The notes under the pieces: model-generated
Databases searched by the model: none
Seen by the model: only the letters and a program-made list of their open reading frames with translations
Told to the model about the DNA's origin: nothing
IMG/VR virus record: IMGVR_UViG_3300011217_000001
Location: 32,001 to 96,000 of that record
Source: a virus
Taxonomy: Duplodnaviria > Caudoviricetes
Direction: 5' to 3' (one strand)
Length of the DNA stretch: 64,000 nucleotides
In this document: piece by piece, positions 1-64,000 of the stretch
Layout: every line of letters starts with the position of its first letter
Position numbering within the stretch: the stretch's first letter is position 1
Position numbers and translations under genes: made by a program

Positions 1-3000
1 GACAATGGACTTCAGCTGGTTGGCCACCACGATCTTGCCACCAACACCTGCAGGCGACTTGCCAGTGATGTAGACCTTGATGATCAGGTTGTCCATCAAC
101 AGCGGTCGACCACCGATGCTGAGCGAGTCATCGACCATGCCCGAAACGTAGGGCTGACCAGATGCTTTGGCCAGGCTCCGACGCGCCGAATCCGACGCAC
201 GAGCGACCTTTGCCAGAGACGGGGACATGTCCTCGATCTCGCCGTGGTAAAGCACTTCGATTCTCTCGACGACACCATGCGCCTTAGCGCGCGGGGTCTG
301 AGACGACAGCAGACGCAGCGTCTCACGAGATTCATCGTCGAACAGCTTGTTCTCCGCAGTCGTCGACTCTTCGATGGTGCATAGAATACTTTCGACGTCC
401 ACCACGTCGCCGATCCCGACAAACCCAGTGATATGCTGATCAAAGGACAGTTGGATCTCGCGAACCTTGGTTACGTTGGCCGTCAGCTCCTTGGCCATCC
501 GTTCAGAGATGACAGAGGAGTCTTCGAAGGTATCCACACTTTCCAGCAGAGCGACGCGGCCCAGTACGCCCGCCTTCCACACCACGTTGCTCTTGTTGTA
601 CAGATCCTTCTCGAAGAACATCGAGTTGTAGGCCAGGTTGTCGCCACGCTTGAACGTGTCGCCTGCCTTCAAGGAAGTCACGACCTGATGCGGGATCGTG
701 GCGCCGGCCATGATGCCGAAACGACGCCCCAGTTCCACGCTGTCAGATGTGCCGTCCTCGTACTCGACCAGGATCGCATCTTCAGTAACGCTGACCACCT
801 TGCCGTTCTTGTCTGCTGCCTTTGCGAACAAGTCGGACGTACGCTGACCAACCACCTGCTCGTAACCGGTACGCAACGGAGTGGGTCGATAACCATCGGC
901 GGCGATCGAGCGCGAGTGCTGAATACTCGCAAAGTTCACACGCTTGGGATCATCGCGGTCAATGGTGGGCGAAAGCATTGCCGGGGTGGAGAAGATCGAA
1001 GACGGACCATCGGCACCCTTGATGTAGTGGCGCGACATGCCGTACAAGTTCGTCAGCAGTGGATTGGGAGCAAACGACGTCGTGATTGCCACTTCGCCGG
1101 AGTCCTTCGTTGCTTCGGAGATCTTGCCCTTGTCATTGCGGTGGTAGACGCGCGAACGCTTCACCATCGAACGACCCGAACGACCACCCGTACCGCTGAA
1201 CGTGACTTCCTCGATTTCCTTCAGGTTGTGGATCGGGTTGGCTTCCTCCACGATACGCTGGGAGGTGTCCTTGGCGATCGCCATCCAGACCGCATTGGGC
1301 GACATTTCAATCGCACCACCGGTAGCGCCCGGACGAGCACGGAACGTACGCACAGCACGCGCCAGTTCGTTGTACACCGCACCGGCCATACGCTCATAAC
1401 CACGGAAGCGCTGGTAGTCGGTATCGGTTTCCTGCGGCGCCCAGTCGGTTTGCAGCAGTTCAGCGGCACGACGCAGCAGCGGGATGAACTTGACCGGTTC
1501 GCCCATTTCCTTCAGGACGTCCACGGTGATCGGGTCGAGGAACAGATCCTTGATCGACTCCAACTCGCGGATATAGCGAACACCCACGCCGTTGTTTTCC
1601 AACACGGTGTAGTAGATGTCCTTCTGGTCGAAGTTGTACACGCTGTAGTTGCGGATCGACTTCTCAAACACATTGAAGCCAACCATCAGCATCGAGGCAA
1701 CCGAACCATCGCGCTTGAACACCAGCGTCTCATCGTTGAACACCACCGAGAACTCGTCCTCGGCCAGATGGGCACGCTCACCACGCGGTACACGGCGCGG
1801 GTTCAGACGCAGTTCGCTCAGCAGGGTTTCCAGACCCACGTAGTAGGCCAGCACCACGCCCAGCGGTAGGTCACGATCGAACACGGTCAGCTCGATCATC
1901 TCGATCGGAGACTTGGCACGATCCAGACCCGTCAAGGCGTAGATGTCACCCAGCGCAACGATCGTCTCTGCATCCTCGTGGATATAGAACGTGTTGGTGT
2001 CGTCGACGAAGATCGGCAGCTGAGCCGGACCCTTGTAGCCACAGATCACACCCTTGTTGGTGTTCTCGATAGCCGACAGACCAGCGCTGTCCTTGAACTG
2101 CTTGAAGCGAGTGCTGTGGTCGAAGAACAGGTGCACGTCGTCCTGCACCGTGAACGAACGGAAGCGCTGGGAGAGCTGGCTGTAGATGCGCGGAACACGC
2201 AGCTCGTGGTCGAACACCGTGCCCTGACGCAGGTCAGTGACGCTGGTGTCTTCCTGATCATTGCCAGCCGCAGCGATGCGGTTACCCAGCCAGTTGGTCA
2301 GGTTGTACTTGACGTTGTCGTTGCGCGACACCGACAGCTTACCGTAGTAGCTGGACAGCGCCACACGGCGGCTGTTCACCTTGCGGATCGGAAGCTCGTT
2401 ACGCTGGGTAGCCAGACGATAGCGAACACCGTTGGCCAGGTAGGTGCCATCCTTACGGACACGCGGCAGACGGAAGCGAAGCGTGGACGGCTTGCCATCC
2501 ACCGGCGTCAGACGCACGGTGTAGGCGTGGTAGTCGTTCATTGCATCGACATGTGCTTCCACGTTGAACTGCGTCACCGCCACGCCAGCGTTCTGAACAC
2601 CCATGACCATGCCAGCGATGTGCTTCTGGAGGTACTGGGTAACGTAGCGCGGAGTGAAGTCAGCCAGCGTGGACTTCAGCATCGACTTGTCGTATACCGT
2701 GGGGATGTCGTTGAACTCAGCCGAAGCTGTGTCGATCTGCATCTCTTCCGGCTGGATCTGGATGAAGTCAGCCAGCGAACCTTCCCCACCCATCGGATTG
2801 GGAATGTCCATGAAGGACTTGGCCAGTGCTTCGAAACGACGCAGCTCAGCAGCCGACATGCGACCGTAGAGCGCCTGACCACGGGCACGTTCAGCAACGC
2901 CGGCGATCAGTTCCTCGTTGCGGGTACGGACAGGCTCCTCAGGCTTCGGTGCAACGCCTGCAGGGTTGTCCACGCCATCACCACGCGCCTCGGCAGCTTC

Positions 3001-4176
3001 CTGCTGTTCGCGGGCCTTCTCGACGTCCTCAGCGAGCTTCTCCAGCGCTTCGAGGTCGCCATCGATATTGCCTTCGATCTCAGCGGTCTCCGCCTCACTC
3101 TCGTTGAGTTCGAACTCTTCGGGAGCAAAGGAGATGATCGTCGCATCGCGCAACAGTGCCTTCTCGGCGGCCTTGTCATCGGCGGTCTGAGCCTTGGGTG
3201 CCTTGTCAGCCAGCGCTTCGATCTCGGCCTGCTCTTCCAGTTCCAGAGCCGAGGCATCATCTTCAGAGACCCACTGGGTGGAATCGTCTGAAATGACGGC
3301 AGGCTCGACTTCGGTACGAGCTTCCTGCAGATTGATCAGCATGGCCAGCAGACGACGCTGCATGTTCTCAGCCGGCAGACCGTTGCGAGCCTTGGTGCCG
3401 TTCTCGACTTCCAGATCGGTCGGCTTGCGCCAGCCATCAAGCAGGCCCAGGTTCAGCACGAACCAGCTATCCGACTCCTGCCAGATCAGGTTGACGTGCT
3501 TCATGTCCTCGGCAGCAACCTGCGAGAGCATGGACAGATGACGCTCCGGACCCAGCCACTTCCACAGCTCCAGGATGAACAGCTTCTCCGGAGAGTCGAA
3601 GATCTGCAGCGTGGAACGGGTCATGTCCTTCATGCCACGACGCAGCTGGGTCATCGACGGGATCGTGTCCGGCAGCTTGCACACTAGGAAGTTCTGGCGA
3701 TTGAGCTTGGCCGTCTCACTGATCTTCTGCCAGCAAGTGGAATTGATGTTGTACCACTTGTTGTAGCCGGCGAAGAAGTTGCCCAGGTAGCGCGAGGTGT
3801 GGCTGAGGATGGCGTAGTTGTACACCAGCAGCGTACGTGGATCACGCATGACCGCATCGATGTTCTTCAGCGGACGAGTGCGACGGTAGCGCTGGTGGTA
3901 GTCGCGGATCAGCTTCTGGGCAGGGATCGGCAGCGGACGCGGGGCACCCAGACGCGAGGTCAGTTCGGTAACCGAATCCACCTGTACCATGCGGCGCTCG
4001 TTGCGCAGCAGTGGATCGTCGGTGGAGATACCGTAGGACACTTCATCGTCCGGCACATAGTGCAGGATCGAGTTGATCGGCAGCTGCATCAGCAGCGTCT
4101 TGCTCAGCTTTGGCTTGGCAAGTTCACTGGCGCGCCGCACGCCGAAGCGTCGGTAGTAGGGTTGATACAGCATCAT
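1..4176 (-). CDS. Virion RNA polymerase beta-like subunit (phiKZ gp178-like), 3' end runs off the window
   Basis: Absent from the ORF track because no stop lies in the window; read by hand at both ends and at spot checks. It starts MMLYQPYYRRFGVRRASELAKP at 4176 and reads ...SPAGVGGKIVVANQLKSIV at the window edge, resembling the beta GDK...K region. Adjacent to the beta' subunit gene. Same-frame antisense shadow ORFs (433, 1978, 3799) fit one continuous frame. Confidence 0.88.
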   Translation of the reverse strand, partial: MMLYQPYYRRFGVRRASELAKPKLSKTLLMQLPINSILHYVPDDEVSYGISTDDPLLRNERRMVQVDSVTELTSRLGAPRPLPIPAQKLIRDYHQRYRRTRPLKNIDAVMRDPRTLLVYNYAILSHTSRYLGNFFAGYNKWYNINSTCWQKISETAKLNRQNFLVCKLPDTIPSMTQLRRGMKDMTRSTLQIFDSPEKLFILELWKWLGPERHLSMLSQVAAEDMKHVNLIWQESDSWFVLNLGLLDGWRKPTDLEVENGTKARNGLPAENMQRRLLAMLINLQEARTEVEPAVISDDSTQWVSEDDASALELEEQAEIEALADKAPKAQTADDKAAEKALLRDATIISFAPEEFELNESEAETAEIEGNIDGDLEALEKLAEDVEKAREQQEAAEARGDGVDNPAGVAPKPEEPVRTRNEELIAGVAERARGQALYGRMSAAELRRFEALAKSFMDIPNPMGGEGSLADFIQIQPEEMQIDTASAEFNDIPTVYDKSMLKSTLADFTPRYVTQYLQKHIAGMVMGVQNAGVAVTQFNVEAHVDAMNDYHAYTVRLTPVDGKPSTLRFRLPRVRKDGTYLANGVRYRLATQRNELPIRKVNSRRVALSSYYGKLSVSRNDNVKYNLTNWLGNRIAAAGNDQEDTSVTDLRQGTVFDHELRVPRIYSQLSQRFRSFTVQDDVHLFFDHSTRFKQFKDSAGLSAIENTNKGVICGYKGPAQLPIFVDDTNTFYIHEDAETIVALGDIYALTGLDRAKSPIEMIELTVFDRDLPLGVVLAYYVGLETLLSELRLNPRRVPRGERAHLAEDEFSVVFNDETLVFKRDGSVASMLMVGFNVFEKSIRNYSVYNFDQKDIYYTVLENNGVGVRYIRELESIKDLFLDPITVDVLKEMGEPVKFIPLLRRAAELLQTDWAPQETDTDYQRFRGYERMAGAVYNELARAVRTFRARPGATGGAIEMSPNAVWMAIAKDTSQRIVEEANPIHNLKEIEEVTFSGTGGRSGRSMVKRSRVYHRNDKGKISEATKDSGEVAITTSFAPNPLLTNLYGMSRHYIKGADGPSSIFSTPAMLSPTIDRDDPKRVNFASIQHSRSIAADGYRPTPLRTGYEQVVGQRTSDLFAKAADKNGKVVSVTEDAILVEYEDGTSDSVELGRRFGIMAGATIPHQVVTSLKAGDTFKRGDNLAYNSMFFEKDLYNKSNVVWKAGVLGRVALLESVDTFEDSSVISERMAKELTANVTKVREIQLSFDQHITGFVGIGDVVDVESILCTIEESTTAENKLFDDESRETLRLLSSQTPRAKAHGVVERIEVLYHGEIEDMSPSLAKVARASDSARRSLAKASGQPYVSGMVDDSLSIGGRPLLMDNLIIKVYITGKSPAGVGGKIVVANQLKSIV

Positions 4177-4200
4177 GGAAATGTCTCGCTCTGAAAGAGC

Positions 4201-5853
4201 TTAGCGCTTGGCCAAGCTCTTGGGGGTGCTGGTGAGGTTGTGCAGGACCATCTTCACCATCTGCACGTCAACGGATGCGTTCATGCCACCACGCGGATCG
4301 ATGAACGCTCGCTTGGAGTTGAGCGTCTTCAGGATCTCGGCGACACCTTCCTCGGAGTACACCGAGGTGAAGTTACACATGTCACCGTCGAAGTCGGCGC
4401 CCATGCCTGCCACACGTGCAGTAGGAATGACCTGCGCGTCCAGCCACAGCGACGGGTTGAAGATCGGGTACTCCAGCGCCGTGTGCGTTTCGTCCAGCGG
4501 TTCCCAGTCCGGACCCAGCTCACGACGCACCTCACCACGAGTGGTGGTTTTGGTGTAGACCGTGGAGGGGTAACTCGAACCGATGCCGGTGACCGGATAA
4601 CGCGTCACGAAGGCGCCGTCCTTGTTCCAGATCTTGTAGCCGGACAGGTAGATGAACTCGCACAGGGTAATCGGGCGAACATGTGCGCGATCGCGATCAG
4701 CAGGTAGATCACGAATGTCGCTGAACACCTTGAAGGTCATGTCAGGGCCAGTGTAGACCAGCGCCAGATAGTGACCCTTCTTGCCCAGGCGCAGCGGACG
4801 ATCACGCAGACGCGTTTCGCCATAGCTGGAGATCACCTTCTCCAACCCTTCGGTGGAGTTGAAGCGATCGTAGTCATCCGGACGCAGTTCGACCAGCTCC
4901 GACTCCAGCGTCTTCGGGTTGACCAGATAGCCCTGGTTGGCACCGGCGGAGAAGATGTCGGGCAGGTAACTGTAGCGCAGCGCGTGGATCGACTTGGGCA
5001 GGATGGCCTTGGACTGCTGGTACAGACCCACCACCGTGTCGGAGAACTTCGGTGCGTTGGGAGCACCCAGTACCGAGGTGGAGGTATCCATGGCCGTGAT
5101 GACGTTACGCGTGCCGTTGAAGACACGACGCGAGCCCCACTTCTTCTGGATGAACCCCTTCTTGCCCGTGATGATCCGCTCGATGTACTCGTACAGTTCA
5201 TTGAAGGCGCGCTGCAACAGCAGCGGCGGCAGGTTCACCGACGGGCCGATGTCGTCATATTCGGTCTCCACCACCGTGCGCGAGATGCTCAGCAGACGGG
5301 AGTAGATATCGTTGATTTCATCGTAGGTCGTACGACCAGAGTCATCGGTTTCGATGTCACGCAGACCAGCGGGCAGGACCAGCACCTTCGTGGTGGTAGC
5401 CCGATCCACGAACTTCTTGATCAGAGCGATACGAGCCGAACGCAGGTCCGACTTGTTCTCCTTGTACTGGATGTCCTTGAAGTGCCGCATAAAGAAGCGG
5501 AACCCCGTCTGGCCATCGATTTCGTTGGAGGATTCAAAGTCCTTCAACTCATCGTTCCAGACAGCGTAGGCCTGACCAGTCAGGATGCCGCCGTACAAGC
5601 CCTTCAGCTTGACGATGGTGCGATAGATGAACGGGTGGAAAATCGGCACCTTCACGTCGATGTAGGCAAAGCGCCCATCGCGAGAGGGATCACCGATACG
5701 ACCGAAGATCTTCAGGGAGAAAAGCCCGTCGTCATGGAGCGGACCACCGACCGACTCGTAGATGTCCAGACTGGTGACAGGCTGGATCTTTTTGAGTCGC
5801 TCCGGAGTGATCTCCAGGATACTGACATTGAATGGTGTGTCGAGCCGATTCAC
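4201..5853 (-). CDS. Virion RNA polymerase beta'-like catalytic subunit (phiKZ gp180-like)
   Basis: 550 aa; catalytic GADFDGD motif, DDGLFSLKIFG, VLPAGLRD, KKGFIQKKWGSRRVFNGTRNVIT and RYP motifs typical of beta' homologues. Confidence 0.93.
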   Translation of the reverse strand: MNRLDTPFNVSILEITPERLKKIQPVTSLDIYESVGGPLHDDGLFSLKIFGRIGDPSRDGRFAYIDVKVPIFHPFIYRTIVKLKGLYGGILTGQAYAVWNDELKDFESSNEIDGQTGFRFFMRHFKDIQYKENKSDLRSARIALIKKFVDRATTTKVLVLPAGLRDIETDDSGRTTYDEINDIYSRLLSISRTVVETEYDDIGPSVNLPPLLLQRAFNELYEYIERIITGKKGFIQKKWGSRRVFNGTRNVITAMDTSTSVLGAPNAPKFSDTVVGLYQQSKAILPKSIHALRYSYLPDIFSAGANQGYLVNPKTLESELVELRPDDYDRFNSTEGLEKVISSYGETRLRDRPLRLGKKGHYLALVYTGPDMTFKVFSDIRDLPADRDRAHVRPITLCEFIYLSGYKIWNKDGAFVTRYPVTGIGSSYPSTVYTKTTTRGEVRRELGPDWEPLDETHTALEYPIFNPSLWLDAQVIPTARVAGMGADFDGDMCNFTSVYSEEGVAEILKTLNSKRAFIDPRGGMNASVDVQMVKMVLHNLTSTPKSLAKR

Positions 5854-5909
5854 AGCGGCCTACTCCTTAATTCTATAGACGGGTATTGATAAAGGGCCAG
5901 GGTAGAGAT

Positions 5910-8900
5910 ATGGCTTCGACGAACGACAGAAAGAACAAGAAGGGTCCGCCGCCCAACAAGAACGCCCGCAATAACAAAGTGGACGATTCTGGGCTGGACC
6001 TCGGCGATTTCGACTTTGGCTTGGATGAATTCGACTTCAAGCCGGAGAAGGACAATCGCCGCCCGACGACCAAACTGGCCGCCGGCATGTACGAGGGCGC
6101 AAAGTCGACGGTCTCCGACAAGCATTTCATCGAGGACTTCATCAAGCGTGCCCTGCCCGACGGTTACGGTCAAGCGTTCAATGTTGCCGATTCGACGTGG
6201 TCGTCCACCAAGGATCTATACAATAACGCCGCCACCGAAATGCGGGCACCGCTGAAAGAGATTCAGCGCACCTCCAAAAAATTGCTCGCATCTGTAGAAA
6301 ATGTCATCCCCGAGAAGCTGTATTCGCGGATCGACAAACTGCTGACCGAGAAGGAGTCCTACTTCGACAATGCGCGTTCCGAACAGGATCGTCGCAAGGA
6401 GCAGGACGACAACGAGATCAACACCACCATTGGTGAGATCTTCAAGGAAAACATGCGGGCTTCCGAAGCCGTCTACGCCCACCAGAAGGTGGACAGGACG
6501 ATTCGTGAGAAGGTCGAGGACGACCAGCACAACAACTCACTGTTGCAGCTGGAAACCACTCGCGCCGGCATCGACCGCATGGTCTCCTTCCAGGACAACT
6601 TCACTGCTCGCTATCAGCGCAAGTCGCTGGAGCTGCAGTTCAAGCAGTTGTTCATGATGCGAGATCTGACCGACGTCACGATCAAGTCCAGTGAGCTGAG
6701 CAACAAGTTCCTGGAGAGCATCACCAAGAACACCGCGTTGCCCGATGCGGTGAAGATCAAGACCGCAGAAGTCAACCGACAGATGCTGAAGCAGCGTCTG
6801 ATCGGTGGTGTGCAGAACAAGGCCTCTGAGTATGTTCGTGGTTTCGGCAAGCAGCTGAAGTCCAACATCCAGAACGTGATGACCACCTATACCCGCCAGA
6901 TGATGGAAGGGTTCAACATGGGTCGGCAGTTGGCCGAGTCCATGGAGTCTGCCAAGGAGTTTGGCGACGGGGGTGGTCCGCACGAGATGATCGGCGGGAT
7001 GGTTGGCGGCGAGTTGGCAGAGCAGGCAGGTTATCGCTTCGCTCAGTTCGTCTCCCAGATCACCGACCAGATGCCGGAACTGAAGCGTGGCGGCAGTGCG
7101 CTGAAGTATTTCACCACCGGCATTCCGGAGATGTTCAACGAGCTGGCTCAGCGTGGCACCACGCAGACCGGTTGGAAGGGTACGCTGGCTCGTATGGCAC
7201 AGCAGCTGATCCCGACCCACATGCTCAACTCCAGCCTCGGCGATTCGCCGATCTTGGACAGTGACACGCACAGCGGCTTCACCAATGGCGCCAATCGTGC
7301 GTTGATCGAAGTCATCCCCGGATACCTGTCGCGCATCTTGCACGCACAGCGGGTGATGATGTCCAAGAACCCGAATATCAAGCGCATCGTCTACAACGCC
7401 GACCGTGGCTCTTTCACGACCAAGGATGAGGCAGTCAAGGACGCAGCGTGGCGTATGTTCGGCGAGGCTAACACCACCGGTGCTCGCAACAGCTTGGGCG
7501 AGTTCGTCAATTCGGTTGCGGGTAATAACAAGATCTCTCCGGCGGCGGAAGGTGCCCTGAAAGATCAGCTGATGCGAGACTCTCTGAGTGCCAACCCTTG
7601 GAGTGTCAGCAACTACGCCAACAAGGACTACTACGACGAGAAGCTGGCTCCGCAGATCAGGCAGGAAATTGCCGACCTATTTGCGCAAGCCATGGGGATG
7701 GGTCAGGGTGAGAAGTTCGACGTCCGCATCCATGACGTCAATCGAGCTTCCAAGCTGCGTGAGAAGTACACCGCAATGCGCAACAACCTCGACGATCCCC
7801 GTGACAAGACCAAGGGGTATATCGAGGCAGGTCAGCGTGAGCTGATGGAAGCGCTGGGACTGATCGAGAAGGGCGGTTTGACTGGTCGCATGAACTATAA
7901 CGAAGCGTTCCGACGCATTCGTGACGCCAATGCAACCACCGAATATCCCGATGAGGTATGGGAACTGGCTGAGCAGTCGGGCGTACCGGCGGCTCTGGTG
8001 GCAAAGGTCATCGCACCGGCCACCCCTGCTCCGATCGGCGCAGCAACTCCGCCCTCGCGTGCAACCATCAATAGTGGTCGCCGAGCCAAGGGTATCTCCA
8101 AGCGTCGCCAGAAGATCATGGACCAGCGGGCTGTTGAAGCTGCTGAACCACCGGTTGGCGCAGGCCATGGTAAGGTCAACGCTCGTGACATCATTACCAG
8201 CATCAATGAATCGGTGACTGGTGAGGGTGAGCTGATCTCCGCAATCCGTGCCAACAACATCACTGCGCAGGCAACCACCACGGTGGAACTGCTGGGTGAC
8301 ATCCGCGAGATGCTGGCCTCTGGTCAGTTTGGCGGTGGTGGTGGTAGCGGTGGCCCTCCTCCGCTCCCGGGTGCGTACACCCGCCGCAAGGGCTTCTGGG
8401 GCGGCACTGAGCATGCCTTCCGTTGGATCGGTGGTAAGCTGGCTGCCGGTGGTCGCGCGGCCGGTACTGGCGCTGGTATGGCATGGCGTGGCGGCAGGAC
8501 TGCTGGCAGCTTCCTCGGTCGTATGCTGGGTAGTCTGGGTAGCGCTGCGTGGACGGGTGTAAAGGGCGCTGCCGGTATCGGCTGGGCTGCTGGCGCCAAC
8601 TCCGCAGAGGCCGCACTGAACTACATCTCCGACGTCCGTGACAAGCAGGGACGCGTGTTGCTGGAAGCTCGCCTGATGCGTTTGGGTGAATACTTCGATG
8701 CAACCACGGGCAAGGTGATTACCAAGCTGTCGGATATCCGTGGTCCGGTCAAGGACAAGTCTGGCAACATCGTCCTGACCGCCTACGACTTCGATCAGCA
8801 GCTTTACAACAGCAATGGGCAGCGCGTCCTGGCAGGTCTGACTGCTGGCGGGCGTGGCTTCCTGAAGGCGCTGGGGTGGACGAGCACTGCTCCGTTCCGC

Positions 8901-11900
8901 GCTGGCAACTTCGTCCGCACCACGATCAACGGCGCACTGGCTCGCATGGATGCCGAGAAGGACATCTACGTTCGCGGTGAACCGCAGGCACCTCGCCTGT
9001 TGGCCATCAAGATCAAGTCCGGCAACTACTTCGTCCAGGATGGCGATGCTGGCACCAAGATCGTGATGAGCTGGCGTGACTGTACCAATACCGTCATGGA
9101 CAGCGATGGCAACATCGTACTGACCACCGACGATATCAAGCGCGGCCTGGTGGATGTCAACGGTCTTCCGTTCGGCCTGACACTGGGTGGTCGCATCGGT
9201 CACGCTGCGGTGAACGTGGCTCTGAACATTGCTGCACGTCTGAGCAAGTTCACCAAGTGGGCAGTTGCTGCTCCGAAGAAACTGATGGACTTCCTGTCCG
9301 GTGTTCGTCTGGATAGCATCACCAACGTCTTCGTCGGCGTGGGTAGCTATATCGGCGACCAGCTGCAGAACCAGCTGGATGTGCAGAACAAGCAGCTGAA
9401 CGTTCTGCAGAACATCTACGAGTTGCTTGATGCGCGTCTGCCCAAGCCGGTGTTCGGTGATACCGACGGTGACGGCCTGCGCGATGGCAGCTGGCAGGAG
9501 AAGGAAAAGAACGGCGGTGGTGACGGGGAGGATGCCCGCGACCGTCCGGGTCATACTGGCAAGGCCTCGTCCAAGGACAACATCGTCGCCAACATGTTTG
9601 GTATCGGTGGTAAGGTCAAGGGCCTGTGGAACAAGCTCTTCGGTAAGAAGGGTGGTGGCGGTGGGGATGGTGACGGTGACTGCGGTTGTGGTTGCTGTGG
9701 CTGTGATGGCGAGGGCGGCGGTAGCGACTTCTACGTCGATGCCGATGGTCGCAAGCGTCGTCGTTCTCGTGCGCCGAGGAAGGACACCAAGGGTCGTAAG
9801 CGTGGTGGTTGGCGCCGTAACCGCGCAGCTCGCGCTGCTCGTTTCCGTCGTCGCCGTGGCCTGCCGGCTCGTCCGCGTACGGGTGCTACTCCGCGTGTTG
9901 TTCGCCCGCCGCCGCTGCCCGGTGTACGTCGTGCTCCGCGCTTTGGTCGCCTGGGTCGTGGTCTGGCTCGCTTCCGCCCGCGTGGTGCAAGTCTGGGTGG
10001 TATCGCTACGGGCGTAGCCATGGGTCTGGGTGGTAGCTATCTGGTTGACAAACTGGGTGGCGATGACTCGACCGGCGGTAAGATCGTCAACGGTGTGGCC
10101 GATACCGCAGGAATGGTGTCGACCGGCATGATGGCAGCTTCGGCAGCCTCCACGCTCACCGGTGGCGCTGCGGCTGGTACTGCGGCGGCTGGTACTGCTG
10201 CTGCGGCTGGTGGCGCTGGCACTGCGGCTACGGTCGCAGGTGGCGGCGTCATGGCGACCATTGGTCTGCCTGTGCTTGCAGTGGCTGCTGTTGCCGCTGC
10301 AGTCGGCTACGTCGGTTATAAGGCGTGGAAGAAGTACAAGTACGGCACCTACGTCCCGGTCCGTGCATTCCGTATGGCGCAGTACGGTGTGGGTTACAAG
10401 GATGCCAGTGGGGTCGAGAAGATCGTCGACTTCGAGCAGATGGTTGCCCCGCACACCAAGATGGTAAACGGTGTGTTGGACATCTCCGCAGAGAAGTTGT
10501 CGATGAAGGAGATCTACGAGCACTTCGGTCTGGACGACGGCTGGTTCACCAACAATCAGGAAGAGCGCAATCTGTTCGATGTGTGGCTGACTCGTCGATT
10601 CAAGCCGGTGTACTTGGCTTGGTTCCAGGCGATGAAGACCATTGCGCCGAACGTGGCTCTGAATGATGCGGACGACTCGCTGGACAAGGACAAGAAGCTC
10701 GAACTGGTGAAGGCGGGTTCGAAGGTTGGTCCCGATCCCCTGCAGGTTACCGCAGGTCCGTTCGGTGAACCGCTGGAGATGAAGGCAGCTGACGTTGACC
10801 GGGCACTGAACCTGGCTATCGCTCGAATCGAGCAGGATGGCAAGGGAATCCTCAGTGGCATGAAGCGCATCTCCGATGCGTCGATGGCCCTGACGCCCGG
10901 CATGAGTACGTTGATGTCCCCGCTGACCGATTGGGCTGACAAGCGTCAGGAAGACGCTGATATGGAAATGGCTGCTCGCGCAAGGGAGCAGGCGAAGAAC
11001 AAGCCCAATGTGACCGCACCTGGAGCCAACGGCGCGTCCGTCTCCGCAGGCAATGCTGCCATCACCTGGAACAACGGTGTCCCGACGGCAACCGCAGGCG
11101 GGGTGAGCGCAACGCCACCTGGTTTCATGAACATGCAATACAAGCCCGGCCAAGGACTGGCGGCGGCTCCTCCGATGGCACCCATCATGCTCAACGGCAC
11201 GATGCAGTTGGTTCTGGATCGAGAGGCTTCTGATCTGGAAGGTACTTACGGCACGCTGAAGCTGCCTGACGGTACGGTGTTCCAAACGCTGGAGTTGCCA
11301 TGGAAGAATAATGCGGCCCGAGTGTCGTGTATCCCAACGGGTGTCTACAAGTGTGCTCGTCGTCAGACAACGTCATTCGGTTACGCCTACGAGGTTTACG
11401 GCGTGCCGGGACGTTCGGCAATTCTGATCCACGCCGGTAACTCGGCAGGGTCGGCAGAGCACGGTAAGAAGGCTGACTCCCAGGGTTGTATCCTCCTGGG
11501 TATGGGGCGTGGTCGCTCTGGTACTCAAAAGACCATTACCAACTCGCAGGCAGCGATGAAGCTGTTCTACGAGAAGATGGCCGGACGACCGTTCCAGATG
11601 GCGATCATTGGTGGTATGGCGTGCATCGACCCCAACGCTGTGCGTGAAGCCAATCAGAACAAGCAGGCCAACTCTGCGTACAACACCACTCCGGCTCAGG
11701 CTTCGGCCGATGCAGCAGCGGCAGCGGCGCGGACGGCAGCAGGTTCTGCAGGGACGAGCGGGGCGCCGACCTCGGCTAGCACTCCGTACTCGTTCATGAA
11801 CACGGCTTACGCGCCTGGCTCAGGTATGGGTTCGGGTGGTCCTGCGATGATGAACACCGGCTACCAGGCTGGTAACTACTCCAACCCCGGTCCGATGGGG

Positions 11901-13175
11901 CAGACGGTAGATCATCCGGGTAACGGTACGGGCGGTAGTGTCAATGACCTCCCCATGCCGCCACCTGGTGCAGTGGGTGCGAAGGCTATCGGTCCGCTGA
12001 TCATCGCGGCCGCTAAGATGGCTGGTGTTGATCCGAAGTTGATGATGACCATGGCGTCGATTGAGTCGGGCTTCCGTCCGCAGGTCGGCGCAGGCACGTC
12101 CTCAGCCAAGGGTCTGTATCAGTTCATCAACAGCACCTGGCAGTCGATGCTGAAGAAGTATGGTGCGAAGTACGGCATCTCGCCGGATGCGCATCAGTTC
12201 GATGCTCGTGCCAACGCTCTGATGGGTGCCGAGTTCCTGAAGGAGAATGCTGCGATGTTGCGTAAGAGCATCGGGCGTGAACCGACGGATACCGATCTGT
12301 ACATGGCGCACTTCATGGGCGCTGGTGGTGCTGTCAGTGCACTGCGTTCGCCTTCCGAGGCGATTGGTGCACAGGCGATGCCGGCAGCGGCAAGTGCCAA
12401 CCGCAACATCTACTTCGAGCGTGACGGTCGTCCCAAGACGATGGGTGGCGTGATTGCCCATCTGGACAAGCTGGTACGGGGCCATCGCTACGGTTCGAGT
12501 GACATTGCGGCCATCGGTGCGGGTAGCTTCAACACCCGTTCTGGTGAAGGCGACACGGGGCAGGCGGCCAGCTACACGGCCAGTGCCATGCCTCCTTCGG
12601 CTACCGGAGCTCCCAACCCTGCGCTGGCTATGGCAGGAGCGCCTCCGGCTGGAGCCAACGCAACTCCGGCCCAGTACGTCGAAGCACCGCGTCCGGCAAA
12701 CCCGGCAGGCAATGATCAGGGTGCTGGTGGTACGGGATTGGTCAGTGCTGGTACGGCCAACTCCGATCCGCAGGCTCAGATGCAGCAAGCGGCTTATCGT
12801 CAGTCTTACGAGGCAGACGTGAACAGCCGTGCCGTTCAGAGTGCTCAGCAGGCTCAGACCGGTGGCGTGATGGAAATCATGAACAGGCAGCTGTTGGTGA
12901 TGCGTTCCATGGAAGGGCACCTGCGCGACATCAGCACGAAGATGGGTAACAATCCGGCAGCTCTCAAAATGCCAGCCCAATCTTCTGAAGAGCCCACTCC
13001 TGAGGCAGCACCCACCCCCGCTGCACCGCCCGCAAGGACGGTGGAAAAGGATGGCTTGATGGTACAGCAGAGCACTCGCTCCAAGCGGGAAGCGGCTCGC
13101 CGTGAAGCCAACCTGAATGCAGCCCAGAACTCGACCCCTGTGGTTGACTTTGGTCTGCGCAGCGACGTGGCATAA
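5910..13175 (+). CDS. Large tail-associated lytic transglycosylase (phiKZ gp181-like) with an additional DUF5675-like domain
   Basis: ~2420 aa from ATG 5910 (MASTND). C-terminal SLT motifs MASIESGF, SSAKGLYQF, ANALMGAEF, LYMAHFMGAGG. Position directly after the vRNAP genes as in phiKZ. Confidence 0.88.
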   Translation: MASTNDRKNKKGPPPNKNARNNKVDDSGLDLGDFDFGLDEFDFKPEKDNRRPTTKLAAGMYEGAKSTVSDKHFIEDFIKRALPDGYGQAFNVADSTWSSTKDLYNNAATEMRAPLKEIQRTSKKLLASVENVIPEKLYSRIDKLLTEKESYFDNARSEQDRRKEQDDNEINTTIGEIFKENMRASEAVYAHQKVDRTIREKVEDDQHNNSLLQLETTRAGIDRMVSFQDNFTARYQRKSLELQFKQLFMMRDLTDVTIKSSELSNKFLESITKNTALPDAVKIKTAEVNRQMLKQRLIGGVQNKASEYVRGFGKQLKSNIQNVMTTYTRQMMEGFNMGRQLAESMESAKEFGDGGGPHEMIGGMVGGELAEQAGYRFAQFVSQITDQMPELKRGGSALKYFTTGIPEMFNELAQRGTTQTGWKGTLARMAQQLIPTHMLNSSLGDSPILDSDTHSGFTNGANRALIEVIPGYLSRILHAQRVMMSKNPNIKRIVYNADRGSFTTKDEAVKDAAWRMFGEANTTGARNSLGEFVNSVAGNNKISPAAEGALKDQLMRDSLSANPWSVSNYANKDYYDEKLAPQIRQEIADLFAQAMGMGQGEKFDVRIHDVNRASKLREKYTAMRNNLDDPRDKTKGYIEAGQRELMEALGLIEKGGLTGRMNYNEAFRRIRDANATTEYPDEVWELAEQSGVPAALVAKVIAPATPAPIGAATPPSRATINSGRRAKGISKRRQKIMDQRAVEAAEPPVGAGHGKVNARDIITSINESVTGEGELISAIRANNITAQATTTVELLGDIREMLASGQFGGGGGSGGPPPLPGAYTRRKGFWGGTEHAFRWIGGKLAAGGRAAGTGAGMAWRGGRTAGSFLGRMLGSLGSAAWTGVKGAAGIGWAAGANSAEAALNYISDVRDKQGRVLLEARLMRLGEYFDATTGKVITKLSDIRGPVKDKSGNIVLTAYDFDQQLYNSNGQRVLAGLTAGGRGFLKALGWTSTAPFRAGNFVRTTINGALARMDAEKDIYVRGEPQAPRLLAIKIKSGNYFVQDGDAGTKIVMSWRDCTNTVMDSDGNIVLTTDDIKRGLVDVNGLPFGLTLGGRIGHAAVNVALNIAARLSKFTKWAVAAPKKLMDFLSGVRLDSITNVFVGVGSYIGDQLQNQLDVQNKQLNVLQNIYELLDARLPKPVFGDTDGDGLRDGSWQEKEKNGGGDGEDARDRPGHTGKASSKDNIVANMFGIGGKVKGLWNKLFGKKGGGGGDGDGDCGCGCCGCDGEGGGSDFYVDADGRKRRRSRAPRKDTKGRKRGGWRRNRAARAARFRRRRGLPARPRTGATPRVVRPPPLPGVRRAPRFGRLGRGLARFRPRGASLGGIATGVAMGLGGSYLVDKLGGDDSTGGKIVNGVADTAGMVSTGMMAASAASTLTGGAAAGTAAAGTAAAAGGAGTAATVAGGGVMATIGLPVLAVAAVAAAVGYVGYKAWKKYKYGTYVPVRAFRMAQYGVGYKDASGVEKIVDFEQMVAPHTKMVNGVLDISAEKLSMKEIYEHFGLDDGWFTNNQEERNLFDVWLTRRFKPVYLAWFQAMKTIAPNVALNDADDSLDKDKKLELVKAGSKVGPDPLQVTAGPFGEPLEMKAADVDRALNLAIARIEQDGKGILSGMKRISDASMALTPGMSTLMSPLTDWADKRQEDADMEMAARAREQAKNKPNVTAPGANGASVSAGNAAITWNNGVPTATAGGVSATPPGFMNMQYKPGQGLAAAPPMAPIMLNGTMQLVLDREASDLEGTYGTLKLPDGTVFQTLELPWKNNAARVSCIPTGVYKCARRQTTSFGYAYEVYGVPGRSAILIHAGNSAGSAEHGKKADSQGCILLGMGRGRSGTQKTITNSQAAMKLFYEKMAGRPFQMAIIGGMACIDPNAVREANQNKQANSAYNTTPAQASADAAAAAARTAAGSAGTSGAPTSASTPYSFMNTAYAPGSGMGSGGPAMMNTGYQAGNYSNPGPMGQTVDHPGNGTGGSVNDLPMPPPGAVGAKAIGPLIIAAAKMAGVDPKLMMTMASIESGFRPQVGAGTSSAKGLYQFINSTWQSMLKKYGAKYGISPDAHQFDARANALMGAEFLKENAAMLRKSIGREPTDTDLYMAHFMGAGGAVSALRSPSEAIGAQAMPAAASANRNIYFERDGRPKTMGGVIAHLDKLVRGHRYGSSDIAAIGAGSFNTRSGEGDTGQAASYTASAMPPSATGAPNPALAMAGAPPAGANATPAQYVEAPRPANPAGNDQGAGGTGLVSAGTANSDPQAQMQQAAYRQSYEADVNSRAVQSAQQAQTGGVMEIMNRQLLVMRSMEGHLRDISTKMGNNPAALKMPAQSSEEPTPEAAPTPAAPPARTVEKDGLMVQQSTRSKREAARREANLNAAQNSTPVVDFGLRSDVA

Positions 13176-13182
13176 AGTGGAA

Positions 13183-13220
13183 AGGGGCGGGGGGAAACCT
13201 CCGCCCCTACTTTTTTTTTC
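13183..13220 (+). terminator. Intrinsic terminator
   Basis: AGGGGCGGGGG-GAAA-CCTCCGCCCCT hairpin followed by a T9 tract, right after the lysin stop codon. Confidence 0.9.
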
Positions 13221-13240
13221 TTTTGACATGAGAACCCAAG

Positions 13241-15391
13241 ATGGCAACCCTTAACCGTCACGATCGCGACTGGATGCGTCAGACTTTTCTCGTCTCCGCT
13301 GAAAAGATGGACGACATTGAGTTTGAACGCCGCACGTTGCGCGAGGTGGACTTCGGGTTCACCGATACCACATTGGGCGGCAACTTTGTCATCAACCCTC
13401 CACCGCAGCTTACCCGTACTGCGGACGTCAAGGCCTACGGTATCACCGCATTCGGTGCCAAGGGTTTTGAAAACAAGGGTATGGGTCGGTGGTACGAAGA
13501 AGCCATCGATAGTCGCTCGCAGCGTTTGTATATTCGCTTCGGCGTACCTCAGTTCAACTCGCTGTTGAACTTCTTCGCGAACATGTACAGTCCCGGCATG
13601 GCAATCATGGCACGCACTGGTCGTGTGCCTGGCGTCATGTACGAGGCTGGCAAGATGGTGGGTACAGTGGCCACGCTACCTGCCCAGCCGATGATCATGG
13701 TCAACCGCGCACTCAACTACATGCTCGGCAAGCCATCCAGCCGGTTCTACTCGCTGAATCAGGCAATGCCGCTGTACTGGGATGCAGTCAACACGATCGT
13801 CAATGGACTGGCAACCAACATGGGGATCATTCCCCGCGCCATGACGGTAGAGGAGCAGACGCGCTGGGCAGATGACCGCTCGACCTTCACCTCCGACGAC
13901 ATGAAGGCGTACTACGAAGTCCAGCCGGATATCTTCCATCGCTGGGGTGGTATCGACGTCTACTGGATCGCGGGCAAGGCGCAGCGCAAGGCCAACCTGT
14001 TCAACGAGCAGCTTGACCGTGTGATGGACAGTAACTACCGGGGCAAGGGTTTCAAGGACGACCTGCCTGGTAAGGACACTCCGTTCATGGCACGCTTCGG
14101 CGCGGCCATGAAGAATATCTACGGCGCCTACGCTTCCCCGACCAATCCGAAGAGCTACTTCTTGCAGGATCCAAAGGACGGTGGTGCTGGCGTTGATGCG
14201 AAGTGGACGGCAGCCAATGCGTACCTGAAAGCATACGCAGATCGAGCCGATCGCGCGTTCGCCATCAAGAACGCTGACGCAGTCGAGCAGGGCTCGGACA
14301 AGGTCGGTATGGAGAACGGTCAGAAGGCGAAGTGGTGGGATGCCATGACCTCCTTCTTCCACGGCGAGAATCAGGACGGTTCGCAGTTCCTGGGCTTGCG
14401 TGTGGACTACACCGGTCCGACTCAGCTGAGCATCTCCAACGAGGCAGGTGAGTCGGAGATCTCCCAGAAGATCAACTCGATCGCTTCGGCCAACCGAGCC
14501 GCACGTACCAACCTCGCCGATGGTAAGTTGTTCGGCGGTGTTGCAGGTGAGGCCGTAGGTGCTGTTACGCAGGGCGCGTCTGACTTCATTGCAGGCGCTG
14601 CTGACAAGTTCGGCATGGCTGGCGCCGCTGCACTGGCAGGTAATGCCCAGATCGAAATCCCCAAGGTCTGGATGTCCTCCCGCGCCTCGCTGCCCCGCAT
14701 GGACTTCTCCTTGACCCTGCGTTCGGCATATGGCAACAAGATGGCGCGCCTGCTCCATCTGTACGTCCCCCTGGCCTGCATCCTCGCCGGCGGTTCTCCG
14801 CTGGCTACGGGTAAGCAGTCCTACACCTCGCCGTTCCTGTGTGAGGCGTACTGCCGTGGCATGATGCAGTCGCGTCTGGCGATGATGGACAACATCAACG
14901 TCACGCACGGCGCCGGCAACATCGGCTTCACCGAAGACTTCGAGCCGCTGCAGTTGGACGTGTCGTTCTCGATGGTCGATCTGTCCACCGTGTTCTTCAT
15001 GCCCATCGCTCCTCAGGGTTCGTGGGAAGCTACCGCTGCAGTTGCTGCGGGCCAGATGGCAGCCACCACCCCGGTTGGTAACACGATCGGTAATGCTGTG
15101 GGTGGCTTGACTGGCACCGACAATGCGGGTGAGGCCCTGGGTCAGTTGGCCGTTCTTGGCCTGGGCTCTACCTGGGACGATGAGAACATGCTCACTGACT
15201 ACTTGGCACTGCTGGGTGGTCTGTCGCTACAGGATCAGACCTCTGCGGGTCGCCGTCTGAAGCTGGCCATTACCCGTCAGATGGTGGCAGGTAAGAACTG
15301 GATCGCTCCGTCGCGTATTGGTGTCCACGCTATGGGCTCCAAGCCGGGTCGACTGATCTCCATTCTGTACCGTGGTTCGGATCGTCCGTAA
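13241..15391 (+). CDS. Virion structural protein (phiKZ gp182-like, tail/baseplate)
   Basis: 716 aa; FTDTTLGGNFVINPPPQ, GMGRWYEEAID, FGVPQFNSL and YTSPFLCEAY motifs; follows the gp181-like gene. Confidence 0.72.
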   Translation: MATLNRHDRDWMRQTFLVSAEKMDDIEFERRTLREVDFGFTDTTLGGNFVINPPPQLTRTADVKAYGITAFGAKGFENKGMGRWYEEAIDSRSQRLYIRFGVPQFNSLLNFFANMYSPGMAIMARTGRVPGVMYEAGKMVGTVATLPAQPMIMVNRALNYMLGKPSSRFYSLNQAMPLYWDAVNTIVNGLATNMGIIPRAMTVEEQTRWADDRSTFTSDDMKAYYEVQPDIFHRWGGIDVYWIAGKAQRKANLFNEQLDRVMDSNYRGKGFKDDLPGKDTPFMARFGAAMKNIYGAYASPTNPKSYFLQDPKDGGAGVDAKWTAANAYLKAYADRADRAFAIKNADAVEQGSDKVGMENGQKAKWWDAMTSFFHGENQDGSQFLGLRVDYTGPTQLSISNEAGESEISQKINSIASANRAARTNLADGKLFGGVAGEAVGAVTQGASDFIAGAADKFGMAGAAALAGNAQIEIPKVWMSSRASLPRMDFSLTLRSAYGNKMARLLHLYVPLACILAGGSPLATGKQSYTSPFLCEAYCRGMMQSRLAMMDNINVTHGAGNIGFTEDFEPLQLDVSFSMVDLSTVFFMPIAPQGSWEATAAVAAGQMAATTPVGNTIGNAVGGLTGTDNAGEALGQLAVLGLGSTWDDENMLTDYLALLGGLSLQDQTSAGRRLKLAITRQMVAGKNWIAPSRIGVHAMGSKPGRLISILYRGSDRP

Positions 15392-15393
15392 AG

Positions 15394-15431
15394 GGCATAC
15401 GAGGAGGGGCTTTCGCCCCTCCTCTATGTCG
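15394..15431. terminator. Bidirectional hairpin of the GGCATA...TATG family
   Basis: GGCATAC-GAGGAGGGGC-TTTC-GCCCCTCCTC-TATGTCG between convergent genes. Confidence 0.8.
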
Positions 15432-16661
15432 TCAACCAAATTCGGGAGCGAACGGGAAATAGTCCAGCACCTGATCCTTGACCGCCACGTTGGGGAACAA
15501 GGGAGCCAGCAGGATGGCCGTCTCGAAGCGTTCGTCCCAACGGAATACCGTCAGGGCATCACCACTGGCTTCAGAGAAAGCAGTGATGTCAATCACAGCC
15601 GAACCATTGCGATCGGTGTACCACCAGTTCTCCTGCATCAGACCCAGCACGTCCCGCAGCGTGGCGCACTCAGCCTGTTCCTGTTCCTGTGTGCAGGGGA
15701 TCGGCTTGCGGTAGTTACGCATGATCATCTCGCAAGCGTCCGGATAACGCGCACAGATGACCTTGCCGGGAACTACCGAGAGCATGTACCAGATCGCCGT
15801 CAAATCAGCAACAGCAGCCGCCTGAGGGAAAATCCCCAGTACCACTTCCTTACGACTCTCCGGCTCGATGTTGGCCAACATGTCCTTGAGCTGGTTGGAC
15901 ATGCCAGTGGCAACCATGTCCTTACCGGTAGCCGTGGCCACGGCCTGCTCAGCTTCAAGATCGACGACCTTGATCGAATCATCACTGCCACCAGTGAGCG
16001 CCTTGATGCCCTTGGCAGAGTCAACGAACTCACGTCCGTCCTTGTCCTTGAAACGAGCGATACTGATGTTGCCGAAGGAGTCCTTGGAGATGACCTTCAG
16101 GTTGTTCTTCAGCAGGTTGGTGTTACCCAGTGCATCCTGCTTGACACTGTCCTTCAGGTTGGAGAAGTTGAAGCCTTTCTCCGAAACCGAGCTAGCCAGA
16201 CGATCGCCGAGGAACCCAGCGTTTTCGCGCAGGTAGCTCTTGGTCGCATTGGCAAACCCAGACTTGACGTCACCAGCAAGATTCTTCTTGATGTCCGTCA
16301 GGTTGTTCTTGAGCTTCTTGGCCTCGTTGACCATGCCCTTGGCGATACCCACCGCCTTACGGGCTGTCTCCACGCCCTTCTTGACAGTGGCGATACCGTT
16401 CTTGACGGCCTTCAGTGCCGCCGAGTTCTTGACGGCATCGATCTTACTTTTAACCGCAGAGATCTTGCCCTTGACGTCAGCCAGCTTACCCAGTTTGGAA
16501 CCAAAGGCGCCCAGCTTACCAGTCAGGCCACCTGCCATGCCTGCCAGCTTGGAGGTGATGTTGTTGCGAGATACGGTATCGGCAATCTTGTACGGGTCAA
16601 CCGTCAAGATCTTATCTTTGGCACCCTTGGAGAAAATGGTGCTAGCAAGGCGCTTGGCCAT
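15432..16661 (-). CDS. Hypothetical, probably virion protein with Lys/Ala-rich helical N-terminal half
   Basis: 409-aa ORF with phage-like codon usage, bounded by hairpins on both sides. Confidence 0.75.
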   Translation of the reverse strand: MAKRLASTIFSKGAKDKILTVDPYKIADTVSRNNITSKLAGMAGGLTGKLGAFGSKLGKLADVKGKISAVKSKIDAVKNSAALKAVKNGIATVKKGVETARKAVGIAKGMVNEAKKLKNNLTDIKKNLAGDVKSGFANATKSYLRENAGFLGDRLASSVSEKGFNFSNLKDSVKQDALGNTNLLKNNLKVISKDSFGNISIARFKDKDGREFVDSAKGIKALTGGSDDSIKVVDLEAEQAVATATGKDMVATGMSNQLKDMLANIEPESRKEVVLGIFPQAAAVADLTAIWYMLSVVPGKVICARYPDACEMIMRNYRKPIPCTQEQEQAECATLRDVLGLMQENWWYTDRNGSAVIDITAFSEASGDALTVFRWDERFETAILLAPLFPNVAVKDQVLDYFPFAPEFG

Positions 16662-16695
16662 AGTCGTGATTCCCTGGAACTGTCATAAGCTAGGC

Positions 16696-16745
16696 AAAAA
16701 AAAAGAGTAAGGGCATAACAGCCCTCCCCCTTACGGGAGAGGGCC
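16696..16745 (-). terminator. Terminator (hairpin + TATGCC + T-tract on the minus strand)
   Basis: Minus strand reads GCCCTCTCCC-GTAA-GGGGGAGGGC-TGTTATGCCC...T9. Confidence 0.8.
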
Positions 16746-16753
16746 ATCATTAC

Positions 16754-17215
16754 TTAGCAGCAGTGGCGATGCAGTGCCAGATGCTGCAGCATCCAGTCCA
16801 GCGGCTGGGAGTAGTTGCTCACCACCAGATTGTTGTCGCCGTCACGATGGACGTGATAGGCGGCGATCGGCAGCTTGCACTCGCGCAGCATTTTGGCCAG
16901 GTCTTCATTCTGCTCGATCTTGAAGCCCAGGCCTTCGCACAGCAGGTCTTCCATCGCATCAGCAGTGACGTTCCCACGCGGGAGGGTCTGAGCGATTTCG
17001 ATGGCCCGGTTCACCGGTACGTGGCGCAGGCGCATCACCGACATCCCCGTCTTGATCCACATCCGGAAGTTTTCCAGAGAGGCGAACTTCCCGTGTTCGG
17101 GATGGTCCAGAGGCAGGGTGGTAGCGGGATGCAACAGGCGACCCAACGCCGACCGCGCATTGCGGTTGATGTTGATGTGGTCGATGCCTTCGCGGTTCGG
17201 GTTGAACTCAGTCAT
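16754..17215 (-). CDS. NADAR-like protein, divergent paralogue
   Basis: GIDHININ...LGRLLH...HPEHGKFASLENF...KIEQNEDLAKML aligns by eye with the neighbouring paralogue. Confidence 0.6.
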   Translation of the reverse strand: MTEFNPNREGIDHININRNARSALGRLLHPATTLPLDHPEHGKFASLENFRMWIKTGMSVMRLRHVPVNRAIEIAQTLPRGNVTADAMEDLLCEGLGFKIEQNEDLAKMLRECKLPIAAYHVHRDGDNNLVVSNYSQPLDWMLQHLALHRHCC

Positions 17216-17705
17216 TTCGTGTATTTCCCTTCAGTACATTTCGGATGGAGTTGATGTGCTCGATCTGCCACGAGTATTTCTCACTCATGTCAATCACCTT
17301 CACTTTGTCGCCACTGCCGTAGCAGTAGTAATGACACAGCGGAAGGGTCGACTCGCGCAGCAGTTCGCGCAGCTCTTGATTCTGCCGGATCTTGAGCTCG
17401 ATGACGTTCTTGATCTGCTCATGGAAATCTGCCGCCTCAACGCGAGGCAGCGTCTTACCCAACCGCTTGGCATCAAAGCCGCTTGCGGTGGAGAAGTCTT
17501 CCCAGTGCTTTTCAATGTAACCGCATCGCGCCCAATACCAGAACCCCTCCACGGTGTTGAACTTGCCGTGTTGAGGGTGGATGAAACCGATTGGTGCCAA
17601 GTTGCTCAGCAAACGGCCTAGCTTGGTCTTACCCCCGGTGTAGATGTTGATGTGGTCATCTCCATCGCTACCCGGTCCGACCTGTTCGTTTTCCGAGGTT
17701 GACAT
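17208..17705 (-). CDS. NADAR-like (YbiA / T4 gp30.3-type) protein
   Basis: DHINIY...LGRLLSNLA...GKFNTVEGFWYW...AKRLGK...KIRQNQELRELL resembles NADAR motifs (LSNF, F-x-(S/T)VE, K-x-x-QN-x-x-L). Start placed at ATG 17705, which has a GGAG upstream. Confidence 0.65.
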   Translation of the reverse strand: MSTSENEQVGPGSDGDDHINIYTGGKTKLGRLLSNLAPIGFIHPQHGKFNTVEGFWYWARCGYIEKHWEDFSTASGFDAKRLGKTLPRVEAADFHEQIKNVIELKIRQNQELRELLRESTLPLCHYYCYGSGDKVKVIDMSEKYSWQIEHINSIRNVLKGNTRND

Positions 17706-18129
17706 CTTGCGGTTCTTCTCCGAAATCAAACTTTTCTCCAGAGGGCTTTACCGGAGTAAAGGTCTCACCAGGACGTCTGTGGATGTCCAGTGAGATCACC
17801 GTGTTCGGTCCCTCATCCCATTCCGTGTGAAACTCAATCCACGATCTGCGCGGGTTCAGGAAACGGATCGCGCGGCGGAACATCTTCCAGGACATGTTGT
17901 TTTGAGCCAACTGCCTGTTGAGGTTGCCACGGTCCGTAGACCTTTTCTTGGAATGCGTTTTCGAACGACCATGAGACTTGTTGATGTGATCCACCATCAA
18001 CTTGCCCCAATGCAACGGACCGACCTGACGCTCCGCGAGTATATCTCGCCATAGACGGGTCAGTTCACCGATAGCCTTCATTCTACCCTTGTCGGGCAGT
18101 GATAGCAGCCGGGTGATTTTCTCGGTCAT
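17668..18129 (-). CDS. Hypothetical protein (basic)
   Basis: 153-aa ORF in a tightly packed minus-strand operon. Confidence 0.7.
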   Translation of the reverse strand: MTEKITRLLSLPDKGRMKAIGELTRLWRDILAERQVGPLHWGKLMVDHINKSHGRSKTHSKKRSTDRGNLNRQLAQNNMSWKMFRRAIRFLNPRRSWIEFHTEWDEGPNTVISLDIHRRPGETFTPVKPSGEKFDFGEEPQDVNLGKRTGRTG

Positions 18130-18180
18130 GACTTCTGAGCTTTCTCAGGAGCCGTGGTAATGATGTCGATCACTTCGACA

Positions 18181-18699
18181 TTATCTCCATTTTCTGGCTA
18201 TCAAGCTAAACGCGGCCACAACCTCGGCCACATCCTCCAACAACTTCTCGTTGACGCGCTGAAAGTACCCCTCGTTTTCTTTCTTACTTTCGATTGCATT
18301 GCACAGCCTGCCGTAGAACTCTTGAAGCTTTGGCAGGGTCTCGTTGGCACTAAGGACATGTCCGTCCATCGTAACCAGGAACTCTTCCATCGTACGCAAC
18401 TCGGGATCGCGCTGGATGGAAGTGACGGCGGAGGGCGGGAACCCGTCGCCAGTCTTAATGCCGTTGGCAGTGAGGAGCAAGGAGGAAATCAAAGCTTCGG
18501 CCCCATCGATGTGGGTCTTCAGCGTGACTTGACGGAGCATGGACCGAGGGATTTCTTTCCCGGAGGGTTCCAGAAGGTCAAGTAGTTCCTTGTTCCGATA
18601 CAGCAACGGCGTGGCTTCTTTTTGAAGGCGATCCTTCACTACTTCTTCCCGCAGCCTGCCAAATCCGAGCAATCGGATCAGACGTTTGAAGATGTTCAT
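18181..18699 (-). CDS. Hypothetical protein
   Basis: 172-aa ORF with GAGG SD upstream. Confidence 0.7.
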   Translation of the reverse strand: MNIFKRLIRLLGFGRLREEVVKDRLQKEATPLLYRNKELLDLLEPSGKEIPRSMLRQVTLKTHIDGAEALISSLLLTANGIKTGDGFPPSAVTSIQRDPELRTMEEFLVTMDGHVLSANETLPKLQEFYGRLCNAIESKKENEGYFQRVNEKLLEDVAEVVAAFSLIARKWR

Positions 18700-18766
18700 G
18701 TAACCTCTTGAATGCAGCTTCCCATGAATGATATAGGCTTGTGATTTTTTTCAATGGAGAACGGCT

Positions 18767-19246
18767 ATGCAGAAAGAGTGCGTAAAACTGGCCGATCGAT
18801 ACATGCCGAGTGATCCGGCAGATGACGATGCGGTCCTGAAGTACACCCAGGCACGCCGCCTCCAGTTGGTCAAGGACGCAGACGTTGATCTGGTCGCTGA
18901 CCCCAAGGGCGGTACTGTTGTGCTCAAAGCACTGTCCGATTTGGACAAGACTGCTCTGGGCAAGAAGAAGCTCGGCATTGCCGAGAAGGGTGCGGAGAAC
19001 GATCGCCTGGTGGCAAGCGCTGTGGTGCGCATGTTCAAGGACGACGGCTCGACCGACCCGTTCCTGAAGGAGAACGCAGCCAAGGGTCGTAAGGCCTACG
19101 AGGCCGACGACGCAGCGCGTCTGCCCGAACCGGTGTTCGTCGAAGGCGAAACCGAGGTGGGCGTGTCTTCGGAGAACTACGCCGAGTTCACCTCGCGCAT
19201 GCAGCGTCAAGGTGTGAGCGACGGTCAGGACAAGGAAAAGAAATAG
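18767..19246 (+). CDS. Hypothetical protein
   Basis: 159 aa; GGAG SD, phage codon bias, ends at a hairpin. Confidence 0.75.
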   Translation: MQKECVKLADRYMPSDPADDDAVLKYTQARRLQLVKDADVDLVADPKGGTVVLKALSDLDKTALGKKKLGIAEKGAENDRLVASAVVRMFKDDGSTDPFLKENAAKGRKAYEADDAARLPEPVFVEGETEVGVSSENYAEFTSRMQRQGVSDGQDKEKK

Positions 19247-19287
19247 GGTATAGCAGCAGGCAGGGCTCGCGCCCTGCCTGTATGCCG
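19247..19287. terminator. Bidirectional hairpin of the TATGCCG family
   Basis: GGTATAG...CAGGCAGGGC-TCGC-GCCCTGCCTG-TATGCCG between convergent genes. Confidence 0.75.
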
Positions 19288-20019
19288 TTAGGACATGATT
19301 GAGTAGACAGCCGCCGGGAAGAAGACGATGCCCACAAAGTCACGCCACATGTTCACGGTCTCGGCAAAGGGATCCAACGCCGCACTGTCTGGAGCGATGA
19401 TACATTCCTTCTCGGTCAGCGCCCTGTCCTTGTAAAGCCTCGGACAGAACAACGACACGGTACGGATCGGCATGTTCATCACATCCTTACCGTGCAGCTT
19501 TGCCCACTCGTCAAGCGAGTAGAGGAACACTGCACTGTAACCGTTGGACAGCCGGTACGGATGGAGATCTCGCAGCGGCATGTTGACCACCTTGATGCTG
19601 GTGCGCGTCCCCAACCAGAACGCCACAGCCGACTCGATGGCTACCATGTCCTCGGCATCCATCTGGTAGGGCCAGACGTTGATCTCAAACGAGAAGCCAT
19701 CAGCGAACGGCGTGTTGGGAATGTTGGCAGCCAGTGATCGCTTCAGGTCATCCAGCGCCTTGAACGCGCCCGTTGGACGAGCCAGTGCGAGAATGCTCAC
19801 GTCACGCTCTGCGTATGCCTTGCGATAAGCAGCGTTGGAGACACGCCCTTCGGTGATCTCCTCCATGTCATCGTGGAGGCGTTCCAGATAGGCGGGGTTG
19901 CCAAGCATCTTCGCCGCAGCTTCCCCGTCGATACTGGCTACCGTTGCGATGCGAGTATCCAGCAACACATCCAACATGACGTGGATGCGGTGGTGGTAGT
20001 CGTCACTTCTGCTCGCCAT
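19288..20019 (-). CDS. Hypothetical protein (LDVLLDTRIAT motif, HAD-like start)
   Basis: ORF from ATG 20019 (MASRSDDY) with GGAGG SD, overlapping the end of the upstream gene. Confidence 0.72.
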   Translation of the reverse strand: MASRSDDYHHRIHVMLDVLLDTRIATVASIDGEAAAKMLGNPAYLERLHDDMEEITEGRVSNAAYRKAYAERDVSILALARPTGAFKALDDLKRSLAANIPNTPFADGFSFEINVWPYQMDAEDMVAIESAVAFWLGTRTSIKVVNMPLRDLHPYRLSNGYSAVFLYSLDEWAKLHGKDVMNMPIRTVSLFCPRLYKDRALTEKECIIAPDSAALDPFAETVNMWRDFVGIVFFPAAVYSIMS

Positions 20020-20533
20020 CGGTTTCCTCCATGAAGGAGATACGCAGCTTGCGCTGATCACCCATGACGCGCTGCAGAGCCCAGTACAGAAGCTGGACAG
20101 TGACGAGCCAGGGGTTCTCGTTCATCAGCTTGATCAGCTCTTCCTCATCGCGCGAGTTCTTCTGGTAGTCAGGATCTTCCTGTTCCAGCCAGTCTGCGCT
20201 GGTGAGACGACAGGCCGAACGACCAATGGCCTTGACCGTATCGTCCCAGTTGTCCTCGCCGCTGAGGTGGAAGCGCAATTCCATGGTGATGTTCATGATC
20301 AGCTTGAACATGTCCACGTTGGCACGCAGTTCCACCCACTGTTCGATCACGGCTCCGTCGGTATTGGGTAACAGAGCCACGTTCGTGTTGTGGGCGAATT
20401 CCTCCAGCTGTTCCATCAGGTGGCCGAAGTATTTCTCGGTCATGCGCCCCTGTCCAGCCAGACGCAGTTGGTTGACGAACACAGCGTCGAAGATTGCATT
20501 GACGCTACCGCCGAAGGACTGCACGTGTTCCAT
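20003..20533 (-). CDS. Hypothetical protein
   Basis: 176 aa, GAGG SD, operonic. Confidence 0.72.
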   Translation of the reverse strand: MEHVQSFGGSVNAIFDAVFVNQLRLAGQGRMTEKYFGHLMEQLEEFAHNTNVALLPNTDGAVIEQWVELRANVDMFKLIMNITMELRFHLSGEDNWDDTVKAIGRSACRLTSADWLEQEDPDYQKNSRDEEELIKLMNENPWLVTVQLLYWALQRVMGDQRKLRISFMEETDGEQK

Positions 20534-20544
20534 GGAAAGCTACC

Positions 20545-21225
20545 TCAAAGATTCAGATTGTTGTCCAGATGGGCAGCCATCAAGTAGGCGCCCAGGGTTT
20601 CGGTGCTCTTGACCTTGGTGGGCAGTCGAGCAAGCGTCTCCAGACGCACGGTGCCGTTGTCCACGATCTGGCGGTTCATGGCCTGGAAGCCAACCTCGTC
20701 GCCCCCGCGCCAGCGCAGCAGTTCCTTGATGGCTGCGTTGAAGCCCTGCGCCGACATGACCTGCAGTTCCGGGAAGGAGACCGAGCTGCCCTTGGACGGA
20801 CCAGTGGGCTGACCAGTACGTTCGTCGACGTGCTTGTTGTCTTCGGGGATCTTGATCTTCTTGTCCAGCATTTCCACCTGCAGACGAACCGGCATGTCCA
20901 CGACCATGTACTTCTTGGGGGTCACGAACGGAACGCCAGTGACGGCGTCGGTCATCTCGATGTGCTGGAAGATCGGGATCTCGTACTTCTCGGCCACCGC
21001 CAAGTTGCGTTCCATCTTCAACTTGACGTCGGTCAGGTTCGGTACGATGATCGGAGCAATCTCCTCACCGGATTCGAACTTGGCCATCAGGTCATCAAAC
21101 TCGGCATCGCTCATCGGATCGAAGAGCTGTTCCTTGTGCCACAGCGCTTGTTCGCGACTCCCCAACATTTCGGTGAGGACATCGACGTACAAGTCCATGG
21201 CCTCCTTACGGTTCTTCGTCGCCAC
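20545..21225 (-). CDS. Virion RNA polymerase beta C-terminal subunit (phiKZ gp149-like)
   Basis: 226 aa; TPKKYMVVDMPVRLQ...KKIKIP...TGQPTGPSKGSSVSFPE and ELLRWRGGD, corresponding to the end of beta. Confidence 0.8.
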   Translation of the reverse strand: MATKNRKEAMDLYVDVLTEMLGSREQALWHKEQLFDPMSDAEFDDLMAKFESGEEIAPIIVPNLTDVKLKMERNLAVAEKYEIPIFQHIEMTDAVTGVPFVTPKKYMVVDMPVRLQVEMLDKKIKIPEDNKHVDERTGQPTGPSKGSSVSFPELQVMSAQGFNAAIKELLRWRGGDEVGFQAMNRQIVDNGTVRLETLARLPTKVKSTETLGAYLMAAHLDNNLNL

Positions 21226-21670
21226 TTTGCTTCTCCACGTTCACGATGAAAACGATCACTTCCAGCTTCAGCCTTCTCGCTTCCATGATCATGTTGCGAG
21301 TGCCGGGGGACTTGGCGTCCCAGAAAGCGACCAGTATGCTTGCAGTTTGCGCCATAGCGAGATTGCGGTCCATACCCGCTTTGGCGTTGTACTGCTTGTC
21401 ATACTTATTCGTTTTGATCACCGCCCCGGGAGCTTCGAGGTCGTCCCACTTAGGAGCATGACCTTCCCACTTCAGGTTGTTTTCTTCGGCGAATCGAACG
21501 CCGAGCATATCCGGGCCGGACTTTTCCAAGCCACTGACCACGGTGAACTTTCCGCGCGTATCGAGCAGTAGCTTCAAGTGCGCTTTGACGAAGTCATAGT
21601 TCGAGTAGCCACGGCTACCCGCTACAATGACCTTCAGCTCGTCTTCTTTCAAATCGTCGGTGTGTACCAT
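21206..21670 (-). CDS. SLOG-family (YspA/DUF2493-like) nucleotide-binding protein
   Basis: VIVAGSRGY, VVSG...GPD, AGMDRNLAM, LVAFWDAKSPGTRNMI; start placed at ATG 21670. Confidence 0.8.
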   Translation of the reverse strand: MVHTDDLKEDELKVIVAGSRGYSNYDFVKAHLKLLLDTRGKFTVVSGLEKSGPDMLGVRFAEENNLKWEGHAPKWDDLEAPGAVIKTNKYDKQYNAKAGMDRNLAMAQTASILVAFWDAKSPGTRNMIMEARRLKLEVIVFIVNVEKQSGDEEP

Positions 21671-21969
21671 CAGACCAGCTCGTGTTTGACCAGAGCCGGC
21701 ATGACGTAGGTCTTGAAGCCATATACCCAGTCCCCGACCGAGTCTTCCTGGATCAGGCACTCGCGGGCATCGAAGGTATCGGCAGCCAGCAGACCTAGCT
21801 TAATGCGCAGGTGCTTGTTGACTGCCTCGATGATGCTCTCGCTGCTCAGATGGCTCCAGCCAGCCGGGCAGGTGTCGTTGAGCAGGAGCTGCACATCGCG
21901 CAGCCCCTTGCCGTGCTGATCAAAGATCTTGATCAGCTTCTCCACCACTTCGGGGAATTGTGAACGCAT
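21670..21969 (-). CDS. Small hypothetical protein
   Basis: 99 aa from MRSQFPEVV; stop overlaps the next start. Confidence 0.65.
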   Translation of the reverse strand: MRSQFPEVVEKLIKIFDQHGKGLRDVQLLLNDTCPAGWSHLSSESIIEAVNKHLRIKLGLLAADTFDARECLIQEDSVGDWVYGFKTYVMPALVKHELV

Positions 21970-21994
21970 TGTCCTGTCTCGGTGAAGGCGGCGC

Positions 21995-23401
21995 TTAACG
22001 CGCCGCGCCGTCGTACCACCACGGCTTGTACAGACCCTTACGCATGCGCAGCAGGTCGGCCGTGGAGAGGAACTTCTTGGGCTCGATCTTCTCGTCGTTC
22101 TCGAACAGCCAGTAGCCGCGAGTACCGCCGAGCAGTTCATCCCAATCGTAGCCACGTTCCTTCAGATCCTTGTACAGATCTGCAGGAGTGCACAGCAGGG
22201 ACCGGTCGAAGTCATGACGCAGGTTGACCAGCTGGCACAGCTCGGAGGTGATCTCCATGGCGCGCTGGAGGAGCTTGTCCTCGCCACACTTGCCACGGAC
22301 GGTCGTACGCTGCATCTTGACGTCAGGCAGCAGTTCGAGGAAGTACGCGCGGTCATGACCACCCAGGCCGAAGCCGTCGGAGTTCTTCAGGTAGTAGAAC
22401 TCGCTCAGGGTCGGCAGCAGGCCGTCGGACTGCGAGCACAGCAGTTCGATGGGCAGGCCAGACGGACCGAACTTGCCGCGCAGGTTGACCATGGAGATGG
22501 CCATCAGATCGGTGTCACCCTTCAGGGCATCGTCCGAACCACGCGGGAACTCCGGCGTACCGTTCTGCTTGTTGATCAGCGGCACAGCACGGGTGATGTG
22601 CCAGCAGTTGTTCAGCAGGAAGGTGAACTTTTCCGGGGTATCCTTGACCTTGGCGTCGCCCTTCATCATGGCGAACTTCTTCGGTGCCGGCTTGTGCGGA
22701 TCCATGTTGATGACGTCGCCCACGTGAGCAGTCATCATGATGTACATGCCACCGGCCGCAGCCAGCTTCGGCATCTGGCGCACCATCTGGCTCTTGGCCA
22801 TGGCCGCGTGCATTTCCAGCGGGTTCTGTTCCTTGGCGCCGATGTTGTTGTCTTCACGCTTCTTGGTGATCGTGGAGACTTCGAACTGGCTGATGCTGTC
22901 CAGTTCCATCGGGGTCGGATACAGGAACGACATCTGCTGTCCCTGCGAATCGACGAACGGGGTCAGCTGACGGAACGACTTGTTCTTGTTCTTGACCTCG
23001 ATCATCTCCTTGACCTGCTCGAACCACTCATCGCCTTCCTGCTCGGCGGGCGTGGTGATGCTCAGGCGACCTTCGGCCAGCAGGTTGCGACCGCCGATGT
23101 TCGGCATGTGTTTGGCCAGCGACATCAGGCGCGGGTTGCCGAGCGAATACTCGGTGTCATAGGAGTTACCCTCGGACGAACGATGTCGGTCCAGGGTGGT
23201 GAGGTACATGTGGTGCATCAGCGAGGACTTGTGCATGTTCGCACGCGCCACGATGCCGGTGGTGTGACTCAGGCCGCCATTGAGAATCATCTCATCATGG
23301 ATGCCCTTGAAGTAGTTGCCCGTGGGAATGTCCAGACAGGCACCGATGTTCAGGTTCGGACGAAACTCCGGGGCTTGGGTAAAACCGCCAATCAACGACA
23401 T
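21995..23401 (-). CDS. uvsX: UvsX/RecA-like recombinase (phiKZ gp152-like)
   Basis: LNIGACLDIPTG, P-loop-like ARANMHKSS, YDTE, Walker B-like ELDSISQF, MTAHVG and RGKFGPSG. Confidence 0.85.
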   Translation of the reverse strand: MSLIGGFTQAPEFRPNLNIGACLDIPTGNYFKGIHDEMILNGGLSHTTGIVARANMHKSSLMHHMYLTTLDRHRSSEGNSYDTEYSLGNPRLMSLAKHMPNIGGRNLLAEGRLSITTPAEQEGDEWFEQVKEMIEVKNKNKSFRQLTPFVDSQGQQMSFLYPTPMELDSISQFEVSTITKKREDNNIGAKEQNPLEMHAAMAKSQMVRQMPKLAAAGGMYIMMTAHVGDVINMDPHKPAPKKFAMMKGDAKVKDTPEKFTFLLNNCWHITRAVPLINKQNGTPEFPRGSDDALKGDTDLMAISMVNLRGKFGPSGLPIELLCSQSDGLLPTLSEFYYLKNSDGFGLGGHDRAYFLELLPDVKMQRTTVRGKCGEDKLLQRAMEITSELCQLVNLRHDFDRSLLCTPADLYKDLKERGYDWDELLGGTRGYWLFENDEKIEPKKFLSTADLLRMRKGLYKPWWYDGAAR

Positions 23402-23512
23402 TTTTGCACACCTGTTGTCTGGGAAATCATCAAACGATAGCGTCCGTACGTTTATTTTTATGAGCAGCGTTCTACACGCACCCCTATCAACCTTGAGTCA
23501 AGGAACTCGAAC

Positions 23513-24379
23513 ATGAATTACATTGAACTGCCCGATGACGTCGAAGAAGAGCAGGGGCTTGACGAGGTCCAGCAGCTCAGCGAGCAGATCTCCACCGAAG
23601 CGATGATCGGCGACCAGTACATCAACGCCTTCACCGGCCGACTGGACACCTTCGTCAAGGGCGTGAGCACCTACCTGAAGCAAGCCTTCAGCAAGGATCT
23701 GAAGGTGCGTGCTGGCTTCAATACGCTGCAGATCCACAACTTCATCAGCAAGTACCCCTACACCTCGCTGGCCGTGGCGGAGCTGCCGATCCCGCGTGGG
23801 CTGGTCAGCGACTACCCGACCATGGTCGAGGAGCTGCACAAGTCCTACAAGGAGCTCTCCGGCTTTGCTGTGACCGAGCTGCCTGACTGCGTGGGCTGGC
23901 TGGGTGAAATGCTCGGCGAGCCGTCCAAGTTGCAGAGCATCACCTCCGGCCGCAGCAGCATGCTCTCGGACAAGGGTCCGGCTGACACGCTGCAGGGCCT
24001 GCTGGCTTGCTTCTCCGACAGCGCCAGCCATCAGCTCAAGGATCGTCCGTTCGGTTCGCTGTACCCCTCTGCTCAGTCCTACGAGCGCACTGGTGCACGC
24101 CTGAACGATCTGGCCCTGATGATGAACGAGCTGGATCTGTCCAAGCTCAACGGCTACCTGGATCGTGCCGACGAACTGATGCGTGAGCTGGCCAAGCGCA
24201 TCACCAACCGTGAACCCGGCTTCGAACGCATCTCCGGTCCGCAGCTGAAGTACATGGCCGAGATGGGCTGGCGCATGGCTTCGCGTGCCGAAGCGCTGAG
24301 CACGCTGTACTACCACGCGGTTCTGGCTGCCAATGCCTACCGCGAGAGCTACGAGCACCTCAAGCGCGTTTACAAGTAA
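23513..24379 (+). CDS. Putative head/virion protein with acidic propeptide
   Basis: 288 aa; acidic N-terminus ending in ISTE, matching the phiKZ prohead-protease S/A/G-x-E site; TTTTTATG upstream. Confidence 0.7.
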   Translation: MNYIELPDDVEEEQGLDEVQQLSEQISTEAMIGDQYINAFTGRLDTFVKGVSTYLKQAFSKDLKVRAGFNTLQIHNFISKYPYTSLAVAELPIPRGLVSDYPTMVEELHKSYKELSGFAVTELPDCVGWLGEMLGEPSKLQSITSGRSSMLSDKGPADTLQGLLACFSDSASHQLKDRPFGSLYPSAQSYERTGARLNDLALMMNELDLSKLNGYLDRADELMRELAKRITNREPGFERISGPQLKYMAEMGWRMASRAEALSTLYYHAVLAANAYRESYEHLKRVYK

Positions 24380-24381
24380 CA

Positions 24382-24419
24382 ACATAAGGGGAGGGGCCGA
24401 AGCCCCTCCCTCTATGCCG
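24382..24419. terminator. Bidirectional hairpin of the CATA...TATGCCG family
   Basis: ACATAA-GGGGAGGGGC-CGAA-GCCCCTCCCT-CTATGCCG. Confidence 0.8.
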
Positions 24420-24834
24420 CGTCCCGCACCATGTACACGTACTGACTCTGAGCCATGCGATCGAAATGCATGCTCTTGAGCAGACTGGCCGCGTAGGTGC
24501 TGGTGAAGTAGCAACGCGTCAGGATGCGCTTGGTTTCCTTGTCCATCTCGGTGACCGAGCTGGTGCCAGCCTGCACCATACGACGCACGAGATTGACGAA
24601 GACCGTCTTCTGTACGTTCGGTGCACGCAGGTCAAGGAAGCCTTCACTGAGCGCCTGCATCACCTTGCGGTAGTGCGCACGGATGGTGTCCGTGCTTGCG
24701 CCTTCGGTGATCAGCACCTGGGCAACATCATTGCCGAAGATGTTGATCAGACCACCGCCCATGTCCTCGGCACTGGTGAGCAGGGCGGCTACTTCAGCCG
24801 CCGTGAACTTCTTTTCCACAAAATCAGTTGCCAT
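24412..24834 (-). CDS. Hypothetical protein
   Basis: 140 aa with GGAGG SD, downstream of the SbcC-like gene. Confidence 0.72.
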   Translation of the reverse strand: MATDFVEKKFTAAEVAALLTSAEDMGGGLINIFGNDVAQVLITEGASTDTIRAHYRKVMQALSEGFLDLRAPNVQKTVFVNLVRRMVQAGTSSVTEMDKETKRILTRCYFTSTYAASLLKSMHFDRMAQSQYVYMVRDAA

Positions 24835-24845
24835 CGTTTTCCTCC

Positions 24846-27320
24846 TTAGCGCATTACCACATGTTCGTTGTGGACATCAGGCACCACGATGTTGGCAGGA
24901 TTGAGGACGCAGGCCTGTGCTTGATTCATGGTGATGTACTGAGTGGCGGAGTGGGAGGTGAGGAACACCTGCGTGATCGTGCGATCATCCACTACGTTCT
25001 TCAAGAACAGCATCAGTTTCGAGCGGTGCGTCTCATCGAAGTACTTGCCCAACTCATCAGCCCAGAGCGGGTAGTTCTGCAGATTGAGATACACCATGGC
25101 CGTCAGCTTGAAGGCGAAGTCAAACAACTCCACCTGCCCGTCCGATCCTTCCGACACGTCACTGATGGCCTTGTTGCTAGCGGCCACCATGAACGGGAAC
25201 TTGTAGTCCAGATCCCCATCATCCATCGAACACGACTGAATCGTCATGTCGTACTCCCAGATAGGAGCGATGACAGAGTTCATGTGATCTGTGAGCGCAT
25301 TGATGAATCCAAGTACCAAAGAAGCGATCAAACCACTCTTCGGAGACATCTCTTCTTCAATGATTCGCAGTGCACGCCGTCGGACTTCCATTTCCTCCAT
25401 GGCCTTGCGCAGATCTTCGATGATGGCCGTCAGGGTGATCTTCTCCGTCATCTTCTGCTGCAGCGCTGCCAGCTGAGTCTGGTGAGTGGAGATCACACCT
25501 TCAATGCCATTGTTCTTCTCGATCTCGATGATCTTCTGGACATGCTCGTAAGCCTGAGACATGCGTACCGTCAGATCAGCAAAACGAGCCAGCTGTTCAT
25601 CGATGCGGGACTTGACCGTGGTCAGCGAAGAGATCTCACTGGACAGGACCGCGATCTCGCTGGAGGTCTTGGCAATGTCCTGCTCCAGACGAGCCAGACG
25701 TTTGCTGTAGTGCGTACCCTCGCCACCACCTGCAATGTCAGACTTGCGCAATGCAGCTTCGATGTGATCCAGATCCTCGACCTTCTGTGCGCGCTCCACC
25801 AACATCGTCGCTTCGTTGATCCACGTGTGAATCATCCCAGAGTGCATCTTGGGATTGTGCGACATGCAGTTGTTGGACGCCACGTAATCCCACAGCGGAC
25901 CCAGACGCGGATAGTCGTGACACAGCTTGGTGTAGCGGGTGTACTGCAAGGCGATCGCATCGATCTCTTCCAGATAGCGTTCGTGGTCAACACACTTACC
26001 TTCCAGCACCTTCACGCCAGCTTCAAGCGCAGCCTTGTTTTCCAACAGGCCATCGATCTCGTTCTCGCTGACACCTTCCTTCCACACGTACCCGCACTTG
26101 GGACAGGTGGAATCCTTGGCCGACATGATCATCTCAATGCGGCGCTCTACCGAGGCGACCTTGTTCTCTTCGCCTTGGATCTGGCGCTTGAGTTCGGTCA
26201 ACTCCTGTCGCACTTCCTCGCGCCGCTGCTTGGTGTAGTAGCGGTTGGAGTTGTCGGGCAGGTTGGAGAAGATATCCACGAAGGTGTTGATGACGTCGTG
26301 GGAATCGGACAGCGTGTTCTTGTTCGGGCTGGCGCCTGCGAAGTTGATGATCTGCGCATCGATCGCCGCAATGTCAGCGCCCAGCTTGTTCTGCATCTCC
26401 CGCAACTTGTCCAAGCTGTCCGCGCCAGATTCTTCAAGTGCTCGAATCACCGTCTCCATGTCGGCGTAGTCACGGGAGTACACGTCGAAGCGACCACGAG
26501 CACCACTGAGGTCGCCCTGCAGCTTGTAGATGTGCTCCTGCATCTCCTCAACGCTACCGAACTTGTATTCGGCCGGGAAGAAGGAGTTGATCTTCAGCAG
26601 TGCCTTGGAATCACGCTCCAGCTGCTCGATGGTCTGGTTGTACTGATGCCACACGTTGTTCAGATGCGGCAGGTCAGTCTTGCGCTGAGAGAACAGCTCA
26701 ACCAGTTCGGCGGTCAGGTCAGCGATGCGTCCGTCGAGGTTGTCCATGTCCTCCAGTGCCAGCAGTCGAGCAGTCTGCTGAATCACGCGACGTTCGTATT
26801 CCTTGATGGAACCTTCAGCATCACGAGCACGAGCAGCAAACTCCTTGTACTTGCTCATGACGTAGCCATAGTCGGCCGTGGACAGTCGGGTCATCCAGTG
26901 ACGACGTTCCTGTGCACGCATACGGCTAAAGCGGATACGGTCGGTCAGCAGGTCATGGAGCTCCTGATCCAGTCCCAGCTCCTGCTTGACGATCTCACGT
27001 TGCAACGTAACCAGTCCACTGGTGTTGAGTTCCACCCCGTCCTTCAAGACGCTGTGCTTACCAGTGCCACCAGTCATCAGCGAGGTGAAGATGTAGTTGC
27101 TGTTGTCATGGGTCAGTTGAACGACCTTACGACCACCCTTGGTGAAGTCTTCCTTGTTCGGAGGCAGCGGAGACATCTCGCGCATCACCGAACTCTTACC
27201 GCTCCCGTTTGTCCCCAGAATCAGCTGGTAGTCTGAGGTCGGGGTATAGATGAACTCGTGGATGTTGTTCAACGTGGCAAGACGTGTATATCCTACGAGC
27301 TCGACCTTTTCAATTCGCAT
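24846..27320 (-). CDS. sbcC: SbcC/Rad50-like ABC ATPase (phiKZ gp165-like)
   Basis: Walker A GTNGSGKS, coiled coil with CPKC zinc hook, signature-like SDGQ, Walker B WADE with D-loop FD, and H-switch LTSH. Confidence 0.9.
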   Translation of the reverse strand: MRIEKVELVGYTRLATLNNIHEFIYTPTSDYQLILGTNGSGKSSVMREMSPLPPNKEDFTKGGRKVVQLTHDNSNYIFTSLMTGGTGKHSVLKDGVELNTSGLVTLQREIVKQELGLDQELHDLLTDRIRFSRMRAQERRHWMTRLSTADYGYVMSKYKEFAARARDAEGSIKEYERRVIQQTARLLALEDMDNLDGRIADLTAELVELFSQRKTDLPHLNNVWHQYNQTIEQLERDSKALLKINSFFPAEYKFGSVEEMQEHIYKLQGDLSGARGRFDVYSRDYADMETVIRALEESGADSLDKLREMQNKLGADIAAIDAQIINFAGASPNKNTLSDSHDVINTFVDIFSNLPDNSNRYYTKQRREEVRQELTELKRQIQGEENKVASVERRIEMIMSAKDSTCPKCGYVWKEGVSENEIDGLLENKAALEAGVKVLEGKCVDHERYLEEIDAIALQYTRYTKLCHDYPRLGPLWDYVASNNCMSHNPKMHSGMIHTWINEATMLVERAQKVEDLDHIEAALRKSDIAGGGEGTHYSKRLARLEQDIAKTSSEIAVLSSEISSLTTVKSRIDEQLARFADLTVRMSQAYEHVQKIIEIEKNNGIEGVISTHQTQLAALQQKMTEKITLTAIIEDLRKAMEEMEVRRRALRIIEEEMSPKSGLIASLVLGFINALTDHMNSVIAPIWEYDMTIQSCSMDDGDLDYKFPFMVAASNKAISDVSEGSDGQVELFDFAFKLTAMVYLNLQNYPLWADELGKYFDETHRSKLMLFLKNVVDDRTITQVFLTSHSATQYITMNQAQACVLNPANIVVPDVHNEHVVMR

Positions 27321-27380
27321 ACGAACCCTTTCGTGCTGTTCTACATAACCTGAGAACGGCGCGTAACTAAATACGAAGGT

Positions 27381-28349
27381 ATGTCCATGAACGAAGCTAA
27401 GCCCGGCAATCTCAGTGAACTGCCGTCAGGCTTCCACTTCCACTCGTTTGCTTACGCGGCAGAAAACCTGTCCATCGAAACCGACGAAGACAACAAGCCT
27501 GCCACTGAACTGCGCGTGTGGCTGGTGGAAGGTTTCCCGATGGCCGATGGTGAGATCACTGCCGAGAACGAAGAGATCGAGGTGGAGGGTGTGGACGGTG
27601 AAGGTAAGGCCTACACCGAGAAAGTGGAGACCACCATCACTCCGTCGGCGCAGTGGCTGAACCTGGGGGGTAACAATCGCCAGACTCCGCCAAACGTACG
27701 TCGTGGTGAGCGCCTGATCGTCTTGAAGTTCGGCGACGCCCCGCAGCTGTACTGGCACTGTCTGGACCTTGACCTGAACCTGCGCAAGTTGGAGACGGTT
27801 CGCTTCTCGATCTCTGGCGTGACCAGTGAGAAGGAAGACGGCACCAAGGAAGGCAACTGCTACTACATCGAGATGTCCTCCCACGAACAGTACTTCATGT
27901 TCGAGAACTCCACCAAGAACGGTGAGAAGGCCAAGTTCACCATTCAGGTCAACCTGAAAGACGGAGCCGCTTTCATTGCCGATGAGAAGGGCAACGAGTT
28001 CGAGTTCGACTCGGTGGATACGATCTTGCGTTTGCTCAACGCCGACAAGACGCTGGTTGAGCTGAACCGCAAGAAGATCCTCATGAAGGCCGCCGACAAG
28101 ATTGAGATGACGGCGGGCAATGAGATCTCCATGAAGACAAAGCACGTGCTCATCGATGCTCCGGATACGGACGTCACGGGCAACGTGGAGATCGCCAAGA
28201 ACCTCGGCGTGCTCGGCACTGCTACCATCGGCAACCTGGTGGTCACTGGCACGTCCAAGATGACAGGTACGATCTCCGGCGGCACGATCGAAGCAGATAC
28301 GGTCAAGGCCTCGACCAGCGTGACTGCACCGAATCTCAAATACACTTGA
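27381..28349 (+). CDS. Baseplate central spike protein (phiKZ gp164-like)
   Basis: WLNLGGNNRQTPPNVRRGERL OB-fold-like motif of gpV-type spikes; C-terminal Gly/Thr/Val beta-helix-like repeats. Confidence 0.75.
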   Translation: MSMNEAKPGNLSELPSGFHFHSFAYAAENLSIETDEDNKPATELRVWLVEGFPMADGEITAENEEIEVEGVDGEGKAYTEKVETTITPSAQWLNLGGNNRQTPPNVRRGERLIVLKFGDAPQLYWHCLDLDLNLRKLETVRFSISGVTSEKEDGTKEGNCYYIEMSSHEQYFMFENSTKNGEKAKFTIQVNLKDGAAFIADEKGNEFEFDSVDTILRLLNADKTLVELNRKKILMKAADKIEMTAGNEISMKTKHVLIDAPDTDVTGNVEIAKNLGVLGTATIGNLVVTGTSKMTGTISGGTIEADTVKASTSVTAPNLKYT

Positions 28350-28388
28350 CGGCATAGGGGAGGGGCACGCGCCCCTCCCCGTATGTTG
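28350..28388. terminator. Bidirectional hairpin of the GGCATA...TATG family
   Basis: CGGCATA-GGGGAGGGGC-ACGC-GCCCCTCCCC-GTATGTTG. Confidence 0.8.
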
Positions 28389-28389
28389 T

Positions 28390-29004
28390 TTACGTGATCG
28401 TGGTCTGTGCCATGATCTGGCGCTCGTAGTCCTTGATGATTGCCTGCAGCCGAGCGATCTCGGTATTGGCGGCAATCAGTCGGGCTTCAGTAGTGTCACG
28501 ATTGGTAGTCGCAGCAGCTCGCGCCCGTTCCAGCGCTTCATGCTGCGTCGTGGTCACCACGCCGGTGGATGGCCCCTGAGCGAGGGAGATTGCAGGTACG
28601 ATGCCGAACGACGAGGAAACGGCAGCGGCTACCTGCTCACTCACAAACTCCAGAGGCATGTCCTTGGGAACCATCCCCAAGTTGACCGCCAAGATCGTGC
28701 GCATGTAGGGCACGATGTCCTGATCGGGGTACTTGGCGATATAGGTGTCCGGGACATTGATCGTGGCTTTCTTGTCCGAGATCAGCGTGACGATGCAAGC
28801 ATCGCCCAACTGGTCAGCCAAGTAGTCACTCTCCTCCAGGCCCATCGGCTGATAGAACTCAGCGAAGATGTCGATGTCAGCCTGGAGGAGTTCCGGGAAC
28901 GTACGGATTGCTTTGACCGTGTAGACCACGGCCGCGTCAGCAGCCCAGGGCGAGCGCAGTTCAAACTGACCCTGGGTTTCAATGGGCGGAAGGATACTCG
29001 CCAT
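28390..29004 (-). CDS. Hypothetical protein with C-terminal coiled coil
   Basis: ~204-aa ORF with GAGG SD. Confidence 0.72.
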   Translation of the reverse strand: MASILPPIETQGQFELRSPWAADAAVVYTVKAIRTFPELLQADIDIFAEFYQPMGLEESDYLADQLGDACIVTLISDKKATINVPDTYIAKYPDQDIVPYMRTILAVNLGMVPKDMPLEFVSEQVAAAVSSSFGIVPAISLAQGPSTGVVTTTQHEALERARAAATTNRDTTEARLIAANTEIARLQAIIKDYERQIMAQTTIT

Positions 29005-29012
29005 CAATCACC

Positions 29013-30356
29013 TCACGTCTGCGGCACGGGCGGGATGGACTGCTTTTCCAGCCACGCCTTGGCCACGACCAGATATTGCACCTTGTTGAAGCTGGCCGCC
29101 GCGTAGATGACGCCGTTGCGGATCAGGCGATTGACCTTCTGCGGGACGTCGGAGAACTCGGTCATGGTTTCAGCAGCCACCAGCAGGGTGGACAGCAGCT
29201 GGGTCCATTCGCGGGTTTCCGGCGACTGGCGCGAGTAGTCGATCGAGGTGGAGGGTACGTTGATGTAGTCCTTCACGTAATCGGTCAGCAGGAAGGTGCC
29301 GTTGCGATTCTCCGGACCACCCACGACCATCAGCGACATCGACTTGAACATCACCGGCAAGGTGGTGCCGTACTCGATGAAGTGATCGTCGTTGTAACCC
29401 GGGCTCTTGCAGGCCCAGCGCGCCAGCTGCAAGCCGTCCTTGTGGCGCAGGATCGGGGAGAAGATGCCAGCCTGGTGAGTCTTGTTTTCCGTGGCGTATT
29501 GCAGCCAGTTCGGAATCATGATAAACTCGGTGCTGGTGAACAGATCCGGGAAGATCTTGACCCAGTCCTCGCGGGGGTGGGTGGAGTTCTCCAGGATGTG
29601 CTTGACGATCTCTTCCTTGATCGTGTCGATGTTGTTGCCCGCGATGCCGTAGTGGATCGTGGTCCAGTTCGTCGGCACCTTGAAGGTCGGGTCCAGGGGA
29701 TCCTGGTAGTCGAACACGTCGGCGCGCACGGTGGTGTACGGGGAACCATCGGCAGCAGCGTCCACGCGCTCCAGCGTCTCGGAGACCGAACGCAGGTTGA
29801 CCAGCGCCTGTACGTCCAGCGGGTCGGCGAAGAAGTCATCCAGGTTGTCGATCGGCGGCACGACGCGGATGGTGTACGCATCGTACTGCAGGCGGAAGGC
29901 CTTGTCGGAGAACCAGATCTTCAGTCGGTTCTCGGGGACGTTCGTACCGGCGGTCAGCTGCCAGGTGAGGAACTCCGGCATCCAACGCGAACCGTCGGTG
30001 ACCAGGTCGCCGAAGGAGACGTTGTCGATCTTGTCGCCCCACTCATTCATCAGGGCGGTGAGGAAGTCCTCACGGGTGCCAGTGATGATGCCCTGCTCGG
30101 ATGCGTTGTAGCACCACGCGCCGATCTTCAGGATGTTGTCGTGGATATCGAACGGCGGCTCGACCGTCGCCTCGTCACCTTCCTCGATGCTCTGGAAGAC
30201 GACCAGACCCACACCCTTGGCCTCAGGCGAGGTATACAGGAGTCGATCGGTTGCGTAGGTCAGCGCCTTGGCGGAGATCTCACCGAAGTCAGCCACGACA
30301 TTGGGTGCGTTGTCGGCCATTGGTCCAATGACCATAAAGCCCTTCAGGTTAAGCAT
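29013..30356 (-). CDS. Virion structural protein (phiKZ-like conserved)
   Basis: 447 aa, strong codon bias; LKGFMVI...FGEIS N-terminus recalled from phiKZ-like structural proteins. Confidence 0.7.
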   Translation of the reverse strand: MLNLKGFMVIGPMADNAPNVVADFGEISAKALTYATDRLLYTSPEAKGVGLVVFQSIEEGDEATVEPPFDIHDNILKIGAWCYNASEQGIITGTREDFLTALMNEWGDKIDNVSFGDLVTDGSRWMPEFLTWQLTAGTNVPENRLKIWFSDKAFRLQYDAYTIRVVPPIDNLDDFFADPLDVQALVNLRSVSETLERVDAAADGSPYTTVRADVFDYQDPLDPTFKVPTNWTTIHYGIAGNNIDTIKEEIVKHILENSTHPREDWVKIFPDLFTSTEFIMIPNWLQYATENKTHQAGIFSPILRHKDGLQLARWACKSPGYNDDHFIEYGTTLPVMFKSMSLMVVGGPENRNGTFLLTDYVKDYINVPSTSIDYSRQSPETREWTQLLSTLLVAAETMTEFSDVPQKVNRLIRNGVIYAAASFNKVQYLVVAKAWLEKQSIPPVPQT

Positions 30357-30434
30357 CTAAACACCTCGGTGCTGAAGTTTGGAGAAAGATCACTATGAGA
30401 AGCCATACCATTACTCCCACGGGGGAAACGTAAA

Positions 30435-30986
30435 ATGCTGTACAGCCTGCTGAAAGGGCTTCTCGCTATCTGGCCCTTCCTCAAGGAAGTGGTCCTGGGT
30501 AATGCAGATCTGAAAGAGGTTGTCCGCAAGAACAAGATCATCACTGCGATGACTGTACTGAACGTCATGTTGTTCCTGATGTTTCTGTACATGGCCGATA
30601 AGGTCATCACCTACAACACTCAGGCCGGTACGACGTATCATCAGCAAACACTGATGAAGTACCAGCTGGAAGTGGAGCAGGGGAAAGTCAAGACACTTGC
30701 TGAGGATCTTGAACTGGAGCGTACGAGGTCTGTGCGCTTTGAGGCAAAGTACGCAGAGTCTCTGCTGCTCGTCACTGACTTGACCAACGCCCTGTTGGCC
30801 CGTGATGGCAAGACTCCAGCACTTCGACGTGAGGCTGCCAATGCCACGCCGGAAACCTCTCAGCTCGTGGACAGGATCGAGGCTCTGAAGCGAGACGAAG
30901 TCCCACCTGCACCGCCTGTCACCTCGACCGCACCGACTCAGGATGTCACTCCGGCATTCGATACGGGAGGCCCGCGTCGCCGCTAG
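30435..30986 (+). CDS. Membrane protein with coiled coil (possible lysis accessory)
   Basis: Hydrophobic segment IITAMTVLNVMLFLMFLYMA followed by a helical coiled-coil region. Confidence 0.65.
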   Translation: MLYSLLKGLLAIWPFLKEVVLGNADLKEVVRKNKIITAMTVLNVMLFLMFLYMADKVITYNTQAGTTYHQQTLMKYQLEVEQGKVKTLAEDLELERTRSVRFEAKYAESLLLVTDLTNALLARDGKTPALRREAANATPETSQLVDRIEALKRDEVPPAPPVTSTAPTQDVTPAFDTGGPRRR

Positions 30987-31038
30987 TATTTCTTTACCTG
31001 ATCCGCCAATCAGATAGGAAACTAGCGGCGGTTGTGAC

Positions 31039-32562
31039 ATGGCAGAGAAGAACGAAGAAATCAAAGCGACCCACGCGGTACTCTATACCGACGGCGGGTG
31101 CATGCCACCACGCGGCCCAGGCGGCTGGGGCATTCATGGCTACACCTTCACACTGGAAGCGCCCAAGCAAGGTTCGGGCTGTCCAAAGGCCAACCCGGAA
31201 GCGGGTGGCTACGAAATGAAAGCATCTGGCAAGCCCTCGATTACGGTCGTCGATTACGTCGACTTCTTCGGGACGCTGCCTGACGGATCTACCAATAACA
31301 TCGCTGAATTGATGGCAGCGATTGAAGCATTCACCTTTGTCCGTGACCACGGGCTCAAAGCGGTGACCATGCACTTGGACAGTCAGTACGTGCTGAAGGG
31401 CATGACCGAATGGCACAAGGGCTGGGAAAGTCGCGGGTGGATGCGCCCGGATGGCCATGAAGTGCCTAACCGAAAATTGTGGGAACAACTGCTCGCGCTG
31501 AAGCGTGAAGTGGAAGGCGCTGGGGTCAAGACTCGTTACAACTGGGTCAAGGGTCACAGCGGCAACCTCGGTAACGTTCTGGCCGACAGCCTGGCAACGC
31601 GTGCTGTGTCTGCATCGATCAACAAAGTCGAGCTGACCGTACGTGACCTCACTCCAGGCAAGGGTTACTGGAATCGCGACAACGATCGCAATCGACTGAT
31701 CTACCAGTCCGGGTGGTTGTTCAACACCCACATCAGCACCGAGAATGCGTCTAAGGATGGGCGGACGATCTACTACACCTGTGACCTGCAGGAAAAGATC
31801 GAATACCATGGCAAGCCGATTGCCAACTCGTGCTACAGCGTGATGTTCCTGAAGCACACCGATCCGGTGATGGAGCTGGTTCGCACCTACCAGAACCATG
31901 TGGATCGCTCCACTGCCAACTCGCTGATCTTTGGCAAGTTGAAGAACATCCTACACAAGGACGTGTACGCTGACCTGCTCGAATACGGCGACACCTTCAT
32001 GACGCGCAGTAACTCGCGTCGTCTGGACGTCTCGCTGGTGGGCGGTGTATACCAGATTCGTCAGGATGACGACAAGAACTCCAAGTCGTCCAACACGGCA
32101 CGCCACCTCCCGCTGACCGAAGAACTCAACCCGCCTCGGATGGCATTCCGGGCGCTGGAAGTGCTCGGTACGCTGGAGAGTATCCTGGAGGCGACGCTGG
32201 AGCGTAAGGCTGGAATGGTCTACACCGACATTACCGACCTACTCTATGTATCCACCCCGGGTAAGTCCGCAAGCAAGACCAAGCTTCTCCCTGAAGTCAG
32301 TACTTCCATGAAGTCCTTCGAGGCCATGGTCGGGTTCGACACTGATACTCAAAAGGGGCAGGCGAAGCTTTGCTTGACCCTGGGGCAGGATATCGCTGTT
32401 CGTAATACCCTTAGCGCGATTGCGGAACTGTCGCCTAAGGTCACGGTCGTAACGTGGAAGGAATCCGGGCAGGCTTTCCGCTTCGCCACCGTTGTCGAAA
32501 CGGTTGACGATGCGGCGATCTATTCGAGCCCGTACTCCAACCTCGTGCTGTTGCCGCGCTAA
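31039..32562 (+). CDS. rnhA: Ribonuclease H (phiKZ gp155-like, C-terminally extended)
   Basis: LYTDGG, GPGGWG, TNNIAELMA, LDSQYV, N-x-x-LW and WVKGHSGNLGNVLADSLA. Confidence 0.92.
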   Translation: MAEKNEEIKATHAVLYTDGGCMPPRGPGGWGIHGYTFTLEAPKQGSGCPKANPEAGGYEMKASGKPSITVVDYVDFFGTLPDGSTNNIAELMAAIEAFTFVRDHGLKAVTMHLDSQYVLKGMTEWHKGWESRGWMRPDGHEVPNRKLWEQLLALKREVEGAGVKTRYNWVKGHSGNLGNVLADSLATRAVSASINKVELTVRDLTPGKGYWNRDNDRNRLIYQSGWLFNTHISTENASKDGRTIYYTCDLQEKIEYHGKPIANSCYSVMFLKHTDPVMELVRTYQNHVDRSTANSLIFGKLKNILHKDVYADLLEYGDTFMTRSNSRRLDVSLVGGVYQIRQDDDKNSKSSNTARHLPLTEELNPPRMAFRALEVLGTLESILEATLERKAGMVYTDITDLLYVSTPGKSASKTKLLPEVSTSMKSFEAMVGFDTDTQKGQAKLCLTLGQDIAVRNTLSAIAELSPKVTVVTWKESGQAFRFATVVETVDDAAIYSSPYSNLVLLPR

Positions 32563-32570
32563 AACCAGGG

Positions 32571-32602
32571 CCTGCCTCCTACCAAGGGGGCAGGGAGTTT
32601 TT
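32571..32602 (+). terminator. Intrinsic terminator
   Basis: CCTGCCTCCT-ACCA-AGGGGGCAGG hairpin followed by GAGTTTTT. Confidence 0.6.
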
Positions 32603-32631
32603 ACGTTGATGCTGCCTTTGAGACACCTTAC

Positions 32632-33090
32632 ATGAATGTCAGCGGATCCATTTCCACGTCGATGAAGTCCTCGCTGGGTTCTTTCTTCAGTGACTTCTTC
32701 TCGCGTGCGGTTTCTCTGCACGTCAAGCAAGTGATCTTCGCCGTTACCCTTTACATGCACTTGTCCGCCAGCAAGCGTATGGACCGGATGGTGATGGCCA
32801 AGCTCAATACGGTCTTCGAGCAGCTCGTTCGCGAGAACGGGCAAGCCTTTGAGTTTCCATCTCTCCTCACCCCGTTGGTGTGGAAGGACGAAGCCCGGAA
32901 AGAAGACCTCACATGTCTGGGTGCCCTTTGCGGTGCTGATCTGGATCTCCTGATTTCCCAGGTGATCGCCAGATGCCCGGCGTGGCTGAAATATGATCTC
33001 GTCCAGATGCGCGAAGATACCCGCAAGGTAATTCGCACCATCCAGGAGCTGAACCAGCCGAAGGCAAGCACTGCCGTCGGCGAGGGTTGA
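32632..33090 (+). CDS. Hypothetical protein
   Basis: 152-aa ORF between two hairpins. Confidence 0.6.
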   Translation: MNVSGSISTSMKSSLGSFFSDFFSRAVSLHVKQVIFAVTLYMHLSASKRMDRMVMAKLNTVFEQLVRENGQAFEFPSLLTPLVWKDEARKEDLTCLGALCGADLDLLISQVIARCPAWLKYDLVQMREDTRKVIRTIQELNQPKASTAVGEG

Positions 33091-33112
33091 ACAAGGACTT
33101 TCTCCGGGTTAG

Positions 33113-33155
33113 GGCATAGAGTCGGGCCTGCGCCCGACTCTATGCTTTTATGCCG
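33113..33155. terminator. Bidirectional hairpin of the GGCATA...TATGCCG family
   Basis: GCATAGAGTCGGGC-CTGC-GCCCGACTCTATGC followed by TTTTATGCCG. Confidence 0.82.
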
Positions 33156-33156
33156 T

Positions 33157-34398
33157 TTACTCGATGCGGCCCACTTCGAGGAAGAAGGCCTTGGAGAAGA
33201 AGAACTGGTTCTTGGTGTAGCGGGTGTTGTCGATGGAGGTCTGCGACTTCCAGTTGGTGGTACGTGCGTTGAACATGTCCACCGTGTTGTCCAGCGTCTG
33301 GAGCACGTAGTCGCCGTCTTCTTCCACCGGCCAGTATTCGTACACACGACCGATGCCACCAAACAGCGGCATGTCCGGATTGATGTGGGAGATGTAACGC
33401 CCGTTCAGTCCGGTCTTCTCAACGAAGTGACGATCGATGTAAAGCTGCTCGGTATCGACCAGCACTACGAACGAGTTGGCCATGGTCATGTACGCGATGA
33501 TGTTCTCTTCGCTGTACAGGTCTTCCAGCGTGAGCTGATCGACGTTGACCGAGGACTCGCTGAAGTTGAGCATGCTCAGATCCAGCAGCTTGCGCGACTC
33601 GTAGTAGCGCTCCAGCCATGGCAGGTTGGCGAAGTCGATCTTGATCAGACCATCCCCCACTTGCTTGTAGCTGTTGTCCAGGATGTGCAGGTAGCCGCCG
33701 ATGACCATCAGCACCGCCTTACCCGAGGTGGACTTGGGGATCTGCAGATTGACCGCCGTCTTGTACTCCTGACGAGGATGGGTCTTGTACAGCATGTCCG
33801 CAGTGATCGGAATGATCTCGATCTCACCGAGCTGCTTGAAGTTGTACAGACCCACGATCGATTCGTTGGCGATGCGACTCTGGCGCGCACCGTCGAGGAT
33901 GTAGAACCCATCCGGACCGGCGGCAGTGGGATGGAACATGCCGTTGACCGAGGCCAGACAGAACTTGTGCATCTCCTGGTAGTCCACACCCGCCTTGGTG
34001 AGCATCAGGTCAGGCTTGGCGCTGGTGGGCAGGTCCGAGTCGTGATGCATCGTGGAGACGGTGGGCTGGATGCCGTAACCTGCACGGAAGGCGTCGTTGT
34101 AACGCAGCTTACCGTAGTAGGGATCTGGCATCTTGTCCATGGTAGGCAGCGTGCGATCACCGATCATCGCCAGCCACTCGTTGACCTTGTAGGAGGGGAT
34201 CTTGTTGGGGATCATCTCCTGGGCATCGGAGAGGAGCAGGAACAGGTCGTGGTCGATCAACGGATGACGCAAGGTCAGGTAGACCTTGGAGTAATCCGTC
34301 AGCAGATCATCGATGGCCATGTTGCTTGCATCGATATCTTCCCAGACCGAGCTGCTCAAACGCCCACGCACGCGGGCGGCTTTGTACGTGTAGGGCAT
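33157..34398 (-). CDS. Virion structural protein (phiKZ-like conserved)
   Basis: ~413 aa; CLASVNGMFH and VLMVIGGYLH motifs; divergent from the tail fibre genes. Confidence 0.68.
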   Translation of the reverse strand: MPYTYKAARVRGRLSSSVWEDIDASNMAIDDLLTDYSKVYLTLRHPLIDHDLFLLLSDAQEMIPNKIPSYKVNEWLAMIGDRTLPTMDKMPDPYYGKLRYNDAFRAGYGIQPTVSTMHHDSDLPTSAKPDLMLTKAGVDYQEMHKFCLASVNGMFHPTAAGPDGFYILDGARQSRIANESIVGLYNFKQLGEIEIIPITADMLYKTHPRQEYKTAVNLQIPKSTSGKAVLMVIGGYLHILDNSYKQVGDGLIKIDFANLPWLERYYESRKLLDLSMLNFSESSVNVDQLTLEDLYSEENIIAYMTMANSFVVLVDTEQLYIDRHFVEKTGLNGRYISHINPDMPLFGGIGRVYEYWPVEEDGDYVLQTLDNTVDMFNARTTNWKSQTSIDNTRYTKNQFFFSKAFFLEVGRIE

Positions 34399-34514
34399 CA
34401 CTGGCTCCTTTGCCTAATCTATACGATACCTCAGAGGCCTGACCGACCCGTTATGGTATGGTGCATGTAATTTTTAACAACCTAGGTAGCGTCATCGCAC
34501 AGCTGGAGCCAACC

Positions 34515-36782
34515 ATGCCGGACAACAAAGTCAGTTGGCCTTTCGACCCGACGGGGACGAAGCCCGACAACAAGGTGACCAACGAGCTTCAGGTCATCTC
34601 GCCTCCGAATAGCTCGGAGTATTACTTCCTCATCCCCAATGCGGCGCCGTACTACAAGGACAGCATGAAGCTGTTCTTCCGCGAGGCAAACGGCGCCCGT
34701 CGTCCAATGATCCACGGCGTGGACTGGCTGGCAACGCACTTCTTCATCGGTGCGTCTCGTTCCACTGCCAAGCCGGTGTACGGCTCGATCACCATCCTCA
34801 ACAAGCAGCTGGCCGGCGTCATCGAGCTGGCTGAATACCAGTGCGTTGGTGGCGATTGGACTGTCGACTCGCAGAAGGCGATTGAGATCGTCGCCAATGC
34901 GCTCGGCAATCCGCGCATCACCACCTGGGAAGAGGTGGACGATCGCCCGACCCGCTTCCCGCCGACCGACCATGAGTGGTATCTGGACGATCTGGTGGGC
35001 ATGAAGGAAACCGTCGAAGTGTTGGAGAAGGTGGTCGACGCCATCTATGCCCGACAGAGCGATGAGTTCTCCCAGCATCTGGGCAATCGCAACAATCCTC
35101 ACCAGGTCACCAAGGCGCAAGTCGGCCTCGGTCTGGTGGAGAACTTCGCCATCTCCACGCGCCCGCAGGCCGAACAGGGTACGGTTGAAGATCGCTACAT
35201 GACGCCGCTGCGCGTCAAGCAGGCGATCAACTTCCAGATCCGTACGGACTTCGACGCGTTCGTGGCTCGCCGCAACAATCCGCATGCGGTCACTAAGACG
35301 CAGATCGGACTGGGGCTGGTTGAGAACTACGCAACGGCTGACAACGCCAAGACCCTGGCTGGTACGGCCTTTGACCTGTACGTGACTCCGGCAGGTCTGA
35401 AGCACACCATCACCCAGGGCGTTGGTCAGGATCTGCTCAACCACGTCACCGACTTGGACAACCCCCACAAGGTGACCAAGGAACAGGTCGGGCTGGGTCA
35501 GGTCCAGAACTATCCGCCGGCCACCAATCAGGAAGCGGCTGCTGCTGCACTGACCACTCGCTATCTGACGCCTGCGTCGGGTAAGGCGCTGGTGCAGGCT
35601 GTGGCGGGCACGATGCTCGACGAGCACATCACCGACTACACCAATCCGCATCGCGTCACGCGTGCGCAGATTGGCCTTGCGCTGGTCGAGAACTACGCCG
35701 TGCCAAGTGAACAGGAAGCCCGCGACGGCATCCTGAACACCCGCTACATGACGCCTCTGCGGACCTCGCAGGCGATCCAGGAGCAGGCAGGCAAGTTGCT
35801 GCAGAAGCACATCGACGACAAGACCAACCCGCACGCTGTTTCCAAGGCGCAGGTCGGTTTGGGTTCGGTGGAAAACTACGCGATCGCCACGTCGCCGGAA
35901 GCTATCCAGGGTACGGTGAACGTCAAGTACATGACGCCGCTGCGTACCAAGGAAGCGATCGACAACTTCAAGACCACGGTCTTCGATCCGTTCGTCGCAC
36001 TGCGCAACAACCCGCATGCGGTGACCGCTGCACAGGTGGGTGCCTACACGATCGCACAGACCGATGCTGTTGCCTCTGCCGCAGAATCCCGCGCCAAGGC
36101 TTACACCGATGCTCACTCCGGGCGACGCGACAACCCGCACGGCGTAACCAAGGGCCAGCTTGGCCTGGGCTCGGTGGAAGACTACAAGCAGGTCCGCAAC
36201 AACAGCGGCAACCAGATCTACCTGTCCTGGAATGGCGCCGAGATCGTTGCTCAGGTGGACGGTTCTGTCTTCGGTCGAATCCACACCTTCTCCCAGCCGG
36301 ACCCTAACATCGCACTGCATCGCGGTGACACCAACAACCCGCACCAGACGAACAAGTGGCACGTCGGCTTGGGCAGTCTGAACGATTGGCCGGCGGCGTC
36401 GGCGTGGGATATCGGCAACGGTACGGGTGGTCGTTACGTTCCGGCTGATGCGTTGCGTGCGTATCTGATCTCGCTCGGCATTGGCGATGGTTCCGGTAAC
36501 ATGGAGAACCTGCCCAACGGTCAGCGTGGCTTTGCACGTATCGGACCTGTCCTGGTCTGCTTCGGCTGGGTCAACAGCTCGCAGAACAACATCTTCACCG
36601 GCTTCATGCGTCAGTTCAACGGCCGTCCGTCTGTTGTCGCTCAGGCACACGACGTGACGAACGGTTCGCCCTCGCGCTCGCTGCAGACGGTCGATGGTGT
36701 TGGTGCTACCGGTTTCCGTTTCCGCTGGGATGGTATCGGTGTGCAGGGCTGGAGCTACGTTGCGTTCGGTATCGCCGCCTAA
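34515..36782 (+). CDS. Tail fibre protein with 8 NPH repeats and a C-terminal lectin-like (gp53-type) tip
   Basis: FDPTG...N-x-V-x-NE N-terminus; repeats NPHxVTKAQVGLGxVxNY...YMTP; C-terminal GFARIG...FGW...WSYVAFG. Confidence 0.82.
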   Translation: MPDNKVSWPFDPTGTKPDNKVTNELQVISPPNSSEYYFLIPNAAPYYKDSMKLFFREANGARRPMIHGVDWLATHFFIGASRSTAKPVYGSITILNKQLAGVIELAEYQCVGGDWTVDSQKAIEIVANALGNPRITTWEEVDDRPTRFPPTDHEWYLDDLVGMKETVEVLEKVVDAIYARQSDEFSQHLGNRNNPHQVTKAQVGLGLVENFAISTRPQAEQGTVEDRYMTPLRVKQAINFQIRTDFDAFVARRNNPHAVTKTQIGLGLVENYATADNAKTLAGTAFDLYVTPAGLKHTITQGVGQDLLNHVTDLDNPHKVTKEQVGLGQVQNYPPATNQEAAAAALTTRYLTPASGKALVQAVAGTMLDEHITDYTNPHRVTRAQIGLALVENYAVPSEQEARDGILNTRYMTPLRTSQAIQEQAGKLLQKHIDDKTNPHAVSKAQVGLGSVENYAIATSPEAIQGTVNVKYMTPLRTKEAIDNFKTTVFDPFVALRNNPHAVTAAQVGAYTIAQTDAVASAAESRAKAYTDAHSGRRDNPHGVTKGQLGLGSVEDYKQVRNNSGNQIYLSWNGAEIVAQVDGSVFGRIHTFSQPDPNIALHRGDTNNPHQTNKWHVGLGSLNDWPAASAWDIGNGTGGRYVPADALRAYLISLGIGDGSGNMENLPNGQRGFARIGPVLVCFGWVNSSQNNIFTGFMRQFNGRPSVVAQAHDVTNGSPSRSLQTVDGVGATGFRFRWDGIGVQGWSYVAFGIAA

Positions 36783-38830
36783 GTCCTTTCATCCGGTTAG
36801 GCGGGACTAATCATCCCGCCAAGCTTTTTCGGAGTCAACATGCCCTCGCTTATCATTCGTTATCCCCTGGACCTGACCGGGCGGAGCACGAACAATCTGG
36901 TTCAGGCGGAACCGCACAACATCGGTGCGACCTCTGCGAGCCGGAAGAATCGTGTCATCGTCCCGAAGTACGGCGCCTTCTACACCGAAGGTCTGAGGGT
37001 CCGCGTCAAATCCACCGGCAAGGTTCTCGAACCCAAGACGCAGTATGTCTGCACCGAGTTCTACCAGGACGCCTCTGTCGTCACGGGCTTGGAAGTCTGC
37101 TGCGCCATCGTCATCACCGACACCAAGGTGCCTGCCGATCTGGAGATCTTCTACCAGGTCGTGGGTGGTGAGTTCAGCGTGTCGGCTGGTGCGCTGGAAG
37201 ATGCGATCAAGAACCTCAACATCGACAACCGCCCGGTCTACTGGGGCGACATCATCGGCCTGCCCGAGACGTTCGCGCCATCGGACCACTTCCACGACAT
37301 CGGCGACCTCTACGGCTTCGAGTACCTGATCCCCGTTCTGGAGAACATGGTCACTGCGATCCTGACCGGTTCCGGTGCCGTGGAAGATGCGATCATCGCA
37401 CATGTCAACAACAAGATCGCACAGCTGGACGGTCGCATCACGACCATGCGCGGTCTGTTCGACGAACATGCCAACGATGAAGACAACCCGCACCAGGTCA
37501 CCAAGGGCCAGGTTGGTCTTGGCAACGTGGCCGACTACCCGATCGCTTCGGATACCGAGGCGAGCAACGGTGGCAGCAACCAGCGCTACATGACCCCGGC
37601 GGGCGTCACCCTGCGTGTCAATGCGATTCTGGATCAGCGCCTGGAAGCGCATCTCCAGGACAAGCAGAACCCGCACAACGTCACCAAGGCTCAGGTTGGC
37701 CTGGGTAACGTTCTCAACTATGCCATTGCCACGGTTGGCGAGGCAGAGGACGGCACCTCCGCCACCCGCTACATGACCCCGCAGCGTACGCAGCAGGCCA
37801 TCAAGAAGCAGGTGGGTGATCTGTTCACCACGCACCAGAACGATCTGGGCAACCCGCACAAGGTATCCAAGACGCAAGTTGGTCTGGGTCTGGTGCAGAA
37901 CTACCCGATCGCTACCGAGCAGGAAGCTCTGGATGGTCAGCGCGATGACCGCTACATGACGCCGTTGCTGGTTCGCTACATGGTCAATCAGATCAGTGGT
38001 GAGCTGACCGGCGGTCACGTGACCAACTACAGCAACCCGCATCGTGTCACCAAGGCACAAGTGGGTCTGGGGTCGGTGCAGGATTACCCGATCGCAACGC
38101 AGCAGCAGGCCGAGTCGGGTGATCTCAACACCACCTACATGACGCCGCTGCGCACCAAGCAGGCCATTGCCGCGCAGCTGACTGACGTTGTGGGTCAGCA
38201 TGCCAACCGAAAGGACAATCCGCACGAAGTGTCCAAGGCGCAAGTGGGTCTGGGCTCTGTCCAGAACTATGCGATTGCCAATACGCAGGAAGCGTTGGAT
38301 GGTTCGCTGAACACGCGGTACATGACGCCCTCGCTGGTCAAGGCTGTCGTCGGTGACTTCAAGGCCACCGTGTTCGATCCCTTCGCTGCTCGTACCGACA
38401 ACCCCCACAAGGTGTCGGCTGCTCAGGTGGGTTTGGGTTCGGTGCAGAACTACGGCATCGCAACCACTGCAGAAATGCAGGCGGCAGGTCGGTTGGAGAC
38501 CACTGCGGTCAACAACAAGTACGTCACCCCGCTGGGCTTCCGCACGGCGCTGGCAGCGTACGACAACGACGTGGTCGGTCCGCACATCGGCAACCTGGAC
38601 AACCCGCATCAGGTGTCCAAGGCTCAGGTTGGTCTCGGCTCGGTCCTGAACTATGGCGTCGCCACGGAACAGGAAGCGATCGATGGCGCGCTCAACACGC
38701 GCTACATGACCCCGCTGCGCGTCAAGCAGTTCGTCATGCCGCTGATCTCCGGCGGTGTGGATGGTCACGCCAATCGCAAGGACAACCCGCATGAAGTGTC
38801 GGCCGCTCAGGTCGGTGCTTACACCACCGG
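35080..38830 (+). repeat. ~180-bp coding repeats (NPH fibre repeats) in two adjacent genes
   Basis: Recurrent AACCCGCA(C/T)...GT(C/G)(A/T)CCAAG...CAGGT(C/T/G)GG and TACATGAC(C/G)CCG units. Confidence 0.85.
36797..36830 (+). terminator. Possible intrinsic terminator
   Basis: GGCGGGA-CTAATCA-TCCCGCC then AAGCTTTTT. Confidence 0.55.
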
Positions 38831-40046
38831 CGAGGTCGACGTTCGTCTGAGCAAGAAGCTGGATACGGCTCTCTACTCCGGCAAGCGTGGTCAGGTGCTC
38901 TTCACGGATGAAGACAATGGTGATCCGGGTGCTTCGCTGAGCCGTGTCGTGAGCCGTCTGGGTATCGTGCTGAACGATTCCGAGCTGGCCTCGATGCAGA
39001 CCGATGCGGACGATCCGACCGAGCTGGTCAACACCTACCGTCGCGTGTCCATCAATACCGAGGGTGAGCCCAACGCCGACGCGGCCGACAACGCTGCGTG
39101 GACGTACAACACCGCCACCGGCCGTACCGAGAACAGCCGTACCAGTCCGCGAGTTGTTGGGTTGCTGTCCAATGAGACCTTCGAAGATTTCGATTTCGAG
39201 GTTCTGGTGGATGGCCGCACGGCAGCGAAGGGTCTGGCCGGTCTGGTGATCGGTGCAGTGGATGACGGCGGGATCGTGCGTACCATCACGGTGACCCGTA
39301 CTCCGGGTGGCTCTCTGGGCTTCGCTGCTGGTCTGACCACGCAGCATGTTCCGGCTGGCAACACCACCGCTCCGATGGCTCTGATGGGTATTCAGTACTG
39401 CCTGGGTCAGCGCGACAGCAAGTTGATCAAGTCGACCAACAAGCTGAAGTGGGGCGATGGCGTGCAGAACGACACCCGCCGTGTCAACGGTGCGGATATC
39501 GCCGGTAACACCGGCTGGGCCTACCAGCTGGGCGGTTGCCGTATCCGCGTCACTCGTGTCGGCAAGGTCTTCACCGTCCGTACCACCGACTTCATCCTCG
39601 ACTCCACCGGCTCTGCTACCATCCAGCCGACGGATGCGCGTCTGAAGAACTACGTGGCCGCTGCGCAGCTCTCGTTCTCCGTGGACGACCTGCCGGAACT
39701 GGCCGTGTTCGATGGTCCGGTCAGCATCGGCTACTTGGGGATGAACAACCCCTCTCGCTTCCTGTACGACTCGCTCCCCGGTTCTCGTCCGACCATCATC
39801 GATGGCCGTACCGGTGCCGTGCAGCAGTGGTCGGGGTCGGGCTGGGCACCTTCGGACCTGACGGCCGCTGAGCTGATCAAACCGGGTCGGATGTACAACA
39901 ACCAGATCACCGGGCGCCTGTTCGCGGGCCTGGGCGAGGGTTCGTTCGAGGAAGTGAAGATCTTCGGTTCTGCAAGTGCCGACATGGACTTGCTGATCGC
40001 AAGCTTGACCGACTCGTTCAACGACGCAGCAACCGATCTGGGCTGA
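36840..40046 (+). CDS. Tail fibre protein with 8 NPH repeats and a C-terminal beta-rich domain
   Basis: YPLDLTG...NLV-x-x-EPH N-terminus; ~60-aa NPH repeats. Confidence 0.82.
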   Translation: MPSLIIRYPLDLTGRSTNNLVQAEPHNIGATSASRKNRVIVPKYGAFYTEGLRVRVKSTGKVLEPKTQYVCTEFYQDASVVTGLEVCCAIVITDTKVPADLEIFYQVVGGEFSVSAGALEDAIKNLNIDNRPVYWGDIIGLPETFAPSDHFHDIGDLYGFEYLIPVLENMVTAILTGSGAVEDAIIAHVNNKIAQLDGRITTMRGLFDEHANDEDNPHQVTKGQVGLGNVADYPIASDTEASNGGSNQRYMTPAGVTLRVNAILDQRLEAHLQDKQNPHNVTKAQVGLGNVLNYAIATVGEAEDGTSATRYMTPQRTQQAIKKQVGDLFTTHQNDLGNPHKVSKTQVGLGLVQNYPIATEQEALDGQRDDRYMTPLLVRYMVNQISGELTGGHVTNYSNPHRVTKAQVGLGSVQDYPIATQQQAESGDLNTTYMTPLRTKQAIAAQLTDVVGQHANRKDNPHEVSKAQVGLGSVQNYAIANTQEALDGSLNTRYMTPSLVKAVVGDFKATVFDPFAARTDNPHKVSAAQVGLGSVQNYGIATTAEMQAAGRLETTAVNNKYVTPLGFRTALAAYDNDVVGPHIGNLDNPHQVSKAQVGLGSVLNYGVATEQEAIDGALNTRYMTPLRVKQFVMPLISGGVDGHANRKDNPHEVSAAQVGAYTTGEVDVRLSKKLDTALYSGKRGQVLFTDEDNGDPGASLSRVVSRLGIVLNDSELASMQTDADDPTELVNTYRRVSINTEGEPNADAADNAAWTYNTATGRTENSRTSPRVVGLLSNETFEDFDFEVLVDGRTAAKGLAGLVIGAVDDGGIVRTITVTRTPGGSLGFAAGLTTQHVPAGNTTAPMALMGIQYCLGQRDSKLIKSTNKLKWGDGVQNDTRRVNGADIAGNTGWAYQLGGCRIRVTRVGKVFTVRTTDFILDSTGSATIQPTDARLKNYVAAAQLSFSVDDLPELAVFDGPVSIGYLGMNNPSRFLYDSLPGSRPTIIDGRTGAVQQWSGSGWAPSDLTAAELIKPGRMYNNQITGRLFAGLGEGSFEEVKIFGSASADMDLLIASLTDSFNDAATDLG

Positions 40047-40063
40047 TCCAAGGGGATACGACA

Positions 40064-40789
40064 ATGAGTAGAGAACAGGACTTGCAAGACCTGCAGGAAG
40101 CCATTGATCGTATCCCCGCGGCTATCAATGAGTTGGCGGCGGCCAAGAGGGCCGCCGCCTATGCCTCGGACAATGCGGACAGGTTGGAGAACACAACCGC
40201 TGCTGCGCTTACCACGGAAGCGGAAGCGACGCAGGCGGCTCACATCAACAGTCGGAGCAATCCGCATGTTGACACGGCTGCCAACATTGGCTGCTACTCC
40301 ATCCCTGAGATTGACACGATGCTGGCGGGATTGATTCCGTCGGGTATTCTTCCGATCTCGGCAACGGGGTTGGGGATGACCAATACGTTGTTGATCTGGC
40401 CGTACTCAGGTGACCAGTTCACCGTCCGGGCGCAGTCAGTACTGATGCTGGGTCGCTTCTTCACCATCGGGGCGACAACCATGCGACTGAGTCAGATCTT
40501 CGGATCTCTGGCTGAGTACGCGAACAAGGATATCCATGTCTACGTCGCCATGAGCGAAGGATCTCCTGTTTACGTGGTCAGTGTCGAAAGGCTCAGTGAA
40601 TCACTCAATCGCATGTACATGGCTACGGTGCGCACGAATGCGGCAGGCGCAATCACGGCATCTTTCGGGGTGTCGAGGCAGCGCCTGGATACATTCACCG
40701 TGACCAACATCCCGTCGGGAAGCGCCATCCCCCGTACGGACGACATGCCAATGAACCCGACTGCACTCAATGCCACGTGGATACGCTGA
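40064..40789 (+). CDS. Short tail-fibre/baseplate family protein (gp131-135-like termini only)
   Basis: One NPH motif, GILPIS, and a C-terminal block homologous to the two following genes. Confidence 0.72.
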   Translation: MSREQDLQDLQEAIDRIPAAINELAAAKRAAAYASDNADRLENTTAAALTTEAEATQAAHINSRSNPHVDTAANIGCYSIPEIDTMLAGLIPSGILPISATGLGMTNTLLIWPYSGDQFTVRAQSVLMLGRFFTIGATTMRLSQIFGSLAEYANKDIHVYVAMSEGSPVYVVSVERLSESLNRMYMATVRTNAAGAITASFGVSRQRLDTFTVTNIPSGSAIPRTDDMPMNPTALNATWIR

Positions 40790-40868
40790 TAAGGTCTACT
40801 CTCTGCCTGATGCTATGCATCGGGCAGGGAGCCCTTATTTCCTTTTATTTCAGCAACAAGGTAGACAC

Positions 40869-43805
40869 ATGGACACCTCACCCGTAAAGCAGGCAATTGA
40901 TCGCTTCTTCACCCGACTGGGTGTGCTGTTCCGTGCCAAGGCAACTCTGGTGGCCAAGGCCGACAACGCTCTGAAGTGGATGTCTCAGACCAAGGCGCAG
41001 GTCATCGCCAACGTCAAAGCTGGCAGCAGTGACCACATCTCTCAGCGCAGCAATCCTCACGTCGTAACGCCCTCGCAGATCAACGCGTACTCCAAGGCCG
41101 ACCTGGATACATTGCTGGCCGGCCGAGTTCCTGTGGGTATCCTTCCCATCAGTCGCTACGGCGCACTGAACTTCCTTCCGGTGGGCGTGTCTGGCAGCTA
41201 CGAAGGCGCCATCGCTCCAACCGACAATCTGCACGTCGCTCTGAACATCGAGGACGACGGCACGCTGGTCATGCTTCGCGCTGGCACCGATGGTGGCGTG
41301 AAGGGCATCTACTACTCCTACGTACTTGATCCGCTCAACCAGGCCGTGGCGCTGAACATCCGCGTTACTTCGCGGCGATACGCCCCCGCTTTCCTGAGCT
41401 CATCTGGTCACTACCCGGATATGCTGTTCCGTTCGACGCGTGATGTTGTCTTCGGTCGCAGTAGCAATGACGCCGGTCAGCTTGGCGTCTTCATCGCGCT
41501 GGCCGGGGGGACGTTCGACGATACTTCCCATACCGGCACTTTCATTCCGCTCAACTTGATCCCGGCTGAATGGATGGATGTCGACAGTGGCTACAATTGC
41601 AGCCGAGTTGACGTGGTCATGCACGCTGACCGCATCTACTTCCTGAACCCCCGTGGCAGTAATGCCAACGGCGCATCCATCTCGGTATACTCTATCGCGG
41701 CCTCGCAGGTGCGCGCAGGTAACATCACCGAGGTACGTAACGAGACGGGCTGGGAGGTCACTGATCTTTACGGACAGACGCGCACCAATCAGGACACCGT
41801 GCAGATGACTCAGGTTGGCACCAGCTCCAATGCAGCTACCCTTCCGCTGATTCAGTGGGAAACGCCGGATGGGGCCAACATCAGCATCACCATGATTCGC
41901 TCTCCCGCCAACCGAGCCGGTATCCACGGGACCATGGAAGATGGCATTTACCACGCCAACTTTGAAAACCAAATGCAGTTCAACTGGACGCCTCCGGGTC
42001 AGGCCTCTCGCGGCACCTGGAATGTTTGGGTATGGACGTTCAAGCTAGACTTCGTCAACAAAAAGGCGTGGCCGATCGAACAGCTGGGTACGGTCTCGCC
42101 GCCTACCGCTCCGATGAAGGTGGTTACTGACGGCATCAATCTCATCTACTCCGGCAAGCTGCAAGCACGGGTACGTAGTGAGGTGAGTGATCGCGGCACC
42201 GACTACCTCTACGTCAACGAACGTCAGCCCGACGGATCCATGGTTCCCTGCCAGCTCTCGTCTCGAATGAACTGGTGGGGTAGTTATAGCCATCAGCTGA
42301 TCCGTCGTAAGTTCGTGGGTACGACCAAGATCTCTAGCCTGATGAATCCGACGATTGACACTCCTCAGTCGTACGGCTCAAGCGTGTCGTTCTCTCCGCA
42401 ATTCGGTGGTGCATTCGGTCGTCGCTTCGGAGCACCCATCTTCCTTGGCAACAACAAGGTAATGACGCACTGCGAAGGTAACTCCGCAACGGGGCGATGG
42501 CAGGAACACATGGCCTATGGGGACGTTGGTTACGAGACCAGCTTCACCTACAAGTCGCTGGACTTCGGGACTCTGCAAGGCTCAATCCCCAGGGCGTATC
42601 GTCAGGAGCTCGGAGAGTTCAAGACAGGGGTATCTGAACTGACGTACATGATGATGACCGAGACCAAGTTGAGCAACCTCAACCAGTTCACGGTCGATCA
42701 GGTGACGTTGGTTCATGGTCAGCGTACGTTGATCTATCGCGGTATCAGTCCAGACCTCACCTACACGCACACCCTGGCAATTACTGCGGCGCTGTTTGAC
42801 TCGCTGCGCGATACCATGCGTCAGAAGGTCATCGCTGCCTTCAATCCGCCACTGACTGCCAACGAAGCGGACTTCACGGTAGAGTGGATGATTCCGCGTA
42901 CGGGTCCGTCAATGTTTGTGGCGACGTACCTGCAGGACAACGCTCGTCTCAGTACCGCCATGATCCTGGCAGAGCCGAACACCAAGTCTGGTACGATCAC
43001 CGGCATCACGTGGGACGATGCTTCGTTGATCAACGTAGCGTCTGATTCGAACGTAACGAGCATCGGCATGAACCTGTCCACGCAGCGACGAGCCGGCGCC
43101 ATGGCGATGATCGAATCTGACAACTACTGGTTCCTCAGTGGGCACGGCGGACGTCACATCCAGCGCTCTGGTAGCTCCGGTTATCCGACGTGGCGCTGGG
43201 CTCTGAACAAGGCGACGCGCAAGTTCGAGAAGGTAGGCGTCTCTGTCAGCGACGTCAGCAACGGGGTGTCCAAGCGAGTGTTCATTCCCGGCAAGGGCAT
43301 GTGCATCACGCGCTGTAACTCGGGTTACGATTCGTTCTCCAAGATCACCTACACGGTCGAGGGTGACACCGAGGCAGAGCTGTACAACCTGACCACCAAG
43401 TCGCCGACGAATCTGGTCCTGTTGTCCATGATGAAACCGGCGCAGTGGAACGTGTCCTTTACCGAGCCCACCGATGTGATCTTGGCTGGACGTAAATATG
43501 TGATTGAGCCGATCACGGTCTTCCTCAACGAACTGGTCGCTGATCCGGCGAACAAGACTTTCTATGTCTACGTACGACTGGTGGCTGGTAAGCTGGTGTA
43601 CGCTATCCAGCTCGATGAAGTTCCGGAGTCGGCCATGAACATGTTCATCGGTACGATCATCACCGGTGCAGCATCCATCTCCTCGCTGAACATCAACAAG
43701 GTGACGCGCCTGGGCAACTATCGCCCGTCCACCACTCCCATCGGTTCGGCAATCCCGGTCGCCTCTGGTGCACCTCAGGACATTGTTCCGCTGAACTGGA
43801 ACTGA
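40869..43805 (+). CDS. Tail fibre/baseplate protein (phiKZ gp131-family-like)
   Basis: ATG 40869 (MDTSPVK); NPH, GILPISRYG, GSYEGA, EDDGTLVMLRAGTDG; C-terminal PANKTFYVY...GSAIPV. Confidence 0.75.
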   Translation: MDTSPVKQAIDRFFTRLGVLFRAKATLVAKADNALKWMSQTKAQVIANVKAGSSDHISQRSNPHVVTPSQINAYSKADLDTLLAGRVPVGILPISRYGALNFLPVGVSGSYEGAIAPTDNLHVALNIEDDGTLVMLRAGTDGGVKGIYYSYVLDPLNQAVALNIRVTSRRYAPAFLSSSGHYPDMLFRSTRDVVFGRSSNDAGQLGVFIALAGGTFDDTSHTGTFIPLNLIPAEWMDVDSGYNCSRVDVVMHADRIYFLNPRGSNANGASISVYSIAASQVRAGNITEVRNETGWEVTDLYGQTRTNQDTVQMTQVGTSSNAATLPLIQWETPDGANISITMIRSPANRAGIHGTMEDGIYHANFENQMQFNWTPPGQASRGTWNVWVWTFKLDFVNKKAWPIEQLGTVSPPTAPMKVVTDGINLIYSGKLQARVRSEVSDRGTDYLYVNERQPDGSMVPCQLSSRMNWWGSYSHQLIRRKFVGTTKISSLMNPTIDTPQSYGSSVSFSPQFGGAFGRRFGAPIFLGNNKVMTHCEGNSATGRWQEHMAYGDVGYETSFTYKSLDFGTLQGSIPRAYRQELGEFKTGVSELTYMMMTETKLSNLNQFTVDQVTLVHGQRTLIYRGISPDLTYTHTLAITAALFDSLRDTMRQKVIAAFNPPLTANEADFTVEWMIPRTGPSMFVATYLQDNARLSTAMILAEPNTKSGTITGITWDDASLINVASDSNVTSIGMNLSTQRRAGAMAMIESDNYWFLSGHGGRHIQRSGSSGYPTWRWALNKATRKFEKVGVSVSDVSNGVSKRVFIPGKGMCITRCNSGYDSFSKITYTVEGDTEAELYNLTTKSPTNLVLLSMMKPAQWNVSFTEPTDVILAGRKYVIEPITVFLNELVADPANKTFYVYVRLVAGKLVYAIQLDEVPESAMNMFIGTIITGAASISSLNINKVTRLGNYRPSTTPIGSAIPVASGAPQDIVPLNWN

Positions 43806-43817
43806 CAGAAAGGGTGA

Positions 43818-46736
43818 ATGATGAGTATCAAGGGACTGGCGGCGATGAAGGCAAAGCTGGATGCCTTCCTCGCAAAGGCCATCGCAAAGTCGAAGGAAAA
43901 GCCCGTTGCGGCTACTACTTCCGACAACACGACCAATCTGGGTGGCAAGTCTTACTCGGATTGGTTTTGGGAGATCATCAATCGCATCCAAGCGCACGCT
44001 GCGCGCCGTGACAATCCCCACGGCGTCACTGCGGCGCAGGTGAACGTTTACGATCGGCCGACGACCCTGTCGGCTCTGGAGACGACGCTCCCCGCAGATG
44101 CTTGTCCGGTGATCTCCTATGGTCGACAGAACGAATACCCGATTGACATGTCGGGGGCGTTCGAGGCTGCCTTCCGCTATCAGGAGATGCGTTGGTCGGT
44201 TCTGAACGTGGAGCCGGATGGTTCGGTGGCTCTGATCCGCAATGGTACGGATGGTGGCAACACCGGCGCCTTCCTCTGCTACTCTGAGGACGCATCCACG
44301 GCATCCAAGCCGACGATGATCTACACCAACAACCGCTACAAGGCACCGTACTTCCCCGCTGGCAAAACCAGCGCATACGTGTTCCAGGGTGGCGCGGGTG
44401 TGATCGCTGGTAAGGTGCAGAACCTGACCACCGGCGAGTTCGGCGAGTGTTTCATCTCGCTGATGGATGGTTCGATCTTCGGAGCCAACCATCGCGGTAT
44501 CCTGATCGACCCGACCTGGTTTGCGGACTACCTGCATCGCGGCGAGTGCATCCTGACTCCAGACGGCGTCTACGTCGTCACTCAGTCGGACATTCGCGAC
44601 ACGGCTACGCAGAAGTTTGATCTGGCAGTGCACTTCTTCCCGATCAGTGCTTTCTCCGCAGCCAACCAAGCGCTGGTGGAGCCGATCCGCATCACCAACT
44701 GCGCCACCAAGGATCTGTACGGCGAAAAACCGCGTGCAGGCACTCCGGCCAACATCCATCGTTTGTCCGAGTGCGTGGTGTCGCGCCTGATGACTGACAA
44801 GCCGTTCATCCACGCACCGGGTTCTCGCGATACCCAGCGTCCGCTGGTCTCGGTCAATCATCGTCCGGGCATGTTCTCCATCTATGATCCGGCATCGGGT
44901 AGGGTGAAGGGTAGCTTCCGCGGCGTGCGTCGTACCAGCATCAGTGGTTACTCCGGCTACCTGACCCATCGCTTCAACTTCGAATACGAGATGGTGCTCA
45001 CTCCGACCACCTCCTACTTCGAAGTAACCACAGGCAAGGGTTCGCTGCCGGACAATCCGCCTGTTCGCCTGATCGTCAGTGACACCGCCGATACCGCAAC
45101 GGTAAGCGGCCCGTCCTACACGATCCCGGGTGGTGAGTATTACGGCTTCGGCGAGAGTGATCAGCAGGTATCATTGACCACGGCCGAAGACGGCACGGTG
45201 TACGTCTTCTCTGATGGCTACTACCAGTTCAGCCCGGGTCGCTTCAATCGTGGCAAGGCTGCCGCTGGCCCGAACAGTCCGAAGGTCAATGGTTATCTTC
45301 CGATGACCTGCGCGCGTAACCCGTGGGCTACCAACGACAACTCGTTCCCGCCTGCACCTTCGGCACTGGGTCAGTTCAACAGCTCACCTGTCCCGATCCC
45401 CTCGGGCTGGTTGGTCCACAGCTTCGGTCGTCGTGCGGATGGCCAGAGCACAGCAGCTCACGCCATCTTCTCCATCGGCACGCCCGGCTTCACCTACAAG
45501 TCACTGTACAACGGCAGCTATCAGGGCTGGGCTCCGAGCACACGCCGCCAGTTCGTTTCCGACACCCCGGGACATTATCAGGACACCACCTATCCTGCTT
45601 CCGTAGTGGCCACTGACGGCACGGTGACCACGAGCCTGGGCGTACTAGGGGACAACATCCGGATGAGCGGCATGATGCGTCTGGCGGCCAATGGAACGGC
45701 CTCCGTACCCATCAGCATCACCACCGCTGCACTGGAGAACCTGAGAGCGGCTGTGGTGGCTGCAATGGCACCCAATGTCGTGCGTTCGATGGCGTTGGAG
45801 ATCATCACCACCGAGATGGCGGATCTCCCCCCGATCCTCAATGTACCGGTCGTCTTCGAAGACGGCTCGACGCAGACGTGGGCGTGGACGTTGAACTCTG
45901 GACGTTCGGGTGCAATCACTCCGACGCTGAAGGATGCCATCGGTAGCGTACGCATGTCCGGCGGACCCAGTACGTACACCATCGGCGTACAGTCCATCGC
46001 CCAACGCTCGGCATACTTCCAGGCCTACCAGACTGCTGATGCGTACCTGATCGGTCTGCGCATGTGCAACAGTCACAACAACTCCGGCGCTGCAGCCATG
46101 TTCGACTCTCGCTTTGCGATCAGTCGTTCCACTGGCAAGGTAGTGGATGGAACCTACACGGTCATCCGTCGTTCCAACTCGGCACCCAACCTGCGTGGCG
46201 TGGTGGCTGTGGCTGGCATGGGTTTGTGTGAGATGATCGACACCAACACCGATGCCGACTTCGTGACCAAGGCTCTGATCGCTCCTGCGGCGACCACGGC
46301 TGAACACATGAAGAACTGGACCATCGACAACAACCGCGAGAACTGGCGTGTGTTGGCGAGCGCTCAGATGGCGTCGGCTTGGACGGTCTCGCTCAATCAG
46401 GTGGAGCCGTTGGTGCTCGGCGGACGTTATTATGAACTCCAGCCTGCAACGATCAACCTGGCCGACATCAAAGCCAACCCGGCCAACACGACGTTCTACG
46501 TCTACGCAGTAACCGTGCCCAGTCCCAGCTACCAGATCACCGAGACCAAGTATCCCGACAACATGCAGCGCATGTTCCTGGGTACGATCACCACCAATGC
46601 ATCCGCCGTTGAGCGCATGCAGGTGGGGAAGGTCGTCGGGTACGGTGCGGGACGTCTGTCCACGGTTCCGGCTGGCCAGTCCATCCCTGTCAGCGGCGGT
46701 CTGCCAAGCAGGCCCGGCTCTCTCATCTGGAAATAA
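43818..46736 (+). CDS. Tail fibre/baseplate protein, paralogue of the previous gene
   Basis: NPH, PVISYG, GAFEAA, EPDGSVALIRNGTDG; C-terminal PANTTFYVY...GQSIPV. Confidence 0.75.
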   Translation: MMSIKGLAAMKAKLDAFLAKAIAKSKEKPVAATTSDNTTNLGGKSYSDWFWEIINRIQAHAARRDNPHGVTAAQVNVYDRPTTLSALETTLPADACPVISYGRQNEYPIDMSGAFEAAFRYQEMRWSVLNVEPDGSVALIRNGTDGGNTGAFLCYSEDASTASKPTMIYTNNRYKAPYFPAGKTSAYVFQGGAGVIAGKVQNLTTGEFGECFISLMDGSIFGANHRGILIDPTWFADYLHRGECILTPDGVYVVTQSDIRDTATQKFDLAVHFFPISAFSAANQALVEPIRITNCATKDLYGEKPRAGTPANIHRLSECVVSRLMTDKPFIHAPGSRDTQRPLVSVNHRPGMFSIYDPASGRVKGSFRGVRRTSISGYSGYLTHRFNFEYEMVLTPTTSYFEVTTGKGSLPDNPPVRLIVSDTADTATVSGPSYTIPGGEYYGFGESDQQVSLTTAEDGTVYVFSDGYYQFSPGRFNRGKAAAGPNSPKVNGYLPMTCARNPWATNDNSFPPAPSALGQFNSSPVPIPSGWLVHSFGRRADGQSTAAHAIFSIGTPGFTYKSLYNGSYQGWAPSTRRQFVSDTPGHYQDTTYPASVVATDGTVTTSLGVLGDNIRMSGMMRLAANGTASVPISITTAALENLRAAVVAAMAPNVVRSMALEIITTEMADLPPILNVPVVFEDGSTQTWAWTLNSGRSGAITPTLKDAIGSVRMSGGPSTYTIGVQSIAQRSAYFQAYQTADAYLIGLRMCNSHNNSGAAAMFDSRFAISRSTGKVVDGTYTVIRRSNSAPNLRGVVAVAGMGLCEMIDTNTDADFVTKALIAPAATTAEHMKNWTIDNNRENWRVLASAQMASAWTVSLNQVEPLVLGGRYYELQPATINLADIKANPANTTFYVYAVTVPSPSYQITETKYPDNMQRMFLGTITTNASAVERMQVGKVVGYGAGRLSTVPAGQSIPVSGGLPSRPGSLIWK

Positions 46737-46745
46737 GAGGTAACC

Positions 46746-47186
46746 ATGAGCGACAATACCCCCGGTCTCATCGCGGCACTGAAGAAGTCGATCGAAGACT
46801 TCGTGGCCAAGATGACGGAAAAGCTGAAAGGCTACGCGAGCAAGCAGGAGCTCACCGAAGGCCTGAATGCGCGTCCGACCACCACGGCGATGACCCAGGC
46901 CATCAACTCGGCGGTGAGCAATCGTCCCACCACGACCGCCATGGCCCAGGCGATCTCCGATGCCGTTTCCGACCGCCCCACGACGAGCGCGATGAATCAG
47001 GCCATCGGCAATGCCGTCAACGATCGGCCGAGCAACACCTCGATGAATCAGGCCATCGCCGACAGCGTGAGCAATCGTCCGACTTCGGCACAGGTCAAGT
47101 CCTTCACGGTCAGCTCTGCTGCGCCGACGACGGCTGAGATCAACGCCCTGCCCGAAGGGGCGGTCTGGTTCCAGACGGGAACGTAA
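46746..47186 (+). CDS. Small fibre-like protein with 17-aa tandem repeats
   Basis: Repeats RPTTTAMxQAIxxAVSx; ends SAAP...EGAVWFQT. Confidence 0.75.
   Translation: MSDNTPGLIAALKKSIEDFVAKMTEKLKGYASKQELTEGLNARPTTTAMTQAINSAVSNRPTTTAMAQAISDAVSDRPTTSAMNQAIGNAVNDRPSNTSMNQAIADSVSNRPTSAQVKSFTVSSAAPTTAEINALPEGAVWFQTGT
46866..47095 (+). repeat. 51-bp tandem coding repeat, about 4.5 copies
   Basis: CG(T/C/G)CC...ATG...CAGGC(C/G)ATC units spaced 51 nt apart. Confidence 0.85.
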
Positions 47187-47189
47187 GCC

Positions 47190-47888
47190 ATGGCTGATGA
47201 AGAAGGTATCGTCGACATCAATCGCGGCATGTTCGTGGTCAACAACCTCCCCGTAGGTGGTTCCACGATCTACCGGGCGATCATGCGGATCAATCGACTG
47301 GAGCTGCACAGCGCGCCCCAGCCGGTGAACTTCCGTGCTCTGATCTACACGCTGGTGTTCTGGAAGAACCAGCCGGAGAAGGATCGCGACTACGCCAACG
47401 CCACGCCGTACCTGAACGGCATCAAGCTCGGTGTGCTCATCAAGGATGGCAACTACACCATCGAGCAGTTGGAGAAGATCGCCATCGACAACTTCCTGAA
47501 CTTCGTCGTTCCGGGCAAGCGGTCGATGGTCAGCGCCGATGAGATGGTCCGTCGGGTCAATGGCCACAAGGCACGCGTTACCACCTCCGTCAAGGACGAT
47601 GTGAAGGTGGGCGTGCGTGCAGTAACCCACAAGGCGATCTGGGAATCTCCCGAGCACAAGAACCTGGAGCTGGTCTACAACAAGATCAGCTACGAGGGTA
47701 TTGCCTACTGTCCGGATGGTTTCACGATCACCGGCGAGTGGGATCCGGAGAAGAACGGACCGCTGGAAGTTGAGGGCGACTACGCGGTAGGCGGCGATCT
47801 GATCACCGCTGCCTCCGACCACTTCCGCACCAACGGCTTCATCGCCCAGTGCGAAGGTAAGGAGGTAGACCATGGCGAGGAAGCGTGA
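47190..47888 (+). CDS. Hypothetical protein in the fibre operon
   Basis: 232 aa, tightly coupled to its neighbours. Confidence 0.72.
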   Translation: MADEEGIVDINRGMFVVNNLPVGGSTIYRAIMRINRLELHSAPQPVNFRALIYTLVFWKNQPEKDRDYANATPYLNGIKLGVLIKDGNYTIEQLEKIAIDNFLNFVVPGKRSMVSADEMVRRVNGHKARVTTSVKDDVKVGVRAVTHKAIWESPEHKNLELVYNKISYEGIAYCPDGFTITGEWDPEKNGPLEVEGDYAVGGDLITAASDHFRTNGFIAQCEGKEVDHGEEA

Positions 47889-48534
47889 GCTTCTGATCAA
47901 ACAGGGGACGGCGATGACAACCGTCGCCCCCTCGATCAAGTTGAACGGTGCCATGGTGAAGATCAAGAAGGGTTGGCAGAAGATCAATGGGGTCATGGTT
48001 CCGATCTTTGATGCCGACCCACTTGGTCCTGAGACCACGCCGCTGACCTTCCAGGCCTTCACCGGCAGGGATAGCGCAAGCGCTGGCGGCACACCCCGCA
48101 TTGGTTATCACGGCTTCCGACGCTACGCGGGAACTGTCAGGAATGATGATCCGATCGGATACCTGATCACCACCAACGCTTCCCGGGTACTGTCAGCTAC
48201 CATTGGACGTGTCCTTATTTCCACAGGTGGCGGGCAGGGGAGTAGTCAGTTCGATACTCTGACCATCATGCTCAACGACCGTACCGTCAACCCGGATGGT
48301 TCGACGACGGTGAACTGGGCGGTCAAACGACTCAGGGTCGTGTTCGAACGCAGCGGTGGCAACGATGTTCAACTTGAAATGTTCGAGATTGCTGAGAATG
48401 CGACCCGTGAGGTTGCAACCACCAATCCAAACGCCCCGCCGAAGATTGGTATACTGAACCTTCCGGTCCCTACCGAGTTCATGCCTTACGCTGCAGAGGG
48501 TAAGTTGACACTGGAACTCAACTACGAGCAATAA
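47872..48534 (+). CDS. Putative fibre-tip/adhesin protein
   Basis: N-terminal IKLNGAMVKIKKGWQKINGVMVPIF motif; start may be 47914. Confidence 0.62.
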   Translation: MARKRELLIKQGTAMTTVAPSIKLNGAMVKIKKGWQKINGVMVPIFDADPLGPETTPLTFQAFTGRDSASAGGTPRIGYHGFRRYAGTVRNDDPIGYLITTNASRVLSATIGRVLISTGGGQGSSQFDTLTIMLNDRTVNPDGSTTVNWAVKRLRVVFERSGGNDVQLEMFEIAENATREVATTNPNAPPKIGILNLPVPTEFMPYAAEGKLTLELNYEQ

Positions 48535-48535
48535 A

Positions 48536-48574
48536 CGGCATAAAGCCCCTCCCTTCGGGGAGGGGCGATATGAC
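48536..48574. terminator. Bidirectional hairpin of the GGCATA...TATG family
   Basis: CGGCATAAA-GCCCCTCCC-TTCG-GGGAGGGGC-GATATGAC. Confidence 0.82.
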
Positions 48575-48608
48575 CTGCTTCACTATCGCGCAGCCAGACT
48601 AGGGTGCG

Positions 48609-49085
48609 CTACATCGCGGGGGTGGGAGGAACTCCGGCGCCCGAGAATGCCTTGACAAGTTCAATCAGGAACTTAAACACCGCATCGATCAATCCCTGAT
48701 CCGGTGCAGTACCGTTCTTCACGGCAGCGGCGTTGACGGCCAAGATGACCAGGAACGCGATGACAACAGATGCCGTCAGGGCCAGCATCAGCATCAGCAG
48801 GCGCGGATTCTTCACCAGCGATTCGATCAGTCCGGCGTGCTTCTTCTTTGCCTTCTTGACCGGCTTGGTTTCCGGCTTGCGAATCTTCAACGACAGGGCC
48901 AGCAGCGTCTCCTGCTTTTCAGCAGGCAGCTTGCTGATCTCCGCCAACAGCTCAACGCCCGTGGTGGCCAGGGTGACCTCAGCCTCTTCCAGGAAATCGT
49001 TGGTGTAGTCGACAATGCGCTGACCCCAGGGGAAATCCGCCAGGGTCAGTTCACCGACGACCTTTACGGCGTCGCGCATTTTCAT
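48609..49085 (-). CDS. Membrane protein
   Basis: From MKMRDAV (GAGG SD); hydrophobic LLMLMLALTASVVIAFLVILAV plus an amphipathic C-terminal helix. Confidence 0.68.
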   Translation of the reverse strand: MKMRDAVKVVGELTLADFPWGQRIVDYTNDFLEEAEVTLATTGVELLAEISKLPAEKQETLLALSLKIRKPETKPVKKAKKKHAGLIESLVKNPRLLMLMLALTASVVIAFLVILAVNAAAVKNGTAPDQGLIDAVFKFLIELVKAFSGAGVPPTPAM

Positions 49086-49671
49086 TGGGTTTGACCTCTT
49101 TAGCGCAACCAAGCAGGTATGCGCAATGACAGTAGGCCACTGCGATCGCGTCCACTGAATGTTCGTCCAGTGAATCGTAATCGATGCCTTCGGCAAAAGT
49201 AAGATTGGGTACTTTGCAAACCAGACGCTTCATTGCGTCCTTATCGCTCTTACCAGTTCCGCCTACTGCCAACTTCACCGATGGAGGATCTACAGCGAGC
49301 AGCGGGATGTTTTCATCATACTGCCGCAGTGCGAAACGGAGAAGGTAAACACATTCGACCAGCGCATGGAAGACCGTGGCAAACTTGCGCATAAATGGTG
49401 ATTCGGAAATCACCGAGTTGGGTTCGAATGTGCGCAGGAGACGCGCAATCTCGTCCTCCAGCATCCGATGTCGAGGAACCCGACCCCCGTGCACTTCCTG
49501 CAGCACGGGGTATCGGACATCAGCATTGCTGGCATGGATCGTATCGACAAAGATCACCTCAACAGTAGAGGTTTCAAAGTCGATCTCCAAGACTGCCGTG
49601 CCCAGACAGTAGCCACCGGGGTCCACTCCGAACACCCGGTACTTTCTATCACGTTCCGGCATCACCAGCAT
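49051..49671 (-). CDS. ruvC: RuvC-like Holliday junction resolvase
   Basis: VFGVDPG, VISESPF, PPSVKLAVGG...DKDAM and DEHSVDAIAVAY. Confidence 0.88.
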   Translation of the reverse strand: MLVMPERDRKYRVFGVDPGGYCLGTAVLEIDFETSTVEVIFVDTIHASNADVRYPVLQEVHGGRVPRHRMLEDEIARLLRTFEPNSVISESPFMRKFATVFHALVECVYLLRFALRQYDENIPLLAVDPPSVKLAVGGTGKSDKDAMKRLVCKVPNLTFAEGIDYDSLDEHSVDAIAVAYCHCAYLLGCAKEVKPNENARRRKGRR

Positions 49672-49688
49672 AAGAACACCTCGCTGGA

Positions 49689-50549
49689 TCAGTTACCGGT
49701 GGTAACGGCCGACGGCTTGAACATCGGCTCGGTCGCGCCCAGGTTCACCTTCAGGTTGAAGCCCATATTGGTGAAGCCCACCGGGTAGTGACCGGTCATG
49801 TGGGCAGCGATCTGTGCAGCCACTGCTTCTTCGTACTGGATCGTGGTGTTGCCCGGGCCCGGACCGGTGACGATCTTGGTCGCAGCAGTCACCATGCCGA
49901 TCTCGGAGATCACCGCGTAGCGCTCGTCCTTGAACAGGATGCGCATGGCATTGACGAACTCGGCCACGTCGTTGGCGGTGAAGTCCAGCGGCAGGATCGC
50001 CGACACGGACAGGTAATCGCCGGAGGTGGTGACGGTGCCGGTGCTCGGGTATTCCGGAGCGGTCGGATTGAGGTTGCTGTTGTCCGGACGGAACGGCGTG
50101 GTGGTGACCTGGCCGTCCACTACCTTGTTGTAGTAGATGTCCGGCGACACCGAATCCATCGGGATCTTCTTCAGGTAGTAGGCCACATAGTTGCGGCCAT
50201 CCACCTGGATGATCTTGCGCATGCCATAGCGAGCGCGTGCAGCAGCGTCCAGGTCGTTGGTCAGCTCGCGCATGACGAACGGCAGGGGGCGGAACAGGCC
50301 AGCGTCGGTGGGACGATGGTCGATCGGACTGGTCAGCGGGAAGCCGTCAGCGCCGGTTTCGTTGCGGTGACCACCTTGACCGATGGTGTAGTAGCCCATG
50401 TACGGGATCTTGCCAGCTTCGGGCAGGACGTTGGCCTGGACTTCGTACTTCTCGTTGAGCGTGCTGTTGGGCAGCGCCTTGTAGGGCTTGCCGATCAGCA
50501 GCTCGGTCTGACGCAGGCAGCCGTAGCCAGTACGGGTAATGATTTTCAC
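49689..50549 (-). CDS. Virion structural protein (phiKZ-like conserved)
   Basis: NSTLNEK, YYTIGQGGH, H-x-PTDAGLF-x-PLPFVMR and YVAYYLK; GTG start. Confidence 0.68.
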   Translation of the reverse strand: MKIITRTGYGCLRQTELLIGKPYKALPNSTLNEKYEVQANVLPEAGKIPYMGYYTIGQGGHRNETGADGFPLTSPIDHRPTDAGLFRPLPFVMRELTNDLDAAARARYGMRKIIQVDGRNYVAYYLKKIPMDSVSPDIYYNKVVDGQVTTTPFRPDNSNLNPTAPEYPSTGTVTTSGDYLSVSAILPLDFTANDVAEFVNAMRILFKDERYAVISEIGMVTAATKIVTGPGPGNTTIQYEEAVAAQIAAHMTGHYPVGFTNMGFNLKVNLGATEPMFKPSAVTTGN

Positions 50550-50624
50550 GTGGGAATACCTTTGTTCGTTTTGACGTAAGACGCGCTATACGATAGCGTG
50601 CTGGAGGTAATTCTCTACACGGGC

Positions 50625-51707
50625 TCAGTAAGGCTGTTCGCGACGCACGTCGTAGGGGATGACCAGCTTGCCGCGCAGGTTCTTGCACAGCGGGCCCAGC
50701 TCGATCACCAGCACATGACTGTAGTCATTGCAACCGCAGTGGAACGGACCTTCGTTGCGGCCGTTGTAGACGATGCGCGCGCCGGAGACATTGAACTCTA
50801 CTTCCTGCGGGGAGGAGATCCAGAAGTCACCGGTCAGTCGCGTGCCATCGCGCCACTTGCCGTCATGGGTACGTACCGGTTCACCGACACGATACTTCAA
50901 CAGGTTCTGGTAGAGGATGGTGCCTTCCAGATCCTGGTAGTACGACTCGGCCAGCTGCTTGCGACCCTGACCACCGAGGTGATCGGGATAGATGAAACCT
51001 GACAGGTCCGTCACGCAGATCATCGCGCTGAGGCGATTGTCCGGGATCAGGATGACTTCCATCGCGCCGATCCAGACCAGGCAGTTCGGACGGAAGCGAA
51101 GGCGAGCCAGGAAATGACCACGCTGCAGCCAGCTCGGCGGGCAGTTGGAGAAGTCGACGTCGAAGTCTTCCATGTCCAACCAGATGCGGTAGCGATCACG
51201 CATTGCCTGCGCTACGCTCTCCTTGGTCATCCGGGCGTCCACGTGCAAGTGGATGTGCGTCTTGCCCAGATACGCTTCCATCAACATGCGATGGTAAGTG
51301 AACGTCTCGCTGCTGCACCAGCCGGTCTTGCGAGTCGGTGTGATGTGCACCTGCGTCAGCGTGTTGCCCAGTGCGGCTGGAGCGCTGAGCTCCAACTGGT
51401 CGGGTGCGAAGTCCGTCTCGTTGGCACGGTTGATCAGATCGACCAGTACGTGCTTACCCGGCTTGTTGTACGGGTAGATCGGTTCGGCACACTGCCAGGC
51501 TTCAGGCTGACGATGCTGATGCGGGAAGTGCTCGTAGTGTCGGGGATCAGGGCGCGGATGGGAGTGCCCGTGATCGTGGTGATCGTGCGGACCCTGTGCA
51601 GACGGCCGACGTCCTTGAATCGGCGGGGCCGAGCTCCAACTATCTTGATCCGAGAAGTTCCCGGGGGACGAGTGTCCACCTCGCGGGAAGGGAGGCTGGC
51701 TGTGCAT
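50625..51707 (-). CDS. Member of the modular paralogue family with a His/Pro-rich leader
   Basis: GGAG SD; YNKPGKHVLVDLINRANE... module and LSAMICVTDLSGFIYP motif shared with the 51862-59781 array. Confidence 0.75.
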   Translation of the reverse strand: MHSQPPFPRGGHSSPGNFSDQDSWSSAPPIQGRRPSAQGPHDHHDHGHSHPRPDPRHYEHFPHQHRQPEAWQCAEPIYPYNKPGKHVLVDLINRANETDFAPDQLELSAPAALGNTLTQVHITPTRKTGWCSSETFTYHRMLMEAYLGKTHIHLHVDARMTKESVAQAMRDRYRIWLDMEDFDVDFSNCPPSWLQRGHFLARLRFRPNCLVWIGAMEVILIPDNRLSAMICVTDLSGFIYPDHLGGQGRKQLAESYYQDLEGTILYQNLLKYRVGEPVRTHDGKWRDGTRLTGDFWISSPQEVEFNVSGARIVYNGRNEGPFHCGCNDYSHVLVIELGPLCKNLRGKLVIPYDVRREQPY

Positions 51708-51766
51708 GCAAAGACTCCGTTAAAGGGAAAAGGAAAGCATCGAAAGCGTCGATGTTTTCGGGGTAG

Positions 51767-51812
51767 CCATAAGATTGGGTGGCGTCCTTTTATAAAGACC
51801 AATCCTATGTCC
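51767..51812. promoter_or_regulatory. Divergent pair of putative late promoters, CCAATC(C/T)TATG
   Basis: CCAATCTTATG on the minus strand (~51768-51778) and CCAATCCTATG on the plus strand (~51799-51809), each pointing at its flanking gene; TATG is the phiKZ late-promoter motif. Confidence 0.5.
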
Positions 51813-51861
51813 TAGGAGGGATACTAGACATCCACCCAGCCATTTCAAAGGAGTCTTTCCA

Positions 51862-53061
51862 ATGAGCGAAATTGACCAGAGTCAGACCAGCGACAAGTTG
51901 TTGCTGAACCTGATCAACGTCGAGAACGAGAGCACCATCGAGCGCGAGCAGATCGACTTCGGTCTGCCCAACACGCTGGCCGAGCCGATCGAAGGCAGCG
52001 ATGCCAACACCCGTACCGAGGTGATCGCGGTTCCGGATGCCCCTTGGAACAAGAGCGTCAAGGTGGAATACCACCGCCGCGAGCTGCCGCGCTACTTCGG
52101 CGATGAGATCGAGGTGTCCGTCCCCAAGGGCGCTTCCAAGGAAGACATCGTCTCGCGCATCAACGCCGAGTACGGCACGAAGCTGGCCCACCTGGAGATG
52201 GAGATCTCCCCGGCGCCGTCGGCAGACAACATCCCGGGCGAGTTCGTCCTGAAGGCAGTACCGAATTCGCTGGGCTACATCGGTCAGGTGCCCCTGATTC
52301 TGGATCTGGTCCGTTCGCCGTTGAGCGATCGTCTGACCAAGTCGGATCTGGATGGCTTCATCTATCCGAACGCCAACACGCCCTCGCTGAACAACATCAT
52401 CCTCGAACGCAATGTCCTGGGTCCGACTGGCGTCCCGGCCATTGTTTCGAGCGGGATCACTGACAACCGCAAGGGCTTCAACTTCGCCAAGAATGGCGAG
52501 GTAGTGGCGTTCGTGCGTGCCTTCAATACCACGGGTGGTTGGGATACCACCGGCGGCGTGGGCGTTGACCCGAATGCGGAGGGCATCTACCCGATCCGTA
52601 CCGCCACCGGCTCGCACAGCAACTTCGGCTATGCTCGAAGCTGGCAGGTTGCATTCGGTTTCCAGCTGACTGCCGAACAGACCAAGTTCCAGGACATCCT
52701 GGAAGGTTACGACGTCGAGGTGGAAATCAAGACCTCCTTCCCCAATGGCACGGGCGAGAAGACGGTCACCTGCCGCGCCGAGTACTTGCCTACCGACGCC
52801 ACGCGTCTGCGGCTGGTCAACAAGGAAACGGGTGCTGTCGTTGGTAACATGTCCAATACCGGCTCGGGCAAGACCACCTACAAGTCCCTCCTCAGTACCA
52901 GCAGTCAGGCACTGTTCCCGGGCATGCAGGTCACTGAAACTTCGGTCAACGGTACGCGCATGTCGATCTATCGCGGTCGGATCAAGACCAAGCTGACCCT
53001 GACCCGCAAGACCGGTCGTGCCAAGGTGGTCGAGATCATCACCGAAGCCATCGCATCGTAA
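51862..53061 (+). CDS. Modular paralogue 1 (conserved N-module + variable domain)
   Basis: LLLNLINVENE...PW...INAEYG...LSDRLTKSDLDGFIYP...NGEV...RKTGRAK. Confidence 0.8.
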   Translation: MSEIDQSQTSDKLLLNLINVENESTIEREQIDFGLPNTLAEPIEGSDANTRTEVIAVPDAPWNKSVKVEYHRRELPRYFGDEIEVSVPKGASKEDIVSRINAEYGTKLAHLEMEISPAPSADNIPGEFVLKAVPNSLGYIGQVPLILDLVRSPLSDRLTKSDLDGFIYPNANTPSLNNIILERNVLGPTGVPAIVSSGITDNRKGFNFAKNGEVVAFVRAFNTTGGWDTTGGVGVDPNAEGIYPIRTATGSHSNFGYARSWQVAFGFQLTAEQTKFQDILEGYDVEVEIKTSFPNGTGEKTVTCRAEYLPTDATRLRLVNKETGAVVGNMSNTGSGKTTYKSLLSTSSQALFPGMQVTETSVNGTRMSIYRGRIKTKLTLTRKTGRAKVVEIITEAIAS

Positions 53062-53071
53062 GGAGTAGTCC

Positions 53072-55000
53072 ATGGACGTTTGCCCATTGGCAAAGCCCAG
53101 CAAGCTGCTTGTCCTCGACCTGGTCAACCAGGAGAACGACAGCAGCATCACCGAGGAGCAGTTGATCTTCGGTGAAGTGGAATCGAACGAGGAGGGCGGT
53201 AACACCGCCCTCCGTCTCACGGCTGCACCTGATGCGCCGTGGAACAGCTTCGTTGACACCACCTTCGATCGTCTCGATCTGGCGGTGCTGTTCAACAACG
53301 AGCGCGCGGAAGTCTCCCTGCCCAAGGGCGCAACTGCCGCTGACCTGATCTGTCATTTGAACTTCACCTACGACCTGAAGTTTGACGTCAATGAATTCGA
53401 CGTCGTTCCGCAGGAAGATGGTGAACTGCCGGAACTGTACAAGGTCACGGCGAAAGCTGGCAACATGGCCTACGTGGGCTCGGTCGATGTATTTGCCGAT
53501 CTCGATCGCATGCCCTTGTCGGCCCGACTGCTCACCACGGACCTGAACGGCTTCAAGTACCCGTACCGGGGACCGTCGCTGGACCACGTGGTGTACGATC
53601 AGGATACCGACTACAGCGCCTTCGGTAACTTCGGTTACTATGGTCGTCCCAACGACCCGTCACTGATCCCGGAATATCGACGTGGTGCACTCTCTGGTGA
53701 CAACGGAGAAGTGAAAGCGTACATGATGTACGAAGTTCCCACCTACGATCCGACCCTGGCTGCCAATCAGTCTGGAGTTGGTCGTTTCTATGGTCCTCGT
53801 GATGCTGTCGACGGCGTGGTGATTATCCCGCAGCCGAAGGTAGCCTTGCGTCAGGGCAATGCGGAGCCCGTACTTCTCGTCGGCATTCAGTCCTCTGATG
53901 GGACGACCGTCCTTACCACCAAGGGCATCACTGATACATACGACGCAACCTTGCGTCTTGTCTCTGGTAACGGCGGCAGTCAGCGTAGCGTGCGCACCTA
54001 TACGCTCATCGATGCTCCTGAGCGTATCGATGCTATCTATTGGAAGGCCGATCCGGATTCTGCCAAGGCAGGTTCTATCGACGTCATGGGCGTGCTGTCC
54101 GGCGGCGGGACGATGATTCGTACGTACGACTACCCCGGTACATTCAACCGCTCCATGCCTGGCGTGACTGCTTGGTCTGGTTCCGTCGATGGGCGAACCA
54201 TCCGTCGAGTATTCGGTGAGGTTGAAGCCACGTTGACGTTGCAGCGTAAGGTCGGTCCTGCCGAACCGATCGTCCTGCATCTGAAGATGCGGACTGATCC
54301 GATTGAAGGGGCGGTCGGTACGCTGGACAAACCGGCTTACTTCGCCTCGCAGCCCGTGGGCCTGCCCAACGGTCTCGGCGTGACCAATATCCCCGGCGAT
54401 ACCGGTGGGCTTGTTGATTACGCCGAGAACGGTGAAGTTATCGTCTACAACCGTGCGGTGCAGGCAACAGCTGTCAGTGGTGAGGTGCGGGCAACACCCA
54501 CGCGCACCCCGAAGACGTCTATCATCAACACCAGGATGGAGCCTTGGCGCGTTTCCCTAGGCCTGAGCCGTGACATCGATGCGCTCGGCGATGATCGTGT
54601 CATGAAGGAATATGACATTCAGCTGGTTTCGCGTAGCAGGCCGGCGAGCAATGCTTCTTGGGTCACCGAAATCCGTGACATGGTCAGTCGAGTCGACGCC
54701 AATGGGAAGCTTCAGTACGACCTGAAGTTGCAGGGTGGTACGAACGCCTACAACGCCGGTAGCAGGAAGATCGGCGAGAAGAACTTCTGGATTGCATCCA
54801 TCCAGCCCAATGGTAACCAGAGCACTGCTGCTATCGCCCTCGCAGATGTCCCACCGTTCCACAAGGGTCTGAATGTAACTCAACTGGGCACAGGTCGGTA
54901 CGCATACATCGGCCAGACCGAACATCGCTGGAAACTCAAGCGCAAAGACGGCAAGGGCGCTGCGATCGAGCTGGTTACCCTCTACGACTTCAAGGCATAA
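53072..55000 (+). CDS. Modular paralogue 2 (N-module + two variable domains)
   Basis: MDVCPLAK start; DLDRMPLSARLLTTDLNGFKYP; two NGEV...RKxG units. Confidence 0.8.
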   Translation: MDVCPLAKPSKLLVLDLVNQENDSSITEEQLIFGEVESNEEGGNTALRLTAAPDAPWNSFVDTTFDRLDLAVLFNNERAEVSLPKGATAADLICHLNFTYDLKFDVNEFDVVPQEDGELPELYKVTAKAGNMAYVGSVDVFADLDRMPLSARLLTTDLNGFKYPYRGPSLDHVVYDQDTDYSAFGNFGYYGRPNDPSLIPEYRRGALSGDNGEVKAYMMYEVPTYDPTLAANQSGVGRFYGPRDAVDGVVIIPQPKVALRQGNAEPVLLVGIQSSDGTTVLTTKGITDTYDATLRLVSGNGGSQRSVRTYTLIDAPERIDAIYWKADPDSAKAGSIDVMGVLSGGGTMIRTYDYPGTFNRSMPGVTAWSGSVDGRTIRRVFGEVEATLTLQRKVGPAEPIVLHLKMRTDPIEGAVGTLDKPAYFASQPVGLPNGLGVTNIPGDTGGLVDYAENGEVIVYNRAVQATAVSGEVRATPTRTPKTSIINTRMEPWRVSLGLSRDIDALGDDRVMKEYDIQLVSRSRPASNASWVTEIRDMVSRVDANGKLQYDLKLQGGTNAYNAGSRKIGEKNFWIASIQPNGNQSTAAIALADVPPFHKGLNVTQLGTGRYAYIGQTEHRWKLKRKDGKGAAIELVTLYDFKA

Positions 55001-55012
55001 CAGGAGTAAACA

Positions 55013-56224
55013 ATGGACATCTGTCCGCTGGCAAAATCGGGTGAGGAGCTCATCCTCAACCTGATCAACTCCGAGAACAACACGGAGATCACGGCCGAGC
55101 AGCTGGTGCTCGGTACGCCTGCGGCCAACAGCGAGGGCGGCAACACCGCCCTCAACGTTGCAGCCGCCGAAGACGCACCCTGGAACAAGTTCGTCGACGT
55201 TTCCTACGATCGACTGGACGTGGCCACCGTCTTCCACAATGAACGGGCGGAGATTTCACTGCCCAAGGGCGCCACCACGTCTGATCTGGTCTGTCACCTC
55301 AACTACACCTACGGCACTGCCTTCAAGGTGGATGAGTTCGACATCAAGCCGATCGAGGACGGTGAGCTGCCCGAACTGTACGAGATGACCGCCAAGGCGG
55401 ACAACCTCGCCTACACCGGTACGCTGCAGGTCTTCGCGGACCTCGACCGGATGCCGCTGTCGGCTCGCCTGACGGTGACCGATCTGAATGGCTTCGGCTA
55501 TTACAGCGAAAGCATCCCTTCGCTCAACAACATCATCGTTGAGAACAACGTAACGATGCCGGCCAGTTACCCGGTGGCGATCGGTCGTGGCGTGGACAAT
55601 CGGGTCGGCTATAACTTCGCCAAGAATGGTGAAGTAGTGGTCGGTTGGCGGGGTATTCGCCATACCAACTTCGCCACTGAATCATCCAGCGGGGCATCTC
55701 GTCGGGGCGATGGCAGCATCATCCTCAATACCGAAACTCCGACCGGCTCTCCCCCGGGCGGCGGCAACACGTGGCGTGGACGTCCGTGGCGCTTCTGCAT
55801 GTACCTCGGACTCGATCCTGCGCAGAACACGTTTGCGCATATCGCCGACGGCTACGACATGTCCATTGAGCTGACCACCAAGAGCGACGGTGCTCCGTTC
55901 ATCGTGACGGGTGCCTTGGTGCGCTCTGGCAATGACCTGGTGTGGCAGAGCAGCATCGGACTGAACATCCCGCTGACCTACAACAGCAACCAGAAGATGT
56001 ACGTCTTCCAGTTGGATGACCTCATCGACAACTCCACCACCATCACGATTCGCCGCCTGCTCAACGGTCTGCGTATGACCGAACGCAAGGTAGCGGGCCC
56101 GGGTATCATCTACAACGGTATCTGGATCCGCAACGGTGACTTCACCGCGACGCTGAAACTCGTCCGCAAGACCGGTCGCGCTAAGCCTGTCGAGATGACG
56201 ATGGTCAGCACTGTTTCCGCGTAA
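55013..56224 (+). CDS. Modular paralogue 3
   Basis: MDICPLAK...DLDRMPLSARLTVTDLNGFGYY...NGEV...RKTGRAKP. Confidence 0.8.
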   Translation: MDICPLAKSGEELILNLINSENNTEITAEQLVLGTPAANSEGGNTALNVAAAEDAPWNKFVDVSYDRLDVATVFHNERAEISLPKGATTSDLVCHLNYTYGTAFKVDEFDIKPIEDGELPELYEMTAKADNLAYTGTLQVFADLDRMPLSARLTVTDLNGFGYYSESIPSLNNIIVENNVTMPASYPVAIGRGVDNRVGYNFAKNGEVVVGWRGIRHTNFATESSSGASRRGDGSIILNTETPTGSPPGGGNTWRGRPWRFCMYLGLDPAQNTFAHIADGYDMSIELTTKSDGAPFIVTGALVRSGNDLVWQSSIGLNIPLTYNSNQKMYVFQLDDLIDNSTTITIRRLLNGLRMTERKVAGPGIIYNGIWIRNGDFTATLKLVRKTGRAKPVEMTMVSTVSA

Positions 56225-56239
56225 CACGAGGAACCTTAG

Positions 56240-57457
56240 ATGGACGTCTGTCCCCTTGCAAAGACCGGTCAGGAGCTGGTCCTCGAATTGGTGAACGCCG
56301 AGAACTCCTCGGCGATCACTGAGGAGCAGCTTGTCTTCGGCTTGCCCGAAGGCACTGATGCTGAACAGAACACCAAGCTGAACCTGACGGCGGCTGTCGA
56401 CTCGCCCTGGAACAGCTTCGTGGACGTGGAGTACGATCGCCTTGACCTGAACACCTTGTTCCACGGTCAGCGCGCTGAAGTCTCCGTCCCGAAGGCTGCA
56501 ACACCTGCCGACATCATCTGTCATCTGAACTTCACCTACGGGACCAAGTTCGATGTCAATGAGTTCAAGGTGACGCCGGTTGAAGACGGTGAGCTGCCTG
56601 AGCTCTACAAGGTCGAAGCGCTCGACAACAACCTGGCCTACACCGGCACGTTCGACGTGTTCGTTGATCTGGAGCGGATGCCTCTGAGCGCACGCCTCCT
56701 GAAGACGGACCTGGAAGGTTTCACCTATCCGAACGCAGGCGAGCCCAGTTTCAACAACGTGATCTACAACGCCAACGAAACCGGCCTCATCGGCATCACT
56801 CAGCTCGGCGCCTACTCTGAAGCCCCAGCAAGTGATCGTGACCAGTGGCGTACTGGCATGCGTTCGGCCAACAACGGTGAACTGCTCATCTACGTCGGTG
56901 GCGATGTGTCCACCAGTCATCGCAACGTCAGTAGTCGGGCCAACATCAGTAAGTTCAATTGGCCTTACGAAGACGGCGTGATGATCCTGCCGCAGATGAA
57001 AATTGGCGGTGACGTTACGCAGTCTGCTTTCTTCATCTCCTGCGGTTTCCGACGCGTCAACGCGATGGACTGGACTGCGGCTGAGTTGCTCGAATTGTAC
57101 GACATCAGCGTGGAGGCCTTCAGTCGTAATCGCCAGACGAACGACAACATGGCCATTGGTTTCACACGCCGAGCGATCGCGCGAGTGCATCCCTCCAACC
57201 CGCAGACCATCCAGTGGCTGCTGGAAGACAATAGTACGCGCAACTGGTCTCTTGTGAACAACGCAGCCACCGGCAACTGGTTCCGTTCGTCCATCCAGCC
57301 GGGCGTCGGCATACTCCCGGGCTTCCGTGGCTGGTCTGGCTCCGGCGCCAGCCGTGCTCATGGTGAAGGTCATCTCACCATCACCGCCAAACGCAAGGAT
57401 GGCAAGGGCAAGCCGCTGGTCGTACGTCTGGACTTCCGCACGGATCCGGCTTTCTAA
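56240..57457 (+). CDS. Modular paralogue 4
   Basis: MDVCPLAK...DLERMPLSARLLKTDLEGFTYP...NGEL...RKDGKGKP. Confidence 0.8.
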   Translation: MDVCPLAKTGQELVLELVNAENSSAITEEQLVFGLPEGTDAEQNTKLNLTAAVDSPWNSFVDVEYDRLDLNTLFHGQRAEVSVPKAATPADIICHLNFTYGTKFDVNEFKVTPVEDGELPELYKVEALDNNLAYTGTFDVFVDLERMPLSARLLKTDLEGFTYPNAGEPSFNNVIYNANETGLIGITQLGAYSEAPASDRDQWRTGMRSANNGELLIYVGGDVSTSHRNVSSRANISKFNWPYEDGVMILPQMKIGGDVTQSAFFISCGFRRVNAMDWTAAELLELYDISVEAFSRNRQTNDNMAIGFTRRAIARVHPSNPQTIQWLLEDNSTRNWSLVNNAATGNWFRSSIQPGVGILPGFRGWSGSGASRAHGEGHLTITAKRKDGKGKPLVVRLDFRTDPAF

Positions 57458-57491
57458 TCCCACCGCTTCACCCACCACAGCAGGTACTTAG

Positions 57492-58655
57492 ATGGACGTC
57501 TGTCCTCTCGCAAAGTCCGGCTCCGAGTTGATCCTGGATCTGATCAACGCCGAGAACGGTTCCACCATCACCGAAGATCAGATTGTCTTCGGTGAGCCCA
57601 CTGCCTCCACGGAAGATGGCAACACGGGCCTGAACGTCGCTGCTGCGGAAGACTCTCCGTGGAACAGCTTCGTCGATGTCAAGTACGATCGTCTGGATCT
57701 GGCAACGCTGTTCGGCGATCAGGACGTTTCGGTGTCCGTGCCGAAGGAAGCCACGGCGGCCGATATCATCTGCCACCTCAACTTCACCTACGACCTGAAC
57801 TTCAAGGTCGACGAGTTCGATCTGCTGCCGCAGGAAGACGGCGCAATCCCCGAGCCGTACAAGCTGCGCGCGAAGGCGAACAATCTCGCCTACACCGGCG
57901 AGTTCCCGCTCTTCGTTGATCTGGAGCGCATGCCCTTGTCGGCACGTATCCTCGTCACCGATCTGGACGGCTTCGGTTATCCCAACAGCGATATCCCGTC
58001 GCCGAACAACCCGATCCAAGTCCAGGTGCCGACTCGCTCATCGGGTAGCTCGTACTACGCAGCCTTCACCAAGGACTACGGTGATCTGCAGTTGAAGATC
58101 GAACTGGGGATGGGCGGTAATACCCCGCCGGCTATCCCGGTGCGGGTGCTCGACCGTACCGACGGCGTGCGCCAGATGGCATGGCGTTACAGCAACCAGG
58201 GCTCCTCCACGGCCTCGATCGAGGTCACTGCCTCGAAGGGCGGCGTGGCTTTGAAGACCGCCGCTATCCTGGACGACTACGATATCAGCGTCATCGAAAT
58301 CGGCACCCTGGGTGAAGGTCCGGAGATGAAGGTGATCTTGGCCGAGGCCAATGGCACTGGCGCCCCGCTCAGGAGCGATGACGGGCTGACCTACCCGATT
58401 CGCTTCAACGCCGCTCCTACCAACAACTTCGCCATGAGGATGCTGGTCGATGTTGGCAGCAGCCAGCCGGCAGTCGGAACCTACGCTCGCATCCTGCGTG
58501 ATACGTACGGTGTCGGCTACGGCTCGGCCACCGGTGGCGGTTCGACCTGGTACTACCGCCGTGGGCAGATGATCTATCGCCTGAAGCTGAAGCATCGTCG
58601 CAACCCGAACAAGCCCGACTTCTTCATCGATTTCCCGGTCGAGTTCACCCTGTAA
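57492..58655 (+). CDS. Modular paralogue 5
   Basis: MDVCPLAK...DLERMPLSARILVTDLDGFGYP. Confidence 0.8.
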   Translation: MDVCPLAKSGSELILDLINAENGSTITEDQIVFGEPTASTEDGNTGLNVAAAEDSPWNSFVDVKYDRLDLATLFGDQDVSVSVPKEATAADIICHLNFTYDLNFKVDEFDLLPQEDGAIPEPYKLRAKANNLAYTGEFPLFVDLERMPLSARILVTDLDGFGYPNSDIPSPNNPIQVQVPTRSSGSSYYAAFTKDYGDLQLKIELGMGGNTPPAIPVRVLDRTDGVRQMAWRYSNQGSSTASIEVTASKGGVALKTAAILDDYDISVIEIGTLGEGPEMKVILAEANGTGAPLRSDDGLTYPIRFNAAPTNNFAMRMLVDVGSSQPAVGTYARILRDTYGVGYGSATGGGSTWYYRRGQMIYRLKLKHRRNPNKPDFFIDFPVEFTL

Positions 58656-58731
58656 TAGCCGAAAGCGACCGACTCTCGCGAATCATGTGAGCGTCTCCTC
58701 ATCCCCGCTCCACCCAAAAGGTACTTAGAAA

Positions 58732-59781
58732 ATGATCGACTACTTGAACAAGCCGGGTAAGGAACTCCTCCTGGACCTGATCAACGATGACAACGATGCC
58801 ACCTTCACCTTCGAAGAGCTGATCTTCGGGCCGCCGGTGGAACTGAGCAAGAACCAGGACGAGCGCAACACCGCCTGTACGGTCACCGCTTCGCCGACCA
58901 GCTACTGGTACGGTCCGGTCACCACGCGCTTCGAGCGCCTGTTCCTGGATCGCATGTTCATCGACCAGGAAGTCGAGTTCTCCGCCAAGGACGTCGTGTC
59001 CGACGCAACCCTGCTCGACGCGCTGAACGCCGAATACGGCCTGAAGCTGGAACCGACTGACGTCGAAGTCATCGGCGCCTACCCGGGCGAGTTCGGTACT
59101 GCCGAACTGACCGTCAAGGCCAAGCCGGGTTCGTACGTGTACCTCGGCGAGATGGTCGTCCAGCTGATCGCTGAAAAGATCATGCTGCCGAACTACATCA
59201 CCCACACCACGCTGAAGGGCTTCCAGTACCCCGAAGCAGTGCCGGCTCACGTGGGCAAGGTGGTCAACGCCTACACCGAAGCGCTGACCAACCCGGGCAT
59301 GGATCCGTCGATCGTGGACCACGTGTTCTACGAAGTGGGCACCAACCAGGAAGCCATCGTCGGCGTCGGCGCCAACATGAACGGCAAGGTGGCCTGGTCC
59401 AACGGTGGTCACGACGTCACCGGCGGTGCCAAGTTCATGGTGCTGTTCGAACTGGCCAACCCGGCCTCGCTGGCTGAAGGCGCCAAGATCGAAAGTCTGT
59501 ACGACTTCCGTCTGCGCGTGGAAGGCAACCGCGAGGTGTCCTACAAGTTCATGGCTGAAGACGGCAACTACTTCCTGCGTCAGGAAGTGACCGGCGACGC
59601 CGTGGTGGACCTGGACGACATCCCGCTGGTGGCCTCTGCCTCGGGCCTGAAGTTCCAGGCGCTGGTTGACCTGGAAGCCATCATCGGTGGCGTGCAGTCG
59701 GCAACCGCCGTGGCCATCCGCAAGGCCGGCTTCGGTCCGCGCGTGCTGGGTCACTTCACCCTGTCCAAGCCGCAGACCTAA
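58732..59781 (+). CDS. Modular paralogue 6 (divergent, strongly codon-biased)
   Basis: LNKPGKELLLDLINDDND...LNAEYG...LPNYITHTTLKGFQYP...RKAG. Confidence 0.78.
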   Translation: MIDYLNKPGKELLLDLINDDNDATFTFEELIFGPPVELSKNQDERNTACTVTASPTSYWYGPVTTRFERLFLDRMFIDQEVEFSAKDVVSDATLLDALNAEYGLKLEPTDVEVIGAYPGEFGTAELTVKAKPGSYVYLGEMVVQLIAEKIMLPNYITHTTLKGFQYPEAVPAHVGKVVNAYTEALTNPGMDPSIVDHVFYEVGTNQEAIVGVGANMNGKVAWSNGGHDVTGGAKFMVLFELANPASLAEGAKIESLYDFRLRVEGNREVSYKFMAEDGNYFLRQEVTGDAVVDLDDIPLVASASGLKFQALVDLEAIIGGVQSATAVAIRKAGFGPRVLGHFTLSKPQT

Positions 59782-59801
59782 TCTGCGACCGGCAGTCGAA
59801 G

Positions 59802-59840
59802 GACATAGAGGGAGGGGCGAAAGCCCCTCCCCTTATGCCG
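59802..59840. terminator. Bidirectional hairpin of the CATA...TATGCCG family
   Basis: GACATAGA-GGGAGGGGC-GAAA-GCCCCTCCC-CTTATGCCG. Confidence 0.82.
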
Positions 59841-62540
59841 TTAGCCGAACATCTCAGCCAGCTTAGCAACGAAGCCGCTAGCCGGAATCTGGACAGTGAA
59901 GCTGCCCGTCAGTCGCATGCTCTTGGCCGAAGCCGTCATCGTCACCGTGGTTGCATTGGAGGCAATGGCGGAATAGACGAACTCATCGCGCGACAGCTCC
60001 ATGCCGTACTTGCGATTGAGCCAGTCCACAACTTCGTAGACGTCCATCGGGCGCACGTCCCCGTCCCAGCGCAGATTCGCGCCAGTGAAGTACGTGGCCA
60101 GATTCAACAGCGGTGCCTGCAGCTCGATGACGCCAGTGTAACGCTCCACCTCTGCCGTATTGCGCGGAGGGATAGCGGTGACCAGCACCTTGGCATTTGC
60201 ACCCACAGCGCCGGTACGAGCGATCGTAGCGTTGTGAGGATACACTGCGGCAGTGTTGTCATCGTTCATGCGACGAATCACCGACCAGCCATTGGGCATT
60301 GCCAGCAGCGGATTGGTGTCTGCTGCCAGATACTTACCGGCCGTGAAACGAGCGGTGGCATCAAAAGCAGACAACGTGGTCTTGGTGATCTGACTGGCCA
60401 ACGTCTTGGAAGGCTCCTGGACGAGGGAGAAGCGGACATTGAGCATGTCCACGTTCTCAGTCACTTCACGCTTCACGCCACCTTCGAACCCAACGGACAT
60501 GTCCGTGGAGAGCTCGTGGAACTTGGTGGAAGACACATCGAACTCCACCATGTCGCCGATCATGTCGTAATCGACTTCATGGCGAGCCAGCGTATCTGCA
60601 CTGAGCACCCGCACTGCCAGCTTGGACAGGTCCGTGACATCGCCAGCCGTGGTGTAGTCATCACCCAGGCGGATGACCGCAAAGTCAGCCATCTTCAACG
60701 CATCGGAGTTGATGGAGGAGATGAACTGGATGGCGTAGCTGGACAGCTGCTCCATCAGCGAGATCATCGCCTGCTGGAGCTCCTTGGCCGACTTGGTGTT
60801 GGTGCTGTCCATGCCAGTTGCCGCGCGCAGGATGCCGGTAGCCAACAGATCCAGTTCCAAGACGCTGTAGTCGTGGATCAGGTAGTTGTTATCGGTCAGC
60901 CAATCCTCGTAGAAGCGTGTGCTGCCAAAGTCCACCGGCACATTGTAGAAGAACCGGTGCGCAAGCGCCTCGGTCATGCCACGGGTCATCTCGTGTTCCT
61001 GCGTCGCGTAAACGTCACGCTGATGCATGGTGTAGTTGTAGATGTCCTGGCAGGCTTCGTAGAAGGTCACGGTGGAGATGATCTTGGATGGGATCATGTC
61101 CGGGTGACCCTCGTAGAGGGCCTCTATGATGTTGTCCTTGATGTACTTGCGATCGACGATGGTCCACAGCTCCGAGGGACGCGGGGCAGGGTCACGCAGG
61201 ATGTGGCGCGCCTCCAGCTTGGGCAGACGAACCAGATCAACACCACGGGCCTTGTTGTAAGCCCACAGGTAAACGATGAACGCATTACGCACCGTCATGC
61301 GTACACCTTCACCCGAGCGCGGATCGGGTACGGTGATTACCGGTGTGAAGCGATCGTTATTGCTCCAGAAGATCCAGTGGTTGAGCAGCGTGTCCGACAT
61401 CGTGAACGGCATGGAATCGGTCAGGTCCAGCATTGCCGATTCCAGCACCTTCGTCGGGAACTTGTCCATCGCAGCAGTCTGGATGGCTTCCTCAATCAAG
61501 GGCTCTTCGTAGCCCTGCACTGCGGCGTTATCCTTTGCCGCAGGCTGCTCTGCATCGAGCATCCGTGCCACGGTACGTACGTCGTCACCGGTCTGGTTGA
61601 AGCCGAAGTTCAACGCAGTGCGGAACAGACGTGCCGCCGGTTCGATGTTCTCAGGCTGGTCTTCCAGATCATGGCGAATGTCCCACTTGGCCAGTGGGAT
61701 ACCACGTTCGGTCAGCAGGTTCTGCAGCAGGTCATCGAAGGTTTCCTGCTTACCCGGATTGCGCTCGATGTAGCGGATGTTACGATACAGCCACAGCATC
61801 TGCTTCTTGGTCAGCGTGTCGATGAACGTGTCCAGCTTACCGTGGCTGGCCAGGAACTCGCGGATGTGGAAGCTGTGGGCATATCGAGTGTGGGCATTGC
61901 CATCGCGGATTGCCATCAGCTTGCCGGGGATGTTCGCACCGATGGCAGCAAACATCGCACCGATGTACATGTCGTCGGTCAGCTGGAAAGCCGGAACCAG
62001 CCAGCGCACGATCACACGGCGCAGCCATGCTTCAAGTTCCGGGATCAGGTTGCGCTCGTTGCTCTCCACCAGCGTCTGGTCGTAGTACAAGATCGTACCG
62101 TCAGCGCAGTTGTAGATGGTGGAGAAGTCCTCGGCGTCGGAGTCGTTGGGCGTGAACCCAGCGGTGAGATCGATCGGATTGAGGATGCCGTTGATCAAGC
62201 TGACCTGCCGGGGATACTTGGCGCGCAGCTCCTTGTAGTAGTCCCCATGGGTGGAGTATTCGCGCTTGGTGACGCGATGCTCGGCCAAACTTTCCTTGGT
62301 GAACTCTATTCTTTGAAGCGTGTCCAGCGAGGTGACATACATCAGTTTGTCCGCTGGATGATATTCGCCGGCCATGTTCTTGTAGTAGCGCCAGCTACTG
62401 GGATCTTCGTCCCGTACTTCGTAACCCAGTTCACGAAGGTACTGATTGATCGCCTCAGCGGCGTCAGCGGACTTGATGACCAGCGAGCGCGCCAGAGCGA
62501 GCACATCGTCGACGTAAAGTTTGTAATACGCAGTGGACAC
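59841..62540 (-). CDS. Virion structural protein (phiKZ gp128-like) with a C-terminal extension
   Basis: GTG start at 62540 with GGGAGG SD; LARSLVIK, WRYYKNMAGEYH, VTSLDT, AHSFHIREFLASH, LYRNIRYI and TKVLES; divergent from the portal gene. Confidence 0.75.
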   Translation of the reverse strand: MSTAYYKLYVDDVLALARSLVIKSADAAEAINQYLRELGYEVRDEDPSSWRYYKNMAGEYHPADKLMYVTSLDTLQRIEFTKESLAEHRVTKREYSTHGDYYKELRAKYPRQVSLINGILNPIDLTAGFTPNDSDAEDFSTIYNCADGTILYYDQTLVESNERNLIPELEAWLRRVIVRWLVPAFQLTDDMYIGAMFAAIGANIPGKLMAIRDGNAHTRYAHSFHIREFLASHGKLDTFIDTLTKKQMLWLYRNIRYIERNPGKQETFDDLLQNLLTERGIPLAKWDIRHDLEDQPENIEPAARLFRTALNFGFNQTGDDVRTVARMLDAEQPAAKDNAAVQGYEEPLIEEAIQTAAMDKFPTKVLESAMLDLTDSMPFTMSDTLLNHWIFWSNNDRFTPVITVPDPRSGEGVRMTVRNAFIVYLWAYNKARGVDLVRLPKLEARHILRDPAPRPSELWTIVDRKYIKDNIIEALYEGHPDMIPSKIISTVTFYEACQDIYNYTMHQRDVYATQEHEMTRGMTEALAHRFFYNVPVDFGSTRFYEDWLTDNNYLIHDYSVLELDLLATGILRAATGMDSTNTKSAKELQQAMISLMEQLSSYAIQFISSINSDALKMADFAVIRLGDDYTTAGDVTDLSKLAVRVLSADTLARHEVDYDMIGDMVEFDVSSTKFHELSTDMSVGFEGGVKREVTENVDMLNVRFSLVQEPSKTLASQITKTTLSAFDATARFTAGKYLAADTNPLLAMPNGWSVIRRMNDDNTAAVYPHNATIARTGAVGANAKVLVTAIPPRNTAEVERYTGVIELQAPLLNLATYFTGANLRWDGDVRPMDVYEVVDWLNRKYGMELSRDEFVYSAIASNATTVTMTASAKSMRLTGSFTVQIPASGFVAKLAEMFG

Positions 62541-62584
62541 CGCTGCGTCCTCCCTTCTTAAATGTTTGTGTACTGGAGTGGATA

Positions 62585-64000
62585 ATGAGCAACCTGCCGC
62601 CCGTCTTTTCGAAGGACAGCGATCGCCGTAAGGCAATGCCGAAGATCGGGTCTTTGAAAAACAGCCCGCAGCTCGGTTCGTTGGTCTCCAAGCTGGTGTA
62701 CGCCAACAGGGAAGTTCAGAACGGCAGCCTGCACCGCCGTCGTGAAGTGAACCTGCCTGGCGATCAGTTCTTCACCAAGCTCAGCGACAACACCGCAACC
62801 AATGTCACCGATTCGGCCAACCTGATGCAGCTGCTGCCGGATCTGCGTTTGAACATGCAGATCATGGTCAGCTCGATCCTGTCCCCGAAGGACATGGTCA
62901 ACGCGAAGTTGAACTATCGCGTCCAGGATGGCATCTTCGACAGCGAGCTTTCCGGCCTGTTGCTGGACGTGGTTTCTACCCACTTCTCGCAAGTCTATAA
63001 GATGGACAGCCGTCTTCCGACATTGTTGGAGGACATCCTGTATCACCGTGGTTCGCGCCCGATGATCATCCTGTCCGAGTCGACGATCGACGACGTCATC
63101 AACAACCCGACCCGCGCTTCCATGGAGTCCGTCAAGATCGCCGTGGAAGGCGCTGACAGCCAGTGTCTGGGTTGGCTGGGCCAACCTCCGGAGAAGTCCT
63201 CAGAGGCCGCCAAGGGCAGCGCTACGGCCGCTGGCGTGGGCTTTGCCATGGAGTCGTTCGGATCGGCCGCTGGTACGGCGCAGGTGCGCTACAACCCGAC
63301 CTTCCAACCCTTCAAGTCGACGGCTGAAAAGCCTACCGGCAAGCTGTTCATCAGTGACAATCCGGAGATGCTGAAGATGCCCGCGCTTGCGCAGGCAGCG
63401 ATCCATCACCGCAGCGATGCTATCCTCAAGCGTCGCAACAATCGCAAGGGTCTGCTGAACCTGCCCAAGGTCACCGTTGCTACCGAGTCTATCGGTGAGG
63501 ACGGCAAGCCCACGTTGCAGGAAGTCCAGTCGGCTCTGTACAGTCAGCGTCGTTACGCCGCGATGCCGGTGCAGACGCTGTACACCCGTGACCAACTGAA
63601 GACCAAGACCAAGGGTCATCCGCTGGTCATCGAAGCGCCGTCGGAAGCTGTGATCCCAGTGTTCGTGCCGTCTGATCCGTCCGATCACATCGGCTACTTC
63701 CTGGTCTGTGACGAACGTGGTCACCTGGTCAACAAGGCCACGCAGGACGACTACTACAACCAGCTCAACCAGAACGTCAACGCGAACAACGACATGATCA
63801 GTCAGCTGATCCAGTCGACGCATCGTGGCACGTTCGGAATGAAGGGCAACAACGAGATCGACGGCGAGTCGCTCCAGCGTGCCTACTCGGATATGGTTGA
63901 GCAGAACATGCTTGCCCGTCTGCGTGCTGGCGCATGCGGTGACAACGTGACCATCGCTCGTCCGGAGGAAGTCTTCCGGATCATGCTTGCTCGTACGCTG
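62585..64000 (+). CDS. Portal protein (phiKZ gp129-like), runs off the window
   Basis: Read by hand: MSNLPPVFSK...LLPDL...IMVSSILSPKDM...GHPLV...PSEAVIPVFVP...HIGYFL; contains SME/AME/ATE protease-type sites. Confidence 0.8.
   Translation, partial: MSNLPPVFSKDSDRRKAMPKIGSLKNSPQLGSLVSKLVYANREVQNGSLHRRREVNLPGDQFFTKLSDNTATNVTDSANLMQLLPDLRLNMQIMVSSILSPKDMVNAKLNYRVQDGIFDSELSGLLLDVVSTHFSQVYKMDSRLPTLLEDILYHRGSRPMIILSESTIDDVINNPTRASMESVKIAVEGADSQCLGWLGQPPEKSSEAAKGSATAAGVGFAMESFGSAAGTAQVRYNPTFQPFKSTAEKPTGKLFISDNPEMLKMPALAQAAIHHRSDAILKRRNNRKGLLNLPKVTVATESIGEDGKPTLQEVQSALYSQRRYAAMPVQTLYTRDQLKTKTKGHPLVIEAPSEAVIPVFVPSDPSDHIGYFLVCDERGHLVNKATQDDYYNQLNQNVNANNDMISQLIQSTHRGTFGMKGNNEIDGESLQRAYSDMVEQNMLARLRAGACGDNVTIARPEEVFRIMLARTL

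Follow-up and report, generated by a model that had tools for sequence, protein, structure and literature searches.

Little is known of how jumbo chimalliviruses find their hosts, and one phage is so far the sole basis of the proposed 'DUF7941 fibre cloud'. Here we ask what can be learned from seven viral genes that share a constant N-terminal module and differ in their C-terminal parts, located in a 64-kb window (the whole stretch of DNA analysed, 64,000 nucleotides). The initial annotation of this DNA read them as a constant anchor carrying a variable repertoire of binding domains. This core idea is no longer new, since an April 2026 publication already described a constant DUF7941 module combined with varied host-recognition domains, and the array is a new example of a family first described in that year and of a kind of system already known. 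The locus does provide independent comparative evidence for the fibre cloud: the docking module stays constant across six related genomes, and exchange of the distal modules takes place at one fixed junction.

A DUF7941 array within the baseplate gene block

The phage is a chimallivirus, one of the phiKZ-like jumbo phages that form a nucleus, and a close relative of Xanthomonas phage Xoo-sp14, which a chimallivirus study places in its tree of PicA homologues; the host genus of the present phage is probably Xanthomonas. The array region shares ~84% nucleotide identity with Xoo-sp14 across the 65% that aligns. All seven open reading frames were confirmed where they had been placed (50625-59781), one divergent on the minus strand and six in tandem on the plus strand (Table 1). 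Each matches Pfam DUF7941 (PF25613) at 83.7-177.5 bits (E 2e-23 to 5e-52), with the Pfam gathering score of 27 bits as cut-off, which establishes family membership, and each also matches the PHROG 'virion structural protein' families 1037 and 2935. The proposed family of seven is real but larger than described, as the 230-kb genome contains ten DUF7941 matches. Two of the three additional matches lie outside the window, and the third (59886-60248, residues 681-801, Pfam E 3e-9) is an N-domain-like module that ends the adjacent gp128 homologue. P0025, a CHAT/TPR protein with nine short stretches recovered by an exhaustive search, is a repeat-driven false positive.

Table 1. Array genes and flanking features, in window positions.
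Feature	Position	Strand	Description
gp139 homologue (DUF7208)	49692..50549	-	Pfam PF23838 E 1e-102; phmmer vs PHIKZ139 (9xpg/9xqd) E 1e-59
P0001	50625..51707	-	Divergent member; full-length DUF7941 (N-domain, linker, canonical C-domain)
Divergent intergenic region	51708..51861	.	154 nt; sole long gap upstream of array
P0002, tandem gene 1	51862..53061	+	N-module N2, linker, Ig-like C-module C2 (fold predicted)
P0003, tandem gene 2	53072..55000	+	N-module (53072-53560), linker, two tandem C-modules
P0004, tandem gene 3	55013..56224	+	N4 + C11
P0005, tandem gene 4	56240..57457	+	N6 + C7; structure modelled
P0006, tandem gene 5	57492..58655	+	N7 + C16
P0007, tandem gene 6	58732..59781	+	N8 + shorter (183-aa) beta-sandwich C-part (fold predicted); Pfam DUF7941 E 7.5e-34
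GC-rich hairpin	59810..59831	.	9-bp stem, GAAA loop; between convergent ends of operon and gp128-like gene
Baseplate wedge gp128 homologue	59841..62540	-	phmmer vs PHIKZ128 (9xqs_C) E 6e-100

The array sits between homologues of gp139 and gp128, the slot that gp126 and gp127 occupy in phiKZ by gene number, which establishes synteny with baseplate genes. In phiKZ, the gp128 wedge and gp139 form a path ending at gp127, with gp139 dimers building the band that links the baseplate wedge to gp127 (PMC13250141). The suggestion of a separate fibre operon at 34.5-48.5 kb agrees with PHROG tail-fibre matches at 34515-46733. Could the products nevertheless be intracellular or injected proteins that merely share a baseplate-protein domain? 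PHROG labels are inherited annotations, which leaves some room for this reading, but the co-oriented, operon-like genes carry strong ribosome-binding sites and lie within a baseplate/tail gene block, and ten out of ten Goslar family members were detected in virions (10.64898/2026.04.21.720040). We consider a non-virion role very improbable and, by analogy with Goslar, expect the array proteins to be present in the virion of this phage.

The divergent intergenic region is the presumed promoter region of P0001 and the six-gene operon. Sigma-70-like promoter matches in this region are no better than chance, and scans for sigma-70 promoters and intrinsic terminators gave nothing above shuffled expectation; these results say little, because chimalliviruses transcribe their genes with their own RNA polymerases. 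Among public sequencing runs, no RNA data set containing the sequence was listed. Judged from its sequence, the hairpin downstream of P0007 is probably a two-way terminator, and the genome has three copies of its 14-nt core. The gp128 homologue probably starts at the GTG at 62540 (range 62288-62636), the longer frame being supported by a third-codon-position bias in the differences upstream of 62288.

A conserved gp127-like N-module and lineage-restricted C-modules

The shared N-module spans ~165 aa, and all seven genes contain the motif L-x3-[LI]-x2-[TS]-[DT]-L-x-G-F-x-Y, as first reported. The motif closes at residue 163-168 in the tandem genes and only at residue 240 in P0001, where a 75-aa His/Pro-rich extension that is kept in relatives precedes DUF7941. 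The four 'MD(V/I)CPLAK' N-modules were rightly singled out as near-alike, with pairwise identities of 63-69% (shuffle z 37-60) compared with 23-44% (z 10-31) to the remaining three, and the described collapse directly after the motif is equally clear (19-34% identity). In an AlphaFold2 model of P0005 (mean pLDDT 82), the N-module aligns with phiKZ gp127 (PDB 9xqd) over 134 residues (VIA Z 9.2, rmsd 3.2), and the P0007 N-module model does so over 139 residues (Z 11.4, rmsd 2.9); Foldseek likewise matched the N-module model to 9xqd (E 1e-5). As modelled, the N-module shares the fold of residues 1-150 of gp127, a virion component seen by cryo-EM in the outer peripheral baseplate (PDB 9XQD; PMC13250141). 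Sequence similarity between the array and gp127 is marginal (profile E 0.004). A flagellin match of the whole-family profile (9rcb, E 0.0036) is spurious, showing high bias and falling in the flagellin N-terminal region, and no fold search recovered flagellin.

P0001 covers DUF7941 positions 3-275 of 276 (E 5e-52) and alone possesses the canonical C-domain (model position ~176-276), whereas the match of the six tandem proteins ends at position 174-193. This C-domain is not required for family membership, because it is also missing from Goslar gp23 and from the fused Goslar members (10.64898/2026.04.21.720040). The possibility that the C-modules are diverged canonical C-domains was rejected, as hhalign against the P0001 C-domain gave an E of 0.64 over 9 columns.

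Relatedness of all six tandem C-domains, as originally proposed, holds for five of them, which are linked by sequence, but the P0007 C-module shows no significant similarity. It retains the YD and RKxG motifs and agrees with the others only in these motifs, secondary-structure order and fold class; BLAST, HMM and hhalign comparisons (probability 2%, 35 columns around YD) do not support homology. P0007 occurs in every complete array, each time in last position. P0003 (642 aa) carries its two C-modules at ~53675-54307 and 54413-54997 (C-module HMM E 3e-62 and 2.5e-49), an architecture that recurs in four relatives. The sparse anchors noted earlier are real: across 26 aligned modules, taken from the window and from four relatives, Y-D and one G never vary and the K of the R-K-x-G end hardly varies.

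The two modelled C-modules (P0005 and P0007) are both Ig-like beta-sandwiches with overlapping lists of structural matches, and unrelated folds were not seen between them. Based on these models, the C-modules are predicted to be Ig-like beta-sandwiches without a close structural relative: the best match of P0005 is the Ig-like domain of a Pycsar cyclase (9ard, Z 7.3), followed by generic Ig folds, P0007 is Ig-like at Z ~6, and Ig V domains, CBM56 and CBM9 match at fold level at Z ~5. Neither by structure nor by sequence did a specific relative of known ligand emerge. ESM Atlas TM-scores stay below 0.5, an ESM Atlas search by sequence features returned no usable C-module match, and a Pfam search of the array proteins with E up to 1 found nothing outside DUF7941. 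The C-module profile matches only 23 of 1.84 billion cluster representatives, and this sandwich family is lineage-restricted. Both models agree in fold. Variation is spread across strands and loops rather than restricted to surfaces, and identity in predicted strands is no higher than in loops, which argues against a conserved scaffold with variable loops.

Cassette exchange at the conserved junction

The array differs among relatives. Six or seven tandem genes are present in five sequenced relatives and in one metagenome contig, and the five sequenced relatives contain 16 C-module types, with N- and C-modules assorting independently. Compared with Xoo-sp14, the C-parts are 27-78% and the N-parts 86-95% identical, with ~90% for 46 other genes; P0001 is the most conserved member (96-97% identity to gp137, dN/dS 0.04). 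P0004 shares its N-module with Xoo-sp14 gp133 (94%) but has a different C-module (27%), and nucleotide identity falls from 0.90 to 0.41 at codon 163. Similarly, P0006 and gp130 are 90% identical in the N-part and 27% in the C-part, with the break at codon 174. Breakpoints lie at codons 162-179 and coincide with the conserved junction. Moreover, N7 of P0006 bears C8 in three relatives, and in L006 C16 rides on a different N-module. In the closest relative, a 232-kb metagenome contig with ~97% identity across most of the locus, tandem genes 4 and 5 (P0005 and P0006) keep their N-modules while their C-modules are swapped for 626 and 631 unrelated bases, and one gene is extra. These data establish cassette exchange and bear out the view of a constant anchor with a diversifying repertoire, the route being recombination.

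Diversification occurs by cassette recombination at the junction and not by local hypermutation. In five of the six tandem pairs, dS is higher in the C-part (0.84-1.5) than in the N-part (0.45-0.84), as imported alleles of greater age would show; P0007 departs from this (0.29 versus 0.20), and its dN/dS is 0.64 in the C-part versus 0.11 in the N-part. Intragenomic gene conversion of N-modules is unsupported, as paralogue DNA is 64-76% identical compared with 86-95% (protein) for positional orthologues. The picture of a constant N-part and a variable C-part superficially recalls a diversity-generating retroelement or other programmed mutator, a reading that we reject and to which we assign next to no probability: neither a reverse transcriptase (PF00078) was detected in the 230-kb genome, with control genomes positive, nor a template-like repeat, the direct repeats being only paralogous N-modules and short conserved anchors. 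In addition, the differences extend over entire modules of 200 aa, synonymous divergence is raised, and the recombination breakpoints are sharp.

Exchange of distal modules outpaces almost every other gene in the window, and a constant docking module combined with fast distal exchange is the usual signature of host-recognition proteins. Could the array proteins instead be purely architectural braces of the peripheral baseplate, with C-modules as weakly constrained spacers that change by neutral drift or recombination and have no ligand role? The generic fold of the C-modules, their variation over strands as well as loops and a dN/dS below 1 in all pairs would be compatible with this, as would phiKZ gp127, the one modelled DUF7941 protein of that phage, whose published description goes no further than its place where the gp139 band ends (PMC13250141). 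We regard it as unlikely, since whole modules are replaced in a phage ~97% identical across most of the locus and beside structural genes that are 88-98% identical, a pattern typical of host-interaction genes. Furthermore, each genome keeps several distinct modules and each C-type is 48-93% conserved between phages, which argues for selection on each type, and homologous N-modules elsewhere are fused to known carbohydrate-binding (10.64898/2026.04.21.720040) or adhesin domains. Other ESM Atlas clusters fuse the same N-module to a GP38 adhesin, LRR_5 or a TIM-barrel tail protein.

A different driver of the rapid module turnover would be escape from bacterial immune sensors that detect abundant virion proteins, rather than receptor choice. 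The Goslar homologues rank with the virion's most abundant proteins (10.64898/2026.04.21.720040) and would hence be prominent targets, and the Pycsar match fits a link to defence, but a Z of 7.3 is within the range of chance fold resemblance, the conserved N-module would still be exposed as a target, and chimallivirus virion proteins are produced late in infection. We know of no defence system that senses the DUF7941 family and find immune escape improbable as the main cause.

A proposed host-contacting appendage and its relatives

We believe, with a probability of roughly 70%, that the array encodes peripheral-baseplate appendage subunits that form mixed filaments, with C-modules that contact the host and a repertoire changed by recombination between phages. 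In each tandem protein, the conserved N-domain would act as the docking domain, the place taken in the phiKZ outer baseplate by gp127 where the gp139 band ends, and is followed by the junction and linker (GFxYPN..PSLNN, conserved across the tandem genes) and by one or two exchangeable Ig-like modules. If the Goslar model applies, the linker of one protomer would dock onto the N-domain of the next, and the products would build flexible mixed filaments that are anchored at the baseplate rim and show different beta-sandwich modules, which most likely make the first, reversible contacts with the host surface. Homologous recombination between phages inside the N-module and junction swaps whole C-modules and adds or removes genes. 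We infer that the C-modules bind host ligands; head-to-tail polymerisation is suggested by analogy with Goslar gp22, which forms filaments in vitro and for which head-to-tail oligomers are predicted (10.64898/2026.04.21.720040). Speaking against the docking model, the canonical C-domain that takes part in gp22 docking (10.64898/2026.04.21.720040) is absent from the six tandem proteins.

A bolder and only tentative version is that the operon encodes a combinatorial self-polymerising adhesin, in which every subunit lengthens a flexible filament through an N-domain socket and a linker plug and at the same time presents an Ig-like binding module of its own. If true, a single virion could combine five to seven specificities in mixed 'beads-on-a-string' fibres, the DUF7941-like end of the wedge protein would be a second, built-in socket, and populations could re-tune host range by cassette swaps at the junction, giving a receptor-recognition apparatus organised unlike trimeric tail fibres and tailspikes. 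Because Xoo-sp14 has been cultured (host Xanthomonas oryzae pv. oryzae) and cassette content is the main difference among the relatives, direct comparisons of host range and adsorption are possible, which makes the locus a tractable natural experiment with relevance to picking biocontrol phages.

The closest known counterpart is Escherichia phage Goslar, in which DUF7941 proteins (gp22, gp23, gp31, gp33, gp34, gp86, gp91-93 and gp161) are described as specific to chimalliviruses, carried on the virion, able to form filaments and attached to the peripheral baseplate; they are virion components by mass spectrometry, and hundreds to thousands of copies per virion are reported (10.64898/2026.04.21.720040). 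Both phages have about ten partly tandem paralogues of the same Pfam family, a conserved N-domain and linker with diverse C-domains, an adjoining gp139 homologue (Goslar gp32) and a proposed role in host recognition at the peripheral baseplate. Some members in the Goslar study end in carbohydrate-binding, hydrolase or LRR domains (10.64898/2026.04.21.720040), whereas the present six-member operon has a common Ig-like sandwich module in place of CBM, glycoside hydrolase or LRR domains, and one member has it twice. Moreover, the exchange of cassettes between close relatives documented here is unmentioned in the available part of the preprint, and the virion proteins seen in Goslar are here known as genes. 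For this phage clade, the LucasX paper describes neither visible tail fibres nor mass spectrometry.

Similar to phiKZ gp126/gp127, the array combines the N-module fold (Z 9.2-11.4) with an adjacent gp128 wedge homologue and a conserved gp139 band protein. According to the Goslar preprint, phiKZ has three or more DUF7941 genes, of which gp126 and gp127 lie at this locus (10.64898/2026.04.21.720040), compared with eight there in the present phage, and gp127 has the canonical C-domain found here in P0001 only. The hetero-hexameric tail fibres gp131-gp135 of phiKZ are also paralogues with similar N-terminal anchors, dissimilar C-domains and attachment to the outer baseplate (PMC13250141). They probably belong to an unrelated family, and Pfam, PHROGs, PDB sequence and fold searches with the array proteins returned no gp131-type protein. 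Sycheva et al. in 2012 reportedly described the gp131 C-domain as a beta-propeller and gp131-type N-termini as a six-helix bundle.

Mosaic receptor-binding proteins are familiar from other tailed phages, such as the T-even gp37/gp38 adhesin cassettes and phages with multiple receptor-binding proteins. They have no sequence or Pfam relationship to the array proteins, GP38 is fused to some DUF7941 proteins elsewhere but to none here, and the present system would place single Ig-like sandwiches on a putative polymerising subunit instead of trimeric fibres. What the two share is a conserved N-terminal attachment, exchangeable distal parts, breakpoints at conserved junctions and several specificities per virion, the last of which would apply to the array if its C-modules bind as proposed.

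A DUF7941 array in a baseplate gene slot

First, we demonstrate that the array genes encode members of the DUF7941 family whose N-terminal domain has the fold of a phiKZ baseplate protein, and that the six tandem genes are organised as an operon at a baseplate-gene position. The window represents bases 32001-96000 of a 230,357-bp IMG/VR virus record that is roughly 99% complete, and the initial annotation had described seven genes in it with a common junction motif; the ORFs lie exactly where it put them, and we found the motif in 7/7. All seven proteins match Pfam DUF7941 (PF25613) well over the cut-off; the divergent protein P0001 spans the whole model and the tandem proteins (P0002-P0007, in gene order) only the first 174-193 of 276 positions. 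All pairs of N-modules, the domains ending in the junction motif, score far above shuffled sequences (z 10-60), and the four MD(V/I)CPLAK members that had been called very similar share 63-69% identity among themselves and 23-44% with the other three. Similarity does collapse past the motif, with the parts behind it just 19-34% identical, and the sparse anchors described there are real, because across 26 aligned rows, relatives among them, Y-D and a single G never vary and the K of R-K-x-G hardly does. The last tandem protein, P0007, was likewise counted among the members sharing these anchors; it retains the YD and RKxG motifs, yet its C-part lacks statistically supported similarity to the others. 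The 642-aa tandem gene (P0003) contains two C-modules. A family size of seven proved too small, as the genome holds ten members, including two genes outside the window (see table), the shorter of which, an N-domain-only form, resembles gp23 of the Escherichia chimallivirus Goslar.

The array sits in the slot next to gp128 that, by gene number, gp126 and gp127 hold in phiKZ, since it is flanked by homologues of gp139 and of the wedge protein gp128. These two bracketing proteins are the ones leading to gp127 in the phiKZ structure, where a band of five gp139 dimers starts at the wedge and ends at gp127 (phiKZ atlas, PMC13250141). The C-terminal end of the gp128 homologue is itself a DUF7941 N-domain-like module (Pfam E 3e-9), and PHROG matches confirm the tail-fibre genes that had been proposed upstream of the array. 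The gaps between the tandem genes (10-76 nt), their GGAG-type ribosome-binding sites and a GC-rich GAAA-loop hairpin at the 3' end, shared with the convergent gene, fit a single operon.

Coordinates of the array, its flanking features and related genes
Feature	Record	Position	Strand	Remark
Tail-fibre genes	window	34515-46733		span of PHROG matches
Gene downstream of tail fibres	window	46746-47180	+	52% identical to Xoo-sp14 gp143
Gene downstream of tail fibres	window	47872-48531	+	51% identical to Xoo-sp14 gp141
RuvC-type Holliday-junction resolvase gene	window	49054-49392	-	two genes from array
gp139 homologue	window	49692-50549	-	just upstream of array; DUF7208 E 1e-102, PHIKZ139 E 1e-59
P0001	window	50625-51707	-	divergent gene
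P0001 N-terminal extension	window	51483-51707	-	first 75 codons
P0002-P0007	window	51862-59781	+	six tandem genes
Hairpin	window	59810-59831		9-bp GC stem, GAAA loop; between convergent genes
Wedge gp128 homologue	window	59841-62540	-	just downstream of array; E 6e-100
DUF7941-like end of wedge homologue with preceding junction-like segment	window	59886-60410	-
gp128-like gene, region compared with Xoo-sp14	window	59841-62636	-	Xoo-sp14 (L001) 18335-21130
Further DUF7941 gene	whole genome (L010)	111697-112848	+	384 aa; C-part unrecognised by array C-module HMM
Further DUF7941 gene	whole genome (L010)	113468-114034	-	188 aa; N-domain only
C-module-like protein gene	L009	8001-10298		765 aa; Logan SRR25456185 contig, 72 kb

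Exchange of C-modules among relatives

Second, we demonstrate that the array evolves through recombination of whole modules, the breakpoints falling at the junction. Array size and content, which the initial annotation had proposed to compare across related phages, were compared with those of Xanthomonas phage Xoo-sp14 (whose alignment covers 65% of the array region at about 84% nucleotide identity), the Logan contigs L003 and L004, the IMG/VR genome L006 (identical to L005), the fragment L007 and L008, a less closely related metagenome contig in which synteny is preserved. The window and L003 each have six tandem genes, Xoo-sp14 and L006 have seven, and the combinations of modules differ. The C-modules form 16 types (grouped at 45% identity or more), and N-types and C-types assort independently among the relatives. 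For example, N4 is joined to C11 in three phages and to C5 in Xoo-sp14, N7 to C16 in the window and to C8 in three other phages, and L006 has C16 on another N-module; N3 has the double module in three phages and a single C14 in L006, and C7 is paired with N6 in three phages and with N5 in L003. The ends are fixed, with N1:C1 (the divergent gene) constant in 5/5 arrays that include it and N8:C9 (the last gene) constant in every array that reaches the 3' end of the operon.

Relative to Xoo-sp14, N-parts are 86-95% and C-parts 27-78% identical, and the window's other 46 genes are typically about 90% identical. Nucleotide identity drops from 0.82-0.90 to 0.39-0.55 at codons 163, 166, 174 and 179, directly after GFxY or after PSxNN. 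The nearest contig to the window (232,020 nt, from the public air-metagenome run X1) shares about 97% identity with it across 49600-56305 and 58673-62400. There, 626 and 631 unrelated bases stand in place of the C-modules of genes 4 and 5, the N-modules of both genes are retained at 93-95% identity, and one extra gene is inserted. In 5/6 tandem pairs the C-parts have the higher dS (0.84-1.5, against 0.45-0.84 for the N-parts), which argues that most differences are imported older alleles and not fast local change. P0007 is the exception, with similar dS in both parts and a dN/dS that rises from 0.11 in the N-part to 0.64 in the C-part. The genome encodes no reverse transcriptase.

Predicted folds, distribution and a possible role

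In the AlphaFold2 model of P0005, built on the 26-row family alignment (mean pLDDT 82), residues 6-143 match phiKZ gp127 in 9xqd (Foldseek E 1e-5; VIA Z 9.2, rmsd 3.2 over 134/150 residues), and the N-module of P0007 matches it at Z 11.4 in a weaker model (pLDDT 66). Residues from about 205 to 405 of P0005 form a beta-sandwich that scores highest against the Ig-like AGS-C domain of a Pycsar cyclase (Z 7.3, 129 residues, rmsd 3.6), followed by generic Ig, transglutaminase-barrel and CBM folds (Z about 5), and the C-part of P0007 is modelled as an Ig-like sandwich too (Z about 6) with an overlapping match list; scores of Z < 8 indicate fold class only and give no ligand. Secondary-structure order around the YD and RK strands is parallel in the two models. 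ESM Atlas searches gave no C-module neighbour with TM > 0.5, and its clusters include N-modules fused to the T-even adhesin domain GP38, LRR_5 or a TIM-barrel tail protein; BFVD returned jumbo-phage proteins exclusively, and several of these have tail or tail-fibre annotations.

A search of 1.84 billion cluster representatives with a profile built from 22 C-modules retrieved just 23 proteins at E <= 1e-3, and 16 of the 21 new ones among them have a DUF7941 N-module. With matches so few and mostly DUF7941-linked, the C-module is essentially confined to this phage lineage. As a lead only, a possible exception is the 765-aa protein of an unrelated phage (L009), without a DUF7941 domain, which has a C-module-like region at its C-terminus (E 6e-6) and is encoded about 5 kb from a collagen-like tail-fibre gene.

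The DUF7941 family and the principle of a constant module with varied recognition domains were published in 2026. The Goslar preprint (April 2026, bioRxiv 10.64898/2026.04.21.720040) describes the family as chimallivirus-specific, with ten members in Goslar, 10/10 in virions by mass spectrometry (gp22 at about 580 and gp23 at about 2140 copies per virion), three of them with carbohydrate-binding, hydrolase or LRR domains, and fits phiKZ gp126/gp127 into outer peripheral baseplate density. By analogy with Goslar and phiKZ, the array products would be virion components at the baseplate rim, and their PHROGs families (1037 and 2935) are labelled 'virion structural protein'; the rival reading is that they are non-virion proteins. 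Purified Goslar gp22 forms filaments, and in AlphaFold predictions the protomers meet head to tail, the linker and C-domain of each docking on the N-domain of the following one (10.64898/2026.04.21.720040). If the conserved junction and linker of the array proteins dock likewise, mixed filaments could form at the rim. The array proteins could instead be architectural braces, and the module variation could instead reflect escape from immune sensors. We favour the reading that the beta-sandwich modules bind host surface structures, as suggested by the evolutionary pattern and by fusions elsewhere in the family. New here are an operon of six to seven genes based on a single lineage-specific Ig-like module, which also occurs in a tandem-double form, the direct evidence that very close relatives exchange cassettes at a fixed junction, and the DUF7941-like domain terminating the wedge protein.

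Further features of the flanking genes

The DUF7941-like end of the wedge homologue is preceded by a junction-like segment, L-x-x-x-I-T-x-T-T-L-x-x-F, so that the order is reversed relative to the array proteins; this end might serve as a built-in socket or represent a self-complemented copy. The true start of the gp128-like gene probably lies upstream of the one annotated in Xoo-sp14, and in the 348 nt upstream of that annotated start the differences between the window and Xoo-sp14 fall at third positions of codons in the minus frame (2/5/19). The annotated plus-strand gene Xoosp14_127 has the opposite pattern and its window counterpart an in-frame stop, and it is therefore probably spurious.

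The hairpin appears to be a terminator element that the phage has reused: its 14-nt core has three copies in the genome, and in the X1 contig a 42-nt stretch across it recurs unchanged on the opposite strand, about 130 kb away. The N-terminal extension of P0001, ahead of the DUF7941 domain, is His/Pro/Gly-rich and probably disordered; it is conserved in four close relatives, and L008 has one of similar composition and different sequence. The RuvC-type gene is two genes away from the array in all relatives examined, the distant L008 among them. Finally, the two genes just downstream of the tail-fibre genes, for which no Pfam or PHROG match was found, may be fibre-associated specificity or assembly factors.

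Follow-up and report, generated by a model that had tools for sequence, protein, structure and literature searches.

Why should a core gp128-like structural protein of a phage end in a module of the type encoded by the gene array beside it, and why should a short linker-like motif stand ahead of the domain there? These questions are raised by one gene of the window analysed here, by which we mean the whole 64,000-nucleotide stretch of viral DNA.

A wedge gene beside a DUF7941 array

The gene lies on the - strand at 59841..62540, with a GTG start at 62540 and a stop at 59841-59843, and encodes a protein of 899 aa. It is contained in a longer - strand ORF (59841..62636), the C-terminal sequence of which is as the first-pass annotation quoted it. 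The GTG at 62540 is the true start, with a ribosome-binding site, AAGGGAGG, at 62549-62556, seven bases upstream, and the closest database homologue (P0003) is likewise 899 aa long. Residue numbers given here follow the ORF, and protein numbering is the ORF number minus 32. An overlapping + strand ORF (59835..62561) is read as an antisense shadow frame in this genome of 58% G+C, because the - strand product matches phrog_3222 over residues 35-725 with an E-value of 1.4e-208 in a profile search. Between the wedge gene and the genes converging on it, a G+C-rich hairpin read from the sequence (59810..59832) is likely to be a bidirectional terminator.

The wedge core (60567..62534, - strand, residues 35-690) lies within the phrog_3222 match and also matches solved chains, namely 9xqs_C (PHIKZ128; E 6.8e-130), 11lx_Bh (E 2.1e-123; an 803-aa chain, the same length as Goslar gp35), and 36za_sR. 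The protein is 91% identical to the wedge of Xanthomonas phage Xoo-sp14, and its source is a jumbo phage. By homology, the product is a baseplate wedge protein of the phiKZ gp128 / Goslar gp35 family, from an Xoo-sp14-like chimallivirus; the earlier label of a core gp128-like structural protein is narrowed to baseplate wedge since the core is homologous to these two proteins. In phiKZ, gp128 is the inner-baseplate wedge protein, with a single copy and two gp87 chains in each wedge, and it touches the first of the five gp139 dimers making up each spoke; the heterotrimer with two gp87-like chains is known from phiKZ alone (PMC13250141). The role of Goslar gp35 as a wedge protein matches that of phiKZ gp128.

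The wedge gene is placed in a baseplate module beside DUF7941 and spoke genes, a layout that is the same in Xoo-sp14, phiKZ, PhiPA3, and Goslar. The spoke protein (49689..50549, - strand; phrog_3315) is a homologue of Goslar gp32 (38% identity, E 4e-63), which has been equated with phiKZ gp139 (preprint 10.64898/2026.04.21.720040). The gene at 50625..51707 (- strand) encodes a full-length, gp127/gp22-like DUF7941 protein with a His/Pro-rich N-extension followed by N-domain, linker, and C-domain (PF25613 E 4.9e-52, positions 3-275 of 276). Convergent on the wedge gene is an array of six DUF7941 genes (51862..59781, + strand; PF25613 E 1e-23 to 7.5e-34), the products of which consist of N-domain, linker, and variable C-part and carry one linker motif each, scoring 21-31 bits. 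DUF7941 is found only in chimalliviruses and has been proposed to be universal among them (10.64898/2026.04.21.720040). In the same preprint the linker is described as disordered and predicted to dock on the N-domain of the next protomer, giving head-to-tail filaments, and purified Goslar gp22 forms filaments seen by EM (10.64898/2026.04.21.720040). The DUF7941 proteins of Goslar were proposed to be long flexible filaments for host recognition; their attachment point was not seen, and the peripheral baseplate was suggested (10.64898/2026.04.21.720040).

The fused domain and its split counterparts

The wedge protein ends in a DUF7941 N-domain (59886..60323, - strand, residues 772-917), as the first-pass annotation had recognised when it described the end of the protein as an array-type module. 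Pfam DUF7941 (PF25613) matched residues 797-917 at profile positions 25-151 (E 4.5e-9), and the score of 36.6 bits is above the gathering score of 27 bits for that family; phrog_1037 matched the domain with an E-value of 1.1e-11. An HMM built from the seven N-modules alone, the search that the annotation had proposed, found the domain in the wedge protein at E 2e-4, and a broader N-domain HMM did so at E 4.8e-13. The AlphaFold2 model of residues 735-931 (mean pLDDT 90, pTM 0.83) has an alpha/beta fold for the domain, with pLDDT above 90. Foldseek returned for this model a sole significant match among solved structures, 9xqd_0 (E 9.1e-8, TM 0.74), a 150-residue chain of the phiKZ outer baseplate which, by length and entry, is the phiKZ gp127 N-domain described in the preprint. 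When the tail and one paralogue were each searched as single sequences against solved structures, nothing relevant was returned, and gp127 was found by the fold search only.

The fused domain is about 20% identical to the array modules and, as far as sequence can tell, is a real but distant DUF7941 family member, and no recent copy of an array module. The C-terminal globular domain (DUF7941 profile positions ~180-276) is absent, and the protein stops 14 aa past the N-domain. These last 14 aa (59844..59885, - strand, residues 918-931; predicted helix 921-930, pLDDT 88) are a truncated linker remnant, which is conserved in P0003 and in a further homologue, P0004, and aligns under the array linker; no PSSM match to the linker was found within it. 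The DUF7941 proteins of phiKZ (gp127/gp126) and Goslar (gp22, gp23, gp31, gp33, gp34) have the same N-domain by profile and fold, a linker motif adjoins the N-domain in them as in the wedge of the window, and the proposed docking of linker on N-domain is common to both. The wedge differs from them in that its domain is C-terminal, lacks the C-domain, and keeps only the 14-aa remnant of the linker, whereas the docking motif comes from the wedge tail upstream. With respect to where the domain came from, similarity was tried as a guide and given up, as the domain is equally distant from gp127 (10.6 bits) and from the array modules (8.7 bits); gene order alone favours gp127.

That gene order is itself informative. 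A DUF7941 gene directly follows the wedge gene in phiKZ (gp127), PhiPA3 (gp146), and Goslar (gp34), and in PhiPA3 gp147 and gp146 are in the same reading frame, separated by a stop and one codon if the evident gp146 start is used. When the PhiPA3 gp147-gp146 read-through, with X placed at the stop, was used as the query, the protein of the window (P0001) and the homologues P0004, P0113, and P0121 were collinear with gp147-stop-gp146 over ~870-890 residues (E 1e-123 to 1e-142), and so the protein is read as a fusion of a wedge and a gp127-like protein. The homologous core, the baseplate module, and the nearness to DUF7941 and spoke genes are common to this wedge and to phiKZ gp128 (724 aa) and Goslar gp35 (803 aa); the latter two, however, have motif-bearing tails without a domain, and the wedge of the window adds the DUF7941 N-domain. 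The arrangement would then be one in which an N-domain is fused to the wedge C-terminus, the same domain being encoded immediately downstream in unfused relatives.

Only 5 of 121 wedge homologues carry the fusion, and they fall into two separate clades within a 42-member clade; since these are well separated, fusion or fission has occurred at least twice. The second fused lineage (L007) has the spoke gene immediately downstream of the fused wedge gene, with no separate DUF7941 gene in direct succession. At every locus examined, the wedge gene either adjoins DUF7941 genes or carries the fusion; because of this, and because DUF7941 has been proposed to be universal in chimalliviruses, the co-occurrence of extension and array, which the annotation had put forward as a check, is uninformative.

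The motif ahead of the domain

Beyond the core, a tail segment (60402..60566, - strand, residues 691-745) that is alignable to nearer homologues ends in the strand RFSLVQEP, and is followed by the linker-like motif LASQITKTTLSAF (60363..60401, - strand, residues 746-758) and a flexible spacer (60324..60362, - strand, residues 759-771), where pLDDT drops to 56-74. Residues ~679-745 were also considered as a decayed DUF7941 N-domain, a candidate that would have turned the tail into a tandem module and that was rejected with an HMM hint of E 1.9 against an hhalign probability of 0.2% (family tail versus N-domain alignment).

The motif shares 7 of 13 residues with the linker of the neighbouring paralogue, the pattern IT.TTL..F being common to both, and in the alignment it occupies the position of the first tail motif in wedge homologues. 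It is degenerate, without the G and YP, and scores below 8 bits on an iterated PSSM and 3.5 bits against an HMM of the seven linkers, a score reached in 3 of 1000 tail shuffles. The resemblance could be due to chance, in which case residues 746-758 would be a mere connector before the fused domain, and the low bit score, the missing G and YP, and the barely recognisable equivalent segment in the second fused clade all point that way. Yet so few shuffles attain this score, the segment corresponds in aligned position to true linkers and, in homologues, to the first tail motif, P0004 keeps L.G[YF] there, and the motif is modelled with a pLDDT of 97; we thus regard a chance resemblance as improbable.

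The motif-before-domain order had been described as reversed with reference to the seven paralogues, in which the motif segment comes after the N-domain. A profile search of 1.84 billion proteins returned 2619 DUF7941 family members, and tandem N-domains (two to four) are present in 45 of the best 150 of these. When the wedge tail is compared with the tandem junctions, strand, motif, spacer, and first domain helix all line up, and therefore a motif followed by a domain is the normal junction between a linker and the next domain. In metagenomic tandem-module proteins (e.g., P0134, P0138, and P0143) this junction is the same column for column; there an N-domain precedes the linker, whereas in the protein of the window the wedge core precedes the motif. 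Judged by this alignment, the order is not reversed and the wedge core stands in place of the preceding module. What had looked like a reversal is the ordinary junction of tandem DUF7941 proteins.

In the AlphaFold2 model, pLDDT is 97 over residues 745-754, declines to 74 and then to 56 across the following twenty residues, and climbs above 90 again in the domain; the construct 735-931 has no other folded part besides the fused domain. Read from these confidence values, the motif would pack on its own domain in cis, which is the intramolecular folding that the first-pass annotation had named beforehand as counting against its docking proposal. The alignment fed to AlphaFold2 included tandem-junction rows, which may have driven the placement in cis, and an array paralogue N-module folded alone gave its own linker a pLDDT of 78-87, so that high confidence does not separate cis from trans. 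In view of both points, we treat cis docking as a prediction. The paralogue fold had been tried as a disordered-linker contrast and was set aside because, at these values, it does not discriminate. Predicted as a complex, P0001:735-931 and the adjacent paralogue's N-module scored 0.02 against a mark of 0.32, which speaks neither for nor against binding.

The reading that we find rather probable is that the protein is a wedge and DUF7941 N-domain fusion in which the tail motif would bind its own fused domain in cis, just as the linker of a DUF7941 protein is proposed to dock on the N-domain of the next protomer. The motif before the domain would belong to the wedge tail and resemble the DUF7941 linker. 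It is rather unlikely, in our estimate, that the docking is in trans, with the wedge motif on an array N-domain and/or an array linker on the fused domain, such that the wedge starts a head-to-tail chain. The published head-to-tail model and the gp22 filaments seen by EM (10.64898/2026.04.21.720040), the likeness of the wedge motif to the linker of the adjacent paralogue (IT.TTL..F), and the presence of an N-domain and a strong linker motif in every array protein would suit such nucleation, but AlphaFold2 fills the site of the fused domain with its own upstream motif at a pLDDT of 97, the 13-aa spacer favours intramolecular contact, and the array linkers are stronger motifs than that of the wedge. 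Of the earlier proposal of a donor motif and an acceptor domain, the donor-acceptor idea is reasonable, as the motif is the family linker, for which docking has been proposed in the preprint; as regards the partner, AlphaFold2 places the motif on its own domain.

That proposal had been likened to strand complementation in pili. The logic is similar in chaperone-usher pili, where a short segment occupies a site on the next unit and fusion gives a self-complemented form. Chaperone-usher pilins, however, have an incomplete Ig fold, whereas the fused domain has a mixed alpha/beta fold like phiKZ gp127, and the best pilin match to the model in Foldseek (7ba2_A, E 0.53) was not significant; the analogy is a loose one, of logic only.

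Some observations run against docking in cis on a fused domain as the best explanation. The window's own motif is degenerate, and the fused domain keeps only the 14-aa linker remnant for continuation of a chain. Further, in phiKZ, gp127 has been modelled at the far end of the five-dimer gp139 band and gp128 at the near end (PMC13250141), and with the two at opposite ends a direct contact between the gp128 tail and gp127 is not evident; for such a contact the gp128 tail, which is unmodelled, would have to extend as far as gp127, or else the architecture differs between phages.

Wedge tails across the family and a proposed mounting of DUF7941 proteins

Linker motifs are enriched in wedge tails well beyond the fused proteins. 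The DUF7941 linker motif occurs in about 40% of 120 wedge-homologue C-terminal tails, with 1-9 copies per tail at a spacing of mostly 14 residues and with the consensus T-(D/E)-L-x-G-(L/F)-x-Y-P, and these copies are often terminal with no domain attached. A PSSM built only from the seven linkers of the window gave 25 matches in 17 of 120 tails, versus 0 in the wedge cores, which hold four times more residues than the tails, and 0.1 in shuffled tails; after two iterations there were 114 matches in 49 of 120 tails versus 0.6 in shuffles. A simple regex gave 176 matches versus 9.7, with up to nine per tail and a 14-residue period. Six-frame translation of the window showed the motif in the seven DUF7941 proteins only, plus one weak match. 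Goslar gp35 has about four copies in its tail, and a single weak copy is present in each of the phiKZ and PhiPA3 wedges. Downstream of one wedge with four clean motifs lies a gene for a 155-aa protein that is an N-domain only, with no linker; the gene after that combines an N-domain with an Ig-like part. The tail of another wedge homologue (P0021) weakly matches the linker positions of the Pfam DUF7941 profile, and a Pfam search of the repeat-rich tails found no known repeat family. On these statistics, the wedge-tail repeats are the DUF7941 linker motif.

Could the fused domain serve as an adaptor only? It would then play the role of the phiKZ gp127 N-domain contacting the gp139/gp32 spoke, the tail motifs would bind the spoke or other baseplate proteins, and DUF7941 chaining would have no part. 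In phiKZ the gp139 band extends between gp128 and gp127, and each star lobe has one gp127 (PMC13250141), so that six lobes and six wedges imply a gp127:gp128 ratio of 1:1; the spoke gene belongs to this module in the window and comes immediately after the fused wedge gene in L007, and tail repeats spaced 14 residues apart leave little room for each motif to bind a 150-aa domain of its own. Against this, the tail motifs are statistically the DUF7941 linker, with the weak P0021 match falling on linker positions, and phiKZ gp128 has one weak motif yet is associated with five gp139 dimers. We consider an adaptor without chaining unlikely.

With the fusion and docking in cis as the preferred reading, the wedge tail would present linker-like motifs that capture DUF7941 N-domains, and in the window the first captured domain would have become fused to the wedge. 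Since the domain is part of the wedge protein, each of the six wedges would carry one DUF7941 unit covalently. In most other chimalliviruses, the wedge tail would offer 1-9 such motifs to separate DUF7941 proteins, which in these unfused phages would be docked in trans; in the window, the six array proteins, the full-length DUF7941 protein at 50625-51707 or other paralogues may attach further. The earlier idea of the wedge as an attachment point for the array is a reasonable one, and is strengthened by the linker motifs that many wedge homologues carry in their tails; together with the fusion, these suggest that the wedge is the anchor of DUF7941 fibres.

A wider form of this idea, which we put forward tentatively as a serious possibility, is that the tail of gp128-family wedges is a general socket strip for the DUF7941 'fibre cloud' of chimalliviruses, the 1-9 linker mimics each capturing the N-domain of a fibre or receptor-binding protein, with the Xoo-sp14-type and P0113/P0121-type fusions as its Rosetta-stone forms. 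In the literature, we found no paper on the wedge-DUF7941 fusion, on its collinearity with split genes, or on the statistical identity of the wedge-tail repeats with the DUF7941 linker. The DUF7941 family and a model of head-to-tail chaining through the linker are already published (10.64898/2026.04.21.720040); what is new is that the wedge looks like the anchor. Together, the fusion and the wedge-tail linker motifs point to one particular, testable site of anchoring, namely the unresolved C-terminal tail of the wedge. If true, this would account for the way in which a conserved baseplate carries receptor-binding proteins that vary as a set, and would help to engineer and predict the host range of jumbo phages, among them Xanthomonas biocontrol phages.

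Gene starts and the N-terminal extension

The GenBank annotation of the wedge gene in Xanthomonas phage Xoo-sp14 (14349-16796 of its locus, L002; 815 aa) is suggested to be about 84 aa short on the N-terminal side, because the GTG start in the window is preceded by a ribosome-binding site and the homologue cluster is of 899-aa proteins. In PhiPA3, the annotated start of the DUF7941 gene gp146 (start region at 12196-12260 of the PhiPA3 locus, L003) looks to have been placed too far downstream; an in-frame ATG one codon past the stop of the wedge gene gp147 yields an N-terminus like that of phiKZ gp127. The domain of the full-length DUF7941 protein in the window is preceded by a low-complexity, His/Pro/Gln-rich N-extension of 78 aa (51474-51707, minus strand).

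Wedge-tail repeats, a motif match and fibre-like genes

The tail repeats of the wedge homologues P0005-P0122 have a main period of 14 residues, with multiples of 28, 42 and 56. Instead of acting as independent docking sites, they could fold together into a regular structure. Outside the DUF7941 genes of the window, we found only one motif-like match, a weak one (8.2 bits) at about 40304, in a 241-aa protein (40064-40789, plus strand) flanked by fibre-like genes. Three large plus-strand genes at 36840-46736, with matches to the tail-fibre PHROGs phrog_2163, 3573 and 13857, are apparently a fibre set of the phiKZ gp131-135 type, the first of which carries numerous internal repeats (seven matched stretches).

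The convergent array

The last array gene and the wedge gene converge, and their stops are separated by a G+C-rich hairpin (59810-59832) with a perfect 9-bp stem and a 5-base loop of the GAAAG type, which is likely a bidirectional terminator. The convergent DUF7941 array comprises seven genes in Xoo-sp14 (L002 16855-25896) compared to six in the window (51862-59781). Array size thus differs between two phages with wedge proteins that are 91% identical.
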